DNA of 64,000 bases from Pseudomonadota bacterium. GTDB taxonomy: Bacteria > Pseudomonadota > Alphaproteobacteria > Rhizobiales > Xanthobacteraceae. The notes beneath the pieces were generated by a model that had not been told where the DNA came from, searched no databases, and was given only the letters and a program-made list of their open reading frames with translations. Every line of letters starts with the position of its first letter. The first letter of the stretch is position 1. Shown here one piece after another: positions 1-64,000 of this stretch. The stretch spans positions 15,002 to 79,001 of the forward strand of contig JBFMAV010000012.1 in the NCBI GenBank assembly GCA_040755535.1. The letters are read 5' to 3'. The position numbers were made by a program, and so were the translations under genes.

Positions 1-665
1 AGGCGCGGCGCGCCGGCAAGCGCATCCTGTTCGAAGGCGCGCAGGGTTCGCTGCTGGACATCGACCACGGCACCTATCCCTATGTCACCTCCTCCAACAC
101 GGTGGCCGCTTCGGCGGCCAGCGGCGCGGGCGTCGGCCCGGCGGCACTGGACTATGTGCTCGGCATCACCAAGGCCTACACGACCCGCGTGGGCGAAGGT
201 CCCTTCCCGACCGAGTTGAAGGACGAGGTCGGTCGTCTACTGGGCGAGCGGGGCCGTGAATTCGGCGTGGTGACCGGTCGTCCGCGCCGCTGCGGCTGGT
301 TCGACGCGGTGCTGGTGCGCCAGACGGTGCGCACCTGCGGCATCCACGGCATCGCCCTCACGAAGCTCGATGTGCTGGACGGGTTCGACGAGATCAAGGT
401 CTGCGTCGGCTATCGCCTGGATGGTCGCGAGATCGACTATCTCCCCAGCGAGGGCGGGGCGCAGACTCGCCTTGAGCCGATCTATGAGATCATTCCCGGC
501 TGGCGGGAGTCCACGGCCGGGGCGCGCTCCTGGGCGGACCTGCCCGCCGGGGCCGTGAAATATGTGCGCTGGGTCGAGGAACTGATCGGCTGCCCGGTCG
601 CCGTCCTCTCCACCAGCCCGGAGCGCGACGACACCATCCTCGTTCACAATCCGTTCGAGAATTAA
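1..665 (+). CDS. purA: adenylosuccinate synthetase, C-terminal part (5' end lies outside the window)
   Basis: The frame is open from the window edge. Translation ...[26 protein letters not shown]...[17 protein letters not shown]...[10 protein letters not shown] matches PurA signature segments. Track ORF 102..665 begins at an internal GTG. Confidence 0.93.
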
Positions 666-701
666 CGTCCGCTTTTCCCTCTTGGAGCATCCTTTTCGCT
701 C

Positions 702-2219
702 ATGGCCGACTATTACCCGCTCTTGGTTCGCGCGATTTCGGGCCTCCCCCAAAACACCGGGGAGGCGCGCAAATCGGTGTATGACCGCGCGCGGGGCGCT
801 CTGCTGAAGCAACTGCGCAGCGTCGAGCCGCCGCTGCCCGAAGGCGAGATCCTGCGCGAACGCCAGTCGCTGGAAGACGCCATCCGGCGCGTCGAAGCCG
901 AACAGGCCCCGGACACGTCAGCAGCCGACGCAACCGAGACGGCCCCCAAGGCGCCCGCGACTCCGGAGCCGGAAAAGACTTCTCCCCCCCTGCCCCCGCT
1001 CCCGAAAGAGGGCGCGACGCGCACGCCGGCCGCGCGGCCGGACCCGCTCGCCGCCGCAAAGGCGCTCGCGGATAAGGCCATGGCCGCCCCGGTGGGCGTG
1101 CCTGCGCCTTCCCATCCGGGCAAGATCGACGTCACGAACACGGACATCGACACGTCCGAAAGAAGCAAATCGGACCCCGCGAACGCCGATCTCACCAAGC
1201 CACCCTCGGCCGACGAACCTGCATCGGCGCCATCCGCGCCCGCGACAGGCGATACGGACGATCTGGTGGACGAAGCCACCGTCACGCGCCCCGTGCTCGG
1301 GCGCGGCCGCGTGGCCGAGCGCCCGGAAAAGACCGACCGCCACGAGCGTCCGCGCCTCCCCGCAGAGAAGGCGGAAACCGGAAAGCCGCGTTGGCAGCGC
1401 ACGGTTCTGGTGGTTGGTCTCATTGCCCTGCTGATCGCGGGCGGCGCCTATGCGGTGGTCAATCGCGAGGCGCTGTTCGGCGGCGCACCGGCACCGGCCC
1501 AGACCGGGACCCCCGCGCCGGAACCCGAGGCGATGCGCCAGGAGCAGCCCAAGAATTCCGACCGCGTGACCCAGTCTGGCGTCGCACCTGCCCAGCGGCC
1601 AGCGGCCCCGGCGCCCCGCCAAGGTATGGGCACGCAGCGCGCCTATCTGTTCGAAGAAGCGGCCGGCGGCGCACAGGGCCTCCAGACCTATGAGGGCACC
1701 GTCACCTGGAAGACGGAAACCTTCAATGCCGGTCCCGGCCTGCCCCCCGACGTGGGCATCCGGGCCGATATTCAGATCCCCGGCCGGCTCGGCGTCGCCT
1801 TCACGCTGCGGCGCAACGCGGACTCGGCCCTGCCGGCCTCCCACACCATCGAGATCAGCTTCACACTGCCGCCTGATTTCGCCTATGGCGGCATCAGCAA
1901 TGTGCCCGGCATCCGCATGAAGCAGACCGAGAGCGCCCAGGGCGCGCCGATCGCCGGGCTCTCGGTACGGGTCAACCCCACCTATTTCCTGGTGGGCCTG
2001 TCGGCTGTGACCGCGGACAAGGACCGCAACCTCCAATTGCTGCAAAGCCGGCCTTGGATCGATATTCCCATCGTCTATACCAACAACAAGCGGGCGATCC
2101 TGGCCTTCGAAAAAGGCCCGGCGGGAGAACAGGCATTCCAGGATGCCTTTGCGGCCTGGGGTGAGCTGCTGCCGCAGCAGCCTCCGCCCATGTCCCCGGT
2201 GCCCCCCTCCGCCAATTGA
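702..2219 (+). CDS. hypothetical membrane-anchored protein with a Pro/Ala-rich linker
   Basis: 505-aa ORF starting at ATG 702. It has a helical N-terminal segment, a long P/A/E-rich low-complexity region, one TM helix (RTVLVVGLIALLIAGGAYAVV) and a C-terminal domain of about 230 aa. I recognise no family. Confidence 0.6.
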   Translation: MADYYPLLVRAISGLPQNTGEARKSVYDRARGALLKQLRSVEPPLPEGEILRERQSLEDAIRRVEAEQAPDTSAADATETAPKAPATPEPEKTSPPLPPLPKEGATRTPAARPDPLAAAKALADKAMAAPVGVPAPSHPGKIDVTNTDIDTSERSKSDPANADLTKPPSADEPASAPSAPATGDTDDLVDEATVTRPVLGRGRVAERPEKTDRHERPRLPAEKAETGKPRWQRTVLVVGLIALLIAGGAYAVVNREALFGGAPAPAQTGTPAPEPEAMRQEQPKNSDRVTQSGVAPAQRPAAPAPRQGMGTQRAYLFEEAAGGAQGLQTYEGTVTWKTETFNAGPGLPPDVGIRADIQIPGRLGVAFTLRRNADSALPASHTIEISFTLPPDFAYGGISNVPGIRMKQTESAQGAPIAGLSVRVNPTYFLVGLSAVTADKDRNLQLLQSRPWIDIPIVYTNNKRAILAFEKGPAGEQAFQDAFAAWGELLPQQPPPMSPVPPSAN

Positions 2220-2228
2220 GGGCTGGCC

Positions 2229-4994
2229 TCAACCGGTCCTGCGCAGCGCCTTGAGGGCATAGAGCGCGTCGAGGGCGGCGCGCGGCGTCAATTCGTCGGG
2301 ATTGAGCGCATCCAATGCGATGGCCAGCCGGTCGTCCGCGTCCGGCCCGCCCACGGAGGGAGCCGGCGCGGGCGTCCGCATCACGGCCGCGAACAATGGC
2401 AGGTCGTCCACCAGCTTCTGGGCCGGCGACACGCGCTCCGCCGCCTCCAATTCCGCCAGAACCGCCTTGGCGCGGGCGATGACCGGGGCCGGCAATCCCG
2501 CGAGGCGCGCGACCTGGATGCCATAGGAGCGATCCGCCGCTCCGAGCACCACTTCGTGGAGGAAGACCACGTCTCCCTGCCATTCGGTGACCTTCACCGT
2601 GGCATTGACCAGCCGCGCGCAACGCTGGGACAACGCGGTCAGCTCATGGAAATGGGTGGCAAAGAGCGCCCGGCAGCGATTGACCTCATGGAGATGCTCC
2701 AGGCTCGCCCAGGCGATGGACATGCCGTCGAAGGTCGCCGTGCCACGCCCGATCTCGTCCAGGATGACCAGTGAACGCGGCGTCGCCTGGTTCAGGATGG
2801 CGGCAGTCTCCACCATCTCCACCATGAAAGTGGAGCGCCCGCGCGCCAGATCGTCCGCCGCCCCGACTCGGGAGAACAGGCGGTCCACCACGCCGAGCCG
2901 CGCGGCGCGTGCCGGCACGAAGCAACCCGCCTGCGCCAGAACCGCGATCAAGGCGTTCTGGCGCAGAAACGTGGACTTGCCGGCCATGTTGGGGCCGGTG
3001 AGCAGCCACACCTTGCCGCCCTCCGCCCCTTCGGGTGCCGAGAGGTCGCAATCATTGGCGACGAAAGGATCCTTGGCGCGGGCCAGCGCCTGCTCCACCA
3101 CCGGGTGGCGCCCGCCTTCCACGGCGAAATCCAGGCCATCGGTCATGTGCGGGCGTACATGGCGCTCGTCCACCGCGAGCCGCGCGAGACCGGCATGCAC
3201 GTCCAGTTCCGCGAGCGCCTCGGCGGCGGCCCGGATCGGCTCGGCCTCGGCCACCACCTCGCCCGCGAGGCGATCAAACAGCGCCTGCTCGATAGCCAAT
3301 GCCCGTTCGCCGGCGGAGGCGATGCGGCTCTCCAGGTCCGCCAATTCCTGGCTGGTGAAGCGCACCGCCCCGGCGAGGGTCTGGCGATGGGTGAAGGTGG
3401 CAAGATGTGGCGGCTCGCGCAGCTTCTCGGCATGCTGCGCCGTTACTTCGACGAAATAGCCGAGGACCGCATTGTGGCGGATCTTGAGGGACTTGATCCC
3501 GGTCTCGTCGACATAGCGGCGCTCCAGCGCGGCCACGACGCGGCGGCTTTCATCTCGGAATGCGCGGGTCGCGTCGAGATCGGCATCATAGCCGGCGCGA
3601 ATGAACCCGCCGTCCCGGCGCAGATGGGGCGGCTCATCCACCAGGGCGCTGATGAGGTCCCCTGCCAGCCGGGGCTGGACCGCGCGCAGCGCACGCGCGC
3701 AGGCGGAAAGACGCTCCGGCGCATCCTCGGGCAGGCCGACCGCCAAAGCGGCGCCCTCTTCGAGCCCCTGGCCGATGGCCAGAAGGTCGCGCGGAGACCC
3801 ACGCTGGAGCGACAGACGCGACAACGCGCGGGCAAGATCGGGCGCGCCCGACAAATGGCGGCGGATGGCGGAAGTACGCTCGGGATCGTCCGCCAGAAAG
3901 GCAACGGCGTCGTGCCGCGCGCGGATCGCGTCGAGATCGGTCAGCGGCTCGGACAGGCGCCGGGCGAGCAAGCGGGCACCGGCGGCGGTCACGGTGCGAT
4001 CCACGCTCGCCAGCAGCGAGCCGCGCCGGTCGCCCGACGTGGTGCGCACCAGTTCCAGATTGGCGCGGGTGCCCGCATCGATCAGCATGGCGCCGCCGTC
4101 CGCCGTGCGGCTCGGAGGAGCAAGGGCGGGCCGCGCGCCCAATTGGGTGCGCTCCACATAAGCGACGATGGCGGCGGCGGCGATCAATTCGGCTCGGCTG
4201 AAGGTGCCGAAGGCATCGAGCGTTGCGACCCGGAAGAAGTCCGCGAGGCGCTGCTCGGCGCCCGTGCCTTCAAATCCCTGGCGCGGCAATGGCGTGACGG
4301 CGGCTAGGCCCTGCCAGACCTCTTTGAGATCCGGATCGTCATAGAGCGCGTCGGAGAGCAGCACCTCGGCCGGATCCACGCGCGCAAGGTCTGCCGCGAG
4401 GGTCGCGCGGGTCGCGCTCGCCACGCGGAAGCTGCCGGTGGAGACGTCCGCGAAGGCGAGGCCATAGGCATGGCTGTCCTCGCCCGCGCGCACCCGCGCC
4501 ACCGCCAGCAGCACATTCTCACGCTTGGCATCCAGCAGCGCGTCTTCCGTCAGCGTGCCTGGGGTGACGAGGCGCGTGACATCGCGCCGGACCACGGCCT
4601 TGGCGCCGCGCTTGCGCGCCTCTGCGGGGTCTTCCAATTGCTCGCACACCGCCACGCGGAAGCCGAGGGCGATGAGCTTGTGGAGATATTCCTCGGCGCG
4701 CGAGATCGGCACCCCGCACATGGGGATGTCCTCGCCCAGATGCTTGCCCCGTTTGGTGAGGACGATGCCCAGCGCCTGGGATGCCTGTTCGGCATCCTCG
4801 AAGAACAGCTCGTAGAAATCCCCCATGCGGTAGAACAGAAGGCAGTCCGGATTGGCGGCCTTGATCTCCACATATTGGGCCATGACCGGCGTCACATGCC
4901 CGCGCGCGGCCGCATCCTGTCCGGCGGCGGGTGCAAGGACGGGGGGAGCGTCCTCTTTGTCGAGGGCGGCGGCGGGTTCGGACACGGAAGCCAT
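2229..4994 (-). CDS. mutS: DNA mismatch repair protein MutS
   Basis: 921 aa. Contains the N-terminal block [31 protein letters not shown], Walker [21 protein letters not shown] and LDEIGRGT. Confidence 0.97.
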
Positions 4995-5182
4995 GGGCGC
5001 ACGCTAGAGGCACCGGCACCGCTAGGGAAGCCGAACGCCGGCCCCGTCCACGATCTTGCTGGCCTGTCCCCGCGACGGCGAAGCTGGCGCGCGGCGCACA
5101 AAAAGCGGGCAAGCGCCTTATTCACGGGCAATCGGAGAGGGCGTTGTCGCCCCTCATCCACCGGAGCGCGCGACAGATGGCT

Positions 5183-5198
5183 TGGCACACGCTTTGCA
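5183..5198 (+). promoter_or_regulatory. candidate sigma-54 (RpoN) -24/-12 promoter
   Basis: The sequence cTTGGCACacgctTTGCAaa has TGGCAC at 5183-5188 and TTGCA at 5194-5198. The spacing is exactly that of the consensus TGGCAC-N5-TTGCW. The predicted start (about 5208-5211) lies just 5' of the riboswitch aptamer. Confidence 0.6.
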
Positions 5199-5205
5199 AA
5201 GCTTA

Positions 5206-5328
5206 TCTCAGAGTTGGTGGCTAGGGTTCCGGCATCGCCCAAGGGGCGGTGCGCTGGTCCGAGAGCTGCCGCCGGTCCGGGGAGACATCCGGCCGGACGC
5301 ACGGCGGGACAAAAGCCCGGGAGACCTC
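5206..5328 (+). promoter_or_regulatory. guanidine-I (ykkC subtype 1) riboswitch aptamer
   Basis: The invariant blocks occur in the correct order: CTAGGGTTCCGG (5221-5232), GGTCCGAGAG (5256-5265) and ACGGCGGGACAAAAGCCCGGGAGA (5301-5324). It lies in the non-coding 5' leader of an ABC/carboxylase operon, which is the classical genomic context. Confidence 0.9.
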
Positions 5329-5336
5329 GGTGGCCA

Positions 5337-5371
5337 AGGAATTGGCGGCACGCGAGTCTCCGCCAATTCCT
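5337..5371 (+). promoter_or_regulatory. 12-bp hairpin downstream of the aptamer (putative expression platform)
   Basis: AGGAATTGGCGG (5337-5348) pairs perfectly with CCGCCAATTCCT (5360-5371). GTCTCC (5355-5360) can alternatively pair with GGAGAC (5320-5325) at the aptamer 3' end. No U-tract follows the hairpin. Confidence 0.45.
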
Positions 5372-5415
5372 CATCGTAACGCGACGCACGACGCAACGAA
5401 GGGGAATTCACTTAT

Positions 5416-6483
5416 ATGCGCTCTCGCTTCCTGACCTATCTCGGTGTGGCCTGCACCGCGCTCATGATCGGCGCCGCACCCGCGCTCGCCGCGCCCAAGA
5501 AGGACTTCAAGGTCGCCTGGTCCATCTATGTGGGGTGGATGCCCTGGGGCTATGCGGCCGACACAGGCATCGTGAAGAAGTGGGCCGACAAATACGGCCT
5601 CAATATCCAGGTCACCCAGTTCAACGACTATGTGGAGAGCATCAACCAATATACCGCCGGCGCCTTCGACGCGCTGACCGTGACCAATATGGATGCCCTC
5701 TCGGTGCCCGCCGCCGGCGGCGTGGACACCACGGCCGTCATCGTCGGGGACTTCTCCAACGGCAACGACGCGGTGATCCTGAAGAACAAGACCAAGCTCG
5801 CCGACATCAAGGGGCAGAAGGTCAATCTGGTCGAGTTCTCAGTCTCCCATTATCTGCTCGCCCGCGCGCTCGAAAGCATCAACCTGTCCGAGCGGGACGT
5901 GAAGGTGGTGAACACCTCCGACGCCGACATGGTGGCCGCCTACAAGACCAAGGCCGTGACGGCGGTGGTGACCTGGAACCCGCTGGTCTCGGAAATCCTC
6001 GCCGAGAAGAGCGCCCACAACGTGTTCGACAGTTCCAAGATCCCCGGCGAGATTATGGACCTGATGGTCGCCAATACCGGCGTGCTGAAGGACAATCCCG
6101 ATTTCGGCAAGGCCCTGGCCGGCATCTGGTACGAGACCATGGCCATCATGACCGACCCCGGCGAGAAGGGCATCGCGGCGCGCACCGCCATGGGCAAGGC
6201 GTCCGGCACCGACCTTGCCGGCTTCGACGCGCAGCTCGCCGCCACCAAGCTGTTCGCCAAGGCGTCCGACGCCTCCGCCTTCGTGAAGTCGCCCGATGTG
6301 GCCGTCACCATGGACCGGGTGCGCAAGTTCCTGTTCGCCAAGAAGCTGCTGGGCGACAACGCCAAGTCGGCCGACGTGGTGGGCATCGAAATGGCGGACG
6401 GCAAGATCCTGGGCGACGCGAAGAATGTGAAGTTCCGCTTCACGGACGCTTATATGTCCGCCGCCGCCGACGGCAAGCTCTGA
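5416..6483 (+). CDS. ABC transporter periplasmic substrate-binding protein (NitT/TauT-like, urea-carboxylase-region type)
   Basis: 355 aa with a signal peptide (LMIGAAPALAAP) and an NMT1/SsuA-like binding-protein fold. It is the first gene after the riboswitch and has SD GAAGGGGAA upstream. Confidence 0.88.
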   Translation: MRSRFLTYLGVACTALMIGAAPALAAPKKDFKVAWSIYVGWMPWGYAADTGIVKKWADKYGLNIQVTQFNDYVESINQYTAGAFDALTVTNMDALSVPAAGGVDTTAVIVGDFSNGNDAVILKNKTKLADIKGQKVNLVEFSVSHYLLARALESINLSERDVKVVNTSDADMVAAYKTKAVTAVVTWNPLVSEILAEKSAHNVFDSSKIPGEIMDLMVANTGVLKDNPDFGKALAGIWYETMAIMTDPGEKGIAARTAMGKASGTDLAGFDAQLAATKLFAKASDASAFVKSPDVAVTMDRVRKFLFAKKLLGDNAKSADVVGIEMADGKILGDAKNVKFRFTDAYMSAAADGKL

Positions 6484-6505
6484 CCGGGCGCCGGGAGAAG
6501 CGGAC

Positions 6506-7318
6506 ATGCGCCTCGTCAATCTGAGGCCCGACAAGGGGACGGGCCTCGTGCTCGCCCTCGTGCCGTTCGTGCTGGTGGTGGCCGCCTATGTGCTCGGTTC
6601 CGCCGAGCGTCTGGCCGAGAACCCGGCCGACAAGCTCCTCCCGAGCCTCTCCACCCTGGCCGAGACCACGGGCCGTCTCGCCTTTGTCGCCGATGCCCGC
6701 ACCGGCGACTACATGCTGCTGGCCGACACGCTGGCGAGCCTGGAGCGCCTCGGCGCCGCGCTGGCCATCGCGACAGCAACGGCGCTGGTGCTCGGCCTGC
6801 TCATCGGCCTGCTGCCGCTCATGAGCGCCTTCCTCGCGCCCTTCGTCGCCATCATCTCCATGGTGCCGCCCTTGGCGCTGCTGCCGATCCTGTTCATCGT
6901 CATGGGGCTTGGGGAAGCTTCGAAAATCGCCCTCATCGTCATCGGCGTCGCGCCATTCCTGACCCGCGATCTCGCCATGCGGGTTAAGGAATTGCCCAGG
7001 GAGCAGCTCATCAAGGCGCAGACGCTGGGCGCCTCCACCTGGCAGATCGCGGTGCGGGTGGTGCTGCCACAGATCCTGCCGCGCCTGCTCGACGCCGTGC
7101 GCCTCTCGCTCGGCCCGGCCTTCCTGTTCCTGATCGCGGCGGAGGCCATCGCCTCGGATTCCGGCCTCGGCTATCGCATCTTCCTCGTGCGGCGCTATCT
7201 CGCCATGGATGTGATCCTGCCCTATGTGGCCTGGATCACGCTGCTCTCGGTCGCCATGGACTACGGCCTCGCCAAGCTGCGCGATGCCGCCTTCCCCTGG
7301 TTCGGGGGCGCGAAATGA
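6506..7318 (+). CDS. ABC transporter permease
   Basis: 270 aa, polytopic, of the binding-protein-dependent permease type. It sits 22 nt after the binding-protein gene. Confidence 0.88.
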   Translation: MRLVNLRPDKGTGLVLALVPFVLVVAAYVLGSAERLAENPADKLLPSLSTLAETTGRLAFVADARTGDYMLLADTLASLERLGAALAIATATALVLGLLIGLLPLMSAFLAPFVAIISMVPPLALLPILFIVMGLGEASKIALIVIGVAPFLTRDLAMRVKELPREQLIKAQTLGASTWQIAVRVVLPQILPRLLDAVRLSLGPAFLFLIAAEAIASDSGLGYRIFLVRRYLAMDVILPYVAWITLLSVAMDYGLAKLRDAAFPWFGGAK

Positions 7319-8127
7319 CCGCCATTTCCGTCTCCCATGTCTGGAAGGAATATGGCGACCAGATCGTGCTGGAGAACATCTCCCTTGATTTCGCGCCGCG
7401 CTCCTTCGTGGCGCTGGTGGGGCCGTCCGGGTGCGGCAAGACCACCTTCCTGCGCATGCTCCTGTCGGAGGAGCAGCCGACGCGCGGCCAGATCCTGGTG
7501 GATGGGCGCCCGCTCGCCCGCGAGCCGGGGCCCGACCGGGGCGTGGTGTTCCAACGTTATTCCGTGTTTCCGCATCTGACCGTCCTCGGCAATGTGATGC
7601 TGGCCGCGGAACTCCCCAAGGCGCCCTTCACCGGGCGTCTGTTCGGAGCTGGCCGGCGGCAGGCGCAGGAGGAGGCGCGGGCGCTCATCGCGGAAGTGGG
7701 ACTTGCCGGGAGCGAGGACAAATATCCCGCCGCTCTTTCCGGCGGCATGCAGCAGCGCCTCGCGCTCGCCCAGGCCGTGATGCGCAAGCCCAAGATCCTG
7801 CTGCTGGACGAGCCGTTCGGCGCCCTCGATCCCGGCATTCGCGCCGACATCCACGTGCTCATGAAGCGGCTGTGGAACGAGTGCGAGATGAGCGTGGTCA
7901 TGGTGACCCATGACCTCAAGGAAGCCTTCACGCTCGCCACCCGCGTCATCGCGTTCGAGCGCCGCCGCACGGGCGATGACCGCGCGCGCTTCGGCGCGGT
8001 GGTGGCGCGCGACATCGAGGTCTGGCCGCGCCGCGTGGCGGGCCAGCCCGCCCCTCTTGCGGACCGGGACGACCCGGCGCCCGCTTCGGACACCGGCCGG
8101 GACGACCCGGCGCCGTTTCCTCGCTGA
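7315..8127 (+). CDS. ABC transporter ATP-binding protein
   Basis: Walker A GPSGCGKTT, signature LSGGMQQR, Walker B LLLDEPFGALD. Its ATG overlaps the permease stop (ATGA). Confidence 0.92.
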   Translation: MTAISVSHVWKEYGDQIVLENISLDFAPRSFVALVGPSGCGKTTFLRMLLSEEQPTRGQILVDGRPLAREPGPDRGVVFQRYSVFPHLTVLGNVMLAAELPKAPFTGRLFGAGRRQAQEEARALIAEVGLAGSEDKYPAALSGGMQQRLALAQAVMRKPKILLLDEPFGALDPGIRADIHVLMKRLWNECEMSVVMVTHDLKEAFTLATRVIAFERRRTGDDRARFGAVVARDIEVWPRRVAGQPAPLADRDDPAPASDTGRDDPAPFPR

Positions 8128-8137
8128 GGAGAGAGAC

Positions 8138-8947
8138 ATGACCGTCACCCCCGAGACACAGGCGCGCATGGACGCCCATCGGCGCCGCTATGAGGAGTTG
8201 AAGGCCGAAGGCCAGGGCCAGGCGCCACGCGTCATGCCTGCGCCCACGGCGCACGGCTCCGTCTTGCTGCCACCCGGTCCGGTGAAGCGCGAGACCATTC
8301 CCGCCGGCTGGTATTGGACCTCGCGCCTGCTCGCGGGCGAGACGCTGCGCATCGCGCTGATGGACGCGCCCTCCGCCGTGTCCCTGATCGCCTGGAACGC
8401 GGCGGATACGTCTGAGCGCATCAATTATGCCGACACGGTGAAGATCCAATGGACCGCCGCGCTCGCCAAGGGCCGCGTCATCTTCTCCGACATGGGTCGC
8501 GTCATGTTCTCCATCGTGGAGGATACGAGCGGCATGCATGACGCGCTGGTCGGCGGGTCCACGGCCGCTTCGAACCGGCGCTACAAAGCGCCCGGATATC
8601 TGCGCAACACGCGGGATAATTTCATCCTCGCCGCCGGCAAGCTCGGGCTCGACAAGCGCGACATCCCGCCCTGCCTCACCTTCTTCGCCCCGGTTCGCAC
8701 CGATGCGGAGGGAAAATTCGTGTGGACCGGCGCTCCGCGCGTCGCCGGCGATTTCGTGGACCTGCGGGCGGAGATGGACATGCTGGTGGCGCTCTCCAAC
8801 TGTCCCCACCCGCTGGATCCGAACCCGGACTATGCCGCCGGCAATGTGGAGGCCATCCGCTTCTGGGCCAGCGAGCCCGCCTTCGACGATTTCTGCCGCA
8901 CCGCCACCCGCGAGGCCGCGCGCGGCTTCGAAAATCTCGCGCGCTGA
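8138..8947 (+). CDS. DUF1989 urea/guanidine-carboxylase-associated protein (family-2 type; probable carboxyguanidine deiminase subunit)
   Basis: Track ORF 7910..8947 trimmed to ATG 8138, which is preceded by GAGGAGAGAG. It contains the conserved DUF1989 C-terminal core (...VDLRAEMDMLVALSNCPHPLDP...). Confidence 0.85.
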   Translation: MTVTPETQARMDAHRRRYEELKAEGQGQAPRVMPAPTAHGSVLLPPGPVKRETIPAGWYWTSRLLAGETLRIALMDAPSAVSLIAWNAADTSERINYADTVKIQWTAALAKGRVIFSDMGRVMFSIVEDTSGMHDALVGGSTAASNRRYKAPGYLRNTRDNFILAAGKLGLDKRDIPPCLTFFAPVRTDAEGKFVWTGAPRVAGDFVDLRAEMDMLVALSNCPHPLDPNPDYAAGNVEAIRFWASEPAFDDFCRTATREAARGFENLAR

Positions 8948-8957
8948 GGGGGAGAAC

Positions 8958-9611
8958 ATGACCAAACGCTTCTTCGCCGCCCCCGTGCGCGACCCCAACA
9001 GCGCCATCGCGGTCCACGACATTCCGGCCGAGGCCCCCTGGTCGGGTCTGGTGCGCAAGGGCCAGTCCATCCGCATCATCGACCTCGAAGGCCAGCAGGC
9101 GGTGGACACGCTGTTCTACCGCGCGGACGATTTTTCCGAGCGCTATTCCGCGCAGGACACGCTGCGCGTCCAGGGCTCGGCCTATGTGGGGACCGGAACC
9201 CGACTCATCTCCACCGAAGGCCGCCTCATGGCGACGGTGACGGCCGACACCAGCGGCGGCCACGATACGTCCGCGGGCGCCTGTTCCTGCGAGAGCAACA
9301 CCGCCCGGTTCGGGCATCAGACGAAATTCCAGCATGCCTGCCGCGAGAATTTCCTCCTCGCAGTGACCAAGCACGGCATGAGCAAGCGGGACATCGTCCC
9401 CAACATCAACTTCTTCATGAACGTGCCCATCGAGCCGTCGGGCAATCTTGCCATCGTCGACGGGGTGTCGAAGCCGGGGGATTATGTGGAGCTGATGGCC
9501 GAGATGGACGTGCTGTGCGTCATCTCCAACTGCCCGCAGATCAACAATCCCTGCAACGGTTTCAACCCCACACCGATCCGCGTGCTGATCTTCGCCGGCG
9601 AGCAGGACTGA
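8958..9611 (+). CDS. DUF1989 urea/guanidine-carboxylase-associated protein (family-1 type; probable carboxyguanidine deiminase subunit)
   Basis: Track ORF 8538..9611 trimmed to ATG 8958, which is preceded by GGGGGAGAA. It is a paralog of the preceding gene (...GDYVELMAEMDVLCVISNCPQINNP...). Confidence 0.85.
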   Translation: MTKRFFAAPVRDPNSAIAVHDIPAEAPWSGLVRKGQSIRIIDLEGQQAVDTLFYRADDFSERYSAQDTLRVQGSAYVGTGTRLISTEGRLMATVTADTSGGHDTSAGACSCESNTARFGHQTKFQHACRENFLLAVTKHGMSKRDIVPNINFFMNVPIEPSGNLAIVDGVSKPGDYVELMAEMDVLCVISNCPQINNPCNGFNPTPIRVLIFAGEQD

Positions 9612-9616
9612 CAGCC

Positions 9617-12600
9617 ATGTTCACAAAGGTTCTGATCGCCAATCGCGGCGAGATCGCGCGCCGTGTCGCGCGCACTCTTCGCCGGCTCAATATCGCATCC
9701 GTCGCGGTCTATTCCGATGCCGACCGGTTCACGCGCCCGGTTCTGGAGGCGGACGAGGCCGTGCGCCTCGGTCCCGCGCCGGCGGCCGAGAGCTATCTCG
9801 ATATCGACGCCGTCATCGCCGCCTGCAAGGCGAGCGGCGCGCAGGCGGTGCATCCCGGCTATGGCTTCCTCTCGGAAAATGTGCGGTTCGCGCAGGCGCT
9901 GAAAGCGGCGGGGATCGTCTTCATCGGCCCGCGCCCGGAGCATCTGACCGCCTTCGGGCTCAAGCACACGGCGCGCGAGATCGCGGAAAAGAGCGGCGTG
10001 CCGCTGCTCCCAGGCACGGGTCTCCTGGACAGCGTCGAGGCGGCGCTGGAGGCGGCTCAGGCCATCACCTATCCCGTCATGCTGAAAAGCACGGCGGGGG
10101 GCGGCGGCATCGGCATGCAGCTCTGCCATTCCCCCGAGGCGCTGCGGGAAACCTTCGAGCGCGTCCAGCGCACCGCCCGCGCCTCGTTCGGGGATGCGCG
10201 GGTCTATCTGGAACGCTTCGTGGCGGATGCGCGCCATGTGGAGGTGCAGATCTTCGGCGACGGCAAGGGCCGCGTCGTGGCGCTCGGCGAGCGCGACTGT
10301 TCGCTCCAGCGGCGCAACCAGAAGGTCATCGAGGAAGCGCCCGCACCGCTTTTGGCGGACGACACGCGCGCGCGCCTTCATGCGGCGGCGGTCCGGCTCG
10401 GGGAGAGCGTGGCCTACGAATCCGCCGGCACGGTGGAATTCATCTATGACCCGGCGCGGCAGGATTTCTATTTCCTGGAGGTAAATACCCGCCTCCAGGT
10501 TGAGCATCCGGTCACCGAGGCGATCTTCGGCATCGACCTCGTGGAATGGATGATCCGCCAGGCGGCGGGGGAGGATGTGATCCCCTCCGCGCCCCTGACG
10601 CCGAAGGGCGCCGCCATCGAGGCACGCATTTATGCCGAAATCCCCCATGCCAATTTCCAGCCGAGCGCGGGCCTGCTGACGCAGGTGACATTTCCCGACA
10701 GCGCGCGGGTGGACGGCTGGGTGGAGACGGGCACCGAAGTCACCGCCTTCTACGATCCCATGCTCGCCAAGGTGATCGTCTCGGCGCCCGACCGGCCCGC
10801 CGCCATAGCCGCGCTGAAAGCCGCGCTGGACCAGTCGGCGCTGAGCGGCATCGAGACCAATCTTGCTTATCTGCGGGCCATCGCGGGCTCGCAGCTGTTC
10901 GCCTCCGGCAAGGTGGCGACGACGGCGCTCAAGGATTTCGCCTTCCAGCCCCAAAGCGTCGAGGTGCTGAGCCCCGGCGCTCAGACCAGCCTCCAGGATC
11001 TGCCCGGGCGTTTGCATCTGTGGCATGTGGGCGTGCCGCCGTCAGGCCCCATGGACGCACGCTCCTTCGCCCGCGCCAATGCGCTGGTGGGCAATGCAGA
11101 GACCGCCCCGGCCCTCGAACTCACGGTCAATGGCCCGACCTTGCGTTTCCATGCGGATGCGACCGTCGCGCTCGCGGGGGCGCATATGCCCGCGACGCTG
11201 GACGGAGCGGAAGTGCCCCATGATGCGGGCTTCCCGGTCAAGGCGGGGCAGGTGCTGGCGATCGGCACCATTTCCGGCCCCGGCCAGCGCACCTATCTCG
11301 CGGTGGGTGGCGGGTTCGATGCGCCCGTCGTGCTGGGATCGCGCGCCACCTTCGCCCTCGGCCTGTTCGGCGGCCACGCCACCGGCACGCTGAAGGCCGG
11401 CGACACGCTGCATCTCGCGCCGATTGATGCGCGTCCGCCTTTGCCCGGCATTCTTGCGGCGGCGCCCGCGCCCCTCACCCATGACTGGGAGATCGGCGTC
11501 CTCTATGGGCCGCACGGCGCGCCGGACTTCTTCCAAGACGAAGACATTTCCGACCTCTTCACCGCCACCTACGAAGTCCATTTCAACAGCGCCCGGACCG
11601 GCGTGCGCCTCATCGGCCCCACGCCGCGCTGGGCGCGCAGTGATGGCGGGGAGGCGGGGCTCCACCCGTCCAACCTCCACGACAATCCCTATGCGGTGGG
11701 CGCCATCGATTTCACCGGCGACATGCCCATCATCCTCGGCCCGGACGGGCCTTCTCTGGGCGGCTTCGTCTGCCCGGCGGTGATCGCCCGCGACGAACAA
11801 TGGAAGATGGGCCAGTTGAAGCCCGGCGACAAAGTGCGCTTCCGCCCGCAAGTGCGGCCCGCCGATCCGGTGGCCGGGCCGGCGGTGAGGTCCGTGCCGG
11901 ACGCCGCCTCCCCCATCCTGGCACAGCGCGATGATGGGCCGGTGCCCGTGGTCTATCGCCGGCAGGGGGACGACAATCTCCTGGTTGAGTTCGGCGACAT
12001 GCGGCTCGACATCGCGCTCCGCCTGCGCGCCCATCTGCTGGCGGAGGCGGTGGGCCAGGCCAAGCTTCCGGGCCTCATCGATGTGACGCCGGGCATCCGC
12101 TCGCTCCAGCTTCATTATGACGGCACGGCGCTCGCGCGCACGCGTCTGCTGGGGCTGCTGGACGAGATCGAGCGCGCGCTCCCGGCCGCCGAGGATGTGG
12201 TGGTGCCGAGCCGCATCGTCCATCTGCCGCTCTCGTGGAACGACGAGGACGCGCAGCTGGCGATGCGCAAATATCAGGAACTGGTGCGCCCCGATGCTCC
12301 CTGGTGTCCGTCCAACATCGAGTTCATCCGTCGCATTAACGGCCTGCCGGACGACCAGGCGGTGAAGGACGTGGTGTTCGACGCCGCCTATCTGGTGCTG
12401 GGCCTGGGCGACGTCTATCTCGGCGCCCCCGTCGCGACCCCGGTGGACCCGCGCCACCGGCTCGTCACCACCAAATACAATCCCGCCCGCACCTGGACGC
12501 CCGAAAACGCGGTGGGCATCGGCGGCGCCTATATGTGCATCTATGGCATGGAGGGGCCGGGCGGCTATCAATTGTTCGGCCGCACCATCCAGGTCTGGAA

Positions 12601-13156
12601 CACCTGGCGCACCACCCGGGAATTCCGCCCCGGTACGCCCTGGCTGCTGCGCTTCTTCGATCAGGTGCGCTTCTTCCCGGTCTCGCATAGCGAATTGGCG
12701 GAGGCGCGGGCGGCCTTTCCCCATGGGGCCTATCCGGTGAAGATCGAGGAGACGCGCTTTTCCTATGCGGACTATGCGGCCGACCTCGCGCGCAGCGCGG
12801 CCGACATCTCCGCCTTCAAGACCCGCCAGCAGGCGGCCTTCGAGGCCGAACGCGCCCGCTGGAAGGCGGAGGGTCTGGACAGCTTCACCGTGGATGAGGG
12901 GGTCTTCTCCGCCGATGCGGGCGAGGTGCCGGACGGCTGCATCGCCGTCTGCGCCACCGTGCCCGGAAATGTCTGGAAGGTGGTTGCGGCGGAAGGCGCG
13001 CGGGTGGAGGCGGGGGACACGCTCGCCATCATCGAATCCATGAAGATGGAAGTACCCATCACCGCCCATGCCGCCGGCCGGGTGCGCGAACTGCGCCTCC
13101 AGCCGGGCCGCACGGTGCGCTCGGGCGATGTGGTGGCGGTGCTGGACTCCGCCTGA
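9617..13156 (+). CDS. biotin-dependent urea carboxylase family enzyme (probably guanidine carboxylase, given the riboswitch)
   Basis: Trimmed to ATG 9617 (MFTKVLIANRGEIA, a biotin carboxylase N-terminus). It has an ATP-grasp domain, a KipI/KipA-like carboxyltransferase middle and a C-terminal biotinyl motif IESMKMEV. Confidence 0.93.
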   Translation: MFTKVLIANRGEIARRVARTLRRLNIASVAVYSDADRFTRPVLEADEAVRLGPAPAAESYLDIDAVIAACKASGAQAVHPGYGFLSENVRFAQALKAAGIVFIGPRPEHLTAFGLKHTAREIAEKSGVPLLPGTGLLDSVEAALEAAQAITYPVMLKSTAGGGGIGMQLCHSPEALRETFERVQRTARASFGDARVYLERFVADARHVEVQIFGDGKGRVVALGERDCSLQRRNQKVIEEAPAPLLADDTRARLHAAAVRLGESVAYESAGTVEFIYDPARQDFYFLEVNTRLQVEHPVTEAIFGIDLVEWMIRQAAGEDVIPSAPLTPKGAAIEARIYAEIPHANFQPSAGLLTQVTFPDSARVDGWVETGTEVTAFYDPMLAKVIVSAPDRPAAIAALKAALDQSALSGIETNLAYLRAIAGSQLFASGKVATTALKDFAFQPQSVEVLSPGAQTSLQDLPGRLHLWHVGVPPSGPMDARSFARANALVGNAETAPALELTVNGPTLRFHADATVALAGAHMPATLDGAEVPHDAGFPVKAGQVLAIGTISGPGQRTYLAVGGGFDAPVVLGSRATFALGLFGGHATGTLKAGDTLHLAPIDARPPLPGILAAAPAPLTHDWEIGVLYGPHGAPDFFQDEDISDLFTATYEVHFNSARTGVRLIGPTPRWARSDGGEAGLHPSNLHDNPYAVGAIDFTGDMPIILGPDGPSLGGFVCPAVIARDEQWKMGQLKPGDKVRFRPQVRPADPVAGPAVRSVPDAASPILAQRDDGPVPVVYRRQGDDNLLVEFGDMRLDIALRLRAHLLAEAVGQAKLPGLIDVTPGIRSLQLHYDGTALARTRLLGLLDEIERALPAAEDVVVPSRIVHLPLSWNDEDAQLAMRKYQELVRPDAPWCPSNIEFIRRINGLPDDQAVKDVVFDAAYLVLGLGDVYLGAPVATPVDPRHRLVTTKYNPARTWTPENAVGIGGAYMCIYGMEGPGGYQLFGRTIQVWNTWRTTREFRPGTPWLLRFFDQVRFFPVSHSELAEARAAFPHGAYPVKIEETRFSYADYAADLARSAADISAFKTRQQAAFEAERARWKAEGLDSFTVDEGVFSADAGEVPDGCIAVCATVPGNVWKVVAAEGARVEAGDTLAIIESMKMEVPITAHAAGRVRELRLQPGRTVRSGDVVAVLDSA

Positions 13157-13187
13157 CGCGACCCTTTCGCGCAGAAAACCCACCGCG

Positions 13188-13207
13188 CGCCTCGCGAGAG
13201 CGAGGCG
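13188..13207 (+). terminator. possible operon-end hairpin
   Basis: CGCCTCGC-GAGA-GCGAGGCG is a perfect 8-bp G/C stem 32 nt after the carboxylase stop. It is followed only by TTCC, a weak U-tract. Confidence 0.3.
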
Positions 13208-13227
13208 TTCCGCCTTATGCTGGCGCC

Positions 13228-13914
13228 ATGTGCGGACGTTTCACCCAACATAGCGGCCCGGTCCGGTATCTGGAGCAGTTCGGGCGCGACTGGGCGGATG
13301 CCAGCGTCGCCAACGCGCCGGCCCGCTACAATATCGCCCCCACGCAGGACGCTCTTGTCCTGCGGCGGCATCCCGAGACCGGCCTCGCCGCCCTCTCGCT
13401 GCTCCGCTGGGGCCTCGTGCCGCGCTGGGCCAAGGATCTGTCGTTCGGGTCCCGCGCCATCAATGCGCGCGCCGAGACGGTGGCCAGTTCACCGGCCTTT
13501 CGCGGCGCCTGGGCAGGCAAGCGGCGCTGCGTGGTGCCAGTGGATGCCTTTTATGAATGGCAGCCGGGCTCCAAGCCCAAGCAGCCCTATGCCATAGCGC
13601 AGGCCGATGGCGCGCTGCTGGCCTTGGCGGGTCTTTGGGATGGCTGGCAGGATCCGGCCACAGGCGCCTGGGTGCGCAGCTTCACCATCCTCACCTGCGC
13701 CGCCAATCCCTTCATGGCGCGACTGCATGACCGCATGCCCATCATCCTTGGCGAGGCGGACGTGCGTCCCTGGCTGGAAGGGGCCGGCGGTACCGAGCGT
13801 CTGGTGCCCTATGGCGCGGACGATCTCACCGCCTGGCCGGTCTCGACCCGCCTCAACAGTCCACGCAACGAGGGCGAGGATTTGATCGCCCAAGCCTCGA
13901 TTCCGGCGATTTGA
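13228..13914 (+). CDS. SOS response-associated peptidase (SRAP/YedK/HMCES family, abasic-site processing)
   Basis: The N-terminus is MCGRF (catalytic Cys2). Also present are YNIAPTQ, WGLVPRWAKD and the FYEW blocks of DUF159. Confidence 0.9.
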   Translation: MCGRFTQHSGPVRYLEQFGRDWADASVANAPARYNIAPTQDALVLRRHPETGLAALSLLRWGLVPRWAKDLSFGSRAINARAETVASSPAFRGAWAGKRRCVVPVDAFYEWQPGSKPKQPYAIAQADGALLALAGLWDGWQDPATGAWVRSFTILTCAANPFMARLHDRMPIILGEADVRPWLEGAGGTERLVPYGADDLTAWPVSTRLNSPRNEGEDLIAQASIPAI

Positions 13915-13929
13915 GGCGCCGGATGGAGA

Positions 13930-15519
13930 TCACGCCTTGCGCGGGGCGCTGAGATCGTCGTCTTCGGTCAGCGGGCCGGGATCGTCCGGCAGCGGCGGCT
14001 GAGCGACGATGGGCGCGGGCGGATGGGCGCCATTGGTGCCGGCAACGGGTTTCGCGGGCGCTGCGGCGGGCGGCTGCGGCGCGGCCACGGGCTCGGCGGG
14101 GGAGGACGTGTCCGCCGCGACCGCTTCGGGGAGCGCCGCCGGCTCGGGCGGCGATTCGCTCAGCGGAGGCTGCGGCGCGGGGATCGCCGCGATGGCGTTG
14201 CGCACGCGTTCGGCCTCGTGCTCCAGAAGCGGCGTCGCTGTGACGCCGGGCGGCACCGCCCACACATAGGCATCGAGGCGACCCGAGACGGGAGACACCG
14301 GACCCCATTGCTCGGAAACGACACCGTCCGCGATCCAGGCCGGATCGCGCGGCGCGCGCACGGCGCGGGCAGCCCATTCGCGGGCCTTGCCCACGTCCGC
14401 ATGCTCACGCGCCTCAAGTTCGGCCATGAGCAGGCAGATGCGCTGAGTGGGCTCGTCCACCAGCGGGGAGAGAATGGCCCGCGCCTCGGCGAATTGCTCC
14501 GCGTCGATGGCGCCGTGGGCCAGCGCGATCAGGCTTTCGGGATGGCTCGGCGCCCGCGCGGCCAGCACCCGCACGCGCTTCAGCCGATCGCGCGCCGCAT
14601 CGCCGGGGCGCAGGTGCGCATAAGCTTCGGCCAGTTCGGGATGGGGCGAGGCCTCATAGGCGGTGCCGATGATCTTCGCCGCCTTCTTCAACTCGCCACC
14701 GGCACCGAGCAGGCGCCCGGCCACCGCTGCGGCGGGAACAAGCGTCGGGGCGAGCCGGATCGCTTCCAGGGCGCGCTCCTTGGCGACCGGCGGATCGGCG
14801 GTTTCGAGCGCCATGGCCTCGGCCGCCAGCAGCACGGCGCGATGGCGGCGATGGGTGGCGCGATCCACCCCGCGCCCGGCCATGCGGCGCTCCAGGACTT
14901 CGCGCGCGCCGGCATAATCGCCGTCCGCGCAGCGCGCCTCAACGACCGCATCCACGGCCCAGTCGAGCGTCGGGGCTTCGCGCGCCGCTTCCTCGGCATA
15001 GGCCCGCGCCGCCCCGGCCTCGCCGGCCCGGCGCGCTTCCATATGCAGGCCGCGCAAGGCGATCAGCCGGGTTTCCGGCGCCTCCAGCATGAGGCGGAAG
15101 GATTTCGCGGCGAGATTCCCGTCGCCGTCGAACTGTGCGGATTGCGCGGCAAGCAGATGGGTCAGGGGCTCGTGGGGCAGGAAGCGGGCTGCTTCGTCCC
15201 GCGCCGCGCGGGCGCGCGCGCCGTCGCCGGCCCCGATCGCGAGGAGGCCGCGCGAGAGCGCCTGCCAGCCCTTTTCCTGCTTGCGCCGGCGCGATAAGGC
15301 GGCGACCAGGCGCGGCGATTTCAGGATCAGCGACACCAGCTTGCCGACCACCAGCAGCACGAAGGAGAAGGCGGCAAGCGCCGCTAGCGCCACGGGAACC
15401 GTGGTCTCCAGGCGCCAGCCTTGCCAGACCACCACCATCTCGCCGGGCCGGTCGGCAATCCAGGCCGCGCCGAACGCGATGGCGGCGAGCAGGACGAGGA
15501 GCAGGACGAGACGGATCAC
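13930..15519 (-). CDS. hemY: HemY-like heme-biosynthesis-associated TPR membrane protein
   Basis: It has an N-terminal double-TM HemY_N-like segment (MIRLVLLLVLLAAIAFGAAWIADRPG...) followed by Ala-rich TPR-like repeats. It is the last gene of the hemC-hemD-X-Y array, and its start overlaps the upstream stop. Confidence 0.85.
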   Translation of the reverse strand: MIRLVLLLVLLAAIAFGAAWIADRPGEMVVVWQGWRLETTVPVALAALAAFSFVLLVVGKLVSLILKSPRLVAALSRRRKQEKGWQALSRGLLAIGAGDGARARAARDEAARFLPHEPLTHLLAAQSAQFDGDGNLAAKSFRLMLEAPETRLIALRGLHMEARRAGEAGAARAYAEEAAREAPTLDWAVDAVVEARCADGDYAGAREVLERRMAGRGVDRATHRRHRAVLLAAEAMALETADPPVAKERALEAIRLAPTLVPAAAVAGRLLGAGGELKKAAKIIGTAYEASPHPELAEAYAHLRPGDAARDRLKRVRVLAARAPSHPESLIALAHGAIDAEQFAEARAILSPLVDEPTQRICLLMAELEAREHADVGKAREWAARAVRAPRDPAWIADGVVSEQWGPVSPVSGRLDAYVWAVPPGVTATPLLEHEAERVRNAIAAIPAPQPPLSESPPEPAALPEAVAADTSSPAEPVAAPQPPAAAPAKPVAGTNGAHPPAPIVAQPPLPDDPGPLTEDDDLSAPRKA

Positions 15520-16886
15520 GGCAGCTTCCCGGATATGGCGGCGAGCGCCTGCTGAAGAAGGGTGGCGGCGGCCTGAAGCGCATCGCGGCGGGCGGTGATG
15601 TCGGCGATAAGAGGCGCCACCTTGGCCTTGGTCTCGGGCGAAAGCGTGTCCAGCGCCCCGAGCGCGCCGGCCGTGTCGCCGGCTTCAAGGGCCGTGGCGG
15701 CCGTGTCGAGGGCCTTCTGGTCGCTGGCGCGGGGCGCGCTGTCGGCAGGCTGCACCTTCACGAGGCTTTCGGCGCTCGCCAGAATCTTGGTCATGAGGGA
15801 ACCGCCTTCGCCTGTTGGCGACGCGGTGGCCTGGCCCTCGGCCGGAGCGCGCGCTGCGGCGCGCAGGCGGGCGGCCGCCTGGACGGCGGTGGGATAGCCC
15901 TTGGCCGCAGCTGCGCCATAAGGCTCAAGGGAGGCCGCCTGCGGCCCGAGGAGGCCGCGCGCGGCGGCAAGTTCAGCAGCAAAGGGCCGGCCAACGGCCA
16001 GCGCCTCGCGAAGGGCGCCGACCGTGACCACCGCGCCGAGCGCGCGGTCGAAGGCGTCCGTTGCGGTGGCGCGGTCCTGAACGGTCTTGGCAAGGGTGCC
16101 GACCTGCGCCGCAAGTCCGCTCGCCTGCTGGGCGAGGGTCGCGGATTGAGAGGCGGAGGCGGTCAAGGCGGCAAGATTCTGCTTCACCGCCGCAATCTCG
16201 GCCTGCGCCGCCGCCAGAGCGCCGTTGATCTCGCCGACCCTCTGGGCCACCGCTTCCATGTGCGCCATCTGGCTTTCAAGCTGCGCGATGGCGGGGGAGG
16301 CATCGGTGCGGGGGCGCTGTTCCAGCGCGGTGAGGCGCGCGAGCAAAGGCTGCATGTCGCCACGCGATCCGGGCTTCAGCACGCCGGTTTCCACCAGAGC
16401 ATAGGCCACGGCGCCCGCTGCCAGCGCGCCGGCAAGGGCGCCGATGGGCAGAGCGAGCCAGGGAGAGGGGCCCTCACGACGGGGACGGATCGGCGGGGGT
16501 GGCGGAGGCAGAGGCTCGGGGTCCGCCTCCCTGTCCGTCTCGACATGTGGATGCGCGTGCGCCGCATCCTTCTCGAAATGATCGTGCGGGCGACCCTCGT
16601 CGGAGGTGAGGCGCGCGACTGCGGCCTCGATCGCCGCAGGCGAGGACGCCGCGGATGTTTCCTCGGCGGCCGAGTCCAGTTCGGCGGGTTCCGCGACAGC
16701 CGGGCGGGACACGGGCGCGCCGGATTCGGTCTTGCCGCCTTTGGTCTCGGAGAGGCCGGCCTCCGGTGCGGCGGCGGGCGGGTTCTCCTGCCGGTTGGGA
16801 TCCTCGCTCGCCATGGCCTCCCTCGTGCTCCGCTTACCGTCCCTTCGGCTTAAACCGGCTGCCCCTTCGGAGCAACCTTCGGTCAA
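15516..16886 (-). CDS. mitofilin/Mic60-like (COG4223, 'HemX-position') membrane protein
   Basis: Acidic and Pro-rich N-terminus, one TM helix ([23 protein letters not shown]), a long Ala/Gln coiled-coil region and a conserved C-terminal domain. It lies between hemD and hemY. The start is either TTG 16886, overlapping the hemD stop, or ATG 16814. Confidence 0.75.
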   Translation of the reverse strand: MTEGCSEGAAGLSRRDGKRSTREAMASEDPNRQENPPAAAPEAGLSETKGGKTESGAPVSRPAVAEPAELDSAAEETSAASSPAAIEAAVARLTSDEGRPHDHFEKDAAHAHPHVETDREADPEPLPPPPPPIRPRREGPSPWLALPIGALAGALAAGAVAYALVETGVLKPGSRGDMQPLLARLTALEQRPRTDASPAIAQLESQMAHMEAVAQRVGEINGALAAAQAEIAAVKQNLAALTASASQSATLAQQASGLAAQVGTLAKTVQDRATATDAFDRALGAVVTVGALREALAVGRPFAAELAAARGLLGPQAASLEPYGAAAAKGYPTAVQAAARLRAAARAPAEGQATASPTGEGGSLMTKILASAESLVKVQPADSAPRASDQKALDTAATALEAGDTAGALGALDTLSPETKAKVAPLIADITARRDALQAAATLLQQALAAISGKLP

Positions 16887-17581
16887 AACCTGCGCTCCTC
16901 AATCAGCGCCAGAAGCGCCTCCTCCTCGGGGATCGGCGCGACGCGCGAGGCCACGTCCGCCCGCGCCAGCACCGCCGCAACCGCCGGTGACAGGCAGAAG
17001 TGTCGCAGCCGGCCGAACGGTTCCATGAGCCCGGCCTTGGCGACGCAAGCGAGCAGCGCGCCGACCGTGCGCGGCGAGAGGTGCAGCGCACCGTCCAGCC
17101 CGCCCTGGACAAGCGCGCTCCGCGTCTGGTCGGACAGCGCCTCGGCGGGACGGGCGCGATAGACCTCCCAGGTCACGATTTCGAGACCGGCCGGCGCAAC
17201 CATCGCTGCAAGGTCGGCGGCACGCTCCTCGCCCGCCGGGTGGAGAATGCGGGCGGAGCGGGGAAGATCGGCGGACAGCCGCGCCGCGAGCGCCGCGGCA
17301 TCCCCATCACAGGCCGTGACGCCGGTGAATCCGGCCGCACGCGCCGCCTGCGCCGTGCGTGCGCCCACCGCGAAGACAGGGACGTTGAGGATTTCCCCCC
17401 TGAAACAGGCCACCCCATTGGCACTGGTGAAGGCGATGGCGTCGAACGGTCCTGACGGGCGCGGCTCCTCTTTCGGCTGGATGCGCAGCATGGGATCGCA
17501 GATCACGCTGTGACCCGCGTCGCGCAACCGCCGGGCCGTCCGGGCGGCGCCGGGCTCGGGCCGGGTGAGGAGCAGGCGCAC
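16883..17581 (-). CDS. hemD: uroporphyrinogen-III synthase
   Basis: The start is GTG 17581, 4 nt after the hemC stop (VRLLLTRPEPGAARTARRLRDAGH...), giving a HEM4-like protein of 232 aa. The first 101 codons of track ORF 16883..17884 overlap hemC and are rejected. Confidence 0.85.
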   Translation of the reverse strand: MRLLLTRPEPGAARTARRLRDAGHSVICDPMLRIQPKEEPRPSGPFDAIAFTSANGVACFRGEILNVPVFAVGARTAQAARAAGFTGVTACDGDAAALAARLSADLPRSARILHPAGEERAADLAAMVAPAGLEIVTWEVYRARPAEALSDQTRSALVQGGLDGALHLSPRTVGALLACVAKAGLMEPFGRLRHFCLSPAVAAVLARADVASRVAPIPEEEALLALIEERRF

Positions 17582-17585
17582 CGCG

Positions 17586-18530
17586 CTAGAGGCCGAGCGC
17601 GCGCGCCGGCGCCGAGCCGCGCAGCCGCGCCCCGCAATGGACGCCCAGAACCGCCGCATCGGCGATGCCGGCCGTCTCGTCGATCTCCGCCGCGTCGCGT
17701 CCGTCCGGAGAGAGAAGCTGGCCGCGCAGCCGCACGCGCTCGCCCTCGACGCTTGCAAGGCCCGCGATGGGCGTGCGGCAGGAGCCGTCCAGCGCCGCCA
17801 GGAACGCCCGCTCGGCGGCGAGCGCGATGCCCGTCGCCCGGCAGGCGATGCGCGCGATCGCCTCATTGGTCGCGGGATCGGCAATGCGGCACTCGATGGC
17901 GACCGCCCCCTGCCCCACCGCCGGCAGAAAGTCGTCCACGGGGAGGATGGCGCTTGCTTCCTTCGCGAGGCCGAGCCGGGTCAGGCCGGCCAGCGCCAGC
18001 AGCGTTCCGTGAAACTCGCCGCCGCGCACCTTGGACAGGCGGGTGTGGACATTGCCGCGCAGCAGCGCCACGTCCAAGTCCGGGCGAAGCCGGCGCAGTT
18101 GCGCCTCGCGCCGCAGCGAGGCGGTGCCGACCCGCGCACCGGCGGGCAGGTCGTCAAGGCTCGCGCCCGCGCCGAGGATCAACGCGTCGCGCACATCCGC
18201 GCGCGGCAGGAAGCCGGCAAGATGCAGCCCCTCCGGCAAAGCGGTGGCCACGTCCTTCGCGGAATGCACGGCGAGGTCGATGCGCCCCTCCAGCAGGGCC
18301 TCCTCGATCTCCTTGGTGAACAGGCCCTTGCCGCCCGCTTCGGACAGCGGGCGGTCCTGGATGCGGTCGCCGGAGGTGCGAATCACCTCCACGGCGATGC
18401 TCTCCGCCGGGCGGCCGAAGGCGGCGGCCAGCGCGTCGCGCACCGCGTGGGCCTGCCACAGGGCGAGGGGGGAACCGCGCGTGCCGATGGCGAGGCGCGG
18501 AGCGAGGGAATCAGGGATGGCTTGTGTCAT
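17586..18530 (-). CDS. hemC: porphobilinogen deaminase (hydroxymethylbilane synthase)
   Basis: 314 aa. Blocks IGTRGSPLALWQA, DLAVHSAKD and a C-terminal dipyrromethane cofactor-binding region. Confidence 0.95.
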   Translation of the reverse strand: MTQAIPDSLAPRLAIGTRGSPLALWQAHAVRDALAAAFGRPAESIAVEVIRTSGDRIQDRPLSEAGGKGLFTKEIEEALLEGRIDLAVHSAKDVATALPEGLHLAGFLPRADVRDALILGAGASLDDLPAGARVGTASLRREAQLRRLRPDLDVALLRGNVHTRLSKVRGGEFHGTLLALAGLTRLGLAKEASAILPVDDFLPAVGQGAVAIECRIADPATNEAIARIACRATGIALAAERAFLAALDGSCRTPIAGLASVEGERVRLRGQLLSPDGRDAAEIDETAGIADAAVLGVHCGARLRGSAPARALGL

Positions 18531-18611
18531 GGCTGCCTTGAATGATAGCCGGGAATTGCGACGCGATGGAGCGGCGTTCGGGCGCGGGGAGCCGCGCGGG
18601 GAGATGGGGCC

Positions 18612-19673
18612 TTGGCCGATCTATTGGTGCTCGGCATCGAGACGACCTGCGACGAGACCGCCGCCTCCGTGGTCGCGCGCGCGCCATCAGGCGCGGGCCA
18701 TGTGCTCTCCAATGTGGTGCGCAGCCAGGTGGAGGATCATTCCCCCTATGGCGGCGTAGTGCCCGAGATCGCCGCGCGCGCCCATGTGGAAGTGCTGGAC
18801 CTCGTGATCGAGGAGGCCATGCGCCAGGCCGGGATCAGCTTTTCCGACCTTTCCGGCATCGCCGCCGCCGCCGGGCCGGGCTTGATCGGCGGGGTGATTG
18901 TCGGCCTCACCACGGCGAAGGCCCTGGCGCTGGCGAGCGCCAGGCCGCTGATCGCAGTAAATCACCTGGAGGCGCACGCGCTCACCGCCCGCCTCACGGA
19001 CGGCGTCGCCTTTCCCTATCTGCTGCTGTTGGTCTCGGGCGGGCACAGCCAGTTGCTGGCGGTGGAGGATGTGGGCCGCTATCGGCGCATCGGCACCACC
19101 ATCGACGATGCGGTGGGTGAAGCCTTCGACAAGGTGGCGAAAATGCTGAGCCTGCCTTATCCGGGCGGCCCGGCGGTGGAGGAACAGGCGCTGATGGGCG
19201 ACCCCGACCGCTTCGCCTTTCCGAGGCCCTTGCTGGGCCGCCGCGAACCCGATTTCTCCCTGTCCGGCCTCAAGACTGCCGTTCGTGTCGAGGCGGACAA
19301 GCTCGCCCCGCTGTCCGACGCCGATGTGGCGGACCTGTGCGCCGGCTTCCAGGCGGCGGTGGTGGATGTGATCTGCGACCGCGTGCGGGCCGGGGCACGC
19401 CAGTTCCGCGATATCGCCGGGTGCGGGCCGACCGCCCTGGTGGTGGCGGGCGGGGTGGGGGCGAACCTCGCCATCCGCACCGCGCTCCACAAGACGGCGG
19501 CGGAACTGGGCACGCGCATGGCGGTGCCCCCACCCGCGCTCTGCACCGACAATGGCGCCATGATCGCCTGGGCCGGCGCCGAGCGGCTGTCGCGCGGGCT
19601 CACCGACACGCTCACCATCAGCCCCCGCGCCCGCTGGCCGCTCGACCCCTCCTCCACGGGCGCCAAGGCATGA
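18612..19673 (+). CDS. tsaD: tRNA N6-adenosine threonylcarbamoyltransferase
   Basis: Contains [15 protein letters not shown] and the Gcp/Kae1 family core. The start is TTG 18612, with GTG 18627 as an alternative. Confidence 0.93.
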
Positions 19674-20662
19674 GTGTGCGGTTTTCGCGCATCGGCGTCG
19701 CGGGCGCCGGCTCCTGGGGCACCGCGCTCGCCAATGCCGCCACCCGCGCGGGGCGCGAGGTGGTGCTGTGGGGGCGTGACGCGCAGCAGGCCGCCGACAT
19801 GGCGCAAACGCGGGAGAATGCGCGGGGCCTGCCCGGCGTGCGCCTGGAAGCCGGCGTAACCCCGACCGGAGCGCTCGGCGATCTGACCGCCTGCGATGCG
19901 GTGCTTCTGGTGGTGCCCGCCCAGGCGAGCCGGGCGGTCGCCGCCGCGCTGGCGGAGGTTCTGCCGGCCGGGACACCGCTCGTGACCTGCGCCAAGGGAA
20001 TCGAGCGCGGCACCCATGCCTTCATGACGCAGGTCCTCAGCGAGGCCGCGCCGGCCTTGCCGCCGGCCGTCCTGTCCGGTCCGAGCTTCGCCGTGGACGT
20101 CGCCCATGGCCTGCCTACCGCCGTCACGCTGGCCGCCCCGGACGCCAATATGGCGCGGGATCTCTGCACCGCCCTCGGATCTGCGAGCTTTCGCCTGTAT
20201 CACTCCAGCGATGTGCGGGGCGTGGAGATCGGCGGGGCGGCGAAGAATGTGCTCGCCATCGCCGCCGGGATCGTCGCGGGGCGCAAGCTCGGCGCCAGCG
20301 CGGGCGCGGCGCTGATCGCGCGGGGCTTTGCGGAACTCTCGCGCTTCGGCGTCGCGTTCGGCGCGCGGGCGGAAACCTTGACCGGGCTGTCGGGCCTCGG
20401 CGATCTCATTCTCACCGCCTCCAGCGCGCAATCGCGCAATTTTGCCCTTGGCCATGCGCTGGGCGAGGGCCGGCGCCCCGAGGGCAAGCTGGCGGAAGGC
20501 GCCTTTACCGCGACCGTCCTCATGGAAATGGCGCGGGCGCACGACATCGACATGCCCATCTGCGCCGCCGTGGAGGCGGTGATCGATGACCGGCTCACCA
20601 TTTCGGCGGCAGTGGCGGAGCTGATGGCCAGGCCGCAACGCTCGGAGATGGTCGAAGACTGA
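19670..20662 (+). CDS. gpsA: NAD(P)H-dependent glycerol-3-phosphate dehydrogenase
   Basis: ATG 19670 overlaps the tsaD stop (ATGA). It has the [14 protein letters not shown] Rossmann motif. Track ORF 19337..20662 was trimmed. Confidence 0.93.
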
Positions 20663-20674
20663 GCGGGGCGCGCT

Positions 20675-21415
20675 TTATCCGCCTGCCATCGCGCCCTTGA
20701 TGACGGCCTGCGCATCCTCGCTCGCCCATTCGGCGGGGCCGGCGAGAAAGCCGATCTCGCAGCCATTGGCATCCACCAGAAGGCTGGTGGGCAGGCCGAA
20801 GCCGCGCCCCACCGCGCGCAGGGCGGAAAAGCTCTTGGTGCCCGGATCGGCATAGAAAGCGAGTGAGCGGTTGCCGATCTCCTTCAGGAAAGCCTGCGGC
20901 TTTTCCGGATCCTTGGTGTCGAGATTGATGGCCACCACCTGGAAGCGGTCGCCGCCCAGCGCCTGCTCCAGATGGTCGAGCGCGGGCATTTCCTTGCGGC
21001 AGGGCACGCACCAGGTGGCCCATAGATTGACCAGCAGCACCTTGCCCTTGAAATCGGCCAGCGTCATCGGCTTGCCGGCGCCATCCGTGAAGCTCAAGGG
21101 CGGAAGGCGGCGCGGCTCCGTGGCGAGCGAGAGAGCTGCGACTTCGCCCTTCACCAGCGGCTTCAGCCGCTCGGCCAGGCTCACCGCCCCGGCGCAGGCG
21201 GGGTCGGCGGCGGAGGTGGACGCCGTGGCCTTTGGCGTGCTGGAGGCCGGATCGGCGGAAGCCGCATTGCGGGGGGTGCCCTCCATCACGTATAGGGCGA
21301 GCGCCCCTGCAAGGGCGCCGGCCAAAACCGCCGCGCCCAGCACCGCGACCATGCGCCCGCGCCCCGCGCGGCGCGGTTCAGCGGTAGGCGGGATCGGCGC
21401 ATTAGGGTCAGTCAT
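20675..21415 (-). CDS. tlpA: membrane-anchored thiol:disulfide oxidoreductase (TlpA-like thioredoxin-fold protein)
   Basis: TM anchor ([22 protein letters not shown]) plus active site WATWCVPC. An alternative start at 21352 (MVAVLG) is possible. Confidence 0.85.
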
Positions 21416-21429
21416 CGAGGAGGTCCGTC

Positions 21430-22818
21430 ATGAGCAACAAGATGTGGGGCGGGCGGTTCTCCACGGGCCCGGATGCCATCATGGAGGAGATCAACGCCTC
21501 CATCGGCTTCGACCAGCGTCTTTACGCCCAGGACATCGCCGGCTCCAAGGCCCATGCGGCCATGCTGGCGGCCCAAGGCATCGTGGCGGCGAAGGATGTC
21601 CAGAAGATCCAGAAGGGTCTAGACACGATCCTGTCAGAGATCGAGGCCGGCACCTTCACCTTCCGGCGTGACCTGGAAGACATCCACATGAACGTGGAGC
21701 AGCGGCTCGCGGACCTGATCGGCGCCAGCGCCGGGCGCCTGCACACCGCCCGCTCGCGCAACGACCAGGTGGCCACCGATTTCCGCCTCTATGTGCGCGA
21801 CACGGTTGACGCGCTGGACGCCCAGCTGGCCGACCTGATGCTGGCGCTCGCCGAGAAGGCGCTGGCCCATGCCGCGACCGTCATGCCCGGCTTCACCCAT
21901 CTCCAGACCGCGCAGCCGGTGACCTTCGGCCATCATCTGATGGCCTATGTGGAAATGTTCGCCCGCGACCGGGGCCGGCTGCGCGATGCGCGGGCGCGGC
22001 TGAATGAATGCCCGCTCGGCTCGGCCGCGCTCGCGGGCACCTCCTTCCCCATCGACCGCGAGGCCACCGCCGCCGCGCTCGGCTTCGACCGGCCCACCGC
22101 CAATTCGCTCGATGCCGTGTCCGACCGCGACTTCGTGCTGGAGACGCTGGCGGCGGCCTCCATCTGCGCCATGCATCTCTCGCGCTTCGCCGAGGAAGTG
22201 GTGATCTGGACCTCCCCCTCCTTCGGCCTCATCAAGCTGTCGGACGCCTTCACCACCGGCTCCTCCATCATGCCGCAGAAGCGCAACCCGGACGCTGCGG
22301 AACTCGCGCGCGGCAAGGCGGGGCGCATCATCGGCGCCCTCACGGGCCTGCTCGTGGTGATGAAGGGCCTGCCGCTCGCCTATGCCAAGGACATGCAGGA
22401 AGACAAGGAAGGCGCGTTCGATGCCTTCTCGGCCCTCTCGCTGGTGATCGCCGCCTGCGCCGGGATGGTGCGCGACCTGGAGCCGGACGCCGCCCGCATG
22501 CGCGCCGCCGCCGGCCAGGGCTATTCCACCGCCACGGACCTTGCCGACTGGCTGGTGCGCACGCTGGGCATTCCCTTCCGCGAGGCGCACCACATCACCG
22601 GGCGCATCGTCGCGCTCGCCTCCGACAAGGGCGTCCCTTTGCATCGCCTCTCGCTGGAGGAGATGCAGAGCGTGGACAAGAAGATCACGCAGGATGTCTT
22701 CTCCGTGCTCTCGGTGACGAAGTCGGTGGCAAGCCGCACCTCCTATGGCGGCACCGCGCCGGTGCGGGTGCGCGCACAGGCGCGGCGCTGGCTGAAGAAG
22801 CTCCAGCCCAAGGCCTGA
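21430..22818 (+). CDS. argH: argininosuccinate lyase
   Basis: N-terminus MWGGRFS and the fumarate-lyase signature [12 protein letters not shown]. Confidence 0.97.
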
Positions 22819-22824
22819 GCGCGC

Positions 22825-23463
22825 ATGGGCGGGCCGCGCTTCGATGATGCGTTCCGCGACCGCCTGCGGGATCTGCTGGTCTGGCGGCGGGATGTGCGGG
22901 CCTTCCGCACCGATCCCCTGCCGGAGGGCACGCTGGAGCGGCTGATCGAGACCGCCGCCCTTGCGCCTTCGGTAGGGCTCAGCGAGCCGTGGCGGTTCGT
23001 GATCGTGGAAGATCGCGCGCGGCGCGCCCGGGTCCGCGCCTCCTTTGCCGCCTGCAACGCCGACGCCCTCGCCCGGCAGAAGGGGGAGCGCGCGGCCACC
23101 TATGCCCGCCTGAAGCTCGCCGGCCTGGACGACGCACCGGTTCATCTCGCGGTCTTCTCAGACCCCGGCACCACGCAGGGCCATGGGCTGGGCCGGCTCA
23201 CCATGCCGGAGACCCTTGCCTATTCGGCGGTCATGGCGGTTCACACTTTGTGGCTCGTGGCGCGCGCGCAGGAGATCGGCGTGGGCTGGGTCTCGATTCT
23301 TGATCCCGCCACCATCCAGGCGGCGCTGGACGTGCCGCAAGACTGGACCTTTATCGGCTATTTCTGCATGGGCTACCCGGCCGAGGAGAGCGATACCCCG
23401 ACGCTCCAGACACAGGGATGGGAGCGCCGCCGCGCCGCTTCGGACACCATCCTGCGCCGCTGA
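22825..23463 (+). CDS. bluB: 5,6-dimethylbenzimidazole synthase (BluB, nitroreductase fold)
   Basis: Shows BluB blocks as I recall them from the S. meliloti protein: RRDVRAF, APSVGLSEPWRFV, YARLKLAG, GLGR, LWLVARAQEIGVGWVSI. Confidence 0.82.
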   Translation: MGGPRFDDAFRDRLRDLLVWRRDVRAFRTDPLPEGTLERLIETAALAPSVGLSEPWRFVIVEDRARRARVRASFAACNADALARQKGERAATYARLKLAGLDDAPVHLAVFSDPGTTQGHGLGRLTMPETLAYSAVMAVHTLWLVARAQEIGVGWVSILDPATIQAALDVPQDWTFIGYFCMGYPAEESDTPTLQTQGWERRRAASDTILRR

Positions 23464-23568
23464 CGCTGGGCGGTGCGTGCAATGCGAAAGGTCGGGGCTC
23501 GCCTTTGCCGCCATCGCCGCTATAGTGGCGGCGAATTCGCCGCCGAATTCCAGTGGAAAAGCAGCACC

Positions 23569-23913
23569 GTGCCTGTTCGCCTCCTTCTCCTGTCCTGCGT
23601 CGCAGCCCTGGCCCTTGCCGGCTGCGGCGTGAAGGGTCCGCTCGAGCCGCCCAAGGCCGACACGGCGGCGCCCGCCGCGCAGTCTTCGGCCGGCCAGACG
23701 CCCGCCGGCTCGCCCAGCGCGTCTTCCCCGATGGCGACCACGCCCATGACCAATGCGGACGCGGCGCGCGATGCCGGCGACCAGGCGTGGGGCGCCAACC
23801 CCGTGAGCGTCGGCGGCATCAATCCGCCGGACATGCCGGGCAATTCCGTCTCCATGCCCGCCCCAGCCGCGTCCGCCGCGAAGAAGGGCTTCTTCCTCGA
23901 CTTCCTGCTCTGA
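23569..23913 (+). CDS. small lipoprotein (LptM/YifL-like lipobox motif) with a long Pro/Ala-rich tail
   Basis: Starts at GTG 23569. The sequence VPVRLLLLSCVAALALAGCGVKGPLEPP carries lipobox LAGC followed by the G-x-KGPL-x-P motif. It lies immediately upstream of lysA. The start is uncertain (the track ORF begins at 23473). Confidence 0.6.
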   Translation: MPVRLLLLSCVAALALAGCGVKGPLEPPKADTAAPAAQSSAGQTPAGSPSASSPMATTPMTNADAARDAGDQAWGANPVSVGGINPPDMPGNSVSMPAPAASAAKKGFFLDFLL

Positions 23914-23925
23914 GCGCAGGTCCCC

Positions 23926-25203
23926 ATGCATCATTTCGATTATCGCAACGGCCGCCTTCAGGCCGAGGACGTGGACCTGACCGCGCTCGCGGATGAGGTG
24001 GGCACGCCCTTCTATTGCTATTCCACCGCGACGCTGGAGCGGCACTATCGGGTCTTTACCGAGGCCTTCGCCCAGACCGGCCGCGACGTGCTGCTGTGCT
24101 ATGCGCTGAAAGCCAATTCCAACCAGGCGGTGATCGGCACGCTCGGCCGTCTCGGCGCGGGCGCGGACATCGTGTCCGGCGGGGAATTGAAGCGCGCGCG
24201 CGCCGCCGGCATTCCTCCCGAGCGGATCGTGTTTTCCGGTGTCGGCAAGACGCAGGCGGAGATGGCGGCGGCGCTCGATGCCGGCATCCTGTGCTTCAAT
24301 GTGGAGAGCGAGCCGGAACTCGAAGCCCTCTCCCAAGTGGCGGCGAGCCGTGGCGTCGTGGCGCCCATCTCCATCCGCGTCAATCCGGACGTGGATGCGA
24401 AAACCCACGCGAAGATCTCCACCGGCACGTCAGAGACCAAGTTCGGCATTCCCATCTCGCGCGCCCGCGCCGTCTATGCCGAGGCCGCCCGCCTACCGGG
24501 CATCGCGATCCGCGGCGTCGACATGCATATCGGCAGCCAGATCACCAACATGGCGCCGTTCGAGAATGCGACGCTGCTGCTCGCGGAACTCGCGCGCGAC
24601 CTGCTCGCGGCCGGCCATCAGCTCCATCACATGGATCTCGGCGGCGGGCTCGGCGTGCCCTACAAGGCCTCCGACCCGGTGCCCCCCGCCCCGTCCGCGT
24701 ATGCCGAAGTGGTCAACCGCGCCTTGGGCGACCTGAAGTTGCCGCTGGTGTTCGAGATGGGGCGGATGATCGTCGCCAATGCGGGCATCCTGGTCACCCG
24801 CGTCCTCTATGTGAAGGAGGGCGAGGCGAAGACCTTCGTGATCGCCGATGCGGCCATGAACGACCTCATCCGGCCGACCCTCTATGAGGCCCATCACGAC
24901 ATTGAGCCCGTGCAATTGCCCGCTCTGGGCACCCCGGCGGGGCGCGTCGATGTGGTGGGGCCGGTCTGCGAAACCGGCGATTATCTCGCCCTCGGCCGCG
25001 AGATGCCCCTGCCGCGCCCGGGCGATCTGCTGGCCGTGATGACGGCCGGCGCCTACGGAGCGGTCCAGGCGGGCACCTACAACACCCGCGCCCTTATTCC
25101 CGAAGTTTTGGTGAACGGGGCCGACTGGGCGCTGGTGCGACCGCGCGTCGATGTCGACGCGCTCATCGCCCTCGACCGGCCGGCGCCCTGGCTGCGCGGC
25201 TGA
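23926..25203 (+). CDS. lysA: diaminopimelate decarboxylase
   Basis: 425 aa. Orn/DAP/Arg decarboxylase family blocks YALKAN, HIGSQ, GGGLGVPY and CETGD. Confidence 0.96.
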   Translation: MHHFDYRNGRLQAEDVDLTALADEVGTPFYCYSTATLERHYRVFTEAFAQTGRDVLLCYALKANSNQAVIGTLGRLGAGADIVSGGELKRARAAGIPPERIVFSGVGKTQAEMAAALDAGILCFNVESEPELEALSQVAASRGVVAPISIRVNPDVDAKTHAKISTGTSETKFGIPISRARAVYAEAARLPGIAIRGVDMHIGSQITNMAPFENATLLLAELARDLLAAGHQLHHMDLGGGLGVPYKASDPVPPAPSAYAEVVNRALGDLKLPLVFEMGRMIVANAGILVTRVLYVKEGEAKTFVIADAAMNDLIRPTLYEAHHDIEPVQLPALGTPAGRVDVVGPVCETGDYLALGREMPLPRPGDLLAVMTAGAYGAVQAGTYNTRALIPEVLVNGADWALVRPRVDVDALIALDRPAPWLRG

Positions 25204-25271
25204 CCGGCGGGAGCGACACCTCCCGGAACCGGAGGACAGTCACCGGGTTACTCCCATGAAAGGAGCGGCCC

Positions 25272-25544
25272 ATGACCAGATCTTACGCTGATCGCTCCCG
25301 CTCCGGCGGGGTTCCAGACACTGCCGGCACTGACCTTCCCCATACGGACCCGCGAGATGATGCGCGGGTGATGGGCGACCCGCGCGCCTTCGCGCCGCGA
25401 CTTCCCTCATTCGATTCGCGCGACCGCGCCTCAACGCCCCGATCTCTCCCGGACCAATCGGGATGGCACCTCTGGGGCATGATGGTGGGTTTCATGGCCG
25501 CGGGCGCGGCCATCCTCATCATCCTCTCTCTCAAAGGCGCTTAG
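25272..25544 (+). CDS. small tail-anchored membrane protein, hypothetical
   Basis: ATG 25272 is preceded by AAGGAG at a 6-nt spacing. The 90-aa product has a charged, probably disordered N-terminus and a single extreme C-terminal TM helix (LWGMMVGFMAAGAAILIILSL). I recognise no family. Confidence 0.5.
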   Translation: MTRSYADRSRSGGVPDTAGTDLPHTDPRDDARVMGDPRAFAPRLPSFDSRDRASTPRSLPDQSGWHLWGMMVGFMAAGAAILIILSLKGA

Positions 25545-25590
25545 AGACCGATTCACCGATCAGATTGAATCACCCCGATCGGTGAAACGG
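25544..25590. repeat. copy 1 of a short dispersed repeat (GATTCACC ... TTGAATCACCC) with an internal inverted repeat
   Basis: 25544-25582 matches 49329-49367 at 32 of 39 positions. CCGATTCACCGATC (25548-25561) and GATCGGTGAAACGG (25577-25590) form a 14-bp stem with one mismatch. The copy carries two GANTC sites. Confidence 0.6.
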
Positions 25591-25653
25591 ACTTCATCCG
25601 GGGTGGGTGAACGCGCTCACTTGTATCAGAATGAGACGCGCCCGGCGGAGGTG

Positions 25654-25688
25654 GAACACGCCGCGAACCAAACGCGCGCGAATCGCGC
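25654..25688. promoter_or_regulatory. module 1: GAAC-N7-GAAC box plus G/C hairpin with a GAATC apex
   Basis: GAACacgccgcGAAC at 25654-25668, then 7 nt, then GCGCG-AAT-CGCGC at 25676-25688. Confidence 0.55.
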
Positions 25689-25759
25689 TGGCCTGAAGCG
25701 CCCGAATGTTCGCCTTACGGTCCATTGTCCCAGAGTGAGACCAAGGCGGTCCCGCGCGT

Positions 25760-25795
25760 GAACGCCCCAGGAACAAAAGACGCGCGAATCGCGCG
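25760..25795. promoter_or_regulatory. module 2: GAAC-N7-GAAC box plus G/C hairpin with a GAATC apex
   Basis: GAACgccccagGAAC at 25760-25774, then 6 nt, then CGCGCG-AAT-CGCGCG at 25781-25795. On the minus strand the hairpin is followed by UCUUUUGUU. Confidence 0.55.
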
Positions 25796-25859
25796 CCGGG
25801 CATTTCTCGTGCTTTGTTCTTCCGCGTGCCGTCTCGGGACGACACGCCGCGCGAAAGGA

Positions 25860-25895
25860 GAACCGGGGGCGAACGAAGCGGGACCGAATCGGTCC
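25860..25895. promoter_or_regulatory. module 3: GAAC-N7-GAAC box plus G/C hairpin with a GAATC apex
   Basis: GAACcgggggcGAAC at 25860-25874, then 6 nt, then GGACCG-AAT-CGGTCC at 25881-25895. The stem co-varies relative to modules 1 and 2. Confidence 0.55.
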
Positions 25896-25936
25896 ATGCG
25901 CGGCTTTCTCCCTTTGTCCTTCTCTGAACGGCCCGC

Positions 25937-26131
25937 TCAGCGTCCCATGGCGAAGATGGTCACCATGATCAGCACGATGGCGACGAACTGAAGCAGCACG
26001 CGCCATTGCATGAGTTTTTGCGACCGCTGGGGCGAGCCGCCCGTCGCGAGATTCATGAGGCCGAGGAAGAGAACGCCGGCAACCGCCGCCAATGCGAGCG
26101 GGATCAGCAGATAAATAGACCAGGACACCAT
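25937..26131 (-). CDS. twin transmembrane helix small protein (HIG1-domain family)
   Basis: 64 aa starting at ATG 26131: MVSWSIYLLIPLALAAVAGVLFLGLMNLATGG...KLMQWRVLLQFVAIVLIMVTIFAMGR. This is the typical alphaproteobacterial HIG1-like pattern. The track ORF extension was rejected. Confidence 0.8.
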   Translation of the reverse strand: MVSWSIYLLIPLALAAVAGVLFLGLMNLATGGSPQRSQKLMQWRVLLQFVAIVLIMVTIFAMGR

Positions 26132-26162
26132 GAGCGCACACTCGGCCGCCGCTGGGGCGCCG

Positions 26163-26669
26163 TCAATTGAGGAACAGGATCGCCCCGTTGAGCGAGGCGG
26201 CATAAAGCAGCCAGGGCAGATAGGGCACGAGCAGCCATCCCGCCGTCGCGTCCGCCTTGAAGGCGGCGTGCACCGTGGCCGCGACCAATAGGATGAGCAG
26301 CAGGATCACGAAGAAGCCCGCACCCACCGCATGCAGACCGAAGAAGATGGGCGACCAGGCGGCATTGACCACCAGTTGCGCCAGGAACAGGCCGATGGCC
26401 CGGCTGCGCGCAGGGCTCTCGTCCGCCCGGTCCCACAGCCGCCACAAGGCGATCGCCATGAAGGCGTAGAGCGTCGTCCAGACCAAGGGAAAGGCGACAT
26501 TGGGCGGCGTCCAGGCCGGTTTCTGCAAACCGGCATACCAGCCGGGAATCGCCGGATAGGTGGCGAGCGCGCCGAGCGCGCTCACACCCGCCAGAAGGCC
26601 CCCGCACACGGCAAGGCGCAGGAGGGCGATCGCGAGCGTCTGTCTCGGTTTCATAAGATTGGATGTCAT
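26163..26669 (-). CDS. tspO: tryptophan-rich sensory protein TspO/MBR family
   Basis: 168 aa with 5 TM helices. Blocks LQKPAWTPPNVAFPLVWTTLY and WSPIFFGLH. Confidence 0.92.
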   Translation of the reverse strand: MTSNLMKPRQTLAIALLRLAVCGGLLAGVSALGALATYPAIPGWYAGLQKPAWTPPNVAFPLVWTTLYAFMAIALWRLWDRADESPARSRAIGLFLAQLVVNAAWSPIFFGLHAVGAGFFVILLLILLVAATVHAAFKADATAGWLLVPYLPWLLYAASLNGAILFLN

Positions 26670-26960
26670 GGACGCCCTCGCGCGGCTGGCCTCGTTCTCT
26701 TACGGCTGCGCGGGATGCGCGGATGACCGGCCCGGCCATGGACCAAGGCGCCTTTCCTCATTATGCAACATCCTGCACTGCGTTTCGTTCACGGCGCACC
26801 GGTTCTCGGCTTGAAGCATAACCGGCAGCGAGCTGCGGACGTGCACTGTTCTGGAGCGGCGCATGGTCCCGCCGTGACGCACGGCTGGCTTGAAGCGCCC
26901 TCCGGCCCCTTTTGATGACGGCTCCGCCCCGCGTGGCAGAGCGAGAGTGTCCCGAGGACG

Positions 26961-28289
26961 ATGATGAGCGAAAATACCGGTTCGGCCCCCGCGCGCCTCA
27001 GCGGCGCCGACATGCGCACTCTTGGCCTTTCGGCACTCGGCGGCGCGCTGGAATTCTATGATTTCATCATCTTTGTCTATTTCGTCGTGGTGCTGGGCAA
27101 TCTGTTCTTTCCCTCCGGCATTCCGGATTGGCTGGTCCAGCTCCAGGCCTTCGGCATTTTCGCGGCGGGCTATCTGGCGCGTCCGCTCGGGGGAATCGTG
27201 CTCGCCCATTTCGGCGACCGCCTCGGCCGCAAGCGCATGTTCACCTTATCCATCTTCCTAATGGCCGTTTCCACTTTCGGCATCGCCTGCCTGCCCACCT
27301 TCGCCACCATCGGCCATGCCGCGCCTTTGCTTCTGCTCGCCATGCGGGTGCTTCAGGGCGCGGCCATCGGTGGCGAAGTGCCGGGTGCCTGGGTCTTCGT
27401 CTCCGAACATGTGGCGCGCCGGCGCGTGGGGCTCGCCTGCGGCATCCTCACGGCGGGGCTGACCGCCGGCATTCTCCTGGGCGCGCTGGTGGCGACCGCC
27501 ATCAATCGCAGCTTCTCGGCACAGGAGATCCACGATTACGCCTGGCGCATTCCGTTCGCGCTCGGCGGCATCTTCGGCTTCTGCGCGGTCTATCTGCGCT
27601 CCTGGCTGGCCGAGACGCCGGTGTTCCAGCAGATGAAGGCCCGGCGGGAACTCTCCGCCGGCCTGCCGCTCGCCGTGGTGCTGCGCCACCATTTGCGGGC
27701 GGTGAGCGTGTCCATGCTGCTCACCTGGCTGTTGTCGGCGAGCATCGTGGTGGTGATCCTCATGACGCCCACCCTGCTGCAGACCCGCTACGCCATCCCG
27801 GCGCCCACCGCGCTGACGGCCAATGCCTTCGCCACCTTCTTCCTGACTCTGGGCTGCATCCTCACCGGGGCGCTGTGCGACCTGCTGGGCGCGCGCCGGG
27901 TCCTGGGCTTGGGGTCGCTGGCGCTCGCGGCGGCGGTGGCCGCGCTGTTCTATCTCCTGCCCACGCGCCCCGACCTGCTGCTGCCGCTTTATTCCCTGGC
28001 CGGGCTCACGGTGGGCGCCATCTCCGTGGTGCCCTTCGTGATGGTGCGGGCCTTTCCCCCCGCCGTGGCCTTTTCCGGGGTCTCCTTCTCCTACAATGTC
28101 GCCTATGCCGTGTTCGGCGGGCTCACGCCGCTGGCCGTGACCCTGGCGCTCCAGGTGGATCCCATGGCCCATGCCCATTATGTGCTGGGCCTGTGCGCCG
28201 TCGGGCTGGGGCTCGCGCTCGTGCCCGGCGCGGTCGCAAGTGCGCCGGGAGAAGCGCAACTTAAGGGGTCCCACGGCGCCTCGATGTGA
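26961..28289 (+). CDS. MFS transporter, metabolite:H+ symporter (MHS) type, paralog 1
   Basis: 442 aa with 12 TM helices. Contains the MHS loop motif GGIVLAHFGDRLGRKRMF and QGAAIGGEVPGA. Confidence 0.9.
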   Translation: MMSENTGSAPARLSGADMRTLGLSALGGALEFYDFIIFVYFVVVLGNLFFPSGIPDWLVQLQAFGIFAAGYLARPLGGIVLAHFGDRLGRKRMFTLSIFLMAVSTFGIACLPTFATIGHAAPLLLLAMRVLQGAAIGGEVPGAWVFVSEHVARRRVGLACGILTAGLTAGILLGALVATAINRSFSAQEIHDYAWRIPFALGGIFGFCAVYLRSWLAETPVFQQMKARRELSAGLPLAVVLRHHLRAVSVSMLLTWLLSASIVVVILMTPTLLQTRYAIPAPTALTANAFATFFLTLGCILTGALCDLLGARRVLGLGSLALAAAVAALFYLLPTRPDLLLPLYSLAGLTVGAISVVPFVMVRAFPPAVAFSGVSFSYNVAYAVFGGLTPLAVTLALQVDPMAHAHYVLGLCAVGLGLALVPGAVASAPGEAQLKGSHGASM

Positions 28290-28398
28290 TCGCGACGCCC
28301 CTTTTAAAGGAGAGGGGAGATGGACCGCGCTGATCGACGCCGTGTCTCGGCCCACGCGCGAGGACCGATCCGCCGGGCATTGAAGACGCGAATGGTGC

Positions 28399-29724
28399 AT
28401 GATACCGCCGGGTAACGGTTCTCATGCCATGGCGCCCATGCCCCCTGCCGCGATATCAACCCGCGACACCGGATCGCTAACCCCGGCACAGATGCGCACG
28501 CTCGCGCTCACCTCGCTCGGGGGCGCGCTCGAACTGTTCGACTTCGTCATCTTCGTCTATTTCGTGCCGTCGCTGGCGGCGGCTTTCTTCCCGCCGGGCA
28601 TTCCGCACTGGCTGGCGGAGCTTCAGACCTTTGTGGTGTTCGCGGTGGGCTATTTCGCCCGGCCGTTCGGCGGCGTGGTGGTGGCCCATTTCGGCGACCG
28701 CGTCGGCCGCAAGCGCACCTTTGGATTCACCGTCACGCTGATGGCCGGAGCCACGCTCGGCATGGCGGTATTGCCGCCCTATGCGGTCATCGGCATAGCC
28801 GCCCCCCTGCTGCTCTCGCTGCTGCGCATCATCCAGGGCATTGCGGTGGGGGGCGAAGTGGCGGGCGGCTATTTGTTCGGCGCCGAGCATGTGGCCGACA
28901 GCCGGCGCGGGCGCGCCTGCGGCTTTGTGGCGGGCGGCATGACGAGCGGGGTACTGCTTGGCGTGGGTGTGGCGACCCTCATTCACCACATGCTGGGCGC
29001 GGCCGACATCCTCGCCTGGGGATGGCGGCTGGCCTTCGTGCTGGGCGGAGGTCTCGGCCTGCTCACCCTGGTCCTGCGCCGCGACCTCCACGAAACACCC
29101 GTGTTCCGCGCCCTGGAAGAGTCGGGGCGGATTTCCGCCCGCCTACCGCTCGGCGAGGTCCTGCGCGCCCACCGCCGCGCGATCCTCCTGTCGGTCGGGG
29201 CCTTCTGGTCCTTCATCGCCCATTTCGTGGTGCTGTGCCTCATGGGGCCGACCCTGCTCCAATCCCTGTTCCAGCTGAGCGCGGTGGATGCGCTGGGGGC
29301 CGGATGCTTCGCGACCGCGACCTTCGTCCTGTGCGCGCCTCTCTCTGGACTTCTCTTCGACCGCATGGGACCGGGACCGGCGCTGGTCCTGCTCTGCCTG
29401 ATGGCGCTGATGGGCGATGCGCTGTTCCTGCTCGGATCTCGGGGCGCGCCGGACTTGGTGGTGCCGCTGTTCATGGTGGCGGGGGCGGGCGGCGGCCTGC
29501 TGGGCGGCGCCTCCGTGGTTATGATCCGCGCCTTTCCCCCGGCCATCGCCTATACTGGCGTTTCCCTCTCCCTCAACATCGTCTCCGGCATCATGGCGGG
29601 CCTCACGCCGGTTCTCATCGCGGGACTGTTGCCCTGGCTGCCGAGCGCGCCTCTGTGGTACCTCGCCGCCGCCTGTCTCAGCGGAGTGGCGGTGGGTGCC
29701 GTCCTGTGGCGGTCGCAAGGGTAA
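28399..29724 (+). CDS. MFS transporter (MHS type), paralog 2
   Basis: 441 aa. Contains GGVVVAHFGDRVGRKRTF and aligns with paralogs 1 and 3 along its full length. The start could instead be an internal Met (28429 or 28438). Confidence 0.88.
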   Translation: MIPPGNGSHAMAPMPPAAISTRDTGSLTPAQMRTLALTSLGGALELFDFVIFVYFVPSLAAAFFPPGIPHWLAELQTFVVFAVGYFARPFGGVVVAHFGDRVGRKRTFGFTVTLMAGATLGMAVLPPYAVIGIAAPLLLSLLRIIQGIAVGGEVAGGYLFGAEHVADSRRGRACGFVAGGMTSGVLLGVGVATLIHHMLGAADILAWGWRLAFVLGGGLGLLTLVLRRDLHETPVFRALEESGRISARLPLGEVLRAHRRAILLSVGAFWSFIAHFVVLCLMGPTLLQSLFQLSAVDALGAGCFATATFVLCAPLSGLLFDRMGPGPALVLLCLMALMGDALFLLGSRGAPDLVVPLFMVAGAGGGLLGGASVVMIRAFPPAIAYTGVSLSLNIVSGIMAGLTPVLIAGLLPWLPSAPLWYLAAACLSGVAVGAVLWRSQG

Positions 29725-29781
29725 GCTTTAGCTTGCGCGTCAGCAGAAGGAGCCGGTATCCCAATAAGAACCGCTCGGAGA

Positions 29782-31074
29782 ATGCCCGTGCCCGCTCCCC
29801 CTGCCTCGCCTTTGACACGCAAGCACGCGGCCATGCTCGGCCTCTCGGCCCTGGGCGGGGGCCTCGAACTCTATGATTTCATGGTGTTCGTGTTTTTCGT
29901 GCCGGTCATCTCGCAGGTTTTCTTCCCGCCCGACACGCCCCGCTGGCTGGCGGAGCTTCAGACCTTCACCGTGTTCGCGGTGGGCTTTCTGGCGCGGCCC
30001 CTGGGCGGCGTGCTGTTCGGTCATTTCGGCGACCGGATCGGCCGCAAGCGCACCTTCACCTTTTCCGTCCTGCTGATGGCGGGCGCGACGCTCGCCATCG
30101 CGCTTCTGCCGGGCTACCGGGAAATCGGCATCGCGGCCCCGGTCATCCTGGCCGCACTGCGCCTCGTCCAAGGCTTGGCAGTGGGCGGCGAGGTGGCGGG
30201 CGGCTATGTGTTTGCCAGCGAGCATGTGCCGCCGAACCGGCGGGGCCTCGCCTGCGGCGTCCTCGCCGCCGGCGCCACGACCGGCACATTGCTCGGCGTC
30301 AGCATGGCGACCTTCATGCACATGGTGGCGAGCCCTCAAGACATTCTCGCCTTCGCCTGGCGCATTCCCTTTCTCGTCGGCAGCGTGCTCGGCCTCGTGA
30401 CCTTGATCCTGCGGCGCTGGCTGGAGGAAACCCCGGTCTTCCAGGATCTCCAGCGGCGCCGTGCCCTGGCCGTGCAATTGCCGGTGAAGCTCGTGGTGCG
30501 GGAGCATTCCGCCGCGCTGGCGGTGTCGGCGCTCGGCATGTGGGTGCTTGTGGGACACTTCGCCGTGCTGGTGCTGATGGGGCCGACCCTGCTTCAGACG
30601 CAATATCACTTTCCCGCCGAGCAGGCGCTCGGCATCGGCAGCGCGGGCACCTTCTGCTCGTTCTTCGCCTGCCTGGTCTCGGGCCTCATGTTCGACCGGC
30701 TCGGGCCGGGCCGGGCGCTCTTGGTCGCGTCCCTTCTGGCGGGTCTGGCGAGCCAGTTCTTCCTCGCCGTGGCGGTGCATCACCCCGGCCTGCTGCTGCC
30801 GGCCTATTGCGCCGCGACCTTCGGAACCGGCCTTCTGACCGCCGTCCCGCTGCTCGCCATCCGCAGCTTTCCCCCGCAGGTCGCTTTTTCGGGCGTGTCG
30901 CTGGCCTATAATTTCGGCTTCGGGATCATGGCCGGGCTCACCCCCATCTTCATAGCGGCCGTGATCCCGGTGTTTCCCGCCATTCCCATGGCCTATCTGC
31001 TGGCCCTGGAGGCGACGGGCGTCGCGCTGGGGTTCGTCTTGATGCGCAGGCCGGCGGACGCCGCGCCGGTATAG
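29782..31074 (+). CDS. MFS transporter (MHS type), paralog 3
   Basis: 430 aa. Contains GGVLFGHFGDRIGRKRTF. It is closest to paralog 2 by eye. Confidence 0.9.
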   Translation: MPVPAPPASPLTRKHAAMLGLSALGGGLELYDFMVFVFFVPVISQVFFPPDTPRWLAELQTFTVFAVGFLARPLGGVLFGHFGDRIGRKRTFTFSVLLMAGATLAIALLPGYREIGIAAPVILAALRLVQGLAVGGEVAGGYVFASEHVPPNRRGLACGVLAAGATTGTLLGVSMATFMHMVASPQDILAFAWRIPFLVGSVLGLVTLILRRWLEETPVFQDLQRRRALAVQLPVKLVVREHSAALAVSALGMWVLVGHFAVLVLMGPTLLQTQYHFPAEQALGIGSAGTFCSFFACLVSGLMFDRLGPGRALLVASLLAGLASQFFLAVAVHHPGLLLPAYCAATFGTGLLTAVPLLAIRSFPPQVAFSGVSLAYNFGFGIMAGLTPIFIAAVIPVFPAIPMAYLLALEATGVALGFVLMRRPADAAPV

Positions 31075-31170
31075 GTCGAGCTGGGGCGGGAGGCACCGGG
31101 TGGCCCCCCTCCGCGCCATCACTGGCGCGAATGGGTTCGATGCCTTCTTACCGGGGAAGAGGATCTCCCC

Positions 31171-32868
31171 TCAATTCCCGCCTTCCAGCAGGCGGCGGGC
31201 GATGACCTGGGCCTGGATCTCCGCCGCGCCCTCGAAAATGTTGAGGATGCGCGCGTCGCACAAGAGGCGCGAGACCGGATATTCCAGCGCGAAGCCGTTG
31301 CCGCCATGGATCTGGAGCGCATTGTCGGCCGCCGCCCAGGCGACGCGCGCGCCCAGCAGCTTGGACATGCCGGCCTCAAGATCCGTGCGGCGACCCTCAT
31401 CCTTGGCGCGGGCGGCGAAATAGGTGATCTGGCGGGCGATGGCGATCTCCACCGCCATCATGACGATCTTGTCCGCGACGCGCGGGAAGGAGATGAGCGG
31501 CTTGCCGAACTGGATGCGCTCCTCGGCATAGCGCAGGCCGGTCTCCAGCGCCGCCTGGGCAACGCCCACGGCGCGCGCCGCGGTCTGGATGCGCGCGGCC
31601 TCGAAGGTGTTCATGAGCTGCTTGAAGCCCTGGCCTTCCTCGCCGCCCAGCAATTGGCCCGCCGGCACCTCGAAGCCGTCGAAGCCGATCTCATATTCCT
31701 TCATGCCGCGATAGCCGAGCACCTCGATCTCGCCGCCGGTCATCCCCTTGGCGGGGAAGGGCTCGGCGTCCGTGCCGCGCGGCTTTTCGGCCAGCAGCAT
31801 GGACAGGCCCTTATAGCCGGGCTCGGCGGGATTGGTGCGCACCAGCAGTGTCATGAGGTCGGCGCGCACCGGATGGGTGATCCAGGTCTTGTTGCCGGAA
31901 ACCTTGTAAACCGCATCCTCTCCCTCGCCCTCCTTCACCGCGCGGGTGCGCAGCGAGGCGAGGTCGGAGCCGGTATTGGGCTCGGTGAAGACCGCCGTGG
32001 GCAGGATCTCGCCCGAGGCGATCTTGGGCAGATAATGCGCCTTCTGTTCGTCCGTGCCGCCGCCGATGATCAGTTCCGCCGCGATTTCCGAGCGGGTGCC
32101 CAGCGAGCCGACGCCGATATAGCCGCGCGAAAGCTCCTCCGTGACGAGGCACATGGCCTCCTTGGAAAGGCCGAGGCCGCCGAATTCCTCCGGGATGGTC
32201 AGGCCGAACACACCGAGATCGGCGAGGCCCTGGACGATCTCCAGCGGGATATAGGCATTCTTCAGGTGCCACTCATGGGCATGCGGCACCACCTCCGCCT
32301 CCACGAAGCGGCGGATTTCCGCGCGCATGGCGGCCATGGTCTCGTCGAGCCCGGAATCGCCCACGGTTCCCGGCCCCTGCGCGCGGATCAAGGCGGCCAG
32401 CGCCTTGCGCGCGGCGGCGGTGTTGCCGTCCCGGATCAGTTCGGCGACCGCAGGATGGGTGCGCACCGCCTCCGCCGAACCGGCCGAGACGAACAGGTCG
32501 TCCAGACGGACGGTCTCGCCCTGGCTCATGGGAATGCCGCCGAAGATCTGCGCGACATATTCCCCGAGGCCGATCTGTACGAGCAGATGCTCGGCCGGAC
32601 CGAAGGTCCCCACTTCGGTCAGGCGGTCGGCGTAATGCACCAGTTCGCGCACGCCGAACACATAGGTCGCGAGCCAGGCGAGGCCGTGGGTGGCGCGCTG
32701 CTCCTCCTCGATGAGGCGGGAGGAGAGCTTGCCGTTCTCGCTCACCTTCGCCTTCACGGCGGAGGTTGCTTCGGCGAGGAGCTTCTCCAGAAGGGCGGTC
32801 GCGGTACGGCCGAGCGCGACCGCATCGATGGCATCTTCTTCCAGATGGCGCGCGGCGCTGGCGGACAT
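31171..32868 (-). CDS. large acyl-CoA dehydrogenase family protein
   Basis: ATG 32868 is preceded by AGGGGG. The ACAD core is present (FGLTIPEEFGGLGL..., TEPNTGSDLASLRTRA, GNKTWITH, C-terminal IFEGAAEIQ). The N-terminal 21 codons of the track ORF were rejected. Confidence 0.88.
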   Translation of the reverse strand: MSASAARHLEEDAIDAVALGRTATALLEKLLAEATSAVKAKVSENGKLSSRLIEEEQRATHGLAWLATYVFGVRELVHYADRLTEVGTFGPAEHLLVQIGLGEYVAQIFGGIPMSQGETVRLDDLFVSAGSAEAVRTHPAVAELIRDGNTAAARKALAALIRAQGPGTVGDSGLDETMAAMRAEIRRFVEAEVVPHAHEWHLKNAYIPLEIVQGLADLGVFGLTIPEEFGGLGLSKEAMCLVTEELSRGYIGVGSLGTRSEIAAELIIGGGTDEQKAHYLPKIASGEILPTAVFTEPNTGSDLASLRTRAVKEGEGEDAVYKVSGNKTWITHPVRADLMTLLVRTNPAEPGYKGLSMLLAEKPRGTDAEPFPAKGMTGGEIEVLGYRGMKEYEIGFDGFEVPAGQLLGGEEGQGFKQLMNTFEAARIQTAARAVGVAQAALETGLRYAEERIQFGKPLISFPRVADKIVMMAVEIAIARQITYFAARAKDEGRRTDLEAGMSKLLGARVAWAAADNALQIHGGNGFALEYPVSRLLCDARILNIFEGAAEIQAQVIARRLLEGGN

Positions 32869-32968
32869 GGCGATGGACCCCCTTTGTGCATTGCGGAATT
32901 TTCGCCATCCTGACCGGCACGGCGACGGCACGCAATACGGGAATCGGACGCCGCAACGCGGCGCGCGG

Positions 32969-32987
32969 AAAAACCGCGCCGGCGCGG
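32969..32987 (-). terminator. probable intrinsic terminator of the secB operon
   Basis: On the minus strand, CCGCGCCGGCGCGG (a palindromic hairpin, 32974-32987) is followed directly by TTTTT (32969-32973). This lies 12 nt after the stop of the 32999..33631 gene. Confidence 0.5.
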
Positions 32988-32998
32988 GGAAAACGCCC

Positions 32999-33631
32999 CT
33001 ATTCGGGCCAGGCGATGGAGATCTGCTGCACGCTCGGGCGCACCGCGCGCATCGCCGGCAGGGCGGACGACATCTGGCGGTCGCCGGCCACTTTGATCAG
33101 GGCCGTGTCGGGAGCGTTCGGATCGGGCGCGAAACGCGCGCCGATCACGCAGCCCTCACGGGCCATCCCAAGCGCACCGCCCTTCCAGTCCGAGACGTAG
33201 CCGCCATAATCCCACTCGAACCCATAGAGGGTGAAGGGACGGCCATTGATCGCCTCCACTTCGGCAATCGGCAGGCCAATGGAAAGCACCCCGCGCGGAA
33301 CCGGCGCGCGCCACACGCTGCCCTCTCCGGCGCGTACCAAAGAGGGGCGCTTGCGGGCCTCCGCATCGTGCCAAAGGATTTCAAGGCGCCGGGCCGAATC
33401 GTCGGGAAACAGGATGGTACCGGGCTCGGTGGCACCTTCGGCCACAGTTACATCCCCATGGCGCACGTTGGCGGCGCCGAACACGGCGGCCAACCGCGCC
33501 GCGTCCGCATCCTTGGCGAACGGGCCGCTGCACGCGAGCGGGGGAAGCTGCGGCGCCTGCGCGCCAACGGGCAAGGGGGCGGCGCCGGCCAGCACCGCCG
33601 CCATAAGAAGGGCCGTGCGGCCCGGTTTCAC
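32999..33631 (-). CDS. exported hypothetical protein
   Basis: 210 aa with a signal peptide ([26 protein letters not shown]). Its GTG start overlaps the secB stop (GTGA). I recognise no family. Confidence 0.65.
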
Positions 33632-34110
33632 GCCTGTCCGACGGTGGCGAGGCGCTGGGCCTCGCTCGCCATGCGCTGCTGGTAGAGCGCGGCGAAGTCC
33701 ACCGGATCAATCATGAGGGGCGGAAAGCCGCCGCCGCGCACCGCTTCGGCGACAATCTGGCGGGCGAACGGGAACAGCAGGCGCGGGCACTCGATCAGCA
33801 CCACCGGCTGGAGGCTCTGCTCGGGAATGTTGCGCACGCGGAAGATGCCGCCATAGACGAGATCGAAGGCGAACAGGGTTGATCCGCCCGCCGTGGCGCT
33901 GCCGTCGATCTTCAGCTCCACCTCGAACTCGTCATTCTGGAGCGGACGGGCGTTCACGTTGATCTGAATCTTCACGTCCGGCTGGCCGCCCGGATTGGCG
34001 AGCGAACGCGGCGCGTTGGGATTTTCGAACGACAGATCCTTGATATATTGGGCGAGCACATTGAGCGCGGGCGCCTGGGTGTCCGTCGGGCTGCCATTTT
34101 GCGTCGCCAT
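33628..34110 (-). CDS. secB: protein-export chaperone SecB
   Basis: ATG 34110 lies 6 nt after AAGGAG. Blocks [19 protein letters not shown] and [29 protein letters not shown]. Confidence 0.93.
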
Positions 34111-34187
34111 GCTCATCTCCTTGCAATCGTCGCCTCGTCCCCGCGAGGTCGCGGGTGCGCTAGCACGGCTGCAAGCGGGGGGCAAGG

Positions 34188-34430
34188 ATGGCGGCGCGCC
34201 GGAGACACGACATGAGCGAAGCGAACATCCCCTTTTCCACGGTCACCCTGGTGCCTGAGGAGCGCCCGCTGAGCGAAGCGGCCAAGCGCGCCCTTGCGGA
34301 AGCCGCTGAACGCCGCGCCGCCATCGACGCACTGGCCCAGGCCATGCCCAAGGAACTGAACGGTCGCGGCGGCAAGGAGCCGGTGCGGTACGGAGACTGG
34401 GAAGTGGGCGGGATCGCCTCGGATTTCTGA
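34188..34430 (+). CDS. DUF1674 protein (SDHAF4-like)
   Basis: The C-terminal signature is [26 protein letters not shown]. The start may instead be the internal ATG 34212 (MSEANI). Confidence 0.78.
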
Positions 34431-34463
34431 CGCCGGCCGGCCCCATGGCGCGACGGCGCACCT

Positions 34464-35273
34464 TCAGCCTTTGAAGACCATGAGGCCGACGAGCCCCGCA
34501 AGACCCACTGCGATGCGCCACCAGCCGAACGGCGCATAGCCGTGGCGCGACACGAAATCGAGCAGCGCGCGGATCACCAGAACCGCCGAGCAGAAGGCCG
34601 CCACGAAGCCGATGGCGATCAAGAGCCCGTCATCGAAGGTCAGCGCGTTGCGGTTCTTGTACAGGTCGTAGGTGAAGGCCCCGAGCATGGTGGGCAGGGC
34701 CAGGAAGAAGGAAAATTCCGCCGCCGCGCGCTTGTCCACGCCCATCAGCATGGCTCCCACGATGGTGGAGCCGGAGCGCGACATGCCGGGGATCATGGCC
34801 ACGCACTGGCACAGGCCGATCTTGAACGCCATCGAGAGCGGCAGGCCCATGGCATTGTTGTAGCGCGGCTGCGGCGCCACATGGTCGATGAACAAGAGCA
34901 CGATGCCGCCCAGGATGAGGGTGCAGCAGATCAGCATGGGTGATTCGAACAGCACCGCCTTGATGAAGCCGTGCGCGGCGGCTCCGATGACCGCCGCCGG
35001 CAGGAAGGCGAGGACGATCCCGATCACGAAACGGCGAGCACCCGGGCTGCTGGGCAGCAGCAGGGCCACCCGGAAGAAACGCTGGAAATAGACCGTGACG
35101 ATGGCGAGCACGGCGCCGAGCTGGATCAGCACCTCGAAGGTTTTTCCGTTGCTCTCGAAGCCGAGGAAATGGCCCACCAGGAGCAGGTGGGCGGTCGAGG
35201 AAACGGGGATGAACTCGGTGAGCCCCTCCAGGATTCCAAGGACCAGGGCTTCGAGCATCGTACCAAGCGTCAT
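34464..35273 (-). CDS. uppP: undecaprenyl-diphosphate phosphatase
   Basis: 269 aa from ATG 35273. Contains [18 protein letters not shown] and [10 protein letters not shown]. The 253-codon N-terminal extension of track ORF 34464..36032 was rejected. Confidence 0.93.
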
Positions 35274-35504
35274 GAGGTCGTCCGTCCGGCAAATCGCGCC
35301 GCGCGCGGCGGCGGCGGCATCCTGAGCGGTCGTCCCGAGGGGCGCAAGGAAAGGCGCTCGTGGGCCACCGACTTGTCCCAAGGAGAGGTGTTTCCTTTGG
35401 TTCACCATGTGGCGCCATTGCCACAACGGAAGGCGGGATTGCGTCTTGCGGCACCGCAAGAAGGGCTCTAGAGGGAAACAAGCCCGAGAGGCACTTCCCC
35501 CGAA

Positions 35505-36194
35505 ATGCAGCTGCACCACCACCCCTTCTGCCCCCATTCGCGTTTCGTCCGCCTCGTGCTCGCCGAATACGGCATCGAGCCCGAACTGGTGGAGGAGCGC
35601 ACATGGGAGCGCCGTCCCGACTTCCTGGCGCTCAATCCCGCGAACGAGACGCCGGTGGTGGTGGAACAGCAGGCGCCCTCCGTGCCGGGCGCGGCCATCA
35701 TCGCGGAATATCTCGACGAGACGCGCGGCCTCGCCTTGGGCGATCGCCGCCTCCTGCCCGAAAGCCCCCTGGATCGGATCGAGGTGCGGCGCCTCGTGGC
35801 CTGGTTCAACGAGAAGATGTATCTCGACGTCACCGAGCATCTGGTGCGCGAGCGCATCTATAAGCGCTACATGCGGACCCAGCAGGGCGGCGGCCCGCCC
35901 GACGCCACCGCGCTGCGCGCCGCCCGCGCCAATATCCGCTATCATCTGAAATATATCGGATGGCTCGCGAAGGCGCGGAACTGGCTGGCCGGACAGCGCA
36001 TGACCCATGCGGATCTCGCCGCCGCCGCCCATCTCTCCGTGGCCGATTATCTGGGCGACGTGCCGTGGGACGAGGACGAGGACGCGAAGGAATGGTACGC
36101 CCGCATGAAATCGCGGCCGACCTTTCGCGGCCTGTTGAACGACAGCATTCCGGGCATGCCGGCCTCCCCGACCTATACGGATCTCGATTTCTGA
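35505..36194 (+). CDS. glutathione S-transferase family protein
   Basis: 229 aa with a thioredoxin-like N-domain ([17 protein letters not shown]...NPANETPVV) and a helical C-domain. Confidence 0.85.
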
Positions 36195-37426
36195 GCGCGG
36201 CGGACGGGCGCGCGGACGCAGGTTCGCCCCACCTGTCCGGTGAGGCGCCGCGCGCGGTTTCCCGCGCCGATATCCCGCCTGCCCCGCCCAGCCCCGACAT
36301 CCTCAAGGCCCGCCTCAAGACCCTCGCGGCCGAGGAAGGCTTCGACGCCTTCGGCATTGCCGACCCCGATGCCATTCCCGACGCGGGGGCGCGCCTTGCG
36401 CAGTTCGTGGCGCAGGGCCGGCAGGGCAACATGGATTGGATGCGCGAAACGCTGGACCGGCGGGCGGCGCCCCGCGCGCTCTGGCCGGACATGCGGTCCA
36501 TCGTCATGCTCGGCTATAATTACGGGCCGGACGAAGACCCCCGCGCCATCCTCGCGCAGCGGTCGCACGGCGCCATTTCGGTTTATGCCCGGGGAGAGGA
36601 CTACCACGAGATCATCAAGGCGAAGCTGAAGCGCATGGCCCGCGCCTTTCTGGCGGAAGCCGGAACGGGAGATGTGAAAGTCTTCGTGGATACCGCGCCC
36701 CTCATGGAGAAGCCGCTCGCGGCCGCCGCCGGTCTCGGGTGGCAGGGCAAGCACACCAATCTCGTCTCACGGGCGCGCGGCTCCTGGCTGTTTCTCGGCG
36801 CCATCGCCACCACCTGGGCGCTGCCCTTCGATCCGCCCATGGCGGACCATTGCGGCGCCTGCCGGGCGTGCCTGGATGCCTGCCCCACCGCCGCCTTTCC
36901 CGCGCCCTACCAGATCGATGCGCGGCGCTGCATCTCCTATCTCACCATCGAGCATCACGGCCCCATTCCCCGGGCGCTGCGCCCGCTCATGGGCAATCGC
37001 ATCTATGGCTGCGACGATTGCCTTGCCGCCTGTCCCTGGAACAAGTTCGCCCAGCAGGGCCGCGACATGAAGCTCGCAGCCCGCGAAGAGAACCGCGCCC
37101 CGGCGCTGGCCGAGCTCGCCGTGCTGGACGATGCCGCGTTCCGCGCGCGCTTTCCCAAGAGCCCCATCAAGCGGACCGGCCGCGCGCGCATGGTGCGCAA
37201 TGTGCTGGTCGCCATGGGAAATTCCGGCGACCCGAGCCATATTCCAACGGCGCGCACGCTGGCGGAAGATGCCGACCCGCTGGTGCGCGGCGCGGCCGCC
37301 TGGGCGCTGGAGCAGCTCATGGAACAAAAGGAATTCGCTGAATTTGCTGCGCCCATGCTGCGCAGCGAAACCGATCCGGACGTGCGGGGGGAATGGATGG
37401 GCAGCGCGAGCCAGGAGGACCTATGA
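36092..37426 (+). CDS. queG: epoxyqueuosine reductase
   Basis: Two 4Fe-4S motifs ([12 protein letters not shown] and [11 protein letters not shown]), YISYLTIEH-like [11 protein letters not shown] and a HEAT-like C-terminus. The start is uncertain: conserved sequence begins near 36290, and there is no in-frame ATG/GTG/TTG between the GST stop (36194) and that point. Confidence 0.85.
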
Positions 37427-38346
37427 CGACGCTTCTGGCGGTCGGGCTCGGCTATTGCGGGCGCATCTGGATTTCGGCGGAGCCCGCGCGGTTCGCCCGT
37501 GTCATCGGCACCAGCCGCAGCGCGGAGGGCGTGGCGAACCTCGCCCGGTCCGCGCCGGGGACCCAGGCCATCGCCTTCGACGGTTCAGTCTTGCCGCAGG
37601 CTCTCACCGACGCCATCGCACAGGCGGACATCCTGCTGCTCTCGGCCCCGCCCGGCGTGGCGGGCGATCCTCTTTTGGCGGTCGCGCGGGCGGCGCTGCG
37701 GGAGAGCCCGAGCCTGCGCCACATCCTTTATCTCACCACCCTCGGCGTCTATGGCGACCATGGCGGGGCGTGGGTGGATGAGGACAGCGTCCCCAATCCC
37801 GGCTCGGACCGGCTGAGGAGGCGGCTCGCGGCGGAGGCCGACTGGCAGGCGCTGGGCCGGGAAAAAGGGATACCCGTGGCCAGCCTGCGGCTCGCCGGCA
37901 TTTACGGGCCGGGACGCAACGCGCTGCTCCAGCTGCGCGCGGGCGAGGCCCGGCGCATCGACAAGCCGGGCCAGGTCTTCAACCGAATCCATGTGGACGA
38001 TATCGCGACCGCCTTGTCCGCCGTTGTGGATCAGGGCTTTGACGGGGTTCTGAACGTCACCGACGACCTGCCGAGCGCGCCCGGCGAGCCCGTGGCCTAT
38101 GCAGCCGGCCTGTTGGGCCTGGAGCCGCCGCCGCTCCTCCCCTTCGCGGAGGCGGCGCGCAGCATGAGCCCGATGGCCCTGACCTTCTGGGCGGGCAACA
38201 AGCGGGTGCGCAACGACCGGCTGAAGGGCCTCGGGGTTCGCCTGCGCTATCCCACCTATCGCGAGGGCCTTTCCGCACTGTTCGCCGAGGGCGAGGGCGC
38301 GGCGGCCGTCAGGCCGGCGGAAGCGGCGCGTCCAGCCACACCTTGA
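37423..38346 (+). CDS. SDR / NAD-dependent epimerase-dehydratase-like oxidoreductase
   Basis: ATG 37423 is preceded by AGGAGG and overlaps the queG stop (ATGA). It has a Rossmann-like N-terminus and LGVYGD ... AGIYGPGRN blocks. Confidence 0.8.
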
Positions 38347-40255
38347 AGGCGGAGAGTTCCACCGGGCCGGCGCGGGTGACCTCCGCCGCGAGCGCCAGCC
38401 GGGCCGCAGGGTCCGCCTCATGCTCCACCTGCCGCGCCAGAGCTGCGGCTCCCGCAAGGCCGAACTGGCCGAGCACGCCGGCGAAGGCATGGGCGGCGGC
38501 GGCGATGGGCTCGGGATCGCCCCGCGCCACCATGTCCTCCCATTCCAGCAGCCGGCGGCGCGTATTGTCGATGAACCGCAAGGCGAGGCGGCGAAAGCCC
38601 TCCTCCCCCACCGCCCGGCGCAAGGCACAGACACCGGCAAGATCGAGCCCGCCGCCGGTCTCTTCTCCCATTTCTTGCTTGGCGTGAACGGGCGCAGAAG
38701 CGGCAGGAGTGGTGCCCGGCTCCGGCTGCGCCATGGGCGGCAGTCCGCCCGCGCGCTGCGCCCAGGACTGGCCCTCCACCAGGATCAGCGTCCAATCATC
38801 CTCCGGGTCCGGGCCGAGCCGCTCCGCGATCCGGCGCGAGACCCCGTCCACCACCTTCTCCAGTGGCTGGCGACCCCGGTCCGTCACTTCGCGCACCAGC
38901 CAGTCGGGGCACGGCCCACCGCTCGCCAGGGCCACGGGGTCAAGTCCGTCCGTCGCCAGCAGCAGCCGATCGCCCCATTCCAGGCGCATCTGCACGCTCT
39001 CGTAGCGGGCATCCTTGATCATGCCGAGAATCGGCCCTTCCGCCGCTACCGACCGCACCCCGTCGCGCGACAGGATCATGGGAAAGGGATGGCCGGCGGA
39101 GGCGATCTCGATGGCGCCGTCCTCCCACAGATCGATCACCAGCGCGGTGGCCATGGCGGCATCGAAGCCTGGCTCGGAGAAGATCAGGTTGGACCAGCGG
39201 GTGAGATACTGGCTGGGCGAGCACTGGGTGCCAACATCCAGGGCGCGGATCATGGCCGCCTGGGCCACCGCGCCGGCCTTGCCGTTGATGCCATGGCCCA
39301 TCACGTCCGCCATGACAATCCGGTCGGCGCCCTGGCGCGGCAGATGGACCACGAGGTCGCCGCCGCCAATGTCAGCGGTTCCGGTCTGAAGCGCGAGATT
39401 GAAGGGGCCGAGGGTGTCGGGCAGCGCCGGGCGCACCAGATTGTCCAGCGCCGAGCCGAAATAGCGCAGCAGCCGCGCGCGCTGGCGGGTGGCACGGATC
39501 AACGCGAGCCCGACCGTTTCCAGCAGGGCCTGGGGCTGAACCGGCTTGGTGAGGAAGGTGTCGACCCCAAGTTCCAGCGCCCGTACCCGCACGCTCGGAT
39601 CCCCCGTGATCATGACGATGGGGATGGGGGGCCGCTCGGCATCATTCTCCAGCGCCTCCACCAGCCGCGTGCCGGGCTGCGCACCGAGATGGAAATCGGT
39701 GAGGATCAGATCGACCGTGGTTGCGGACGCAATCTCCAGCGCGCTCTTCAGGGTGGCGGCGGCGAGCAGGCGGTAATGGGGTTCGAGAATGCTGCAATAG
39801 GTTTCCAGCAGCATCTCCTCGTCTTCCACCACCAGAACCACGGGGCGGCGGCGGGCCAGGAGGCGCTGGGCCACGAGGCGATTGGGCGGACCCGGGTGAT
39901 AGGTGACCCGGTCGAGCGCCCGGCGCGCCAGGGCAAGGCCCCGGCCCGAAAGGCCATCCTCGGCACCGGCGAGCGTGGCGCGCCCCCATTGCGCATCGAA
40001 CCCGACAAAGGGGCCGCCATCATCCTCCAGCGTGACGGTGAGGACGAGGCCGTCCAACACAGCGTCCAGGGTGAGTTCACGGGCCGGCGGCGAGCCGTGG
40101 GCGACGAGATTGGCGGCGAGCTCAGCGACCGCCAGCACCGTCTCGTCCGCCACGTCGCCCGGCAGGCGCAATTCGCCGAATTGCCGGCGCAACGCCTTGC
40201 GCAGCCAGGACACGTCCTCCAGGGACGCGGGCCGTCGCGCTTCAAACAATTTCAC
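38309..40255 (-). CDS. four-domain signalling protein: RsbW-like Ser kinase (HATPase_c_2) + receiver + PP2C/SpoIIE phosphatase + HPt
   Basis: GTG 40255 lies 8 nt after GGAGGA. The N-terminal region carries AELAANLVAHG...DDGGPF...GRGLALARR. The REC domain has EDEE, LILTDFHL, VMITG and FLTKP. The PP2C domain has GGD, DVMGHG, SAGHP and ATDGL. The C-terminal HPt domain has AAAHAFAGVLGQFG. Confidence 0.85.
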   Translation of the reverse strand: MKLFEARRPASLEDVSWLRKALRRQFGELRLPGDVADETVLAVAELAANLVAHGSPPARELTLDAVLDGLVLTVTLEDDGGPFVGFDAQWGRATLAGAEDGLSGRGLALARRALDRVTYHPGPPNRLVAQRLLARRRPVVLVVEDEEMLLETYCSILEPHYRLLAAATLKSALEIASATTVDLILTDFHLGAQPGTRLVEALENDAERPPIPIVMITGDPSVRVRALELGVDTFLTKPVQPQALLETVGLALIRATRQRARLLRYFGSALDNLVRPALPDTLGPFNLALQTGTADIGGGDLVVHLPRQGADRIVMADVMGHGINGKAGAVAQAAMIRALDVGTQCSPSQYLTRWSNLIFSEPGFDAAMATALVIDLWEDGAIEIASAGHPFPMILSRDGVRSVAAEGPILGMIKDARYESVQMRLEWGDRLLLATDGLDPVALASGGPCPDWLVREVTDRGRQPLEKVVDGVSRRIAERLGPDPEDDWTLILVEGQSWAQRAGGLPPMAQPEPGTTPAASAPVHAKQEMGEETGGGLDLAGVCALRRAVGEEGFRRLALRFIDNTRRRLLEWEDMVARGDPEPIAAAAHAFAGVLGQFGLAGAAALARQVEHEADPAARLALAAEVTRAGPVELSAFKVWLDAPLPPA

Positions 40256-40323
40256 CGCATCCGTCCTCCCCGCGCCATGGTGGCAGGAAAGATGCCGCCC
40301 GCACAGCGCGATGGTCCGAAAGC

Positions 40324-40755
40324 TCAGTGCATAAGCGCGTCGAAGGGCATGAAGACCTCGCCCAGGAACGCCAGATCGTAGAAGCCGGAAATGAAGGTCA
40401 GCGCCACCGCCACCTGGGTCACGCCGGCGAACAGCAGAATGACCCCTTCCATCACCCGCTCCAGCCGGCGCGGTGCCTGCCAGAACACCCGCCGCATGGC
40501 GAGGCGGAAGGAAATGACGAAGAAATATTGCACCACCGCGATCAACCCCACCAGGAACAGCACCGCCATGATGTGGAGGATGGCCCGGCGTGGATCATGC
40601 CAGCGGGCCAGGATCTCCAGCGTCTTGGTGATTTCCGATCCGGCGACGATGTAAAGGCCTGTCAAGGCCAGGAATTGCTCCACCGTGCCGAACAGGCCAC
40701 GGATGCGCGCCTCCCGATCGGCGTCCTGGGATGCCTCAAGCGCAATGTCTGTCAT
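40324..40755 (-). CDS. small polytopic membrane protein, hypothetical
   Basis: 143 aa from ATG 40755 with about 4 TM helices. I recognise no family. Track ORF 40324..41274 was trimmed. Confidence 0.6.
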   Translation of the reverse strand: MTDIALEASQDADREARIRGLFGTVEQFLALTGLYIVAGSEITKTLEILARWHDPRRAILHIMAVLFLVGLIAVVQYFFVISFRLAMRRVFWQAPRRLERVMEGVILLFAGVTQVAVALTFISGFYDLAFLGEVFMPFDALMH

Positions 40756-40850
40756 GGCCCCGTCCACCGGCGCGAAGAACAAGCGGCAATGAGGGTGGAG
40801 GCTAAGCGGCCTCGGCGAACGATTTATTACCGGCCACGCGACACAGCGGC

Positions 40851-41348
40851 TCAGGCCAAAGCGTCCAGTTCCTCGTCGGACAAGGTGCCGGGCACGATGG
40901 TCACGGGAATGGGGAAGCGCGCGGACGCCGGGCCGGCCAGCAGGCCCACCAGCGGGCCGGGACCGTCCGACCCCGTGCCGGCCGCGAGCACCAGGACCGC
41001 GATGTCTCGATCCTCGGCGATGACCGAGCGCAGCGCCTCCGCCTTGTCCCCTTCGCGGATCACGCCCTCCGCCGCGACGCCGGAAATCTGGCGAGCCCGG
41101 GCGGCGAAGCGGTCCAGCTTCTGCTGCATCGCCTCGGTCTCCTCGGCCCGCATGAGATCGGCGACGCCCAGCCATTGCTGGCGCATTTCCTCCAGCGCGA
41201 GAATGCCCAGCATGGTCACGCCCGAGCCGGTGCGCGCGGCCCGACGCGCGGCGTAATAGAGGGCGCGGTCGCATTCCGGCGTATCGTCCACCACCACCAG
41301 GAATTTGCGGCGATGGCCCGGCTCGTGGATCTGGCGCTTGGGGCTCAT
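40851..41348 (-). CDS. universal stress protein (UspA) family
   Basis: 165 aa from ATG 41348: RKFLVVVDDTPECDRAL ... VLVLAAGTGSDGPGPLVG ... PVTIVPG. Track ORF 40851..41822 runs into hemJ and was trimmed. Confidence 0.82.
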   Translation of the reverse strand: MSPKRQIHEPGHRRKFLVVVDDTPECDRALYYAARRAARTGSGVTMLGILALEEMRQQWLGVADLMRAEETEAMQQKLDRFAARARQISGVAAEGVIREGDKAEALRSVIAEDRDIAVLVLAAGTGSDGPGPLVGLLAGPASARFPIPVTIVPGTLSDEELDALA

Positions 41349-41362
41349 GTCTCTTCCCGCCT

Positions 41363-41788
41363 TCAGAACGGCTTCACCACCACCAGGATGACGATGCCCA
41401 CCATGAGCAAAGCGGGCACCTCGTTCATGATCCGGAAATAGCGCTCGCTGTGCGGGCGCTCGTCGCGGGCGAATTGCTTCATCCAGCGCGATTGCATGCC
41501 ATGAACGCCCGAGAGCACCAGCACGAGAAGCAGCTTGCCGTGGAGCCAGCCCTGCGTGAACCAGCCCCCATCCCAGGCGAGCCACAGGCCCGCCAGCCAG
41601 GCGACGATCATGGCGGGGTTTGAGATGTAGCGGTGGAGCTTGCGCTCCATCACCTTGAAGGTCTCGGACTGGGGCGAGCCCACCGGCGCCCCGCAATGAT
41701 AGACGAACAGGCGCGGCAGATAGAGCATGGCGGCCATCCAGGAAATGATCGCCAGGATGTGCAACGCCTTGATCCAGAGATAGAGCAC
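41363..41788 (-). CDS. hemJ: protoporphyrinogen IX oxidase HemJ
   Basis: 141 aa with 4 TM helices. The N-terminus is MLYLWIKALHILAIISWMAAMLYLPRLFVYH and HGKLLLVLVLSGVHG is present, matching the HemJ/UPF0093 family. Confidence 0.9.
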   Translation of the reverse strand: MLYLWIKALHILAIISWMAAMLYLPRLFVYHCGAPVGSPQSETFKVMERKLHRYISNPAMIVAWLAGLWLAWDGGWFTQGWLHGKLLLVLVLSGVHGMQSRWMKQFARDERPHSERYFRIMNEVPALLMVGIVILVVVKPF

Positions 41789-41866
41789 GCCAGCCTCCGC
41801 TTGTCGGCCTCCCTTGTGCCATGGGCGAGGGAGGGGCGCCAGCGCGCCGGCGTCAGGGCCGGCGCT

Positions 41867-42928
41867 TCACAGCGGCGCGCGCACCCTGTCCACCAGCCTT
41901 TCCACATGGGCGATGGGCGTTTCCGGCTTGATGCCGTGGCCGAGATTGAAGATGTGCCGCACGCCGTCGAGGTCGCTGCGGATGCGCAGGATTTCCTCGT
42001 CCAGTTGCGGCCCGCCGGCGATCAGGCGCAGGGGGTCGAGATTGCCCTGAAGCGCGGTCTTTTCCCCAAGCTTGCGCAGGCTCTGGCGGTCGGCGGTCCA
42101 ATCGAGCCCGATCGCATTGACACCGAGCGCCGCGATGCGGGACAGCGCCTCGGCCGATGCGCCCTTGGGAAAGGCGATGATGCGGGCGTCCGGCTTCCTT
42201 GCCCAGATGCCGGCGGCGATGCGGGCGAGCGGATCGAAGCACCAGCGCTCGAAAGACAAAGGATCGAGCACGCCGGCCCAGGTGTCGAAAATCTGCACCG
42301 CGTCGGCCCCAGCCTCGATCTGGCCGAGCAGATGGGTGATTGACACCTCGACCAGATGGTCGATCAGCGCCTGGAACAGGCCCGGATCGCGCAAGGCCAG
42401 GAGCCGCGCCGGCCCCTGGTCGTCCGTGCCCCGCCCGGCGACCATGTAGGTCGCGACCGTCCAGGGCGCGCCGCAAAAGCCGATGAGCGCGGTGGCGCGC
42501 GGCAAGGCGGCCTTGGTGCGGGCGAGCGCCTCATAAACGGGGGCCGTGCGCGCCGCATCCAGCGTATCGGGCAAAGCGGCGACACCGGCGGCATCGGTGA
42601 CGGGATCGAGCCGTGGCCCCTCTCCCGTTTCGAAGCGCAGGCCGACGCCCAGCGCATGGGGCACCACCAGAATGTCGGAAAAGATGATGGCGGCATCGAA
42701 GGCGAAGCGCCGGATCGGCTGGAGCGTCACCTCGGCGGCGAGTTCCGGCGTATAGCACAGGGTCAGGAAATCGCCGGCCTTGGCCCGGACGTCGCGATAT
42801 TCGGGCAGATAGCGCCCGGCCTGCCGCATCATCCAGAGCGGGGGCGGAGCGGAGCGGACCTCTCCGTCCAGAACCGCGAGGAAGGGCGATTGATCGGCCG
42901 CAGGCGCAGTCTTTCCCAGTCCCGTCAT
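41867..42928 (-). CDS. hemE: uroporphyrinogen decarboxylase
   Basis: 353 aa. Contains [16 protein letters not shown] and the URO-D blocks. Confidence 0.96.
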
Positions 42929-42968
42929 AAAATAAGATTCTTTTTTAAAAGAGAGAGTCTGTTGGGTT

Positions 42969-42983
42969 TTAACGGTTGATTAA
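42969..42983. promoter_or_regulatory. CtrA box 1 (TTAA-N7-TTAA)
   Basis: TTAAcggttgaTTAA, a perfect match to both half-sites and the spacing. Confidence 0.65.
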
Positions 42984-43073
42984 CCACTTCCAGGCGCCCT
43001 CGACAATCGCTCCACAGACGGACCCTTCGGCGCACCCCGTTTGTCCCGCGCGCGGCGGGAGGGAATGAAGAGG

Positions 43074-43088
43074 TTAATCAAAGGTTAA
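43074..43088. promoter_or_regulatory. CtrA box 2 (TTAA-N7-TTAA)
   Basis: TTAAtcaaaggTTAA, a perfect match. Its right half overlaps the 14-bp palindrome AAGAGCCGGCTCTT. Confidence 0.65.
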
Positions 43089-43242
43089 GAGCCGGCTCTT
43101 GAAAGCGTCCACACCGGTTCACAGCCGGCCTGCCCAACGGCATCCCCAGAAGCCGAAATGTGGATGGATGTTCCCGATCTCCCCAGGCTCGGCTTGCGCG
43201 GGCCTTTCGGGCATGCCTTCCTGCACACGCCGTCCACAGGGG

Positions 43243-43251
43243 CGTGGATAA
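43243..43251 (-). promoter_or_regulatory. DnaA box (TTATCCACg)
   Basis: The plus strand reads cgtggataa, which is TTATCCACG on the minus strand. That is 8/9 to the consensus TTATCCACA. Confidence 0.55.
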
Positions 43252-43283
43252 GGTCGGGCGCTGACTTCAAGGAGCACCAACGC

Positions 43284-44138
43284 GTGAGTGATGAGAAGGT
43301 TGCGCAACCCGCCTATTTCCATCTCCACCTGGTGTCGGACGCCACCGGCGAGACGCTGATCAATGTGGGCCGCGCCGCCTGCGCCCAATATTCCAATGTG
43401 CTGCCCATCGAGCATGTCTATCCCCTGGTGCGCTCCATGAAGCAGCTGGAGCGGGTGCTGACCGAGGTGGAGACCAATCCCGGCATTGTCCTCTACACGC
43501 TGGTGGACCGGGAATTGCGTGAGCGGCTGAAGGAACGCTGCCGGGAATTGGGCGTGCCTTTCCTCTCCGTGCTCGCGCCCGTGGTGCAGCTGTTCCAGGC
43601 CTATCTCGGCGGCGAGCCCCAGCCGCGCGTGGGCGGGCAGCACGCGCTGGACGCCACCTATTTCAAGCGCATCGACGCGCTGAACTTCACCGTCATGCAC
43701 GATGACGGGCACATGACCGAGGATCTGGAGAATGCCGACGTGGTGCTGATCGGCATCTCGCGCACCTCCAAGACGCCCACCTCCATCTATCTCGCCAATC
43801 GTGGCATCAAGACCGCCAACATCCCGCTGGTGCCGGGCGTGCTGCTGCCGCCCCATATCGAGCGGCTGAAGAAGCCGCTGGTGGTGACGCTGGTGGCGAG
43901 CCCCGACCGCATCGTGGAAATCCGCCAGAACCGGCTGCTCGGCCTCAATGCCGCCCATCCCAGCGCCGCCTATGTGGACCGCGAGGCAGTGTCGGAGGAA
44001 CTGGCCTATTCCCGCAAGCTCAGCGCCCGCAATGCCTGGCCGCTGATCGATGTCACGCGCCGCTCCATCGAGGAGACGGCGGCCGCCATCATCGCCTTGT
44101 TCAATGAGCGCCAGCGCCGGAGCATCGTCGAGACATGA
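43284..44138 (+). CDS. pyruvate,phosphate dikinase / PEP synthase regulatory protein (DUF299, RP001-like)
   Basis: GTG 43284 lies 9 nt after AAGGAG. Contains [13 protein letters not shown] and the P-loop [11 protein letters not shown]. Track ORF 43158..44138 was trimmed. Confidence 0.88.
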
Positions 44139-44749
44139 GCCTGTGGCGCGCCTCTCTTCCTCTGGTCCTGGCCTCGCGCAGCGCGGCGCGGCGGGCGGTG
44201 CTGGAGTCCGCGGGCATTCCGCTGGAGGTAATGGTCCCCGCCGTGGACGAGCGCGCGGTCGAGGCGCAGGCCGCCGGCGCGGAAGCCGCCCCCGACGATG
44301 TGGCCCGCCTGCTGGCGCGCACCAAGGCGCTGGCCGGCAGCGGGCTCGCCGGGCCGGAGCATTATGTGGTCGGCGCCGACCAGACCCTGGCTCTGTGCGG
44401 AACGCTGTTCCACAAGGCCGGAGACAGGGCGGCGGCGAAGCTGCAATTGTCCCGTCTCCAGGGCCGCACCCACATGCTGCACTCCGCTGTCGCTCTGGTG
44501 CGGGAGGAAGAGGTGCTGTTCGAGACCGTGGTGAGCGCCAGCCTCACCATGCGCGCCTTGTCGGATATCGAGATCGAGGCCTATCTGGACGCCGCCGGCC
44601 CGGACATTCTCGGCTCGGTCGGCTGCTACCAGCTGGAGGCCCTCGGCGCGCATCTGTTCGAGCGGATCGAGGGCGACCATTTCACCATTCTCGGCCTGCC
44701 GCTTCTGCCGCTGCTCGGCGCGCTGCGGCAAGAAGGATTGCTCGCGTGA
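44135..44749 (+). CDS. maf: Maf-like nucleoside-triphosphate pyrophosphatase
   Basis: 204 aa containing [19 protein letters not shown] and GADQ. Its ATG overlaps the upstream stop. Confidence 0.88.
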
Positions 44750-45591
44750 CCGTCCGCCTGTGCATCGTCGGCTATCCCGCCACCTATTCCCGCTCGCCTC
44801 TGCTGCACGGTTATTGGATTGCCCGCCACGGGCTGGACGGCAGCTATGGCCGCGAGGATGTGCCGCCCGAGGCGGCCGCGGATTTCTTTTCCGGCATGAA
44901 GGCGCGCTATGCGGGTGGCAATGTCACCGCGCCCCACAAGCAGACCGCCTTCCGCGCCGTGGATGAGGCGGACGCCACCGCCCGGCGCCTGGAAGCCGTC
45001 AACACCATCTGGTTCGAGGACGGCCGCATGATGGGCGGCAATACGGATGCCATCGGCTATGTGGGCAGCCTTGATGCCGGGGCGCCGGGCTGGGATGCGA
45101 GCGGGCGTCCGGCTCTGGTGCTCGGTGCGGGCGGAGCCGCGCGCTCGATCCTGCATGGGCTGATCGAGCGGGGCGTGCAAACCATCTGGCTCGCCAACCG
45201 CACCTTGGCGAAGGCCGAGGAATTGCGCGATCTGTTCGGTCCCAAGGTGCGGCCCATCGGCCTTGGCGACCTCGCCGGGCCGCTCGCGGAGGCCGGGCTC
45301 ATTTCCAACACCACGACGCTGGGCATGAAGGGACAGCCGCCGCTGGATCTCGATCTCGCGCGGGTGCGGGACGACGCAGTGGTGAGCGATGCCGTTTATG
45401 TGCCGCTCGAAACCCCCTTCCTCAGGGCGGCCAAGGCGCGGGGCCTCAAGACCGTGGACGGGCTCGGCATGCTCATGCACCAGGCGGTGCCGGGCTTCGA
45501 ACGCTGGTTCGGCCTTCGCCCGACCGTGGATGAGGGGCTGCGCACGCTTCTGGTGGATGATCTGCGCGCCAAGGGCCAGTTGGAGGGCTAA
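44746..45591 (+). CDS. aroE: shikimate dehydrogenase
   Basis: GTG 44746 overlaps the maf stop (GTGA). Contains GYPATYSRSPLLHGYW, NVTAPHK and LGAGGAAR. Confidence 0.9.
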   Translation: MTVRLCIVGYPATYSRSPLLHGYWIARHGLDGSYGREDVPPEAAADFFSGMKARYAGGNVTAPHKQTAFRAVDEADATARRLEAVNTIWFEDGRMMGGNTDAIGYVGSLDAGAPGWDASGRPALVLGAGGAARSILHGLIERGVQTIWLANRTLAKAEELRDLFGPKVRPIGLGDLAGPLAEAGLISNTTTLGMKGQPPLDLDLARVRDDAVVSDAVYVPLETPFLRAAKARGLKTVDGLGMLMHQAVPGFERWFGLRPTVDEGLRTLLVDDLRAKGQLEG

Positions 45592-45594
45592 GGC

Positions 45595-46206
45595 ATGTGG
45601 GTGCTCGGCCTCACCGGCTCCATCGGCATGGGAAAGTCGGCCACCGCCGCGCTGTTCGGGGCACACGGCGTGCCGGTGCACGATGCCGACGCCAGCGTCC
45701 ATGATCTCTACAGAAGCGAAGCCGTCGCGCCGGTGGAGGCTGCCTTTCCGGGCGTGACGCGGGACGGCGCCATCGACCGGGTCGAGCTGTCCGCGCGTGT
45801 GCTCAACAATCCGGACGCGCTGAAGCGCCTGGAATCCATCGTCCATCCCCTCGTGCGGGCCCGCGAGGCGGCCTTCCTGTCACAGGCGCAAGCGGCGGGC
45901 GCGCGGCTCGTGGTGCTGGACATTCCCCTCCTGCTGGAGACCGGGTCCGGGGGGCGGGTGGATGCGGTGGTGGTGGTGAGCGCCCCGGCGGCGGTGCAGC
46001 GCGATCGGGTTCTTGCCCGTCCGGGCATGACGGCGGAGCGGTTCGCGCTCATTCTCGGCAAGCAGATGCCTGATTCGGACAAGCGCCGGCGGGCGCATTT
46101 CATTATCGATACCAGCCGGGGCTTCGACGCGGCCCGCCATCAGGTACAGGGCGTCGTGCGGGCCGTGAGCGGGCCGGGCCGGCGAAGGGGGACAAGCCAT
46201 GCGTGA
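45595..46206 (+). CDS. coaE: dephospho-CoA kinase
   Basis: The P-loop is [12 protein letters not shown]. 203 aa. Confidence 0.92.
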
Positions 46207-46924
46207 GATCGTGCTCGATACCGAGACCACGGGCCTTGATCCCATCAATGGCGACCGTCTGGTAGAAATCGGCTGCGTCGAGATGGTGAACCGCATCACC
46301 ACCGGCAACGTCTTCCACGTCTATATCAATCCCGAGCGGGACATGCCGCAGGAGGCGTTCAACGTCCACGGCCTGTCCGCCGAATTCCTCGCCGACAAGC
46401 CGAAATTCGCCGAGGTGGCGGACGAGTTCCTCGCCTTCATCGGCAATGACACGCTGGTCATCCACAATGCGGCGTTCGACATCGGCTTTCTCAATGCGGA
46501 GCTGGACCGCGCCGGCCGCCCGGTGATCGCCCGCGACCGGGTGGTGGACACGCTCGCGCTCGCCCGCCGCAAGCATCCCGGCGGGCCGAACAGCCTTGAC
46601 GTGCTGATGAACCGCTACGGCATCGACGCCTCGCGCCGCGTGAAGCATGGCGCGCTGCTGGATTCCGAGTTGCTGGCCGAGGTCTATAGCGAGCTGCTGG
46701 GCGGGCGGCAGGCCATGCTGGTGGGCCTGGTGGAGGAAGAAAGCGCCGCGCCGCGGCTGGTGGCCGCGACGGTGGCCGCCGCGCGCCAGCGCCCCGTGCC
46801 CCTCGCCCCGCGCCTCAGCGCGGAGGAAGCCTCCGCCCATGCCGCCTTCGTGGAGGGGCTCGGGGACAAGGCGATTTGGAACAGCTATCGCGCGGCGGAC
46901 CCCGAACCGGGCGCGGCGGCCTGA
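46199..46924 (+). CDS. dnaQ: DNA polymerase III epsilon subunit (3'-5' exonuclease)
   Basis: Exo I motif VLDTETTGL, plus HNAAFD and [14 protein letters not shown]. It overlaps the coaE end by 8 nt. Confidence 0.95.
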
Positions 46925-47010
46925 GGCCGGTATCCTGGACGAAGGCGCCGGGGCCATGCGTCGTATTGCAAGCGTGAGGCGTTTGCTATGAGGGAGACCT
47001 GGACCAGGGA

Positions 47011-47919
47011 GTGAGACACGGCATGTTGCGGCGCGCCTACCGGATCGTGATGGATGCGGTGTGGACTTTCCTCGCCGACGACGGCTGGGCGATCGCGAGC
47101 CATATCGCCCTGTCCATCCTCATGTCCCTGTTCCCCTTCCTGATCTTCGTGACGGCGCTTGCGGCCTTTCTTGATCTGCGCCCGCTCGCCAACGAGACCA
47201 TATTGCTCATTCTCGACACCTGGCCCGACGCGGTCTCCGAGCCCATCGCGCGGGAGATCTACAATGTGGTGAACCATGTCCGCACGGACCTGCTCACCTT
47301 CGGCGTCGCGCTCGCCATCTACTTTTCCTCCAACGGGGTGGAGAGCCTGCGCATCGGGCTCAACCGCGCCTATCAGGTGCGCGAGATGCGGGCCTGGTAT
47401 CGGCTCCGGTTCGAATCCATCATCTATGTGATGATCGGCGCCATGGGCATGCTCGCTCTGTCCTTCCTGGTGGTGCTCGGCCCGCTGTTCTGGAGCATCA
47501 TCATCAAGAATGTGCCGGCGGTGCGCCATCTGAGCCCGGCCGTGACCTTGGTGCGCTATGCCCTGACCTCTCTGGTGCTGATCCTGGGCCTCGTCGTCGC
47601 CCACAAATGGCTGCCGGCCGGGCGGCGCGGCTGGCGCGAGATCGCCCCGGGCATCCTCGTCACGCTTGTCCTGTGGCTGGTCGCAGCAGCGGCATTCGGC
47701 TTCTATCTGTCGGAATTCGCGGCCAATTACGTCAACACCTATGCGGGCCTCGCCTCGGTGATGATCGCGCTGGTGTTCCTTTATCTTACCGCCAGCATTT
47801 TCCTGTTCGGCGGGGAGTTCAACGCGGCCCTGGCCCGGGCGCGCACGCGGCGGGCGGAGGCGCGCACGTTGATCGCGCAGGGCGGGGGAGAGGTGGCGGG
47901 GGAACAAAGCGCGCCGTGA
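47011..47919 (+). CDS. YihY/BrkB family inner-membrane protein
   Basis: 302 aa, polytopic, with a YihY-type layout (FSSNGVESLRIGLNRAY ...). The start is GTG 47011, with ATG 47023 as an alternative. Confidence 0.85.
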   Translation: MRHGMLRRAYRIVMDAVWTFLADDGWAIASHIALSILMSLFPFLIFVTALAAFLDLRPLANETILLILDTWPDAVSEPIAREIYNVVNHVRTDLLTFGVALAIYFSSNGVESLRIGLNRAYQVREMRAWYRLRFESIIYVMIGAMGMLALSFLVVLGPLFWSIIIKNVPAVRHLSPAVTLVRYALTSLVLILGLVVAHKWLPAGRRGWREIAPGILVTLVLWLVAAAAFGFYLSEFAANYVNTYAGLASVMIALVFLYLTASIFLFGGEFNAALARARTRRAEARTLIAQGGGEVAGEQSAP

Positions 47920-48392
47920 GCGTCCCGCCCGTGCTTCCCATCGATGGCCGCCAATCTCCCGGCGCGCTCGCAATCCAGCGCGGCGTGATGCGTCATCTCG
48001 CGGTCTTGGGGCAGACCGGCATTCCGGAATTCTGTCTTGCCTCGGGCCGGCGGGCGGATATCGCCGCCTTGGACGCGAAGGGCGAAATCGCCATCATCGA
48101 GATCAAGTCGTCGGTGGCCGATTTCCGCGCCGACCTGAAATGGCCGGAATACCGCATCTATTGCGACCGGCTCTATTTCGCGGTGGCGCCGGATTTCCCG
48201 CTGGAGATCCTGCCCGACGACACGGGCATCCTGGTGGGCGATGCCTTCGGCGCGGAGACCCTTCGCCCCGCGCCGCTCCATCCTCTGCCCGCCGCGACGC
48301 GCAAGGCGCTGCTGATCCGCCTCGCCCGCGCCGCGAGCGGCCGGCTGGCCCGGCTCTATGACCCGGACCTCACCGGCCTTCCGGACATCTGA
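47916..48392 (+). CDS. mmcB: MmcB family DNA repair protein (PD-(D/E)XK-like)
   Basis: GTG 47916 overlaps the yihY stop (GTGA). Contains RADIAALDAKGEIAIIEIKSSVADFRADLKWPEY. Track ORF 47607..48392 was trimmed. Confidence 0.8.
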   Translation: MSVPPVLPIDGRQSPGALAIQRGVMRHLAVLGQTGIPEFCLASGRRADIAALDAKGEIAIIEIKSSVADFRADLKWPEYRIYCDRLYFAVAPDFPLEILPDDTGILVGDAFGAETLRPAPLHPLPAATRKALLIRLARAASGRLARLYDPDLTGLPDI

Positions 48393-48414
48393 CCGCGCGT
48401 GAGGCCAACCCGTC

Positions 48415-49005
48415 TCAGAGGATCTTCGCACCCTCTTCGAACGGCAGCCGGGGCAGGCGATCGAACAGCTTGGAATGGTCGCCATGGCCGAGCGCGGCGA
48501 TGAAGTTCACCTTCACCTTGCTGCCCGGGAAGAATTCCGACTCAATCTTGCCGGCATCGAAGCCCGACATGGGGCCGACATCCAGGCCCACCGCGCGGGC
48601 GGCGAGAATGAAGTAGCCGCCCTGGATCGCCGAGTTGCGGAACGCGTGGGGCTCCACCATGCCCGGATTGTTCACGAACAGGTCGCGGAAGCCGGGATTG
48701 TGGGGGAAGAGCTGGGGGATCTTGTCGTAGAATTCCAGGTCATAGCCGATGAGCGCGATCACCGGGGCGGCGAGCGCCTTCAGATTGCCTTCCATGAGCG
48801 CCGGGCGGAGGCGCTCCTTGGCCTCGGGCGTGGTGAGGAAGACGATCCGGGCCGGCTGGGTGTTGGCCGAGGTGGGGCCGTAGATCATCAGATCATACAG
48901 CGCGCGCAGCTCCGCCTCGCTCACCGGCTCGGAGGTCCAGCCATTGTGCGAGCGGGCTTTGAAGAACAGCGTGTCGAGGGCGGCGGGATCAACGCGGTAG
49001 GTCAT
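48415..49005 (-). CDS. nitroreductase-family malonic semialdehyde reductase (RutE-like)
   Basis: 196 aa containing FFKARSHNGWTSEPVSEAELRALYDLMIYGPTSANTQPARIVF. Confidence 0.85.
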   Translation of the reverse strand: MTYRVDPAALDTLFFKARSHNGWTSEPVSEAELRALYDLMIYGPTSANTQPARIVFLTTPEAKERLRPALMEGNLKALAAPVIALIGYDLEFYDKIPQLFPHNPGFRDLFVNNPGMVEPHAFRNSAIQGGYFILAARAVGLDVGPMSGFDAGKIESEFFPGSKVKVNFIAALGHGDHSKLFDRLPRLPFEEGAKIL

Positions 49006-49297
49006 GGGATCACCTGTGAAGCTGGCCGTAGAGCGGCCTCCCCCTCCCAGCTAGGCGTTTTACCGATGCAGGGGAAGACGCCCGGCTGCAACCTGTGACT
49101 TGCGCGAATGCAATGACGCAGGGGCGAGCGGACTTTTTCGCGGGCTTGAGCTTATCTTGCCTGCAAGCTTGCAGCCCACCGCCTTGCGCAGAGGCCCGCG
49201 CGTCGCGTTGAGAAATCCGCAGAGGCGTCCCGGCGCGAACCTGTTTATGGTCCGGCACCTCCTCAGAGCACGTTCCGATCTGATCGCATCGCAATCG

Positions 49298-49367
49298 GAT
49301 CGGTAAAACGGTCTCTATCCAAAATTTGGAGACTGATTCACCCGTCGGGTTGAATCACCCTGATGGG
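49298..49367. repeat. copy 2 of the short dispersed repeat (GATTCACC ... TTGAATCACCC) plus an inverted arm
   Basis: 49329-49367 matches 25544-25582 at 32/39. The upstream arm GATCGGTAAAACGGTCTC (49298-49315) is the near reverse complement of the repeat start. Confidence 0.6.
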
Positions 49368-50598
49368 ATCAGGCTCCATGGACCAGCGCCGGATGCCCAT
49401 GCCCGCCACCTCCCCCGCCATTGCCGAAATGATCGATCAGGTCCGCGCCCATGTGCGCGATCTTCCCGAAAGCGGCATCGTGGAGGTGATGAATTACGGG
49501 CGGCGGCGCGAGGGCACCATCCCGCTCTGGGCGGGGGAAGGCGATGTGCCCACCCCGGCTTTCATTTGCGAGGCCGCCGCGCGCTCCCTCCATGCGGGGG
49601 AGACCTTCTATACTTGGCAGCGCGGCCTGCCGGACCTGCGCGCTGCGCTCGCCCGCTATCATGCGCGGCTCTATTGCATGGCCGAAGACCCGGAACGCTT
49701 CTTCGTGACCGGCTCGGGCATGCAGGCGATTCAGACCGCCTTCGCCATGACGCTGGGACCGGGCGAAGAAATTCTCATCCCCGCCCCGGTCTGGCCCAAT
49801 GCGCCCGCCGCCGCCCAGAAGATCGGCGCCGTGCCGGTCTATATTCCTTTCGCTTACGGGGATGACGGCTTCACCTTGGACCATGCGCGCTTCGAGGCGG
49901 CGATCACGCCCCGCACCCGCGCCATTTTCCTCAACACCCCGGCGAATCCCACCGGCTTCGTCGCGAGCCTCGACGACTTACGCCAAATGCTCGCCCTCGC
50001 CCGCAAGCACGGGCTGTGGATCGTGGCGGACGAGATATACGGCCAGTTCCATTATGCAGGCGGCCGCGCGCCGTCCTTCCACGACGTGATGGAGCCGGAC
50101 GACCGCATCCTGTTCGTCCAGACCTTCTCCAAGAATTGGGCGATGACAGGCTGGCGCATCGGCTGGATCGAGGCGCATCCGGCGCTGGGCCAGATCATCG
50201 AGAATATCATCCAATATTCCACCTCGGGGGTCGCCGCCTTCATGCAGCGCGGCGCCATTGCGGCCCTCGACGAGGGCGATGGATTCGTGGCCGAGCAGGT
50301 GGCGCGCGCGCGAGCGGGGCGCGACCTCGTGGGCGATGCGCTGCTCGCCACCGGGCGGGTGCGGCTCGCCAAGCCGCCGGGGGCCTTCTACCTGTTCTTC
50401 GGCATTGACGGCGAGGCGGATGTGCGTCGGCTCGGCCTGAAGCTCGTGGATGAAGCGGGGGTCGGTCTCGCGCCGGGCACGGCCTTCGGGCCGGGCGGCG
50501 AGGGCTTCATGCGCCTGTGCTTCGCGCGCGGGGAAGGCCAGCTGGCCGAAGCCGCGCGGCGGCTCGCCCGCTGGATTTCCGCGCGTCCCGCCGCCTGA
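49363..50598 (+). CDS. class I/II pyridoxal-phosphate-dependent aminotransferase
   Basis: Contains NTPANPTG and the Lys motif FSKNWAMTGWRIGW. ATG 49378 is an alternative start, and I favour it if the repeat at 49329-49367 is non-coding. Confidence 0.88.
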   Translation: MGSGSMDQRRMPMPATSPAIAEMIDQVRAHVRDLPESGIVEVMNYGRRREGTIPLWAGEGDVPTPAFICEAAARSLHAGETFYTWQRGLPDLRAALARYHARLYCMAEDPERFFVTGSGMQAIQTAFAMTLGPGEEILIPAPVWPNAPAAAQKIGAVPVYIPFAYGDDGFTLDHARFEAAITPRTRAIFLNTPANPTGFVASLDDLRQMLALARKHGLWIVADEIYGQFHYAGGRAPSFHDVMEPDDRILFVQTFSKNWAMTGWRIGWIEAHPALGQIIENIIQYSTSGVAAFMQRGAIAALDEGDGFVAEQVARARAGRDLVGDALLATGRVRLAKPPGAFYLFFGIDGEADVRRLGLKLVDEAGVGLAPGTAFGPGGEGFMRLCFARGEGQLAEAARRLARWISARPAA

Positions 50599-50612
50599 CC
50601 GCAGCGCCCGCC

Positions 50613-51704
50613 ATGCCCCGCCGTTTTCCCTTCGCGCTGGTGCGCGCCGGCCTGAAGCCGACGCTCCTGACCCTGGCCTGCGCCACGGCGGGCGCGGTCC
50701 TCTTTGCCCTGCTGGGACTGCCCGCGCCCTGGATGTCGGGGGCACTGGTGGCGGTCACCATCCAGGTTCTCGGCGGCGCGCCCGCAAAGCTGCCCGAGCC
50801 GCTGCGCTTTGCCTGTTTCCTGGTGCTCGGCGCCTCCATGGGCGCGGCGCTGACGCCGGACATGATCCGCCAGGCGGCAACCTGGCCCATCAGCATGGGC
50901 CTGCTCGGCCTCTCCGTGGTGGGCGTGATGGTCAGCGTGACGCTGTTCCTGCGCAAGGTGGCGGGCTGGTCGCTGGCGACCGCCTACTACGCATCTGCGC
51001 CGGGCGCCCTCTCCGCTGTCCTTGCCATGGCGGCGGCGAGCGAGGCGGACATGCGCCGCGTCGCCTTCGCCCAGGCCCTGCGGCTGTTCCTGCTGGTGGC
51101 GCTGCTGACCCAGATTCTCGGCCGCCTGAAGACCGGTGACCTTGCGCCCCTGCCGTCCGAGGGCGCCGGGCCGCTGGGCGCGGCGCCGCTCCTCGATGTG
51201 GCGATCCTGCTGGCGGCGAGCCTGGTGGGCGGGCTGCTCGCGGCGCGGGCGCGCATACCGGGGGGCATTCTCATCGGGGCGCTGGCGGCGAGTGGACTGC
51301 TCCATGCCTTCGGCTGGTCGCGCGCCGGCTTGCCCGACATGCTGATGGTGCCGGCCTTCGTCATTCTGGGGGCGGGCGTCGGCATCCGTTTTCGCGGCAC
51401 GACGCTCGACACGCTCAAAGCGTGCCTGTTGGCCTCGCTCGGCGCTTTCCTGGTGGCCATGGTGGTATCCGTGGCGTGCGCGCTGGCGGCGGCGGCGATC
51501 ACGGGCGAGGACGCGGGCAAGATGATCACGGCCTTCGCGCCGGGCGCCCTGGAAACCATGACCGTACTCGGCTTCGCCCTCGGCTATGACCCCGCCTTCA
51601 TGAGCGCGCATCACATCTTCCGCTTTGCCGGCCTTTCCATTCTGCTGCCGCTGATCGCCCATCTCCTGTTTCAGGCGCGCCCCAGCGACCCGCCCGCCGA
51701 GTGA
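50613..51704 (+). CDS. AbrB-duplication membrane protein ('putative ammonia monooxygenase' family)
   Basis: 363 aa from ATG 50613, polytopic, with two homologous halves. Track ORF 50517..51704 was trimmed. Confidence 0.78.
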   Translation: MPRRFPFALVRAGLKPTLLTLACATAGAVLFALLGLPAPWMSGALVAVTIQVLGGAPAKLPEPLRFACFLVLGASMGAALTPDMIRQAATWPISMGLLGLSVVGVMVSVTLFLRKVAGWSLATAYYASAPGALSAVLAMAAASEADMRRVAFAQALRLFLLVALLTQILGRLKTGDLAPLPSEGAGPLGAAPLLDVAILLAASLVGGLLAARARIPGGILIGALAASGLLHAFGWSRAGLPDMLMVPAFVILGAGVGIRFRGTTLDTLKACLLASLGAFLVAMVVSVACALAAAAITGEDAGKMITAFAPGALETMTVLGFALGYDPAFMSAHHIFRFAGLSILLPLIAHLLFQARPSDPPAE

Positions 51705-51798
51705 TCACGCGGTTTTGTTGCGGCGCAGCATTGTCCGGTGCGCTTGGCGGACGCAGAAGGCGCTGCTTCCCTTTCGGCTTTTGCCACGGAGATTTTTG

Positions 51799-52203
51799 AT
51801 GACCTTCCTCGACAATCTGGCCCTCCTCGTAGGGCGCATCCTGTTCGCCGCCCTGCTCATTCCCTCGGGCGTGCGCAAGCTGATGGACCTCTCCGCCACC
51901 GCCGCCTATATGACCCGCATGGGAGTGCCCGCGCCGGACGTGATGGCGCTCATCGCCGGCGGCGCCGAAGTGCTGCTGCCGGTGCTGCTGATCCTCGGCG
52001 TGGTGCCGCGCATCACGGCCATCCTGACCGGCGGTTTCATCCTGGTGGCGACGCTGACCGCCCACCGTTTCTGGGAATTCACCGATCCCGCCGCCGCCAT
52101 GATGCAGCAGATCCAGTTCCTGAAGAATCTCGCCCTGATGGGCGGGTCCATGTTCTATTTCGTGGCCGGCGCGGGCGCCTATGCGCTCGGAGCACGCAAA
52201 TAG
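51799..52203 (+). CDS. DoxX family membrane protein
   Basis: 134 aa from ATG 51799: LVGRILFAALLIPSGVRKL ... HRFWEF ... FLKNLALMGG. Confidence 0.82.
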   Translation: MTFLDNLALLVGRILFAALLIPSGVRKLMDLSATAAYMTRMGVPAPDVMALIAGGAEVLLPVLLILGVVPRITAILTGGFILVATLTAHRFWEFTDPAAAMMQQIQFLKNLALMGGSMFYFVAGAGAYALGARK

Positions 52204-52206
52204 GGC

Positions 52207-52989
52207 TCAGGACGCCCCATAGCGGTGGAGGCCGGCGCCGTTCGTGCGCAGCCAGGCCTCCGCCGCCCGCCGGCCAGGGAAGATGCGCTCCACGTTGCGC
52301 CAGTAGCGCGGGCCGTGATTCATCTCCAGCCGGTGGGCCACCTCATGGGCGGCGAGATAATCCAGCACGAAGGGCGGCGCGAGGATCAGCCGCCAGGAGA
52401 AGGACAAGGCGCCGTCCGCCGCGCAGGAGCCCCAGCGGCTCGACGTGTCGCGCAAGGTGATCGGCCCGACCTCCACCGCCAGAGCCGTGGCGTGCCGGCG
52501 CACCGCCTCCGCAAGGTCCGCGCGGGCCTGCCGTTTCAAAAAATCGCGCACCCGCCGGGCGAGATGCGGTGCGTCTCCGGCCACGCAGATCAGACCCGCC
52601 CCCGCTTCGTTCCGCTCCAGCCAGCAGGTGCCGCGCGCGCCGGGCCGGTGCACGATGCGATGCGGCTCGCCGCGCAGCGGCACCACCGCCCCATCCGCGA
52701 ACGGGACGTTGTCCGGGAGCCGCACGAGGCGCGCCTCCACCCAGGCGCGATGGCGCTGAACGAAGGATTCGGCTGTGGCAAGGGGCACGGAGAGCGGGGC
52801 CGTGAGGGTGACGTCCCGCGTCGCCGCGCGCACCCGCAGCGTCAGGCGCCGCGCGGAGGGATGGCGGCGCACCGCAACGCGCACGACATCGCCGCCGCAC
52901 TCCGCGCCGAGCGCGAGATCAATGCTTTCCTGCGCACGCGGCTGGGGCGCCCTGACCTGCCTGCGAAACAGCATGCAATCCATCGCCAA
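52207..52989 (-). CDS. M48/YgjP-like metal-dependent hydrolase (DUF45)
   Basis: Has the C-terminal zinc motif AAHEVAHRLEMNHGPRYW. The start is uncertain. Confidence 0.82.
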   Translation of the reverse strand: MAMDCMLFRRQVRAPQPRAQESIDLALGAECGGDVVRVAVRRHPSARRLTLRVRAATRDVTLTAPLSVPLATAESFVQRHRAWVEARLVRLPDNVPFADGAVVPLRGEPHRIVHRPGARGTCWLERNEAGAGLICVAGDAPHLARRVRDFLKRQARADLAEAVRRHATALAVEVGPITLRDTSSRWGSCAADGALSFSWRLILAPPFVLDYLAAHEVAHRLEMNHGPRYWRNVERIFPGRRAAEAWLRTNGAGLHRYGAS

Positions 52990-53118
52990 CTCGTTCGCCC
53001 ATGCGGGGTTCGGCCGCTCCGGCGCCGGAGCGCCTTAGGAGAATCACCGAGTGTTCGACTGTAGGACGGAGTGGGACGAAAAGGGAACACCCGATCACGT
53101 GAGCAATCGGGGATACCC

Positions 53119-54492
53119 TCAGCTGGTGACGAGGTGGGGCCGCAGGGCCGTGACGCCGGTGGTGCCATCCGCGCGGCGCGGGAGTTCCTGGGAGAGGATG
53201 AAGTCGGAAATGCGCGGCGCGATCTCGGCCCGGAAGCGCGAGCCGTTGAACACGCCGTAATGGCCGACCCCCGGCTGGAGCCAATGGGCGCGCTTCTCGT
53301 CCGGGATGGCGGGGCACAGGCGATGGGCGGCATAGGTCTGGCCGACGCCGGAAATGTCGTCCTTCTCGCCTTCCACCGTCATCAGCGCCACATTGCGGAT
53401 GGCGTCCATGCGGACGCTTTCGCCGCGATGGGTCATCTCGCCCTTGGGCAGCGCATGGGTGATGAACACGCTTTCCACCGTCTCCAGATAGAAGCGGGCG
53501 TCCAGGTCCATGACCGCGAGATATTCGTCGTAGAATTCCCGGTGCTTCTCCGCCGAATCCCCGTCGCCCTGGATCAGGTGGCGGAACAGGTCCGCATGGG
53601 CGATGAGATGGCGGTCCAGATTCATGCTCATGAAGCCGTTGAGCTGCAGGAAGCCGGGATAGACCTGCCGCATGGCGCCCGGATGGGGCCAGGGCACCTG
53701 GGTGATCACGTTGCGCCGGAAGAAGTCGATGCCCCGTTCCTTGGCGAGTTCATTGACGCCGGTGGGGGATTCGCGGGTATCCACGGGGCCGCCCATGAGG
53801 ATCATGGAGCGCGGGGCGGAGGGATCGCCCATCTGCTCCATGCGCGCCACCGCCATGCTCACCGGCACGGCCGGCTGGCAGACCGCCAGCACGTGGCAGT
53901 CCCCGCCCATGCTGCGGAAGATGGCGATCAGATAATCCACATAATCATCGAGGCCGAACGACCCGGCCGCCGCGGGGACCATTTTCGCGTCGGTCCAGTC
54001 GGTGATGTAGATGTCATGGGTCGGCAGGAAGGCTTCCACCGTGCCGCGCAGCAAGGTGGCGTAATGGCCCGACATGGGCGCCACGATGACGAGGCGCGGC
54101 TGGGGCCGGCGCGGGGGATGCTCGAAGGCGCGCTCGAAATGCAGCAGGCGGCAGAAGGGCCGCTCCCACACCGTGTTGATATGGACCGGGACTCGGACGC
54201 CCCCCACCAGCACATTGGGAATGCGCCAGTCGGGCTTGGCATAGCGGCGGGTGGCGCGCTCATACAGTTCGAAGCCGGCCGCCATGGATTTCCCCATGGT
54301 GGTGTGCGCCGCCGGGTTCAGCGGATAGCGCAGCATCAGGCGGCTCATGTCGGCGAGCGTGCGCGAGGGATTGAGGGCCGCGTGGGCCATCTCGTACATC
54401 CAGTAGAGCGGAGCGGATAGATTGGTGCCCGCCAGTGCTGGCTGGCGCACCGCCCCGCCAAATTCCCCGATGGCCATCGCGCGTTGCCTCAT
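53119..54492 (-). CDS. phaZ: intracellular polyhydroxyalkanoate depolymerase
   Basis: PhaZ family blocks YWMYEMAHAALNPSR and VAPMSGHYATLLRGTVE, plus a lipase-box-like region. The start is ATG 54492 or 54477. The N-terminal 104 codons of the track ORF were rejected. Confidence 0.88.
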   Translation of the reverse strand: MRQRAMAIGEFGGAVRQPALAGTNLSAPLYWMYEMAHAALNPSRTLADMSRLMLRYPLNPAAHTTMGKSMAAGFELYERATRRYAKPDWRIPNVLVGGVRVPVHINTVWERPFCRLLHFERAFEHPPRRPQPRLVIVAPMSGHYATLLRGTVEAFLPTHDIYITDWTDAKMVPAAAGSFGLDDYVDYLIAIFRSMGGDCHVLAVCQPAVPVSMAVARMEQMGDPSAPRSMILMGGPVDTRESPTGVNELAKERGIDFFRRNVITQVPWPHPGAMRQVYPGFLQLNGFMSMNLDRHLIAHADLFRHLIQGDGDSAEKHREFYDEYLAVMDLDARFYLETVESVFITHALPKGEMTHRGESVRMDAIRNVALMTVEGEKDDISGVGQTYAAHRLCPAIPDEKRAHWLQPGVGHYGVFNGSRFRAEIAPRISDFILSQELPRRADGTTGVTALRPHLVTS

Positions 54493-54737
54493 GCTTCTTT
54501 TGCCAGGACAGTGTCGTGAAAGCGTCAAGCGGTCAATCGCGCCTCTAAGTTGTTGGGTTCGGATTGACAGTCGTGCACAGTTAAACCTCTGTCGGTGTCT
54601 CGAACACCGGCGCGAAGCTGGCGCCGTGCCGCGCGATCGATTTTCGCAAAAGCGGTGACGAAAGAAGGGTTTCCAATGAAAAGACGCTCCAGCTTTCTTA
54701 AGGTTCCGTTTCGGATGCTTTTGGCGGTGGGCTGGGC

Positions 54738-56051
54738 ATGAAGTCGCCGCCGGTGTTTGCCGCCTTGCCGCCGGGGCGGACCCTCGGGCTGCGGCTCGAC
54801 ACATTGATTCGGTTGCGCTGGCTGGCGGTGGTGGGCCAGGGCGTGGCGCTGCTGGTGGTCCAGCTCATCCTCGGCTTTCCGCTGCCTCTGCTGCCCTGCC
54901 TGGTCGCGGTGGGCCTGTCCGTGGTGCTCAATCTGCTGCTGCGGGTGCGCTATCCCGTGGCGCACCGGCTCGGCGATATCGCGGCCGGGCCGCTGCTCGC
55001 CTATGACGTGCTCCAGCTCACCGCTTTGCTCTATTTCACCGGCGGGCTCAGCAATCCGTTCGCGCTGCTCTATCTCGCCCCGGTCATGCTCTCCGCGACC
55101 ACCTTGTCCTGGACCACCACGGTCACGCTCGGCCTGTTTGCCGCCCTGTGCGCCGGCGCGGTGGGCCTCTGGCACTGGCCCCTGCCCTGGGCGGGGCCGG
55201 ATGTTCCGGTCCTGCCCGATCTGTTCCTCGCGGGAACCTGGGTGGCCATTTCCGTGTCGATCGGCTTCATTGGCCTGCACTCCTGGCGGGTGGCGGAGGA
55301 GGCGCGCGAGCTTGCCGACGCCCTCGCCGCCACCGAACTGGTTCTGGCCCGCGAGCAGCACCTTTCGCAGCTCGACGGCCTTGCCGCCGCCGCCGCGCAC
55401 GAACTCGGCACCCCGCTCGCCACCATCGCCCTTGTGGTGAAGGAGATGGAACGCTCCCTTACGCCCGACAGCTCCCATGCCGAGGACATCGCGCTGCTGC
55501 GCGACCAGGTGAAACGCTGTCGCGACATTCTCCAGACCCTGACTTCGCTCGGCTCGGGCGATGCCCCCTTCGACCGCATGCCGCTCTCCCATCTGCTGGA
55601 GGAGGTGGTGGAGCCGCACCGCGATTTCGGCATCACCATTGTGGTCGCGCTGCCCGCCGACCGGGCCGAGGAGCCGGTGCTCGCCCGCAATCCAGGGCTG
55701 ATCTACGGCCTCGGCAATCTGGTGGAGAATGCCGTGGACTTCGCGAGCGGGCGGGTGGAGGTGGAGGCCCGCTGGACCACAACCCGCATGGAGATCGTGG
55801 TGCGCGACGACGGTCCCGGCTTCGCGCCCGAGGTGAGCGACCGGATCGGCCAGCCCTATGTGACGAGCCGGGGCCGCGACCGCCAGGACACGGCGGAAGA
55901 GGAAAGCGGGCTCGGGCTCGGCTTCTTCATCGCCAAGACGCTGCTGGAACGCTCCGGCGCCACCCTGTGGGTGGAGAACCGCGCCGCGCCGGAGCGGGGG
56001 GCGGAGGTCAAGATTTCCTGGATGCGCGATGCGCTGGAGATCGGCGCCTGA
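54738..56051 (+). CDS. regB: redox-responsive sensor histidine kinase (RegB/PrrB/ActS family)
   Basis: Six N-terminal TM helices, H-box AAAAAHELGTPLATI and an HATPase domain. It is followed by the cognate regA. Confidence 0.9.
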   Translation: MKSPPVFAALPPGRTLGLRLDTLIRLRWLAVVGQGVALLVVQLILGFPLPLLPCLVAVGLSVVLNLLLRVRYPVAHRLGDIAAGPLLAYDVLQLTALLYFTGGLSNPFALLYLAPVMLSATTLSWTTTVTLGLFAALCAGAVGLWHWPLPWAGPDVPVLPDLFLAGTWVAISVSIGFIGLHSWRVAEEARELADALAATELVLAREQHLSQLDGLAAAAAHELGTPLATIALVVKEMERSLTPDSSHAEDIALLRDQVKRCRDILQTLTSLGSGDAPFDRMPLSHLLEEVVEPHRDFGITIVVALPADRAEEPVLARNPGLIYGLGNLVENAVDFASGRVEVEARWTTTRMEIVVRDDGPGFAPEVSDRIGQPYVTSRGRDRQDTAEEESGLGLGFFIAKTLLERSGATLWVENRAAPERGAEVKISWMRDALEIGA

Positions 56052-56151
56052 ATCTGCGACAAATCGTCCCCTGTTGACCCCAGAGGGAGTCAAAGGGGCG
56101 TAAAAGCCGCCAAAAGGTCGCGTGCCGAGAATGCGTTGAGGAAAGTCCCTG

Positions 56152-56706
56152 ATGTCCGAGCCCAGTCTGCCTGAAGCCGAGAGCGAGCGGTCCGTATTGC
56201 TCGTCGATGACGACCGCTCCTTCCTGCAGCGCCTTGCGCGCGCGCTGGAGGCGCGGGGTTTTTCCGTGTTCACGGCCGAATCCGTCGCCGAGGGGCTCGC
56301 GCAGGTGGAGACCAATCCGCCCGCCTTCGCGGTGGTGGACATGCGGCTTGGCGACGGCACCGGCCTTGATGTCATTTCCGCCCTGAAGCGCCATCGGGCC
56401 GGGGCGCGGGCCGTGGTGCTTACCGGCTATGGCAACATTGCCACCGCTGTAACGGCCGTGAAGCTCGGAGCTGTGGATTATCTGGCCAAGCCCGCCGATG
56501 CCGACGACGTCGTGGCGGCGCTGATGGCAAGCGGCGACCACAAACCCTCCCCGCCGGAAAACCCCATGTCCGCCGACCGGGTGCGGTGGGAGCATATCCA
56601 GCGGATCTATGAATTGTGCGGCCGCAACGTGTCGGAGACGGCGCGGCGGCTGTCCATGCACCGCCGCACCCTCCAGCGCATCCTCGCCAAGCGCGCCCCG
56701 CGCTGA
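56152..56706 (+). CDS. regA: response regulator RegA/PrrA/ActR
   Basis: REC domain (LLVDDD, VVDMRLGDG, VLTGYG, YLAKP) plus the near-invariant Fis-type HTH NVSETARRLSMHRRTLQRILAKR. Confidence 0.93.
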   Translation: MSEPSLPEAESERSVLLVDDDRSFLQRLARALEARGFSVFTAESVAEGLAQVETNPPAFAVVDMRLGDGTGLDVISALKRHRAGARAVVLTGYGNIATAVTAVKLGAVDYLAKPADADDVVAALMASGDHKPSPPENPMSADRVRWEHIQRIYELCGRNVSETARRLSMHRRTLQRILAKRAPR

Positions 56707-57004
56707 GCGGGGCCGCCCGCGCGCCCGTCCCTCCCATGGCGCGTGGCCCGCGTCCGATTCGTGAAATGCGTGTCCCGGCGCGCGCGGGGGCTTGCGCGAG
56801 TTGCCGCGACTCCGCTAATGTCATTGTGCTTTCCCCAACGCAGGCGATACGCGCTTCGCTTCTCCGGTCACGTCAGGGACTCGGGTCGGCGCGTGAGGCG
56901 GAGCCAGACCTCCCGGCTTTCCTGAAGACCTGCGGCTCCCCCAGCGCAGCAACCGGCTTCCTTCGGAGGCCGCACAATCATTCAAGCTTTTGAGGCTTTC
57001 CCCA

Positions 57005-58270
<1,266 letters not shown>

Positions 58271-58324
58271 ATCTCCGCCTGAGCCGGGCGGCGCGCTCCG
58301 CGCGCCGTCGCCTTCGGGCCTGCG

Positions 58325-58366
58325 GGCGCCGCCTTTCGGGGCGGCGCCTTTTCTTTTGTCTTTTTT
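58325..58366 (+). terminator. intrinsic terminator downstream of rho
   Basis: GGCGCCGCC (58325-58333) and GGCGGCGCC (58340-58348) form a perfect 9-bp stem with a 6-nt loop. The T-rich run TTTTCTTTTGTCTTTTTT follows directly. Confidence 0.85.
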
Positions 58367-58418
58367 AGCTCACAAAGTTAAGCAATGTGGCGCGGGATGT
58401 ATTTCGGGGTGTAAAGCC

Positions 58419-58778
58419 ATGTTGTTACGTATTCTTACTGTTTCTGTCATTGCCTTTACTGTGGCCGGCTGCGTTCCGGAGAAGATGACCAAGCCGGGCG
58501 CGTCGCAGGCGGACTATGACGCCGCGCGCACGCGCTGCGAGGCGCAGGCCTGGGCGCAGCTGCCGGCGGCGCCGAGCACCTATCAGGTCGCCCCGGCCTA
58601 CACCTCCAGCACCGGGCATAATTGCGTGAAGAACGATCACGGCAGCTACGACTGCAATCCGCGCCAGGAATGGCACCCGCCGGTCTATGGCACCAAGGAC
58701 GCCAACGCCCCGGGCCGCGAGACCATCGTGCGCGCCTGCCTGATGCAGGACGGCTGGACACCCGCCAGCGGCGGCTGA
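58419..58778 (+). CDS. small Cys-containing lipoprotein, hypothetical
   Basis: ATG 58419. The sequence MLLRILTVSVIAFTVAGCVPE carries lipobox VAGC. The mature part has four further Cys residues. 119 aa. Confidence 0.65.
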   Translation: MLLRILTVSVIAFTVAGCVPEKMTKPGASQADYDAARTRCEAQAWAQLPAAPSTYQVAPAYTSSTGHNCVKNDHGSYDCNPRQEWHPPVYGTKDANAPGRETIVRACLMQDGWTPASGG

Positions 58779-58969
58779 CGTCCTCGCGCCGCAATGGGAG
58801 CGGATGAAAAGACCGCGCGGCGGCGCCGAGAGTGGCGCGGAGGTCCTGTTTTATGAGATACGCGCACGGGACCGTCGGAGCGTGAACGCTTCGTCAAGGG
58901 GTCGGCGGGTATCGCAGAAGGGAACCGAAAGGGTGCACAGCGCCCTTTCGGGCGGCGGGGAACAGGTGG

Positions 58970-60397
58970 ATGACGGACGGGACAGCAGGGCGCGGGCGTT
59001 CGGATATCCGACGCATCATCGTGGACTGCACGCACATCGCCCCGCATCCCGCCCATACCGGCATTCCCCGGGTCGTGGAGAAATACATCACCTATGGCCG
59101 GCCCGCTGCGGCGCGCGCGGGCGTGGAATTGGTGCTCGCGGAATGCGTGGGTGCCGCGCTGCACGCTTATGAGCCGGACATGGTGCGTGCGCGGGCCAGC
59201 CGAAAGCGCGGGCTTGGCGCCAAGATCGCCTTGGAAAGCGGTCGCTATGCGACACGCATCCTCTCGGCGCTGGCGCAGCTGTCCGCCGCCCTTGTGCCGG
59301 CCCGCAGGATGCGCACCGCCATGGCCTCGGTCGCCGCCGCCTGCGAGGAGATTGTGCCCGCCTTGCGCCGCAGGACCGACCATGCCCCCATGCTGGGCAC
59401 ACGCCTGGAGGTGGGGCCGAGCGACGTGGTGTTCTGCCCGGGCTACTGGCACGAACTGGACATGAGCGCCTATGAGGCGGCGAAGGCGCGCGGCGCGGAC
59501 ATCGTGTTCCTGATCCACGACATCCTGCCCATCACACTGCCCCAGCATTATGTCTATCCCTGGCGGCAGGAATTCGCGGATCGCCTGACGCGCTCCTTTG
59601 CCAGCGTTTCCCATTATTATTGCATCTCCCGCCAGACCTGCGCCGAGGTGAAGGCCTTCGGTGCCTGGCAGGACATCGAGGTGTCCGCGAGCGTCGCCTA
59701 TAACGGCTTCGACCCGGCGGATGCGGCGGCACCGCCGGACACAAGCGTTTCGCCCGCGCTCGACGCCGTTCTGGCGCGCGCGCCTTGGCTGATGGTGGGC
59801 ACGCTGGAGCCCAAGAAGGGGCATGCCGATGCCATCGCCGTGTTCGAGCATCTGTGGTCGCGCGGCTATGAACGGCCCCTGCTGATCATTGGCCGGCGCG
59901 GCTGGATGAGCGAGCCGGTGCGCGACGCCATCGCCCGCTCGCCGTGGAAGGACCGGCGCCTGTTCTGGTTCGAGGGCCTTGAGGATGTCGACGTGAACTG
60001 CGCTTATTCGCGCGCCTATGGCTTTCTCTTTCCCTCCCTTGCCGAGGGATTCGGCCTGCCCATTCTGGAAGCCGCCGGGCGTGGTCTGCTGGTCCTGGCG
60101 CGCGACATGCCGGTGGCGCGGGAGATTCTGGGCGAGGCCGCTCTCTATTTCGCCGACCGGCGTGACCTTGCCGCGCGCCTGCTGGAGCTGGAGGCGCCCG
60201 CGGCCCACGCCGCCGCCGCGTCCGGTCAGGCGGGCCTTGCCTGGTATCTCTGGCCGAGCGTGGTGGAGGCGGTGGTGAGCGATCTGCTTCGGCCGCCGGG
60301 AGATCGGCGTGCCGACCTCATGTCCGCCCTGGAGCGCGTGCCGGTGTCGGCCGCTTCCGAGGGGATGGCGGCGCGGGCCGGGCGGCAGTCGGCATGA
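58970..60397 (+). CDS. glycosyltransferase family 4 (GT-B), paralog A
   Basis: 475 aa. The N-domain has TGIPRVV and HDILPITLPQHYVYPWR. The C-domain has LEPKKGHAD and EGFGLPILEAA (the E-x7-E region). Confidence 0.85.
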   Translation: MTDGTAGRGRSDIRRIIVDCTHIAPHPAHTGIPRVVEKYITYGRPAAARAGVELVLAECVGAALHAYEPDMVRARASRKRGLGAKIALESGRYATRILSALAQLSAALVPARRMRTAMASVAAACEEIVPALRRRTDHAPMLGTRLEVGPSDVVFCPGYWHELDMSAYEAAKARGADIVFLIHDILPITLPQHYVYPWRQEFADRLTRSFASVSHYYCISRQTCAEVKAFGAWQDIEVSASVAYNGFDPADAAAPPDTSVSPALDAVLARAPWLMVGTLEPKKGHADAIAVFEHLWSRGYERPLLIIGRRGWMSEPVRDAIARSPWKDRRLFWFEGLEDVDVNCAYSRAYGFLFPSLAEGFGLPILEAAGRGLLVLARDMPVAREILGEAALYFADRRDLAARLLELEAPAAHAAAASGQAGLAWYLWPSVVEAVVSDLLRPPGDRRADLMSALERVPVSAASEGMAARAGRQSA

Positions 60398-61815
60398 CCA
60401 GACCCGTACGCCGCATCCTGATCGACTGTTCCCGCACTCCGCTGGACGAGCGCCCGACGGGCATTCCCCGCGTGGTCCGGCAATATCTCGCCTATGCCCC
60501 GGCCGCTGCGGCGCGGGCCGGCGTGGATCTGGTCGCGGTGGATTATGTGCGCGAGGGGATATTCGCCCGCTATCGCGGCCCCGGCGCCCCGCCCGCCCCG
60601 CCCGCCCCCCGGCGCCGGCGGGATCTGCGGCTCATTCCGCTGAAACTGCTCATTGAGCTGCTGCGCTATGTGGGGCCGGTGCTTCAGAACAGCCTCAATC
60701 TCCTCGCCGCCTTGCTGCCGATCAAGCCGGTGCGCAAGGTGCTGCACCGTTTCTCCAATTCAGTGGGCAAGTTCGTGCCCAAGCTGAAGCGGCTGTTCGG
60801 CATGGGCAGTCCCGTTGCTGAGCCCGTCACCTTCGGCCCCGGCGACGTGCTGTTCGTGCCGGGCTGCTGGTTCAACATGGAGATCTCCGCCTATGAGGCG
60901 GTGCGGGCGACGGGGGCCGAAGTGGTGGTGCTGGTGCATGACGTGATGCCCATCACCCTGCCCCAGCTTCATGAATATCCCTGGCGCTTCGAGTTCAAGC
61001 AGCGGTTCGCGCGTCTGTTGCCTTGCCTGGGCCATGTCTATGGCATCTCGCACCAGACGCTCGCCGACGTCACCGCCTTCGCCGCGGCGCAGGGCGCGCG
61101 GGTGACGGCGGCGGTCGCCTATAACGGTTTCACGCCCCCCGCGATCGCGGCGGACGCCTCGGCTCTGACGCCGGAGGTGCGGCGCATGCTGCACCGCGCG
61201 CCTTATGTGATGGTGGGCACCGTGGAGCCCAAGAAGGGACACGCGGACGTGGTGGCCGCCTTCGAGCAGTTATGGGCGCAGGGCTATGATCGTCCGCTGC
61301 TGATCGTCGGCCGGCGTGGCTGGCACATCGAGGAGGCGGCGGAACGCATCTTCGCATCGCCCTGGCGCGACACCCATCTGTTCTGGGAGACCGAGGCCGA
61401 CGACGCGGGCCTGGAGGCCTGCTATCGCGCCGCCTGCGGCTTCATCTCCGCCTCGCACCAGGAAGGCTTCGGTCTGCCGGGTCTGGAGGCGGCGGCGCGC
61501 GGCCTGCCGGTCGTGCTGCGCGACCTGCCGGTGTTTCGCGAGGTGATGGGCGGCGCCGCGCGTTATTTCCGCACGCCCGAGGACCTGGCCGCCCTGCTCC
61601 TCCAGCTGGACGCGCCGGGCGCCCTGGCCCAGGCACGCGCCGCCATCGAAGGGCTGACCTGGTATCCCTGGGACGTTGTGGTGGAGGCGGTGGTGCGCGA
61701 TCTGGTCCGCCCGCCGTCCGAACGCCATTCGGGCCTCTCCCTGCTGGCGGAGGCGGACCGCCGCCCGGTGGGCGCCTGCCCGCCCGCCGCGCTCCAGATG
61801 CACGCAGTGGTCTAG
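60394..61815 (+). CDS. glycosyltransferase family 4 (GT-B), paralog B
   Basis: 473 aa. Its ATG overlaps the upstream stop (ATGA). It shows the same blocks: TGIPRVV, HDVMPITLPQLHEYPWR, VEPKKGHAD and EGFGLPGLEAA. Confidence 0.85.
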   Translation: MTRPVRRILIDCSRTPLDERPTGIPRVVRQYLAYAPAAAARAGVDLVAVDYVREGIFARYRGPGAPPAPPAPRRRRDLRLIPLKLLIELLRYVGPVLQNSLNLLAALLPIKPVRKVLHRFSNSVGKFVPKLKRLFGMGSPVAEPVTFGPGDVLFVPGCWFNMEISAYEAVRATGAEVVVLVHDVMPITLPQLHEYPWRFEFKQRFARLLPCLGHVYGISHQTLADVTAFAAAQGARVTAAVAYNGFTPPAIAADASALTPEVRRMLHRAPYVMVGTVEPKKGHADVVAAFEQLWAQGYDRPLLIVGRRGWHIEEAAERIFASPWRDTHLFWETEADDAGLEACYRAACGFISASHQEGFGLPGLEAAARGLPVVLRDLPVFREVMGGAARYFRTPEDLAALLLQLDAPGALAQARAAIEGLTWYPWDVVVEAVVRDLVRPPSERHSGLSLLAEADRRPVGACPPAALQMHAVV

Positions 61816-62007
61816 TCACAACCCGGATGCACGAAAAAGATGCTTCAATAGGAGCGTCGTGAGCGGCTGAACGCCCTCCCTTCCATACCAAACGTCATCG
61901 GAAGAAGAGCGCCCGCTGGTCGCCTTCCTAAGCCCCTTAAAACGTGGGGTCGGGCGCGCCCCGCGCAAAAAAGAGGCCGGTGAGGGGTCGGAGAGCCGTC
62001 ATCCGGC

Positions 62008-64000
62008 TCAAGCCCCCTCCCACGCCGCCCGCAGCGCCTCTGGCTCGGTCACCGGCAAGGAACAGCGCCCTTCGCGGCAGACGAAGGCCGCCCCGCCCTC
62101 CGGGGCGGCCTCCGCCTGGGCGCGGGCCAGGCTGTTTGCCGGCACATCATCCGCCGTCCCCGCGCGCACCACCACCCGGTCGAGGAAGGGCAGCGCGAGC
62201 GCGGCGGCGGCGAACCGCTCTGGCTGCGGTCCCACCGCCACGATCTCCACCAGGGCCTGGCGGGTCATGAGCGCATTGAGCGTCGCGCCATGGGCGATGG
62301 CGTTCTTGGCGGCGGCGGGCGAGATGGCGGAAAGGATGCGGTCCGCCCGCGCGCGCAGATCCTCGCGCCCGGTGAGCGCCGCGAGCCGCACCAGGGCATC
62401 GGCCGCGACCGCCTGATAATTGGGAAGCGCCTCATCCATGGTGGAGAGCGGTCGCACCACCAGGGCCTCGGCATCATCGGCAGTGAGATAATAGGCGCCG
62501 CTGTGCGGGTCCGCATAATGGCGCTCCAGCGCCTCCAGGAAGCCTTCCGCCTTGGCCAGATAGCACCGCTCTCCCGTGGCCTCGTGCAGCGCGAGCGCGG
62601 CGCGGGCCATGGCGGCCTGGTCGCTGGCAAGGCCGGGAAACACCTTCTTGCCCGCCCGCCAGGAATGGGCGAGGCGCCCCTCCTGCTCCATCAGGCGGCA
62701 GACGGCGGCAAAGGCGCGTGCGCCCATTCCCACCCAGTCCGGCTCTTCGAGATAGGAGCCCGCGCGGGCGAGCGCCGCGATCATCAGCCCGTTCCAGTCG
62801 GCCAGAATCTTGTCGTCGAGGCCGGGACGCACCCGGCGGGCACGGGCGGCGAGCAGTTTTTCCCGCAGCGCGACGAGGCGCGCCTCGTCCTCAGGCTCCA
62901 CGTCTCCCGCCTTGGTGCGGTTGAGGATGACCGCGCCTTCCCAGTTGCCGCCGTCGCTCACATCATAGAAGCGGCCGAAGAAGGCGGCGTCCGCGGCGCC
63001 CAGTTCCGCCTCGATCTCGCGCTTGGTCCAGACATAGAAGCGTCCCTCGTGGCCTTCGCTGTCGGCATCAAGCGAAGCGGAAAAGGCGCCCTCGCCCGTC
63101 ACCATCTCCCGCTGAAGCCAGCCCACCGTCTCGCACGCCCGCGCCAGGAACAGGGGATCGCCGGTGTCCCCATAGGCGAGCGCCAGCAATTCCAGCAGCT
63201 GTGCATTGTCGTAAAGCATCTTCTCGAAATGCGGCACCAGCCAGACTTCATCCACGCTGTAGCGCGAGAAGCCGCCGCCGAGATGGTCATAGATGCCGCC
63301 CTCGCACATGCGGTTCAGCGTGAAGGCGGCGGTCGCCCGCAAGCCCTCGTCGCCGGTGCGCGCGCCCGTGCGCCACATGAGTTCGAGCAGGCCACACTGG
63401 GGAAATTTCGGCGCGCCGCGCAGGCCGCCATGGGCGCGGTCGAACAAGCCGGCGATCTGGTCGGCCGCCCGGTCGAGATCTTTGAGCGCGATCACCACCT
63501 CGCCCTGCGGGCGGGCGGCCTCTTCCAGGCGGCTGATGAGGGCCTCACGGTTCTGGCGGATTTTGTCCGGGCTCTCGCGATAAACCTCGGCCACCTGCTG
63601 GAGCACCTGGACGAAGCCCGGCCGGCCATAGCTGGCGGTCTTGGGAAAATAGGTGCCGCCCCAGAAGGGGGCGCCCTCGGAATCGAGGAACATGGTGAGC
63701 GGCCAGCCGCCCGCCTCCCCCAGATGATAGAGCGCGCCCATATAGATCTGGTCGACGTCCGGGCGTTCCTCTCGGTCGACCTTGATGTTCACGAACAGTT
63801 CGTTCATGAGGCCGGCGACGAACGGGTCCTCGAAGCTCTCATGGGCCATGACATGGCACCAGTGGCAGGCGGCATAGCCCACGCTGAGCAAAACGGGCTT
63901 GCCCGTGCGGCGGGCCTCGGCGAACGCCTCCGGCCCCCAGGGCCACCAATGGACAGGGTTGTCCTGGTGCTGGAGGAGATAGGGGCTCGTCTCGGCCGAC
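62008..64000 (-). CDS. thioredoxin-domain protein YyaL (DUF255 + six-hairpin glycosidase-like domain); the start lies just beyond the window
   Basis: The frame stays open to the window end. The translation there reads ...[54 protein letters not shown]. The track ORF starts at an internal TTG. Confidence 0.9.

Follow-up and report, generated by a model that had tools for sequence, protein, structure and literature searches.

Tandem sibling small RNAs of Alphaproteobacteria include AbcR1/2 and the 3'-UTR-derived CcsR1-4 ('cuckoo') array of Rhodobacter. An 11-bp tandem-repeat geometry is typical of winged-helix regulators. For LexA, the published alphaproteobacterial box is GTTC-N7-GTTC. The descriptions closest to the locus analysed here are found in two atlases of transcription start sites. 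In Sinorhizobium meliloti 1021, the start SMc_TSS10208, with a predicted promoter made of GTTGAA, an 18-nt spacer (ATCTATATATAGCCGTGA) and ACATAA, was assigned to SMc_sRNA_357 (3545233-3545333) (Schlueter et al. 2013, PMC3616915). In this atlas the 'sRNA' label denotes a start whose distance to the next gene exceeds 300 nt, and the 101 nt are the length of the read contig (PMC3616915). In Bradyrhizobium japonicum USDA 110, three minus-strand starts were mapped between bll0161 and mgpS (bll0159), the gene that precedes hslR (Cuklina et al. 2016, PMC4842269). These entries are neither named as a family nor characterised.

We analysed a stretch of 64 kb (the window), in which the 392-nt spacer between two convergent genes is the site of three tandem modules. 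The features of the locus are the following, in order of position.

25272-25544, plus strand: small membrane-protein ORF, conserved, following lysA.
25620-25639, 25726-25742 and 25826-25843: inter-module motif GTCNC-N5-GNGAC, conserved in all relatives.
25649-25723, minus strand: module 1 (last on the minus strand), with GAACATTC, 23 nt, GATTCG, GTTC-N7-GTTCC.
25654-25668, plus strand: box 1, GAAC-N7-GAAC (GTTC-N7-GTTC on the minus strand), 10.9 bits with a Caulobacter LexA matrix that may transfer poorly between species.
25676-25688: extended G/C palindrome of module 1, specific to the window.
25679-25685: core of module 1, CGAATCG/CGATTCG (GANTC), invariant in all aligned modules.
25757-25823, minus strand: module 2 (middle), with GAACAAAG, 25 nt, GATTCG, GTTCC-N6-GTTC.
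25760-25774, plus strand: box 2, GAAC-N7-GAAC, 10.1 bits with the same matrix.
25785-25791: core of module 2, CGAATCG, invariant; palindrome 25781-25795.
25812-25819, minus strand: GAAC block of module 2 (GAACAAAG), whose complement is the plus-strand 'CU-rich tract' CTTTGTTC.
25912-25919 (GGACAAAG) and 25708-25711 (GAAC), minus strand: counterparts of this block in modules 3 and 1.
25855-25924, minus strand: module 3 (nearest HIG1), with GGACAAAG, 25 nt, GATTCGG, GTTC-N7-GTTC.
25860-25874, plus strand: box 3, GAAC-N7-GAAC, 4.0 bits with the same matrix.
25885-25891: core of module 3, CGAATCG, invariant; palindrome 25881-25895.
25937 to about 26131, minus strand: HIG1, Pfam match, following tspO.
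26163-26669, minus strand: tspO, Pfam match, gene order kept in relatives.

The sequence-only reading of this region had described three GAAC-N7-GAAC direct repeats, spaced 106 and 100 nt apart, each followed by a G/C palindrome (GCGCG-AAT-CGCGC, CGCGCG-AAT-CGCGCG and GGACCG-AAT-CGGTCC). All boxes and palindromes were confirmed at the positions listed above, and the distance from box to CGAATCG was exactly 10 nt in all three modules. The accompanying estimate was about one chance box per 64 kb, and 100 dinucleotide shuffles gave 1.01 +/- 1.00 boxes; none of the 100 reached the five boxes present in the window. The remaining two boxes (642-656 and 63787-63801) are both within long ORFs and appear to be there by chance. 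An imperfect inverted copy reported at 25708-25722 is real and corresponds to the reverse complement of a block, GAAC(A/G)AA(G), which lies 25 nt from GATTC on the minus strand and whose position, 29 nt before GATTC, is fixed in most modules. The CU-rich tracts noticed on the plus strand are also real, but their interpretation as sRNA seeds was not supported, since they are the complement of this conserved minus-strand block. The copy of the inter-module motif at 25620-25639 reads GTCTCATTCTGATACAAG on the minus strand.

Some 20 nt separate the HIG1 stop codon from the beginning of the array, which is on the strand shared with tspO-HIG1 (minus), and no convincing terminator was found in this interval. 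Within the spacer, no gene lies downstream of the boxes on either strand. A 60-aa minus-strand ORF (25715-25897) and its apparent 'RFGP..F' peptide were rejected as coding, because the frame changes from one module to the next, at spacings of 100 and 106 nt, and because the invariant runs show no third-position variation and there is no Pfam match.

Orthologous loci were reached via TspO homologues. The syntenic contigs, with the order tspO, HIG1, spacer, small ORF, lysA, form a MAG-rich clade around Aquabacter that includes Aquabacter cavernae, whose equivalent array is at 3735-4037 of locus L085. Three modules were kept in five syntenic relatives and two modules in two more distant ones. TspO was 71-85% identical in the relatives keeping the modules, and the spacers aligned with about 60% identity overall. 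On the minus strand, the invariant set consisted of GAAC(A/G)AA(G), 25 nt, GATTCGG, about 10 nt, GTTC(C), N6-8 and GTTCC, followed about 17 nt past GTTCC by GTCNC-N5-GNGAC, the sequence between the motifs varying freely. The GAATC sequence (GANTC) was invariant in all aligned modules. The exact N7 spacing was found in only 10 of the 19 orthologous modules, the other nine having N6, N8 or no second tetramer; in the module of box 3, the second tetramer was missing in three relatives. Retention of the motifs at the orthologous position while the spacers vary supports the earlier proposal that selection acts on the tetramers, the GANTC core and their spacing, and that the pattern is not due to a recent duplication. 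Of the proposed box-and-hairpin architecture, the motif set and the core were kept at the orthologous locus, but the G/C hairpin was not. A scan of 80 Hyphomicrobiales loci based on lysA was set aside, the closest loci (Xanthobacter, Aquabacter sediminis) having neither the tspO-HIG1 neighbourhood nor the motif. A search for proteins identical to LysA gave no match.

A pattern scan of metagenomes with GAAC-N21-26-CGATTCG-N10-GTTC-N7-GTTC revealed at least 120 matching loci, and the matches share far more sequence than the pattern required. Nearly all of the matches listed are flanked by a DUF3108 gene on one side and by a Suv3-like helicase gene (PF22527) on the other, and they have the orientation of the latter. 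The copies occur singly or up to three in tandem (three in L094, L175 and L212, a Rhizobium plasmid locus), and the family is distributed among Hyphomicrobiales, in many rhizobia and relatives. Its consensus is roughly ATCTNGTG, about 21 nt, CANATGTCGCGGTGAACGAA, then CGAGTCAGCGATTCGGGCGCGATTCGTTCCAGACTCGTTCC, CTTAAG and GCGTCGCATTGTGATACAG. The element reaches about 190 bp, with 100-nt units in the clade of the window, and the invariant blocks are 7-8 nt long. As read from the alignments, the family core contains four GANTC sites (GAGTC, GATTC, GATTC and GACTC); the last three are phased at 11 bp, and the first lies 8 bp ahead of the second. The core also includes an 11-bp tandem repeat, GA(T/C)TCGTTCCA.

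A profile built from the metagenome loci alone recovered exactly the three window modules, on the minus strand, with no other match in the 64 kb. Module 3 was matched by the module HMM at 25924-25855 (minus strand, E 4.8e-12) and by the independent family HMM at 25916-25870 (minus strand). Modules 2 and 1 were likewise matched by the module HMM, and by the family HMM at 25819-25722 (minus strand, E 5e-4) and 25686-25606 (minus strand, E 7.7e-5), respectively. In addition, the inter-module motif GTCNC-N5-GNGAC matches the family block GTCGCATTGTGATACAG. The modules of the window are thus conserved and belong to this family; they are copies, in tandem, of a non-coding element that is widely conserved among rhizobia-like bacteria and has as yet no name. 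Modules of the window type have neither the first family block nor a -10-like spacer, and neither a helicase nor a DUF3108 gene was found near the modules in the window or in the syntenic loci. Window-type modules do occur ahead of the same kind of helicase gene at another locus (L207). At locus L106, copies were found ahead of an HlyD-MFS operon and between convergent genes, indicating that the element is not tied to one gene. A protein search with the helicase returned fragments only and no helicase locus from the clade of the window, and strings of the element sequence had no match in literature text.

Tandem units of 100-106 nt between convergent genes, a frequent site of REP sequences, could also be the product of a local tandem duplication that is now decaying, or a dispersed repeat of the REP/MITE type that has no specific function. 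However, outside the array the module and family HMMs detected no copy in the 64 kb, nor any in 80 further loci of Hyphomicrobiales, and all modules have stayed in their orthologous place, with their motifs unchanged, although the spacers diverge by about 40% overall. Tandem Repeats Finder gave no report at all, indicating that the copies are old. This explanation is largely refuted, and we regard it as very improbable.

Copies of the family in model species could be compared with the mapped starts. The S. meliloti copy was found by a plasmid-collection search, in a 3.7-Mb record deposited as 'pSymB' that is probably the chromosome; searching this type of collection with the Bradyrhizobium-type copy gave no match. 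The S. meliloti element is located within a 690-nt spacer that extends from phbB to the helicase gene. The GAAC block is located in the -10 region predicted for SMc_TSS10208, and this start lies 16 nt before GATTC, so that CGATTCG and both GTTCC motifs are transcribed in S. meliloti. The SMc_sRNA_357 transcript could be a long leader of the helicase gene. In B. japonicum, the starts Bja_TSS_160, Bja_TSS_161 and Bja_TSS_163 all precede the helicase gene mgpS and are in its sense orientation. Bja_TSS_163 lies directly after the first family block ('ccaTCTAGTGcaat'), Bja_TSS_161 directly after the second GTTCC (its upstream 60 nt end in 'gagtcaGCGAttcggccgcgattcgtTCTAGAGTcgttcc') and Bja_TSS_160 about 66 nt beyond Bja_TSS_161. 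The 91 nt that separate Bja_TSS_163 from Bja_TSS_161 fit the geometry of the family, as compared on locus L165. From these three starts it follows that, in Bradyrhizobium, transcription on the motif strand covers the entire element. Homologues of the module are therefore transcribed on the motif strand in both S. meliloti and B. japonicum. The previous statement that no such element had been described holds as far as Rfam shows, but the element was already visible, unnamed, in the two published atlases. Bja_TSS_161 is found at the 3' edge of a GTTC-N7-GTTCC box that spans -16 to -1 and carries a -10-like TAGAGT in its N7 spacer. GATTC lies at about -30 of a mapped B. japonicum start. In Bradyrhizobium, the core from GATTC to GTTCC behaves as a promoter, with its -10-like hexamer in the N7 spacer.

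We then compared the element with known RNAs and searched for a conserved fold. In the window region, no Rfam match to the element was obtained at gathering thresholds or at E values up to 10, and on related loci none was obtained at E values up to 1 or 0.1. ARAGORN gave no match on the element. EcpR1 belongs to a different locus (divK-pleD) and is not identical with the element. No base-pair covariation was detected in the 19 window-type modules or in 54 non-redundant family members, and the consensus energy given by RNAalifold was about 0 for both sets, indicating no consensus structure. When all column pairs and all stacks of at least four pairs were considered, the paired fraction equalled the expectation from column composition. 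A possible pairing of GAACGAA with TTCGTTC showed 10 A-C mismatches and no compensation. The spacer between the genes folded better when read on the minus strand (z score -1.69) than on the plus strand (-0.29). Intervals of constant length but free sequence are met more typically at sites of protein-DNA recognition than in RNA.

The G/C hairpin, which the sequence-only reading had described in each module, was not supported by this comparison. In 16 orthologous modules the palindrome was only 3-4 bp long, that is, CGATTCG itself. Measured around GATTC, it reached 6-7 bp in the three modules of the window and 3-5 bp in 54 family members. A six-pair stem imposed on the alignment of 19 modules gave 54.4% paired cells against 53.2% after shuffling, with 182 of 500 shuffles as high. 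Only two pairs, inside the invariant core, were kept, and the outer stem pairs were unpaired in 10-16 of the 19 modules. The extension of all three stems in the window is unlikely by chance and suggests a lineage-specific gain; however, two of the stems are near-identical, possibly through gene conversion, and may not be independent.

These extended palindromes may have a secondary, local use as terminators. Terminator-like sites were called on the minus strand at modules 1 and 2, where in module 2 the palindrome is followed by a T-run on that strand, and the scan found six sites against 0.9 expected. The minus-strand terminators proposed earlier were thus recovered at two modules, but these calls depend on a feature peculiar to the lineage, as the stem is not conserved. 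Module 3 has the stem with a poor U-tract (CGCUUCGUUCG), and no conserved terminator was called in the family copies. On these grounds the G/C palindromes could be intrinsic terminators of tspO-HIG1 (minus strand) in this lineage, possibly bidirectional and also serving the small ORF and lysA, the remainder of each module being a relic. The scan calls, the greater length of the palindromes in the window than in orthologous modules and the position between convergent genes, which is suitable for terminators, agree with this explanation. It is nevertheless unlikely in our view: the stems are not conserved, the module with the poor U-tract is the one beside HIG1, two of the three stems may owe their likeness to gene conversion, and the invariance of the other motifs in relatives and in the wider family is left unexplained. 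A lineage-specific role in termination may be compatible with modules that act either as RNA or as DNA sites.

The main rival is a composite site acting at the DNA level, which from motif content could be recognised by LexA, by CcrM/GcrA or by another protein. It stays alive because fixed spacing without covariation suits protein-DNA recognition and because of the promoter geometry found in Bradyrhizobium. In its specific form, LexA would bind GTTC-N7-GTTC and CcrM would methylate the GANTC core, perhaps read by GcrA, so that promoters would be gated by DNA damage and the cell cycle; the copies in the window would be SOS-controlled promoters of short transcripts, or a sink for LexA. We consider this rather unlikely, although several observations favour it. 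The three window modules contain exact matches to the published consensus. The family consensus box (GTTCCAGACTCGTTC) scored 15.6 bits on a matrix made from 32 ChIP-validated boxes of Caulobacter, a species other than that of the window, from which it may transfer poorly; this is inside the range of the validated boxes (14.6-26.0 bits). In B. japonicum, the box at -16 to -1 of Bja_TSS_161 occupies a classical operator position and holds the -10-like hexamer, and the phased GANTC sites of the family presumably resemble the extended motif reported for GcrA-activated promoters. Furthermore, at locus L112 a box with a GC-rich spacer is found 20 nt before the lexA gene. This presumed operator scored only 10.9 bits, which indicates that the Caulobacter matrix may transfer poorly between species.

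Other observations argue against LexA at the window copies. On the Caulobacter matrix, which may be a poor guide in this species, the window boxes (4.0-10.9 bits) scored below every validated box, and their spacers, with a mean of -5.5 bits, looked like random GC-rich sequence. N7 is the spacing of all 32 validated boxes, whereas the second tetramer is displaced to N6 or N8, or missing, in nine of the 19 orthologous modules. The window spacers carry no -10-like hexamer, there is no gene to control in either direction, and LexA does not account for the GAAC(R)AA and CGATTCGG blocks, which are equally invariant. The Caulobacter LexA study with its supplements and the multi-chromosome comparative study contain no mention of a Suv3-like helicase; the only helicases in the Caulobacter LexA tables are CCNA_02121, grouped with a DNA ligase-associated gene, and uvrD. 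The earlier proposal of LexA operators agrees with the exact consensus matches but is weakened by the low scores, by N7 in only 10 of 19 modules and by the lack of a downstream gene. LexA control of the helicase promoter appears plausible in Bradyrhizobium-type copies, given the box from -16 to -1, and appears poorly supported in the window copies because they have neither a -10-like spacer nor a gene to regulate. Involvement of LexA and CcrM in the window modules is possible from the motifs that they contain.

Recognition of the 11-bp phased direct repeats by a response regulator of the OmpR/PhoB type, or by another DNA-binding protein, would be suggested by the near-perfect tandem repeat GATTCGTTCCA / GACTCGTTCCA in the family core. 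Modules of the window type, however, keep only GTTC(C), with a spacing that varies in nine of 19 modules, and we found neither a candidate regulator nor a matching published motif, which makes this quite improbable. By eye, the conserved spacing was not fitted by promoter motifs for sigma-70, ECF/EcfG (GGAAC-N16-17-CGTT), sigma-54 or RpoH, nor by the motifs of the DnaA box, parS, CtrA, NrdR, RegR or DriD, the last compared with its literature site.

Taken together, the modules are more likely to be RNA modules, encoded on the minus strand, than operators that respond to DNA damage and carry hairpins open to methylation, because they belong to a widely conserved non-coding element that is transcribed in two model species. 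The explanation that we prefer, and to which we give about an even chance, is that a conserved non-coding module which is transcribed is present in the window as three sibling copies, all on the minus strand and in the 3' region of tspO-HIG1. From the transcription of the homologues we infer that the window copies are transcribed and act as RNA. Because the array begins so close to the HIG1 stop codon, with no convincing terminator between, it would most likely form the 3' portion of the tspO-HIG1 transcript, or else be transcribed from internal starts that are weak. The outcome would be between one and three short RNAs, or a single 3' UTR made of repeats. Each copy would present the RNA motifs GAAC(R)AA, CGAUUCGG, one or two (U)CGUUCC and GUCNC-N5-GNGAC at fixed distances, and the invariant blocks would act as linear recognition sequences for a protein or a complementary RNA, the presumed partners, and not as a folded structure. 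The 'LexA box' would then be a duplicated CGUUCC motif, and the 'GANTC apex' the core of CGAUUCGG. The tandem small RNAs suggested previously are the reading that gains most support; they would have no conserved stem-loops or terminator.

The RNA and DNA explanations could also be combined. In Hyphomicrobiales, the DNA of the RNA module would carry a LexA box over the start and phased CcrM/GcrA sites, forming a dual-layer switch for riboregulators linked to MgpS. We hold this to be improbable. If it were true, the riboregulators would be released only after DNA damage and at a defined stage of the cell cycle, and the triple array of the window would have become independent of the helicase and would act in trans.

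Our results turn an isolated oddity into a member of a family that has no Rfam entry, adjoins a conserved Suv3-like helicase gene and shows transcription in two model species. The mapped starts of S. meliloti and B. japonicum make this family a tractable entry point. Two questions arise: what regulates the bacterial Suv3-like helicase, itself poorly understood, or is regulated by it, and whether the perfect LexA and GANTC matches are real SOS and cell-cycle inputs or a by-product of RNA motifs. The locus also calls for caution in motif-based prediction of regulons, as three perfect boxes in 240 bp can belong to a different conserved element.

Compared with the alphaproteobacterial LexA operator, the window modules share the exact consensus but differ by their GC-rich spacers, by scores below those of validated boxes on the Caulobacter matrix, by their unconserved spacing and by the lack of a regulated gene; moreover, the box is embedded in a larger set of invariant motifs that LexA does not explain. 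With CcrM/GcrA-dependent promoters they have in common an invariant GANTC in every module, one in each module of the window and four in the wider family, and the GATTC at about -30 of a mapped B. japonicum start may be likened to the sites of such promoters. Like CcsR1-4, the array consists of homologous head-to-tail units of about 100 nt, downstream of a small protein gene and on the same strand, with repeated short pyrimidine-rich motifs. Unlike CcsR1-4 and AbcR, it has no Rfam match and no conserved stem-loops presenting the motifs, which are CGUUCC / CGAUUCGG in the window and CCUCCUCCC in the tandem sibling sRNAs. The closest likeness is to SMc_sRNA_357 and Bja_TSS_160/161/163, with which the modules share the GAAC block, CGATTCG and GTTCC-N6/7-GTTCC, in the same spacing and on the same motif strand. 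In S. meliloti and B. japonicum, the copies precede the Suv3-like helicase gene and have the additional blocks ATCTNGTG and CTTAAG and further GANTC sites, whereas the window has three shorter copies (100-nt units), downstream of tspO-HIG1, with no helicase nearby.

The CGATTCG palindrome that forms the invariant core of each module was extended to 6-7 bp in all three modules of the window (25676-25688, 25781-25795 and 25881-25895), and the extensions differed in sequence from one module to another. An extension to 6-7 bp was found in none of the relatives compared. The lengthening of the palindrome is a lineage-specific change. A terminator role is possible, and it is the only explanation that we offer for these extended palindromes.

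The following features were located between lysA and the modules.

25272-25544, plus strand: small conserved ORF of 90 aa, 3' of lysA, for which a Pfam comparison matched no family
25545-25593: inverted repeat with 24-nt arms, 79% complementary, immediately 3' of the stop codon of the small ORF

The ORF is a genuine conserved gene: its C-terminal stretch WHLWGMMVGFMAAGAAILIILSLKG was unchanged across six relatives, the variable portion being N-terminal. In the spacer alignment, the inverted repeat fell inside some 60-80 nt that are absent from the relatives. It may correspond to a bidirectional terminator, or to the 3' end of a transcript begun after the last module.

On the other side of the spacer, the HIG1 ORF was listed at 25937-26203 (minus strand, 88 aa), a form that would overlap the tspO stop. 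HIG1 is 63-64 aa long in the relatives, the single exception among the gene calls being 76 aa in locus L082, and its true start in the window is probably the ATG at 26131 (MVSWSIYLL...). Elsewhere in the window, two riboswitches exceeded the Rfam gathering score, guanidine-I (ykkC) at 5210-5325 (plus strand, 74.8 bits) and guanidine-II (mini-ykkC) at 8061-8110 (plus strand, 41.1 bits).

Outside the window, element copies were placed as follows.

L106, 2930-3050: element copy leading into an HlyD-family gene
L106, 6213-6300: element copy 3' of an MFS gene, opposite an M81 peptidase gene in convergent orientation
L212 (Rhizobium sp. NLR16a plasmid p3), 3096-3593: phbA, phbB, three tandem element copies, helicase-related gene, S4-domain gene

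The two L106 copies are 3.2 kb apart and each is followed by GGGACATCATG; the pair seems to have arisen when the element was duplicated along with the first codons of the gene. Another element-bearing contig, L178, gave a strong Rfam match to '5_ureB_sRNA' (432-717, plus strand, 100.5 bits), probably unconnected with the element. Plasmid p3 is 489 kb in size and carries the whole phbA-phbB-elements-helicase-S4 locus, which is therefore able to reside on a secondary replicon.

A gene for a small S4-domain RNA-binding protein lies 3' of the helicase gene in the annotated loci (L211, L212 and B. japonicum USDA 110), and this protein is a candidate partner of a conserved RNA element. In the USDA 110 annotation the S4-domain gene is named hslR, and it forms one predicted operon with the helicase gene (mgpS).

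Follow-up and report, generated by a model that had tools for sequence, protein, structure and literature searches.

The intergenic region at positions 42929-43283 of the window (the whole 64-kb stretch of DNA that was analysed) is flanked by two divergently transcribed genes. Its left boundary is formed by hemE on the minus strand (41867..42928), encoding uroporphyrinogen decarboxylase (Pfam URO-D, 4e-111; TIGR01464 equivalog), its right boundary by a plus-strand gene for a DUF299/PpsR-like kinase-pyrophosphorylase (43284..44138; Pfam Kinase-PPPase, PF03618, 2e-89; NF003742). The DUF299 gene starts with a GTG codon at 43284, and the sequence AAGGAG is located at 43269-43274, 9 nt upstream of it. 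A longer reading frame beginning at the in-frame ATG at 43158 was rejected, since in the alignment of the poorly conserved upstream part there are indels whose lengths are not divisible by three, and AAGGAG lies ahead of the GTG. The gene order hemE, gap, DUF299, maf, aroE, coaE, dnaQ had been proposed in the initial annotation, and the identities were confirmed by profile matches, the products to the right of the gap being Kinase-PPPase, Maf, shikimate dehydrogenase, CoaE and DnaQ. The divergent arrangement of hemE and DUF299 around the gap is kept in 58/58 related loci of sufficient length. The gap is located at about 1.514-1.527 Mb in NZ_OZ257132.1 (Ancylobacter, 4.80 Mb), at about 1.011-1.024 Mb in NZ_JBLAOA010000001.1 (a 4.56-Mb contig of Xanthobacter sp. 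AM11) and at about 4.017-4.030 Mb in KB899087.1 (a 5.08-Mb scaffold). The GC content of the gap is 58% compared to approximately 68% for the window. Rfam and tRNA scans gave no match in the gap, thus structured RNA does not account for its conservation. Neither dnaA nor parAB was found among the genes of the window, and a search of the 64 kb for the parS consensus yielded no match.

The left end of the gap is occupied by an AT-rich stretch of 34 bp (42927..42960), a candidate DNA-unwinding element. It directly adjoins the start codon of hemE and contains a partial palindrome (TCTTTTTTAAAAGAGA, inverted repeat I3). For a hemE-linked origin of the Cori type, an AT-rich stretch of about 40 bp would be expected. 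The AT-richest segments of 20, 30, 40 and 60 bp in the 64 kb all lie within 42924-42984, so that the earlier designation of 42927-42960 as the most AT-rich stretch stands at this scale; at 100 bp, the hemE-DUF299 region ranks second behind 58348-58447. The latter segment was discarded as a rival unwinding element as it comprises the terminator of rho and, after it, a gene for a small lipoprotein, and has no DnaA or CtrA motifs. The A/T-rich character of the stretch at hemE is retained by all relatives. Since it belongs to the 5' leader/promoter zone of hemE, its composition alone could also be explained by transcription. Two GANTC sites, as had been noticed before, are present in the AT-rich stretch. 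The first (GATTC, 42936..42940), detected by motif scan, is a candidate CcrM methylation site. The second is contained in the hexamer GAGTCT (42955..42960), which is invariant in 19/19 aligned Aquabacter/Xanthobacter sequences (identity 1.00) and also retained by most loci of the Ancylobacter group. In the relatives, two to three GANTC sites are kept within the first ~40 bp of the gap.

Two putative CtrA boxes of the type TTAA-N7-TTAAC were identified in the gap. Box a (TTAACGGTTGATTAAC, plus strand, 42969..42984; column identity 0.93) is separated from the AT-rich stretch by 8 bp, and box b (TTAACCTTTGATTAAC, minus strand, 43073..43088; identity 0.82) is inverted relative to box a. Together they make up a 27-nt inverted repeat, I1 (42964-42990 / 43067-43093). 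The assertion that the two perfect TTAA-N7-TTAA motifs are the sole ones in the window proved correct: there are exactly two matches (42969-42983 and 43074-43088), compared to 0.01 expected from shuffles of the 64 kb, and in 0/100 shuffles was the number of two reached. With one mismatch allowed, box a was found in all nine Aquabacter/Xanthobacter sequences scanned, and its right half-site TTGATTAAC is present in 31/31 gaps of the Aquabacter/Xanthobacter clade. In the nine scanned loci having both full boxes, the start-to-start distance from box a to box b is 104-105 bp. Across the relatives, 43 full CtrA boxes occur within hemE-DUF299 gaps, compared to none in 683 kb of flanking DNA from the same loci. 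Ancylobacter-group and Starkeya-like loci are devoid of the box pair at the homologous gap. The IHF consensus (WATCAANNNNTTR, WATCAN5WTR) has no match on either strand of the gap; as IHF sites are degenerate, this protein may bind nevertheless. Both CtrA boxes hold an AATCAA core, and the TTR part of the IHF consensus is missed by one base.

Between the CtrA boxes and the DUF299 gene, and partly interspersed with the former, a series of DnaA-like sites was found. These predicted sites are weak variants of the consensus. In Caulobacter, the G-box reads TGATCCACA and the W-box consensus is TCCCCA (PMC4285127). DnaA-like box 1 (CGCTCCACA, plus strand, 43008-43016) is part of the conserved block CGACAAnCGnTCCACAG (43001..43017; identity 0.90-0.97). 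In Xanthobacter this box reads CGATCCACA and matches the Caulobacter G-box at 8/9 positions; in Ancylobacter it reads CCCCCA. Box 2 (GCGTCCACA) is located at 43105..43113 on the plus strand, where the aligned Ancylobacter position reads TTATCCACG. It is followed by a TTCACAG element with a degenerate DnaA-like core (plus strand, 43119..43125), which is part of direct repeat D3 and whose CACAG is nearly invariant. Candidate DnaA box 3 (CCATCCACA, minus strand, 43159..43167; identity 0.90), which reads TCATCCACA in several relatives, contains a TGTGGA that is invariant in both the 19-sequence Aquabacter/Xanthobacter and the 16-sequence family alignment. Box 3 is bracketed by two plus-strand TCCCCA hexamers identical to the Caulobacter W-box consensus. 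The one at 43143..43148 was read from the sequence and is moderately conserved, the one at 43180..43185 belongs to the block TCCCCAGG and shows hardly any variation within the Ancylobacter group, whose block is likewise TCCCCAGG. Box 4 (CCGTCCACA, plus strand, 43230..43238; identity 0.81) is paired with box 1 in a direct repeat of 20 nt (D1) and is convergent with candidate box 5 (TTATCCACG, minus strand, 43243..43251), which was detected by motif scan. At the position of box 5, most Xanthobacter loci have TTATCCACC, and Ancylobacter has TCATCCACA.

The one DnaA box (8/9 matches to TTATCCACA) that the initial annotation had placed on the minus strand at 43243-43251 is thus present there, and the four weaker TCCACA-core sites were recovered with their cores at 43011, 43108 and 43233 on the plus and 43159 on the minus strand. 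From the rate in the whole window, 0.17 such cores would be expected in 355 bp, where four were counted (Poisson 3e-5, a statistic calculated post hoc). For DnaA boxes with at most one mismatch, there was no significant enrichment window-wide (5 vs 2.3 expected). Clustering of E. coli-type boxes with up to two mismatches to TTATCCACA was discarded as origin evidence because the three boxes counted here are tied by five other 355-bp segments. The evidence used for DnaA is that of the core motif and of conservation. Between the second TCCCCA hexamer and box 4, a CTTGCG block and the block GCATGCCTTCCT (plus strand, 43193..43222) are conserved family-wide and might represent the DUF299 promoter. 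A scan of 42500-43700 for E. coli sigma-70 promoters and intrinsic terminators gave no match, which is why promoters in this region are inferred ones.

To assess the conservation of these elements, 19 Aquabacter/Xanthobacter sequences were aligned, the motif positions having been declared in the initial annotation before the alignment existed; a family alignment of 16 sequences additionally comprised Ancylobacter and Starkeya-like loci. In the 19 sequences, pairwise identity amounts to 0.82 in motif columns and to 0.49 in the other columns of the gap (p = 1e-17). The sequence between the conserved blocks is not alignable among relatives. The DnaA-like blocks persist throughout the family, also in those Ancylobacter and Starkeya-like loci that lack CtrA boxes. 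Over 31 loci, the distances between the blocks are constant within 1 bp, and the exceptions are jumps of 11 bp. A jump of 11 bp corresponds to one helical turn. This geometry is more in keeping with a nucleoprotein complex than with promoters that are loosely grouped together.

Regarding gene orientation, the statement that the genes point away from the gap on both sides (minus strand from 38309 to 42928, plus strand from 43284 to 48392) holds, with the correction that a "316-aa ORF" at 40324-41274 resolves into two genes of smaller size on the minus strand. On either side of the gap, 4.6 kb are transcribed outward. To the right, 10.8 kb are on the plus and 3.3 kb on the minus strand. To the left, the bias is gone beyond about 5 kb from the gap: co-orientation is limited to 38.3-42.9 kb and the overall values are 19.3 kb for the plus and 16.7 kb for the minus strand. 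The raw skew within the 64 kb is weak (-0.012 left, +0.001 right), and the minimum of the cumulative G-C curve of the window was found at 41598, 1.3 kb from the gap. With the switch set at the gap, the third-codon GC skew of 47 genes is -0.064 on the presumed leading and -0.104 on the presumed lagging strand (permutation p = 0.0034 in a test within the window that has modest power). Of all switch points in the window, the one with the best fit falls one gene to the left of the gap (family-wise p = 0.04), and models without a switch fail. The FtsK-orienting motif GGGNAGGG occurs eight times in the window and lacks an origin-type polarity (no plus-strand and three minus-strand sites to the right). 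Its polarity is uninformative or mildly contrary as origin evidence, and this taxon may use another motif. Public sequencing runs that contain the sequence exist; over 64 kb, a copy-number gradient of about 1% would be expected.

From these data we conclude, with a probability of roughly 0.8, that the gap at 42929-43283 is the chromosomal origin of replication of this Aquabacter-like bacterium (Xanthobacteraceae) and that, by its position and overall design, it is a homologue of the Cori of Caulobacter. An origin of the Cori type had already been suspected in the initial annotation. A hemE-linked origin is supported by the synteny, the phylogenetic footprint, the geometry of the blocks, the CtrA boxes and the third-codon skew. 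The attribute "Cori type" applies only loosely, in view of two CtrA boxes, no IHF consensus and weak DnaA variants. By analogy, protein binding, unwinding and regulation at the gap may be envisaged as follows. DnaA-ATP would occupy some five to seven weak or moderate boxes across 43008-43251, namely the TCCACA-core 9-mers on both strands and the W-like TCCCCA sites, whose fixed helical phasing would permit oligomerisation of the bound protein. The resulting complex would melt the 34-bp AT-rich stretch at 42927-42960, allowing helicase loading and the departure of two opposite forks. Phosphorylated CtrA, on the other hand, would bind the two inverted TTAA-N7-TTAAC boxes lying 105 bp or about ten helical turns apart. 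A distance of 8 bp separates one of them from the AT-rich stretch, and the other is flanked by DnaA boxes 1 and 2. Bound CtrA would block unwinding or the spreading of DnaA in non-replicating cells. The two GANTC sites would pass from full methylation to hemimethylation upon origin firing.

The best surviving alternative, though an improbable one, is that the gap is solely a densely regulated region from which hemE and the DUF299/ppsR-like operon are divergently transcribed, at which CtrA, DnaA and CcrM/GcrA act as transcription factors, with the origin lying elsewhere, e.g. near dnaA or parAB. DnaA and CtrA are indeed known transcription factors (PMC4433202, PMC8203912). The AT-rich stretch borders directly on the hemE start codon, no Shine-Dalgarno sequence is visible at hemE, and the conserved CTTGCG and GCATGCCTT blocks are promoter-like and are closely followed, on the downstream side, by DnaA-like boxes 4 and 5. 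The lack of enrichment of canonical DnaA boxes and the position of dnaA and parAB outside the window are also in line with this explanation. However, five to seven phased DnaA-like sites over 250 bp exceed what is usual for regulated promoters, and the 11-bp indel rule indicates a higher-order complex. Moreover, the polarity of the third-codon skew switches no further than one gene from the gap, and the homologous gap of Caulobacter is an experimentally mapped origin in which promoters and origin functions coexist (PMC6393856). Less probable still is a relic, i.e. an ancestral hemE-linked origin that has been replaced elsewhere and whose blocks were kept for transcription control. Such a scenario could draw on the weak raw skew and on the very flexible use of CtrA at origins in evolution, some marine Caulobacter cases being probably independent (PMC4468827), but a relic should decay, yet the blocks and their spacing are held within 1 bp over two genera and the DnaA-like blocks throughout the family, and the local skew switch argues for forks that currently diverge at the gap. 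The reading of the motifs as a chance cluster is already effectively refuted: in a genome with 68% GC, intergenic DNA always has a higher AT content, so that TTAA-type motifs are more likely there, and the TCCACA statistic is post hoc, but chance accounts neither for the full CtrA boxes, given their expected number and their restriction to the gaps of the relatives, nor for motif columns far better conserved than their neighbours.

The origin proposed for the hemE-DUF299 gap is of a kind already known and its location is an expected one. The gap between hemE and duf299 (CCNA_00001), and hence between the same boundary genes as here, is where Cori of Caulobacter crescentus was mapped. In Caulobacter, the order downstream is reportedly DUF299-maf-aroE-coaE-dnaQ as well. 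The position of the mapped Caulobacter origin in this gap is documented (PMC6393856), and hemE is a standard indicator gene for origins (PMC2275245). Both regions have in common an AT-rich stretch on the hemE side, GANTC sites, promoters inside the origin (inferred in the present case), weak or moderate rather than perfect DnaA sites (predicted in the present case), which include TCCCCA W-box-like hexamers and, in Xanthobacter, a box matching the G-box TGATCCACA at 8/9 positions, and TTAA-N7-TTAA CtrA boxes placed both beside the unwinding region and between DnaA sites. Beyond such short motifs, there is no detectable sequence similarity between them. While Cori possesses two G-boxes and five W-boxes, one 8/9 box, four TCCACA cores and two TCCCCA hexamers are predicted here. 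Cori has five CtrA boxes and an IHF site overlapping a CtrA site; by contrast, the gap contains two CtrA boxes, arranged as an inverted pair 105 bp apart, and no IHF consensus. Cori also overlaps the duf299 ORF, whereas all conserved blocks of the gap lie upstream of the GTG start codon, and Cori was mapped experimentally, whereas the origin described here is predicted from its sequence.

Sinorhizobium meliloti, whose chromosomal oriC was described by Sibley et al. 2006 (cited in PMC2877005), belongs to the same order (Hyphomicrobiales/Rhizobiales). This oriC is reportedly linked to hemE, too. Its dependence on DnaA boxes would be a property in common with the origin proposed here. By contrast, the S. 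meliloti origin has been reported to lack CtrA-binding motifs, and CtrA binding to it was not seen in ChIP-seq (PMC4433202), while the gaps of Aquabacter/Xanthobacter contain two conserved full boxes. In Brucella abortus, CtrA does not bind to the organism's own origin either (PMC2877005). For Hyphomonas neptunium, a CtrA ChIP-seq peak next to the origin has been described (PMC7200025). This is another alphaproteobacterial origin outside Caulobacter with CtrA nearby, but there it is one experimentally shown site beside the origin and here two predicted sites inside the presumed one. Ioannidis et al. 2007 identified origins in silico between hemE and COG1806 in Rickettsia and between hemE and COG1253 in Wolbachia, Ehrlichia and Anaplasma (PMC1914354). 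They followed the same logic, i.e. a gap at hemE with an AT content above that of the genome and with DnaA and CtrA motifs more conserved than their surroundings. Their genomes are those of AT-rich obligate intracellular bacteria with zero to seven CtrA sites and a predicted IHF site, whereas the genome studied here has 68% GC and its gap no IHF consensus. Due to this GC content, the motifs are far less likely to arise by chance than in the AT-rich intracellular genomes.

The less expected feature of this otherwise expected location is the conserved, phased and inverted pair of CtrA boxes, which is a mild novelty. On balance, we lean towards the view that the Aquabacter/Xanthobacter origin is under direct control of CtrA via this conserved inverted TTAA-N7-TTAAC pair about ten helical turns apart, one box of which flanks the unwinding element, and that this control was gained or retained specifically by this lineage of the Hyphomicrobiales, the sister genera being without the pair. 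Aquabacter/Xanthobacter and Ancylobacter thus share one origin scaffold, which carries two phased CtrA boxes in the former and none in the latter. Nature has in this way set up an experiment on the manner in which cell-cycle regulators are wired directly into origins, and on the reasons for it. If direct CtrA control is true, such closely related genera with and without origin CtrA boxes could be used to ask what purpose this control serves.

The assignment of the origin position is a matter of routine annotation, but it fixes the replichore map and aids the interpretation of skew, gene dosage and growth rate from metagenomic read depth. An origin fragment would be useful for replicating vectors in Xanthobacter and Aquabacter, genera of rising biotechnological interest (PMC12012871). 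The rule that spacings are constant within 1 bp or else shift by 11 bp limits, in a way open to testing, how the initiation complex can be built. Across the 64-kb window, GANTC is strongly depleted (79 sites vs 259 expected), which in our view would be consistent with a CcrM-bearing organism.

The gap between hemE and the DUF299 gene (42929-43283, 355 bp), proposed in the initial annotation as a candidate origin of the Caulobacter Cori type, is most likely the chromosomal origin, a reading to which we assign a probability of about 80%. It is supported by conservation, phasing, synteny and a local skew switch. What was observed directly is limited to the sequence features with their conservation and phasing, and to this switch; the comparative evidence is the strongest line. 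The hemE and DUF299 genes diverge from a gap of 300-440 bp in each of the 58 related loci that extend far enough to reveal the arrangement. An alignment of the gaps from 19 Aquabacter and Xanthobacter species revealed sharp, near-invariant islands with intervening sequence that could not be aligned. The islands are GAGTCT (42955-42960), the CtrA boxes a (42969-42984, plus strand) and b (43073-43088, minus strand), CGACAAnCGnTCCACAG between these boxes, GTCCACA followed by CACAG, TGTGGATG, corresponding to the minus-strand box CCATCCACA, TCCCCAGG, CTTGCG and GCATGCCTT, and a convergent pair, TCCACAGG / GGTGGATAA. Mean pairwise identity was 0.82 in the columns covering motifs that the initial annotation had picked ahead of any alignment and 0.49 in the remaining ones (Mann-Whitney p = 1e-17). 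Full CtrA boxes were found 43 times within the gaps of the 58 loci (19 kb in total) and not once in 683 kb of flanking sequence.

The spacing of neighbouring conserved blocks was constant to within 1 bp across 31 loci, except for shifts of 11 bp, which is one helical turn. The distance from the DnaA-like box 1 (43008-43016, plus) to box b was reduced from 62 to 51 bp in seven loci (L006, L013-L017, L019), that from box b to box 3 (43159-43167, minus) from 86 to 75 bp in L004, while box 3 and box 4 (43230-43238, plus) lay 86 instead of 75 bp apart in L023. The starts of the two CtrA boxes are separated by 104-105 bp in every locus having both. Base identity between the blocks is variable, but length is fixed, as would be expected for sites obliged to face one another in a nucleoprotein complex.

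Within the gap, the sequence and motifs reported initially proved to be exact. TTAA-N7-TTAA occurs only twice in 64 kb (42969-42983 and 43074-43088), compared to an expectation of 0.01 from dinucleotide-preserving shuffles. The two boxes are inverted relative to each other (TTAACGGTTGATTAAC; opposite strand, TTAACCTTTGATTAAC), and their arms of 27 nt each are 81% complementary. The AT-richest 20-, 30-, 40- and 60-bp windows all fall at 42924-42984; among 100-bp windows, this region comes second. Both GANTC sites (42936 and 42955) are present, as are the 8/9 DnaA box TTATCCACG (43243-43251, minus) and four TCCACA cores (43011, 43108 and 43233, plus; 43159, minus), a number to be compared, as a post hoc statistic, with 0.17 per 355 bp at the window-wide rate. 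A scan with the Escherichia coli DnaA 9-mer allowing two mismatches yielded three boxes in the gap and as many in five other 355-bp windows; boxes with at most one mismatch were not significantly enriched across the window. GANTC is threefold depleted in the 64 kb (79 sites versus 259 +/- 16 expected), a pattern that would fit the action of a CcrM-type methyltransferase on the genome. The hemE gene starts with ATG at 42928 and lacks a Shine-Dalgarno-like sequence. Since an AT-rich palindrome (inverted repeat I3) flanked by GANTC sites abuts the start codon (42926-42960), the hemE leader may be very short or absent.

Raw strand composition was little pronounced, the cumulative G-C minimum lying at 41598, 1.3 kb off the gap, with shallow slopes (-0.012 left, +0.001 right). 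To remove coding-strand effects, third-codon GC skew was compared between leading and lagging genes (47 in all). Placing the switch at the gap gave means of -0.064 (leading) and -0.104 (lagging; permutation p = 0.0034). Among all inter-gene positions, the best switch (t = 2.91; family-wise p = 0.04) was offset from the gap (t = 2.71) by a single gene to the left. No-switch models failed for the window (p = 0.77 and 0.23), in which a terminus-type signal was not detected either. Within the limited power of 64 kb, these results favour a divergence of forks at the gap or in its immediate vicinity. The GGGNAGGG motifs in the window were too few to help, and their polarity was not as predicted for an origin. 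The most extreme AT skew of the window (-0.26 to -0.38) coincides with a tandem of three MFS transporter genes, each coding for 430-442 aa (26961-31074, plus).

The main rival explanation, that the gap serves transcriptional control alone and the origin lies elsewhere, is improbable but deserves consideration; the skew switch as well as the number of DnaA-like sites and the way they are phased make it less likely. That the gap, with its near-invariant islands, is a relic origin is distinctly less probable still. A chance cluster of motifs is hardly credible in view of their conservation.

The origin reading also agrees with the gene order. The succession hemE, gap, DUF299, maf, aroE, coaE, dnaQ was confirmed by the gene identities. 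To the left, hemE (TIGR01464 equivalog), hemJ, a universal stress protein gene, a short unknown gene and a HATPase-REC-PP2C-Hpt fusion are all on the minus strand; to the right, the DUF299/PpsR-like regulator, maf, aroE, coaE, dnaQ and a BrkB-family gene are all on the plus strand. The genes thus diverge from the gap as claimed, though on the left side only locally: in the left arm, 19.3 kb of coding DNA is on the plus strand and 16.7 kb on the minus strand, in the right arm at least 10.8 kb and 3.3 kb, respectively. A 316-aa ORF (40324-41274) and its antisense 309-aa ORF were rejected as frame artefacts, since frame-specific GC pointed to a pair of minus-strand genes that differ in frame and encode the universal stress protein (~40851-41300) and an unknown, probably membrane, protein (~40324-40764). 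The fusion gene (38309-40255, minus), 2.7 kb from the presumed origin, encodes an unusual partner-switching/phosphorelay hybrid of 648 aa (anti-sigma-kinase-like HATPase_c_2, receiver, PP2C/SpoIIE phosphatase, Hpt). The rho gene is located 13.6 kb to the right of the gap. Neither dnaA nor parAB nor parS was found within the 64-kb window. In the region 58300-58780, the 100-bp stretch with the highest AT content of all (58348-58447) corresponds to the rho intrinsic terminator (GC hairpin and T-run) and has no DnaA or CtrA motifs; next comes a small gene whose product carries a lipoprotein-type signal peptide (…VAGC).

Caulobacter Cori has been mapped between hemE and duf299 (PMC6393856). Its DnaA-binding sites are two moderate G-boxes (TGATCCACA) and five weak W-boxes (TCCCCA); five sites for CtrA, five GANTC sites, a single IHF site, internal promoters and an AT-rich region are also present (PMC6393856; PMC4285127). 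Published in-silico criteria for alphaproteobacterial origins are a hemE/COG1806 neighbourhood, DnaA, CtrA and IHF motifs and raised AT (PMC1914354), and the Ori-Finder indicator genes include hemE (PMC2275245). The gap agrees in location, AT-richness, CtrA boxes and GANTC sites. Two exact TCCCCA hexamers (43143-43148 and 43180-43185) equal the Cori W-box, and Xanthobacter box 1, CGATCCACA, matches the Caulobacter G-box at 8/9 positions. By contrast, there are two CtrA sites instead of five, and a consensus scan of the gap gave no IHF match. By homology with Cori, protein binding, unwinding and repression by CtrA would be expected at the gap. In Brucella abortus, the chromosomal origin is not bound by CtrA (PMC2877005). 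The CckA-ChpT-CtrA relay is reported as retained in Xanthobacter (PMC2877005). Among the papers searched, none was found that describes an origin from Xanthobacter, Aquabacter or Azorhizobium. Since a hemE-linked alphaproteobacterial origin is of a known kind and standard tools would probably predict it, the overall interest is modest. For specialists, the point is the conserved, helically phased, inverted CtrA pair in Hyphomicrobiales, which Aquabacter and Xanthobacter possess and Ancylobacter lacks.

Loci of Ancylobacter, Starkeya-like and other Xanthobacteraceae have kept the AT-rich/GANTC part and the DnaA-like blocks with variants, box 1 being CCCCCA and box 2 (43105-43113, plus) TTATCCACG; the terminal convergent pair is still present, as are TGTGGA and TCCCCAGG. 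Full CtrA boxes are absent from these gaps, save a single box elsewhere in two Starkeya-like loci. Because the DnaA-like blocks persist family-wide without the pair, the DnaA-site scaffold appears to be old and the CtrA pair specific to Aquabacter/Xanthobacter. In the Ancylobacter group (L031-L051, L055, L058-L060), a conserved (G/C)ATTAG(A/C)C aligned to 42974-42984 replaces GATTAAC, the right half of box a. It is not a CtrA half-site, and another constraint or protein may act there.

The nearest relatives of the DUF299 protein are from Aquabacter (99% and 93% identity), Xanthobacter (~80-85%) and then Ancylobacter (~70%), which places the host in the Xanthobacteraceae, Hyphomicrobiales. Elsewhere in the window, an operon for an NMT1-like ABC transporter (5416-8127) is headed by a guanidine-I riboswitch (5210-5325, 74.8 bits). 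A single guanidine-II (mini-ykkC) riboswitch (8061-8110) lies at the end of the ATPase gene and thereby upstream of the gene for a 1213-aa urea/guanidine-carboxylase-type biotin enzyme (9515-13156). The region 5210-13156 resembles a standard locus for taking up and degrading guanidine, in which riboswitches of two classes follow one another. Haem-pathway genes (13930-18530 and 41363-42928) encode a HemY-N protein, HemC, HemJ and HemE, the HemY-N gene being adjoined by one for an unknown 456-aa protein; secB, tsaD, mutS, argH and lysA are also present. The locus was complete in two small 2021 sequencing runs labelled 'organism A' (X1, X2) and partial in X3 (59% of sampled words). Other runs with the same species labels (X21-X24) come from Hi-C and single-cell RNA libraries of very large size, so that the bacterium may be an associate or contaminant of a larger sequenced organism.
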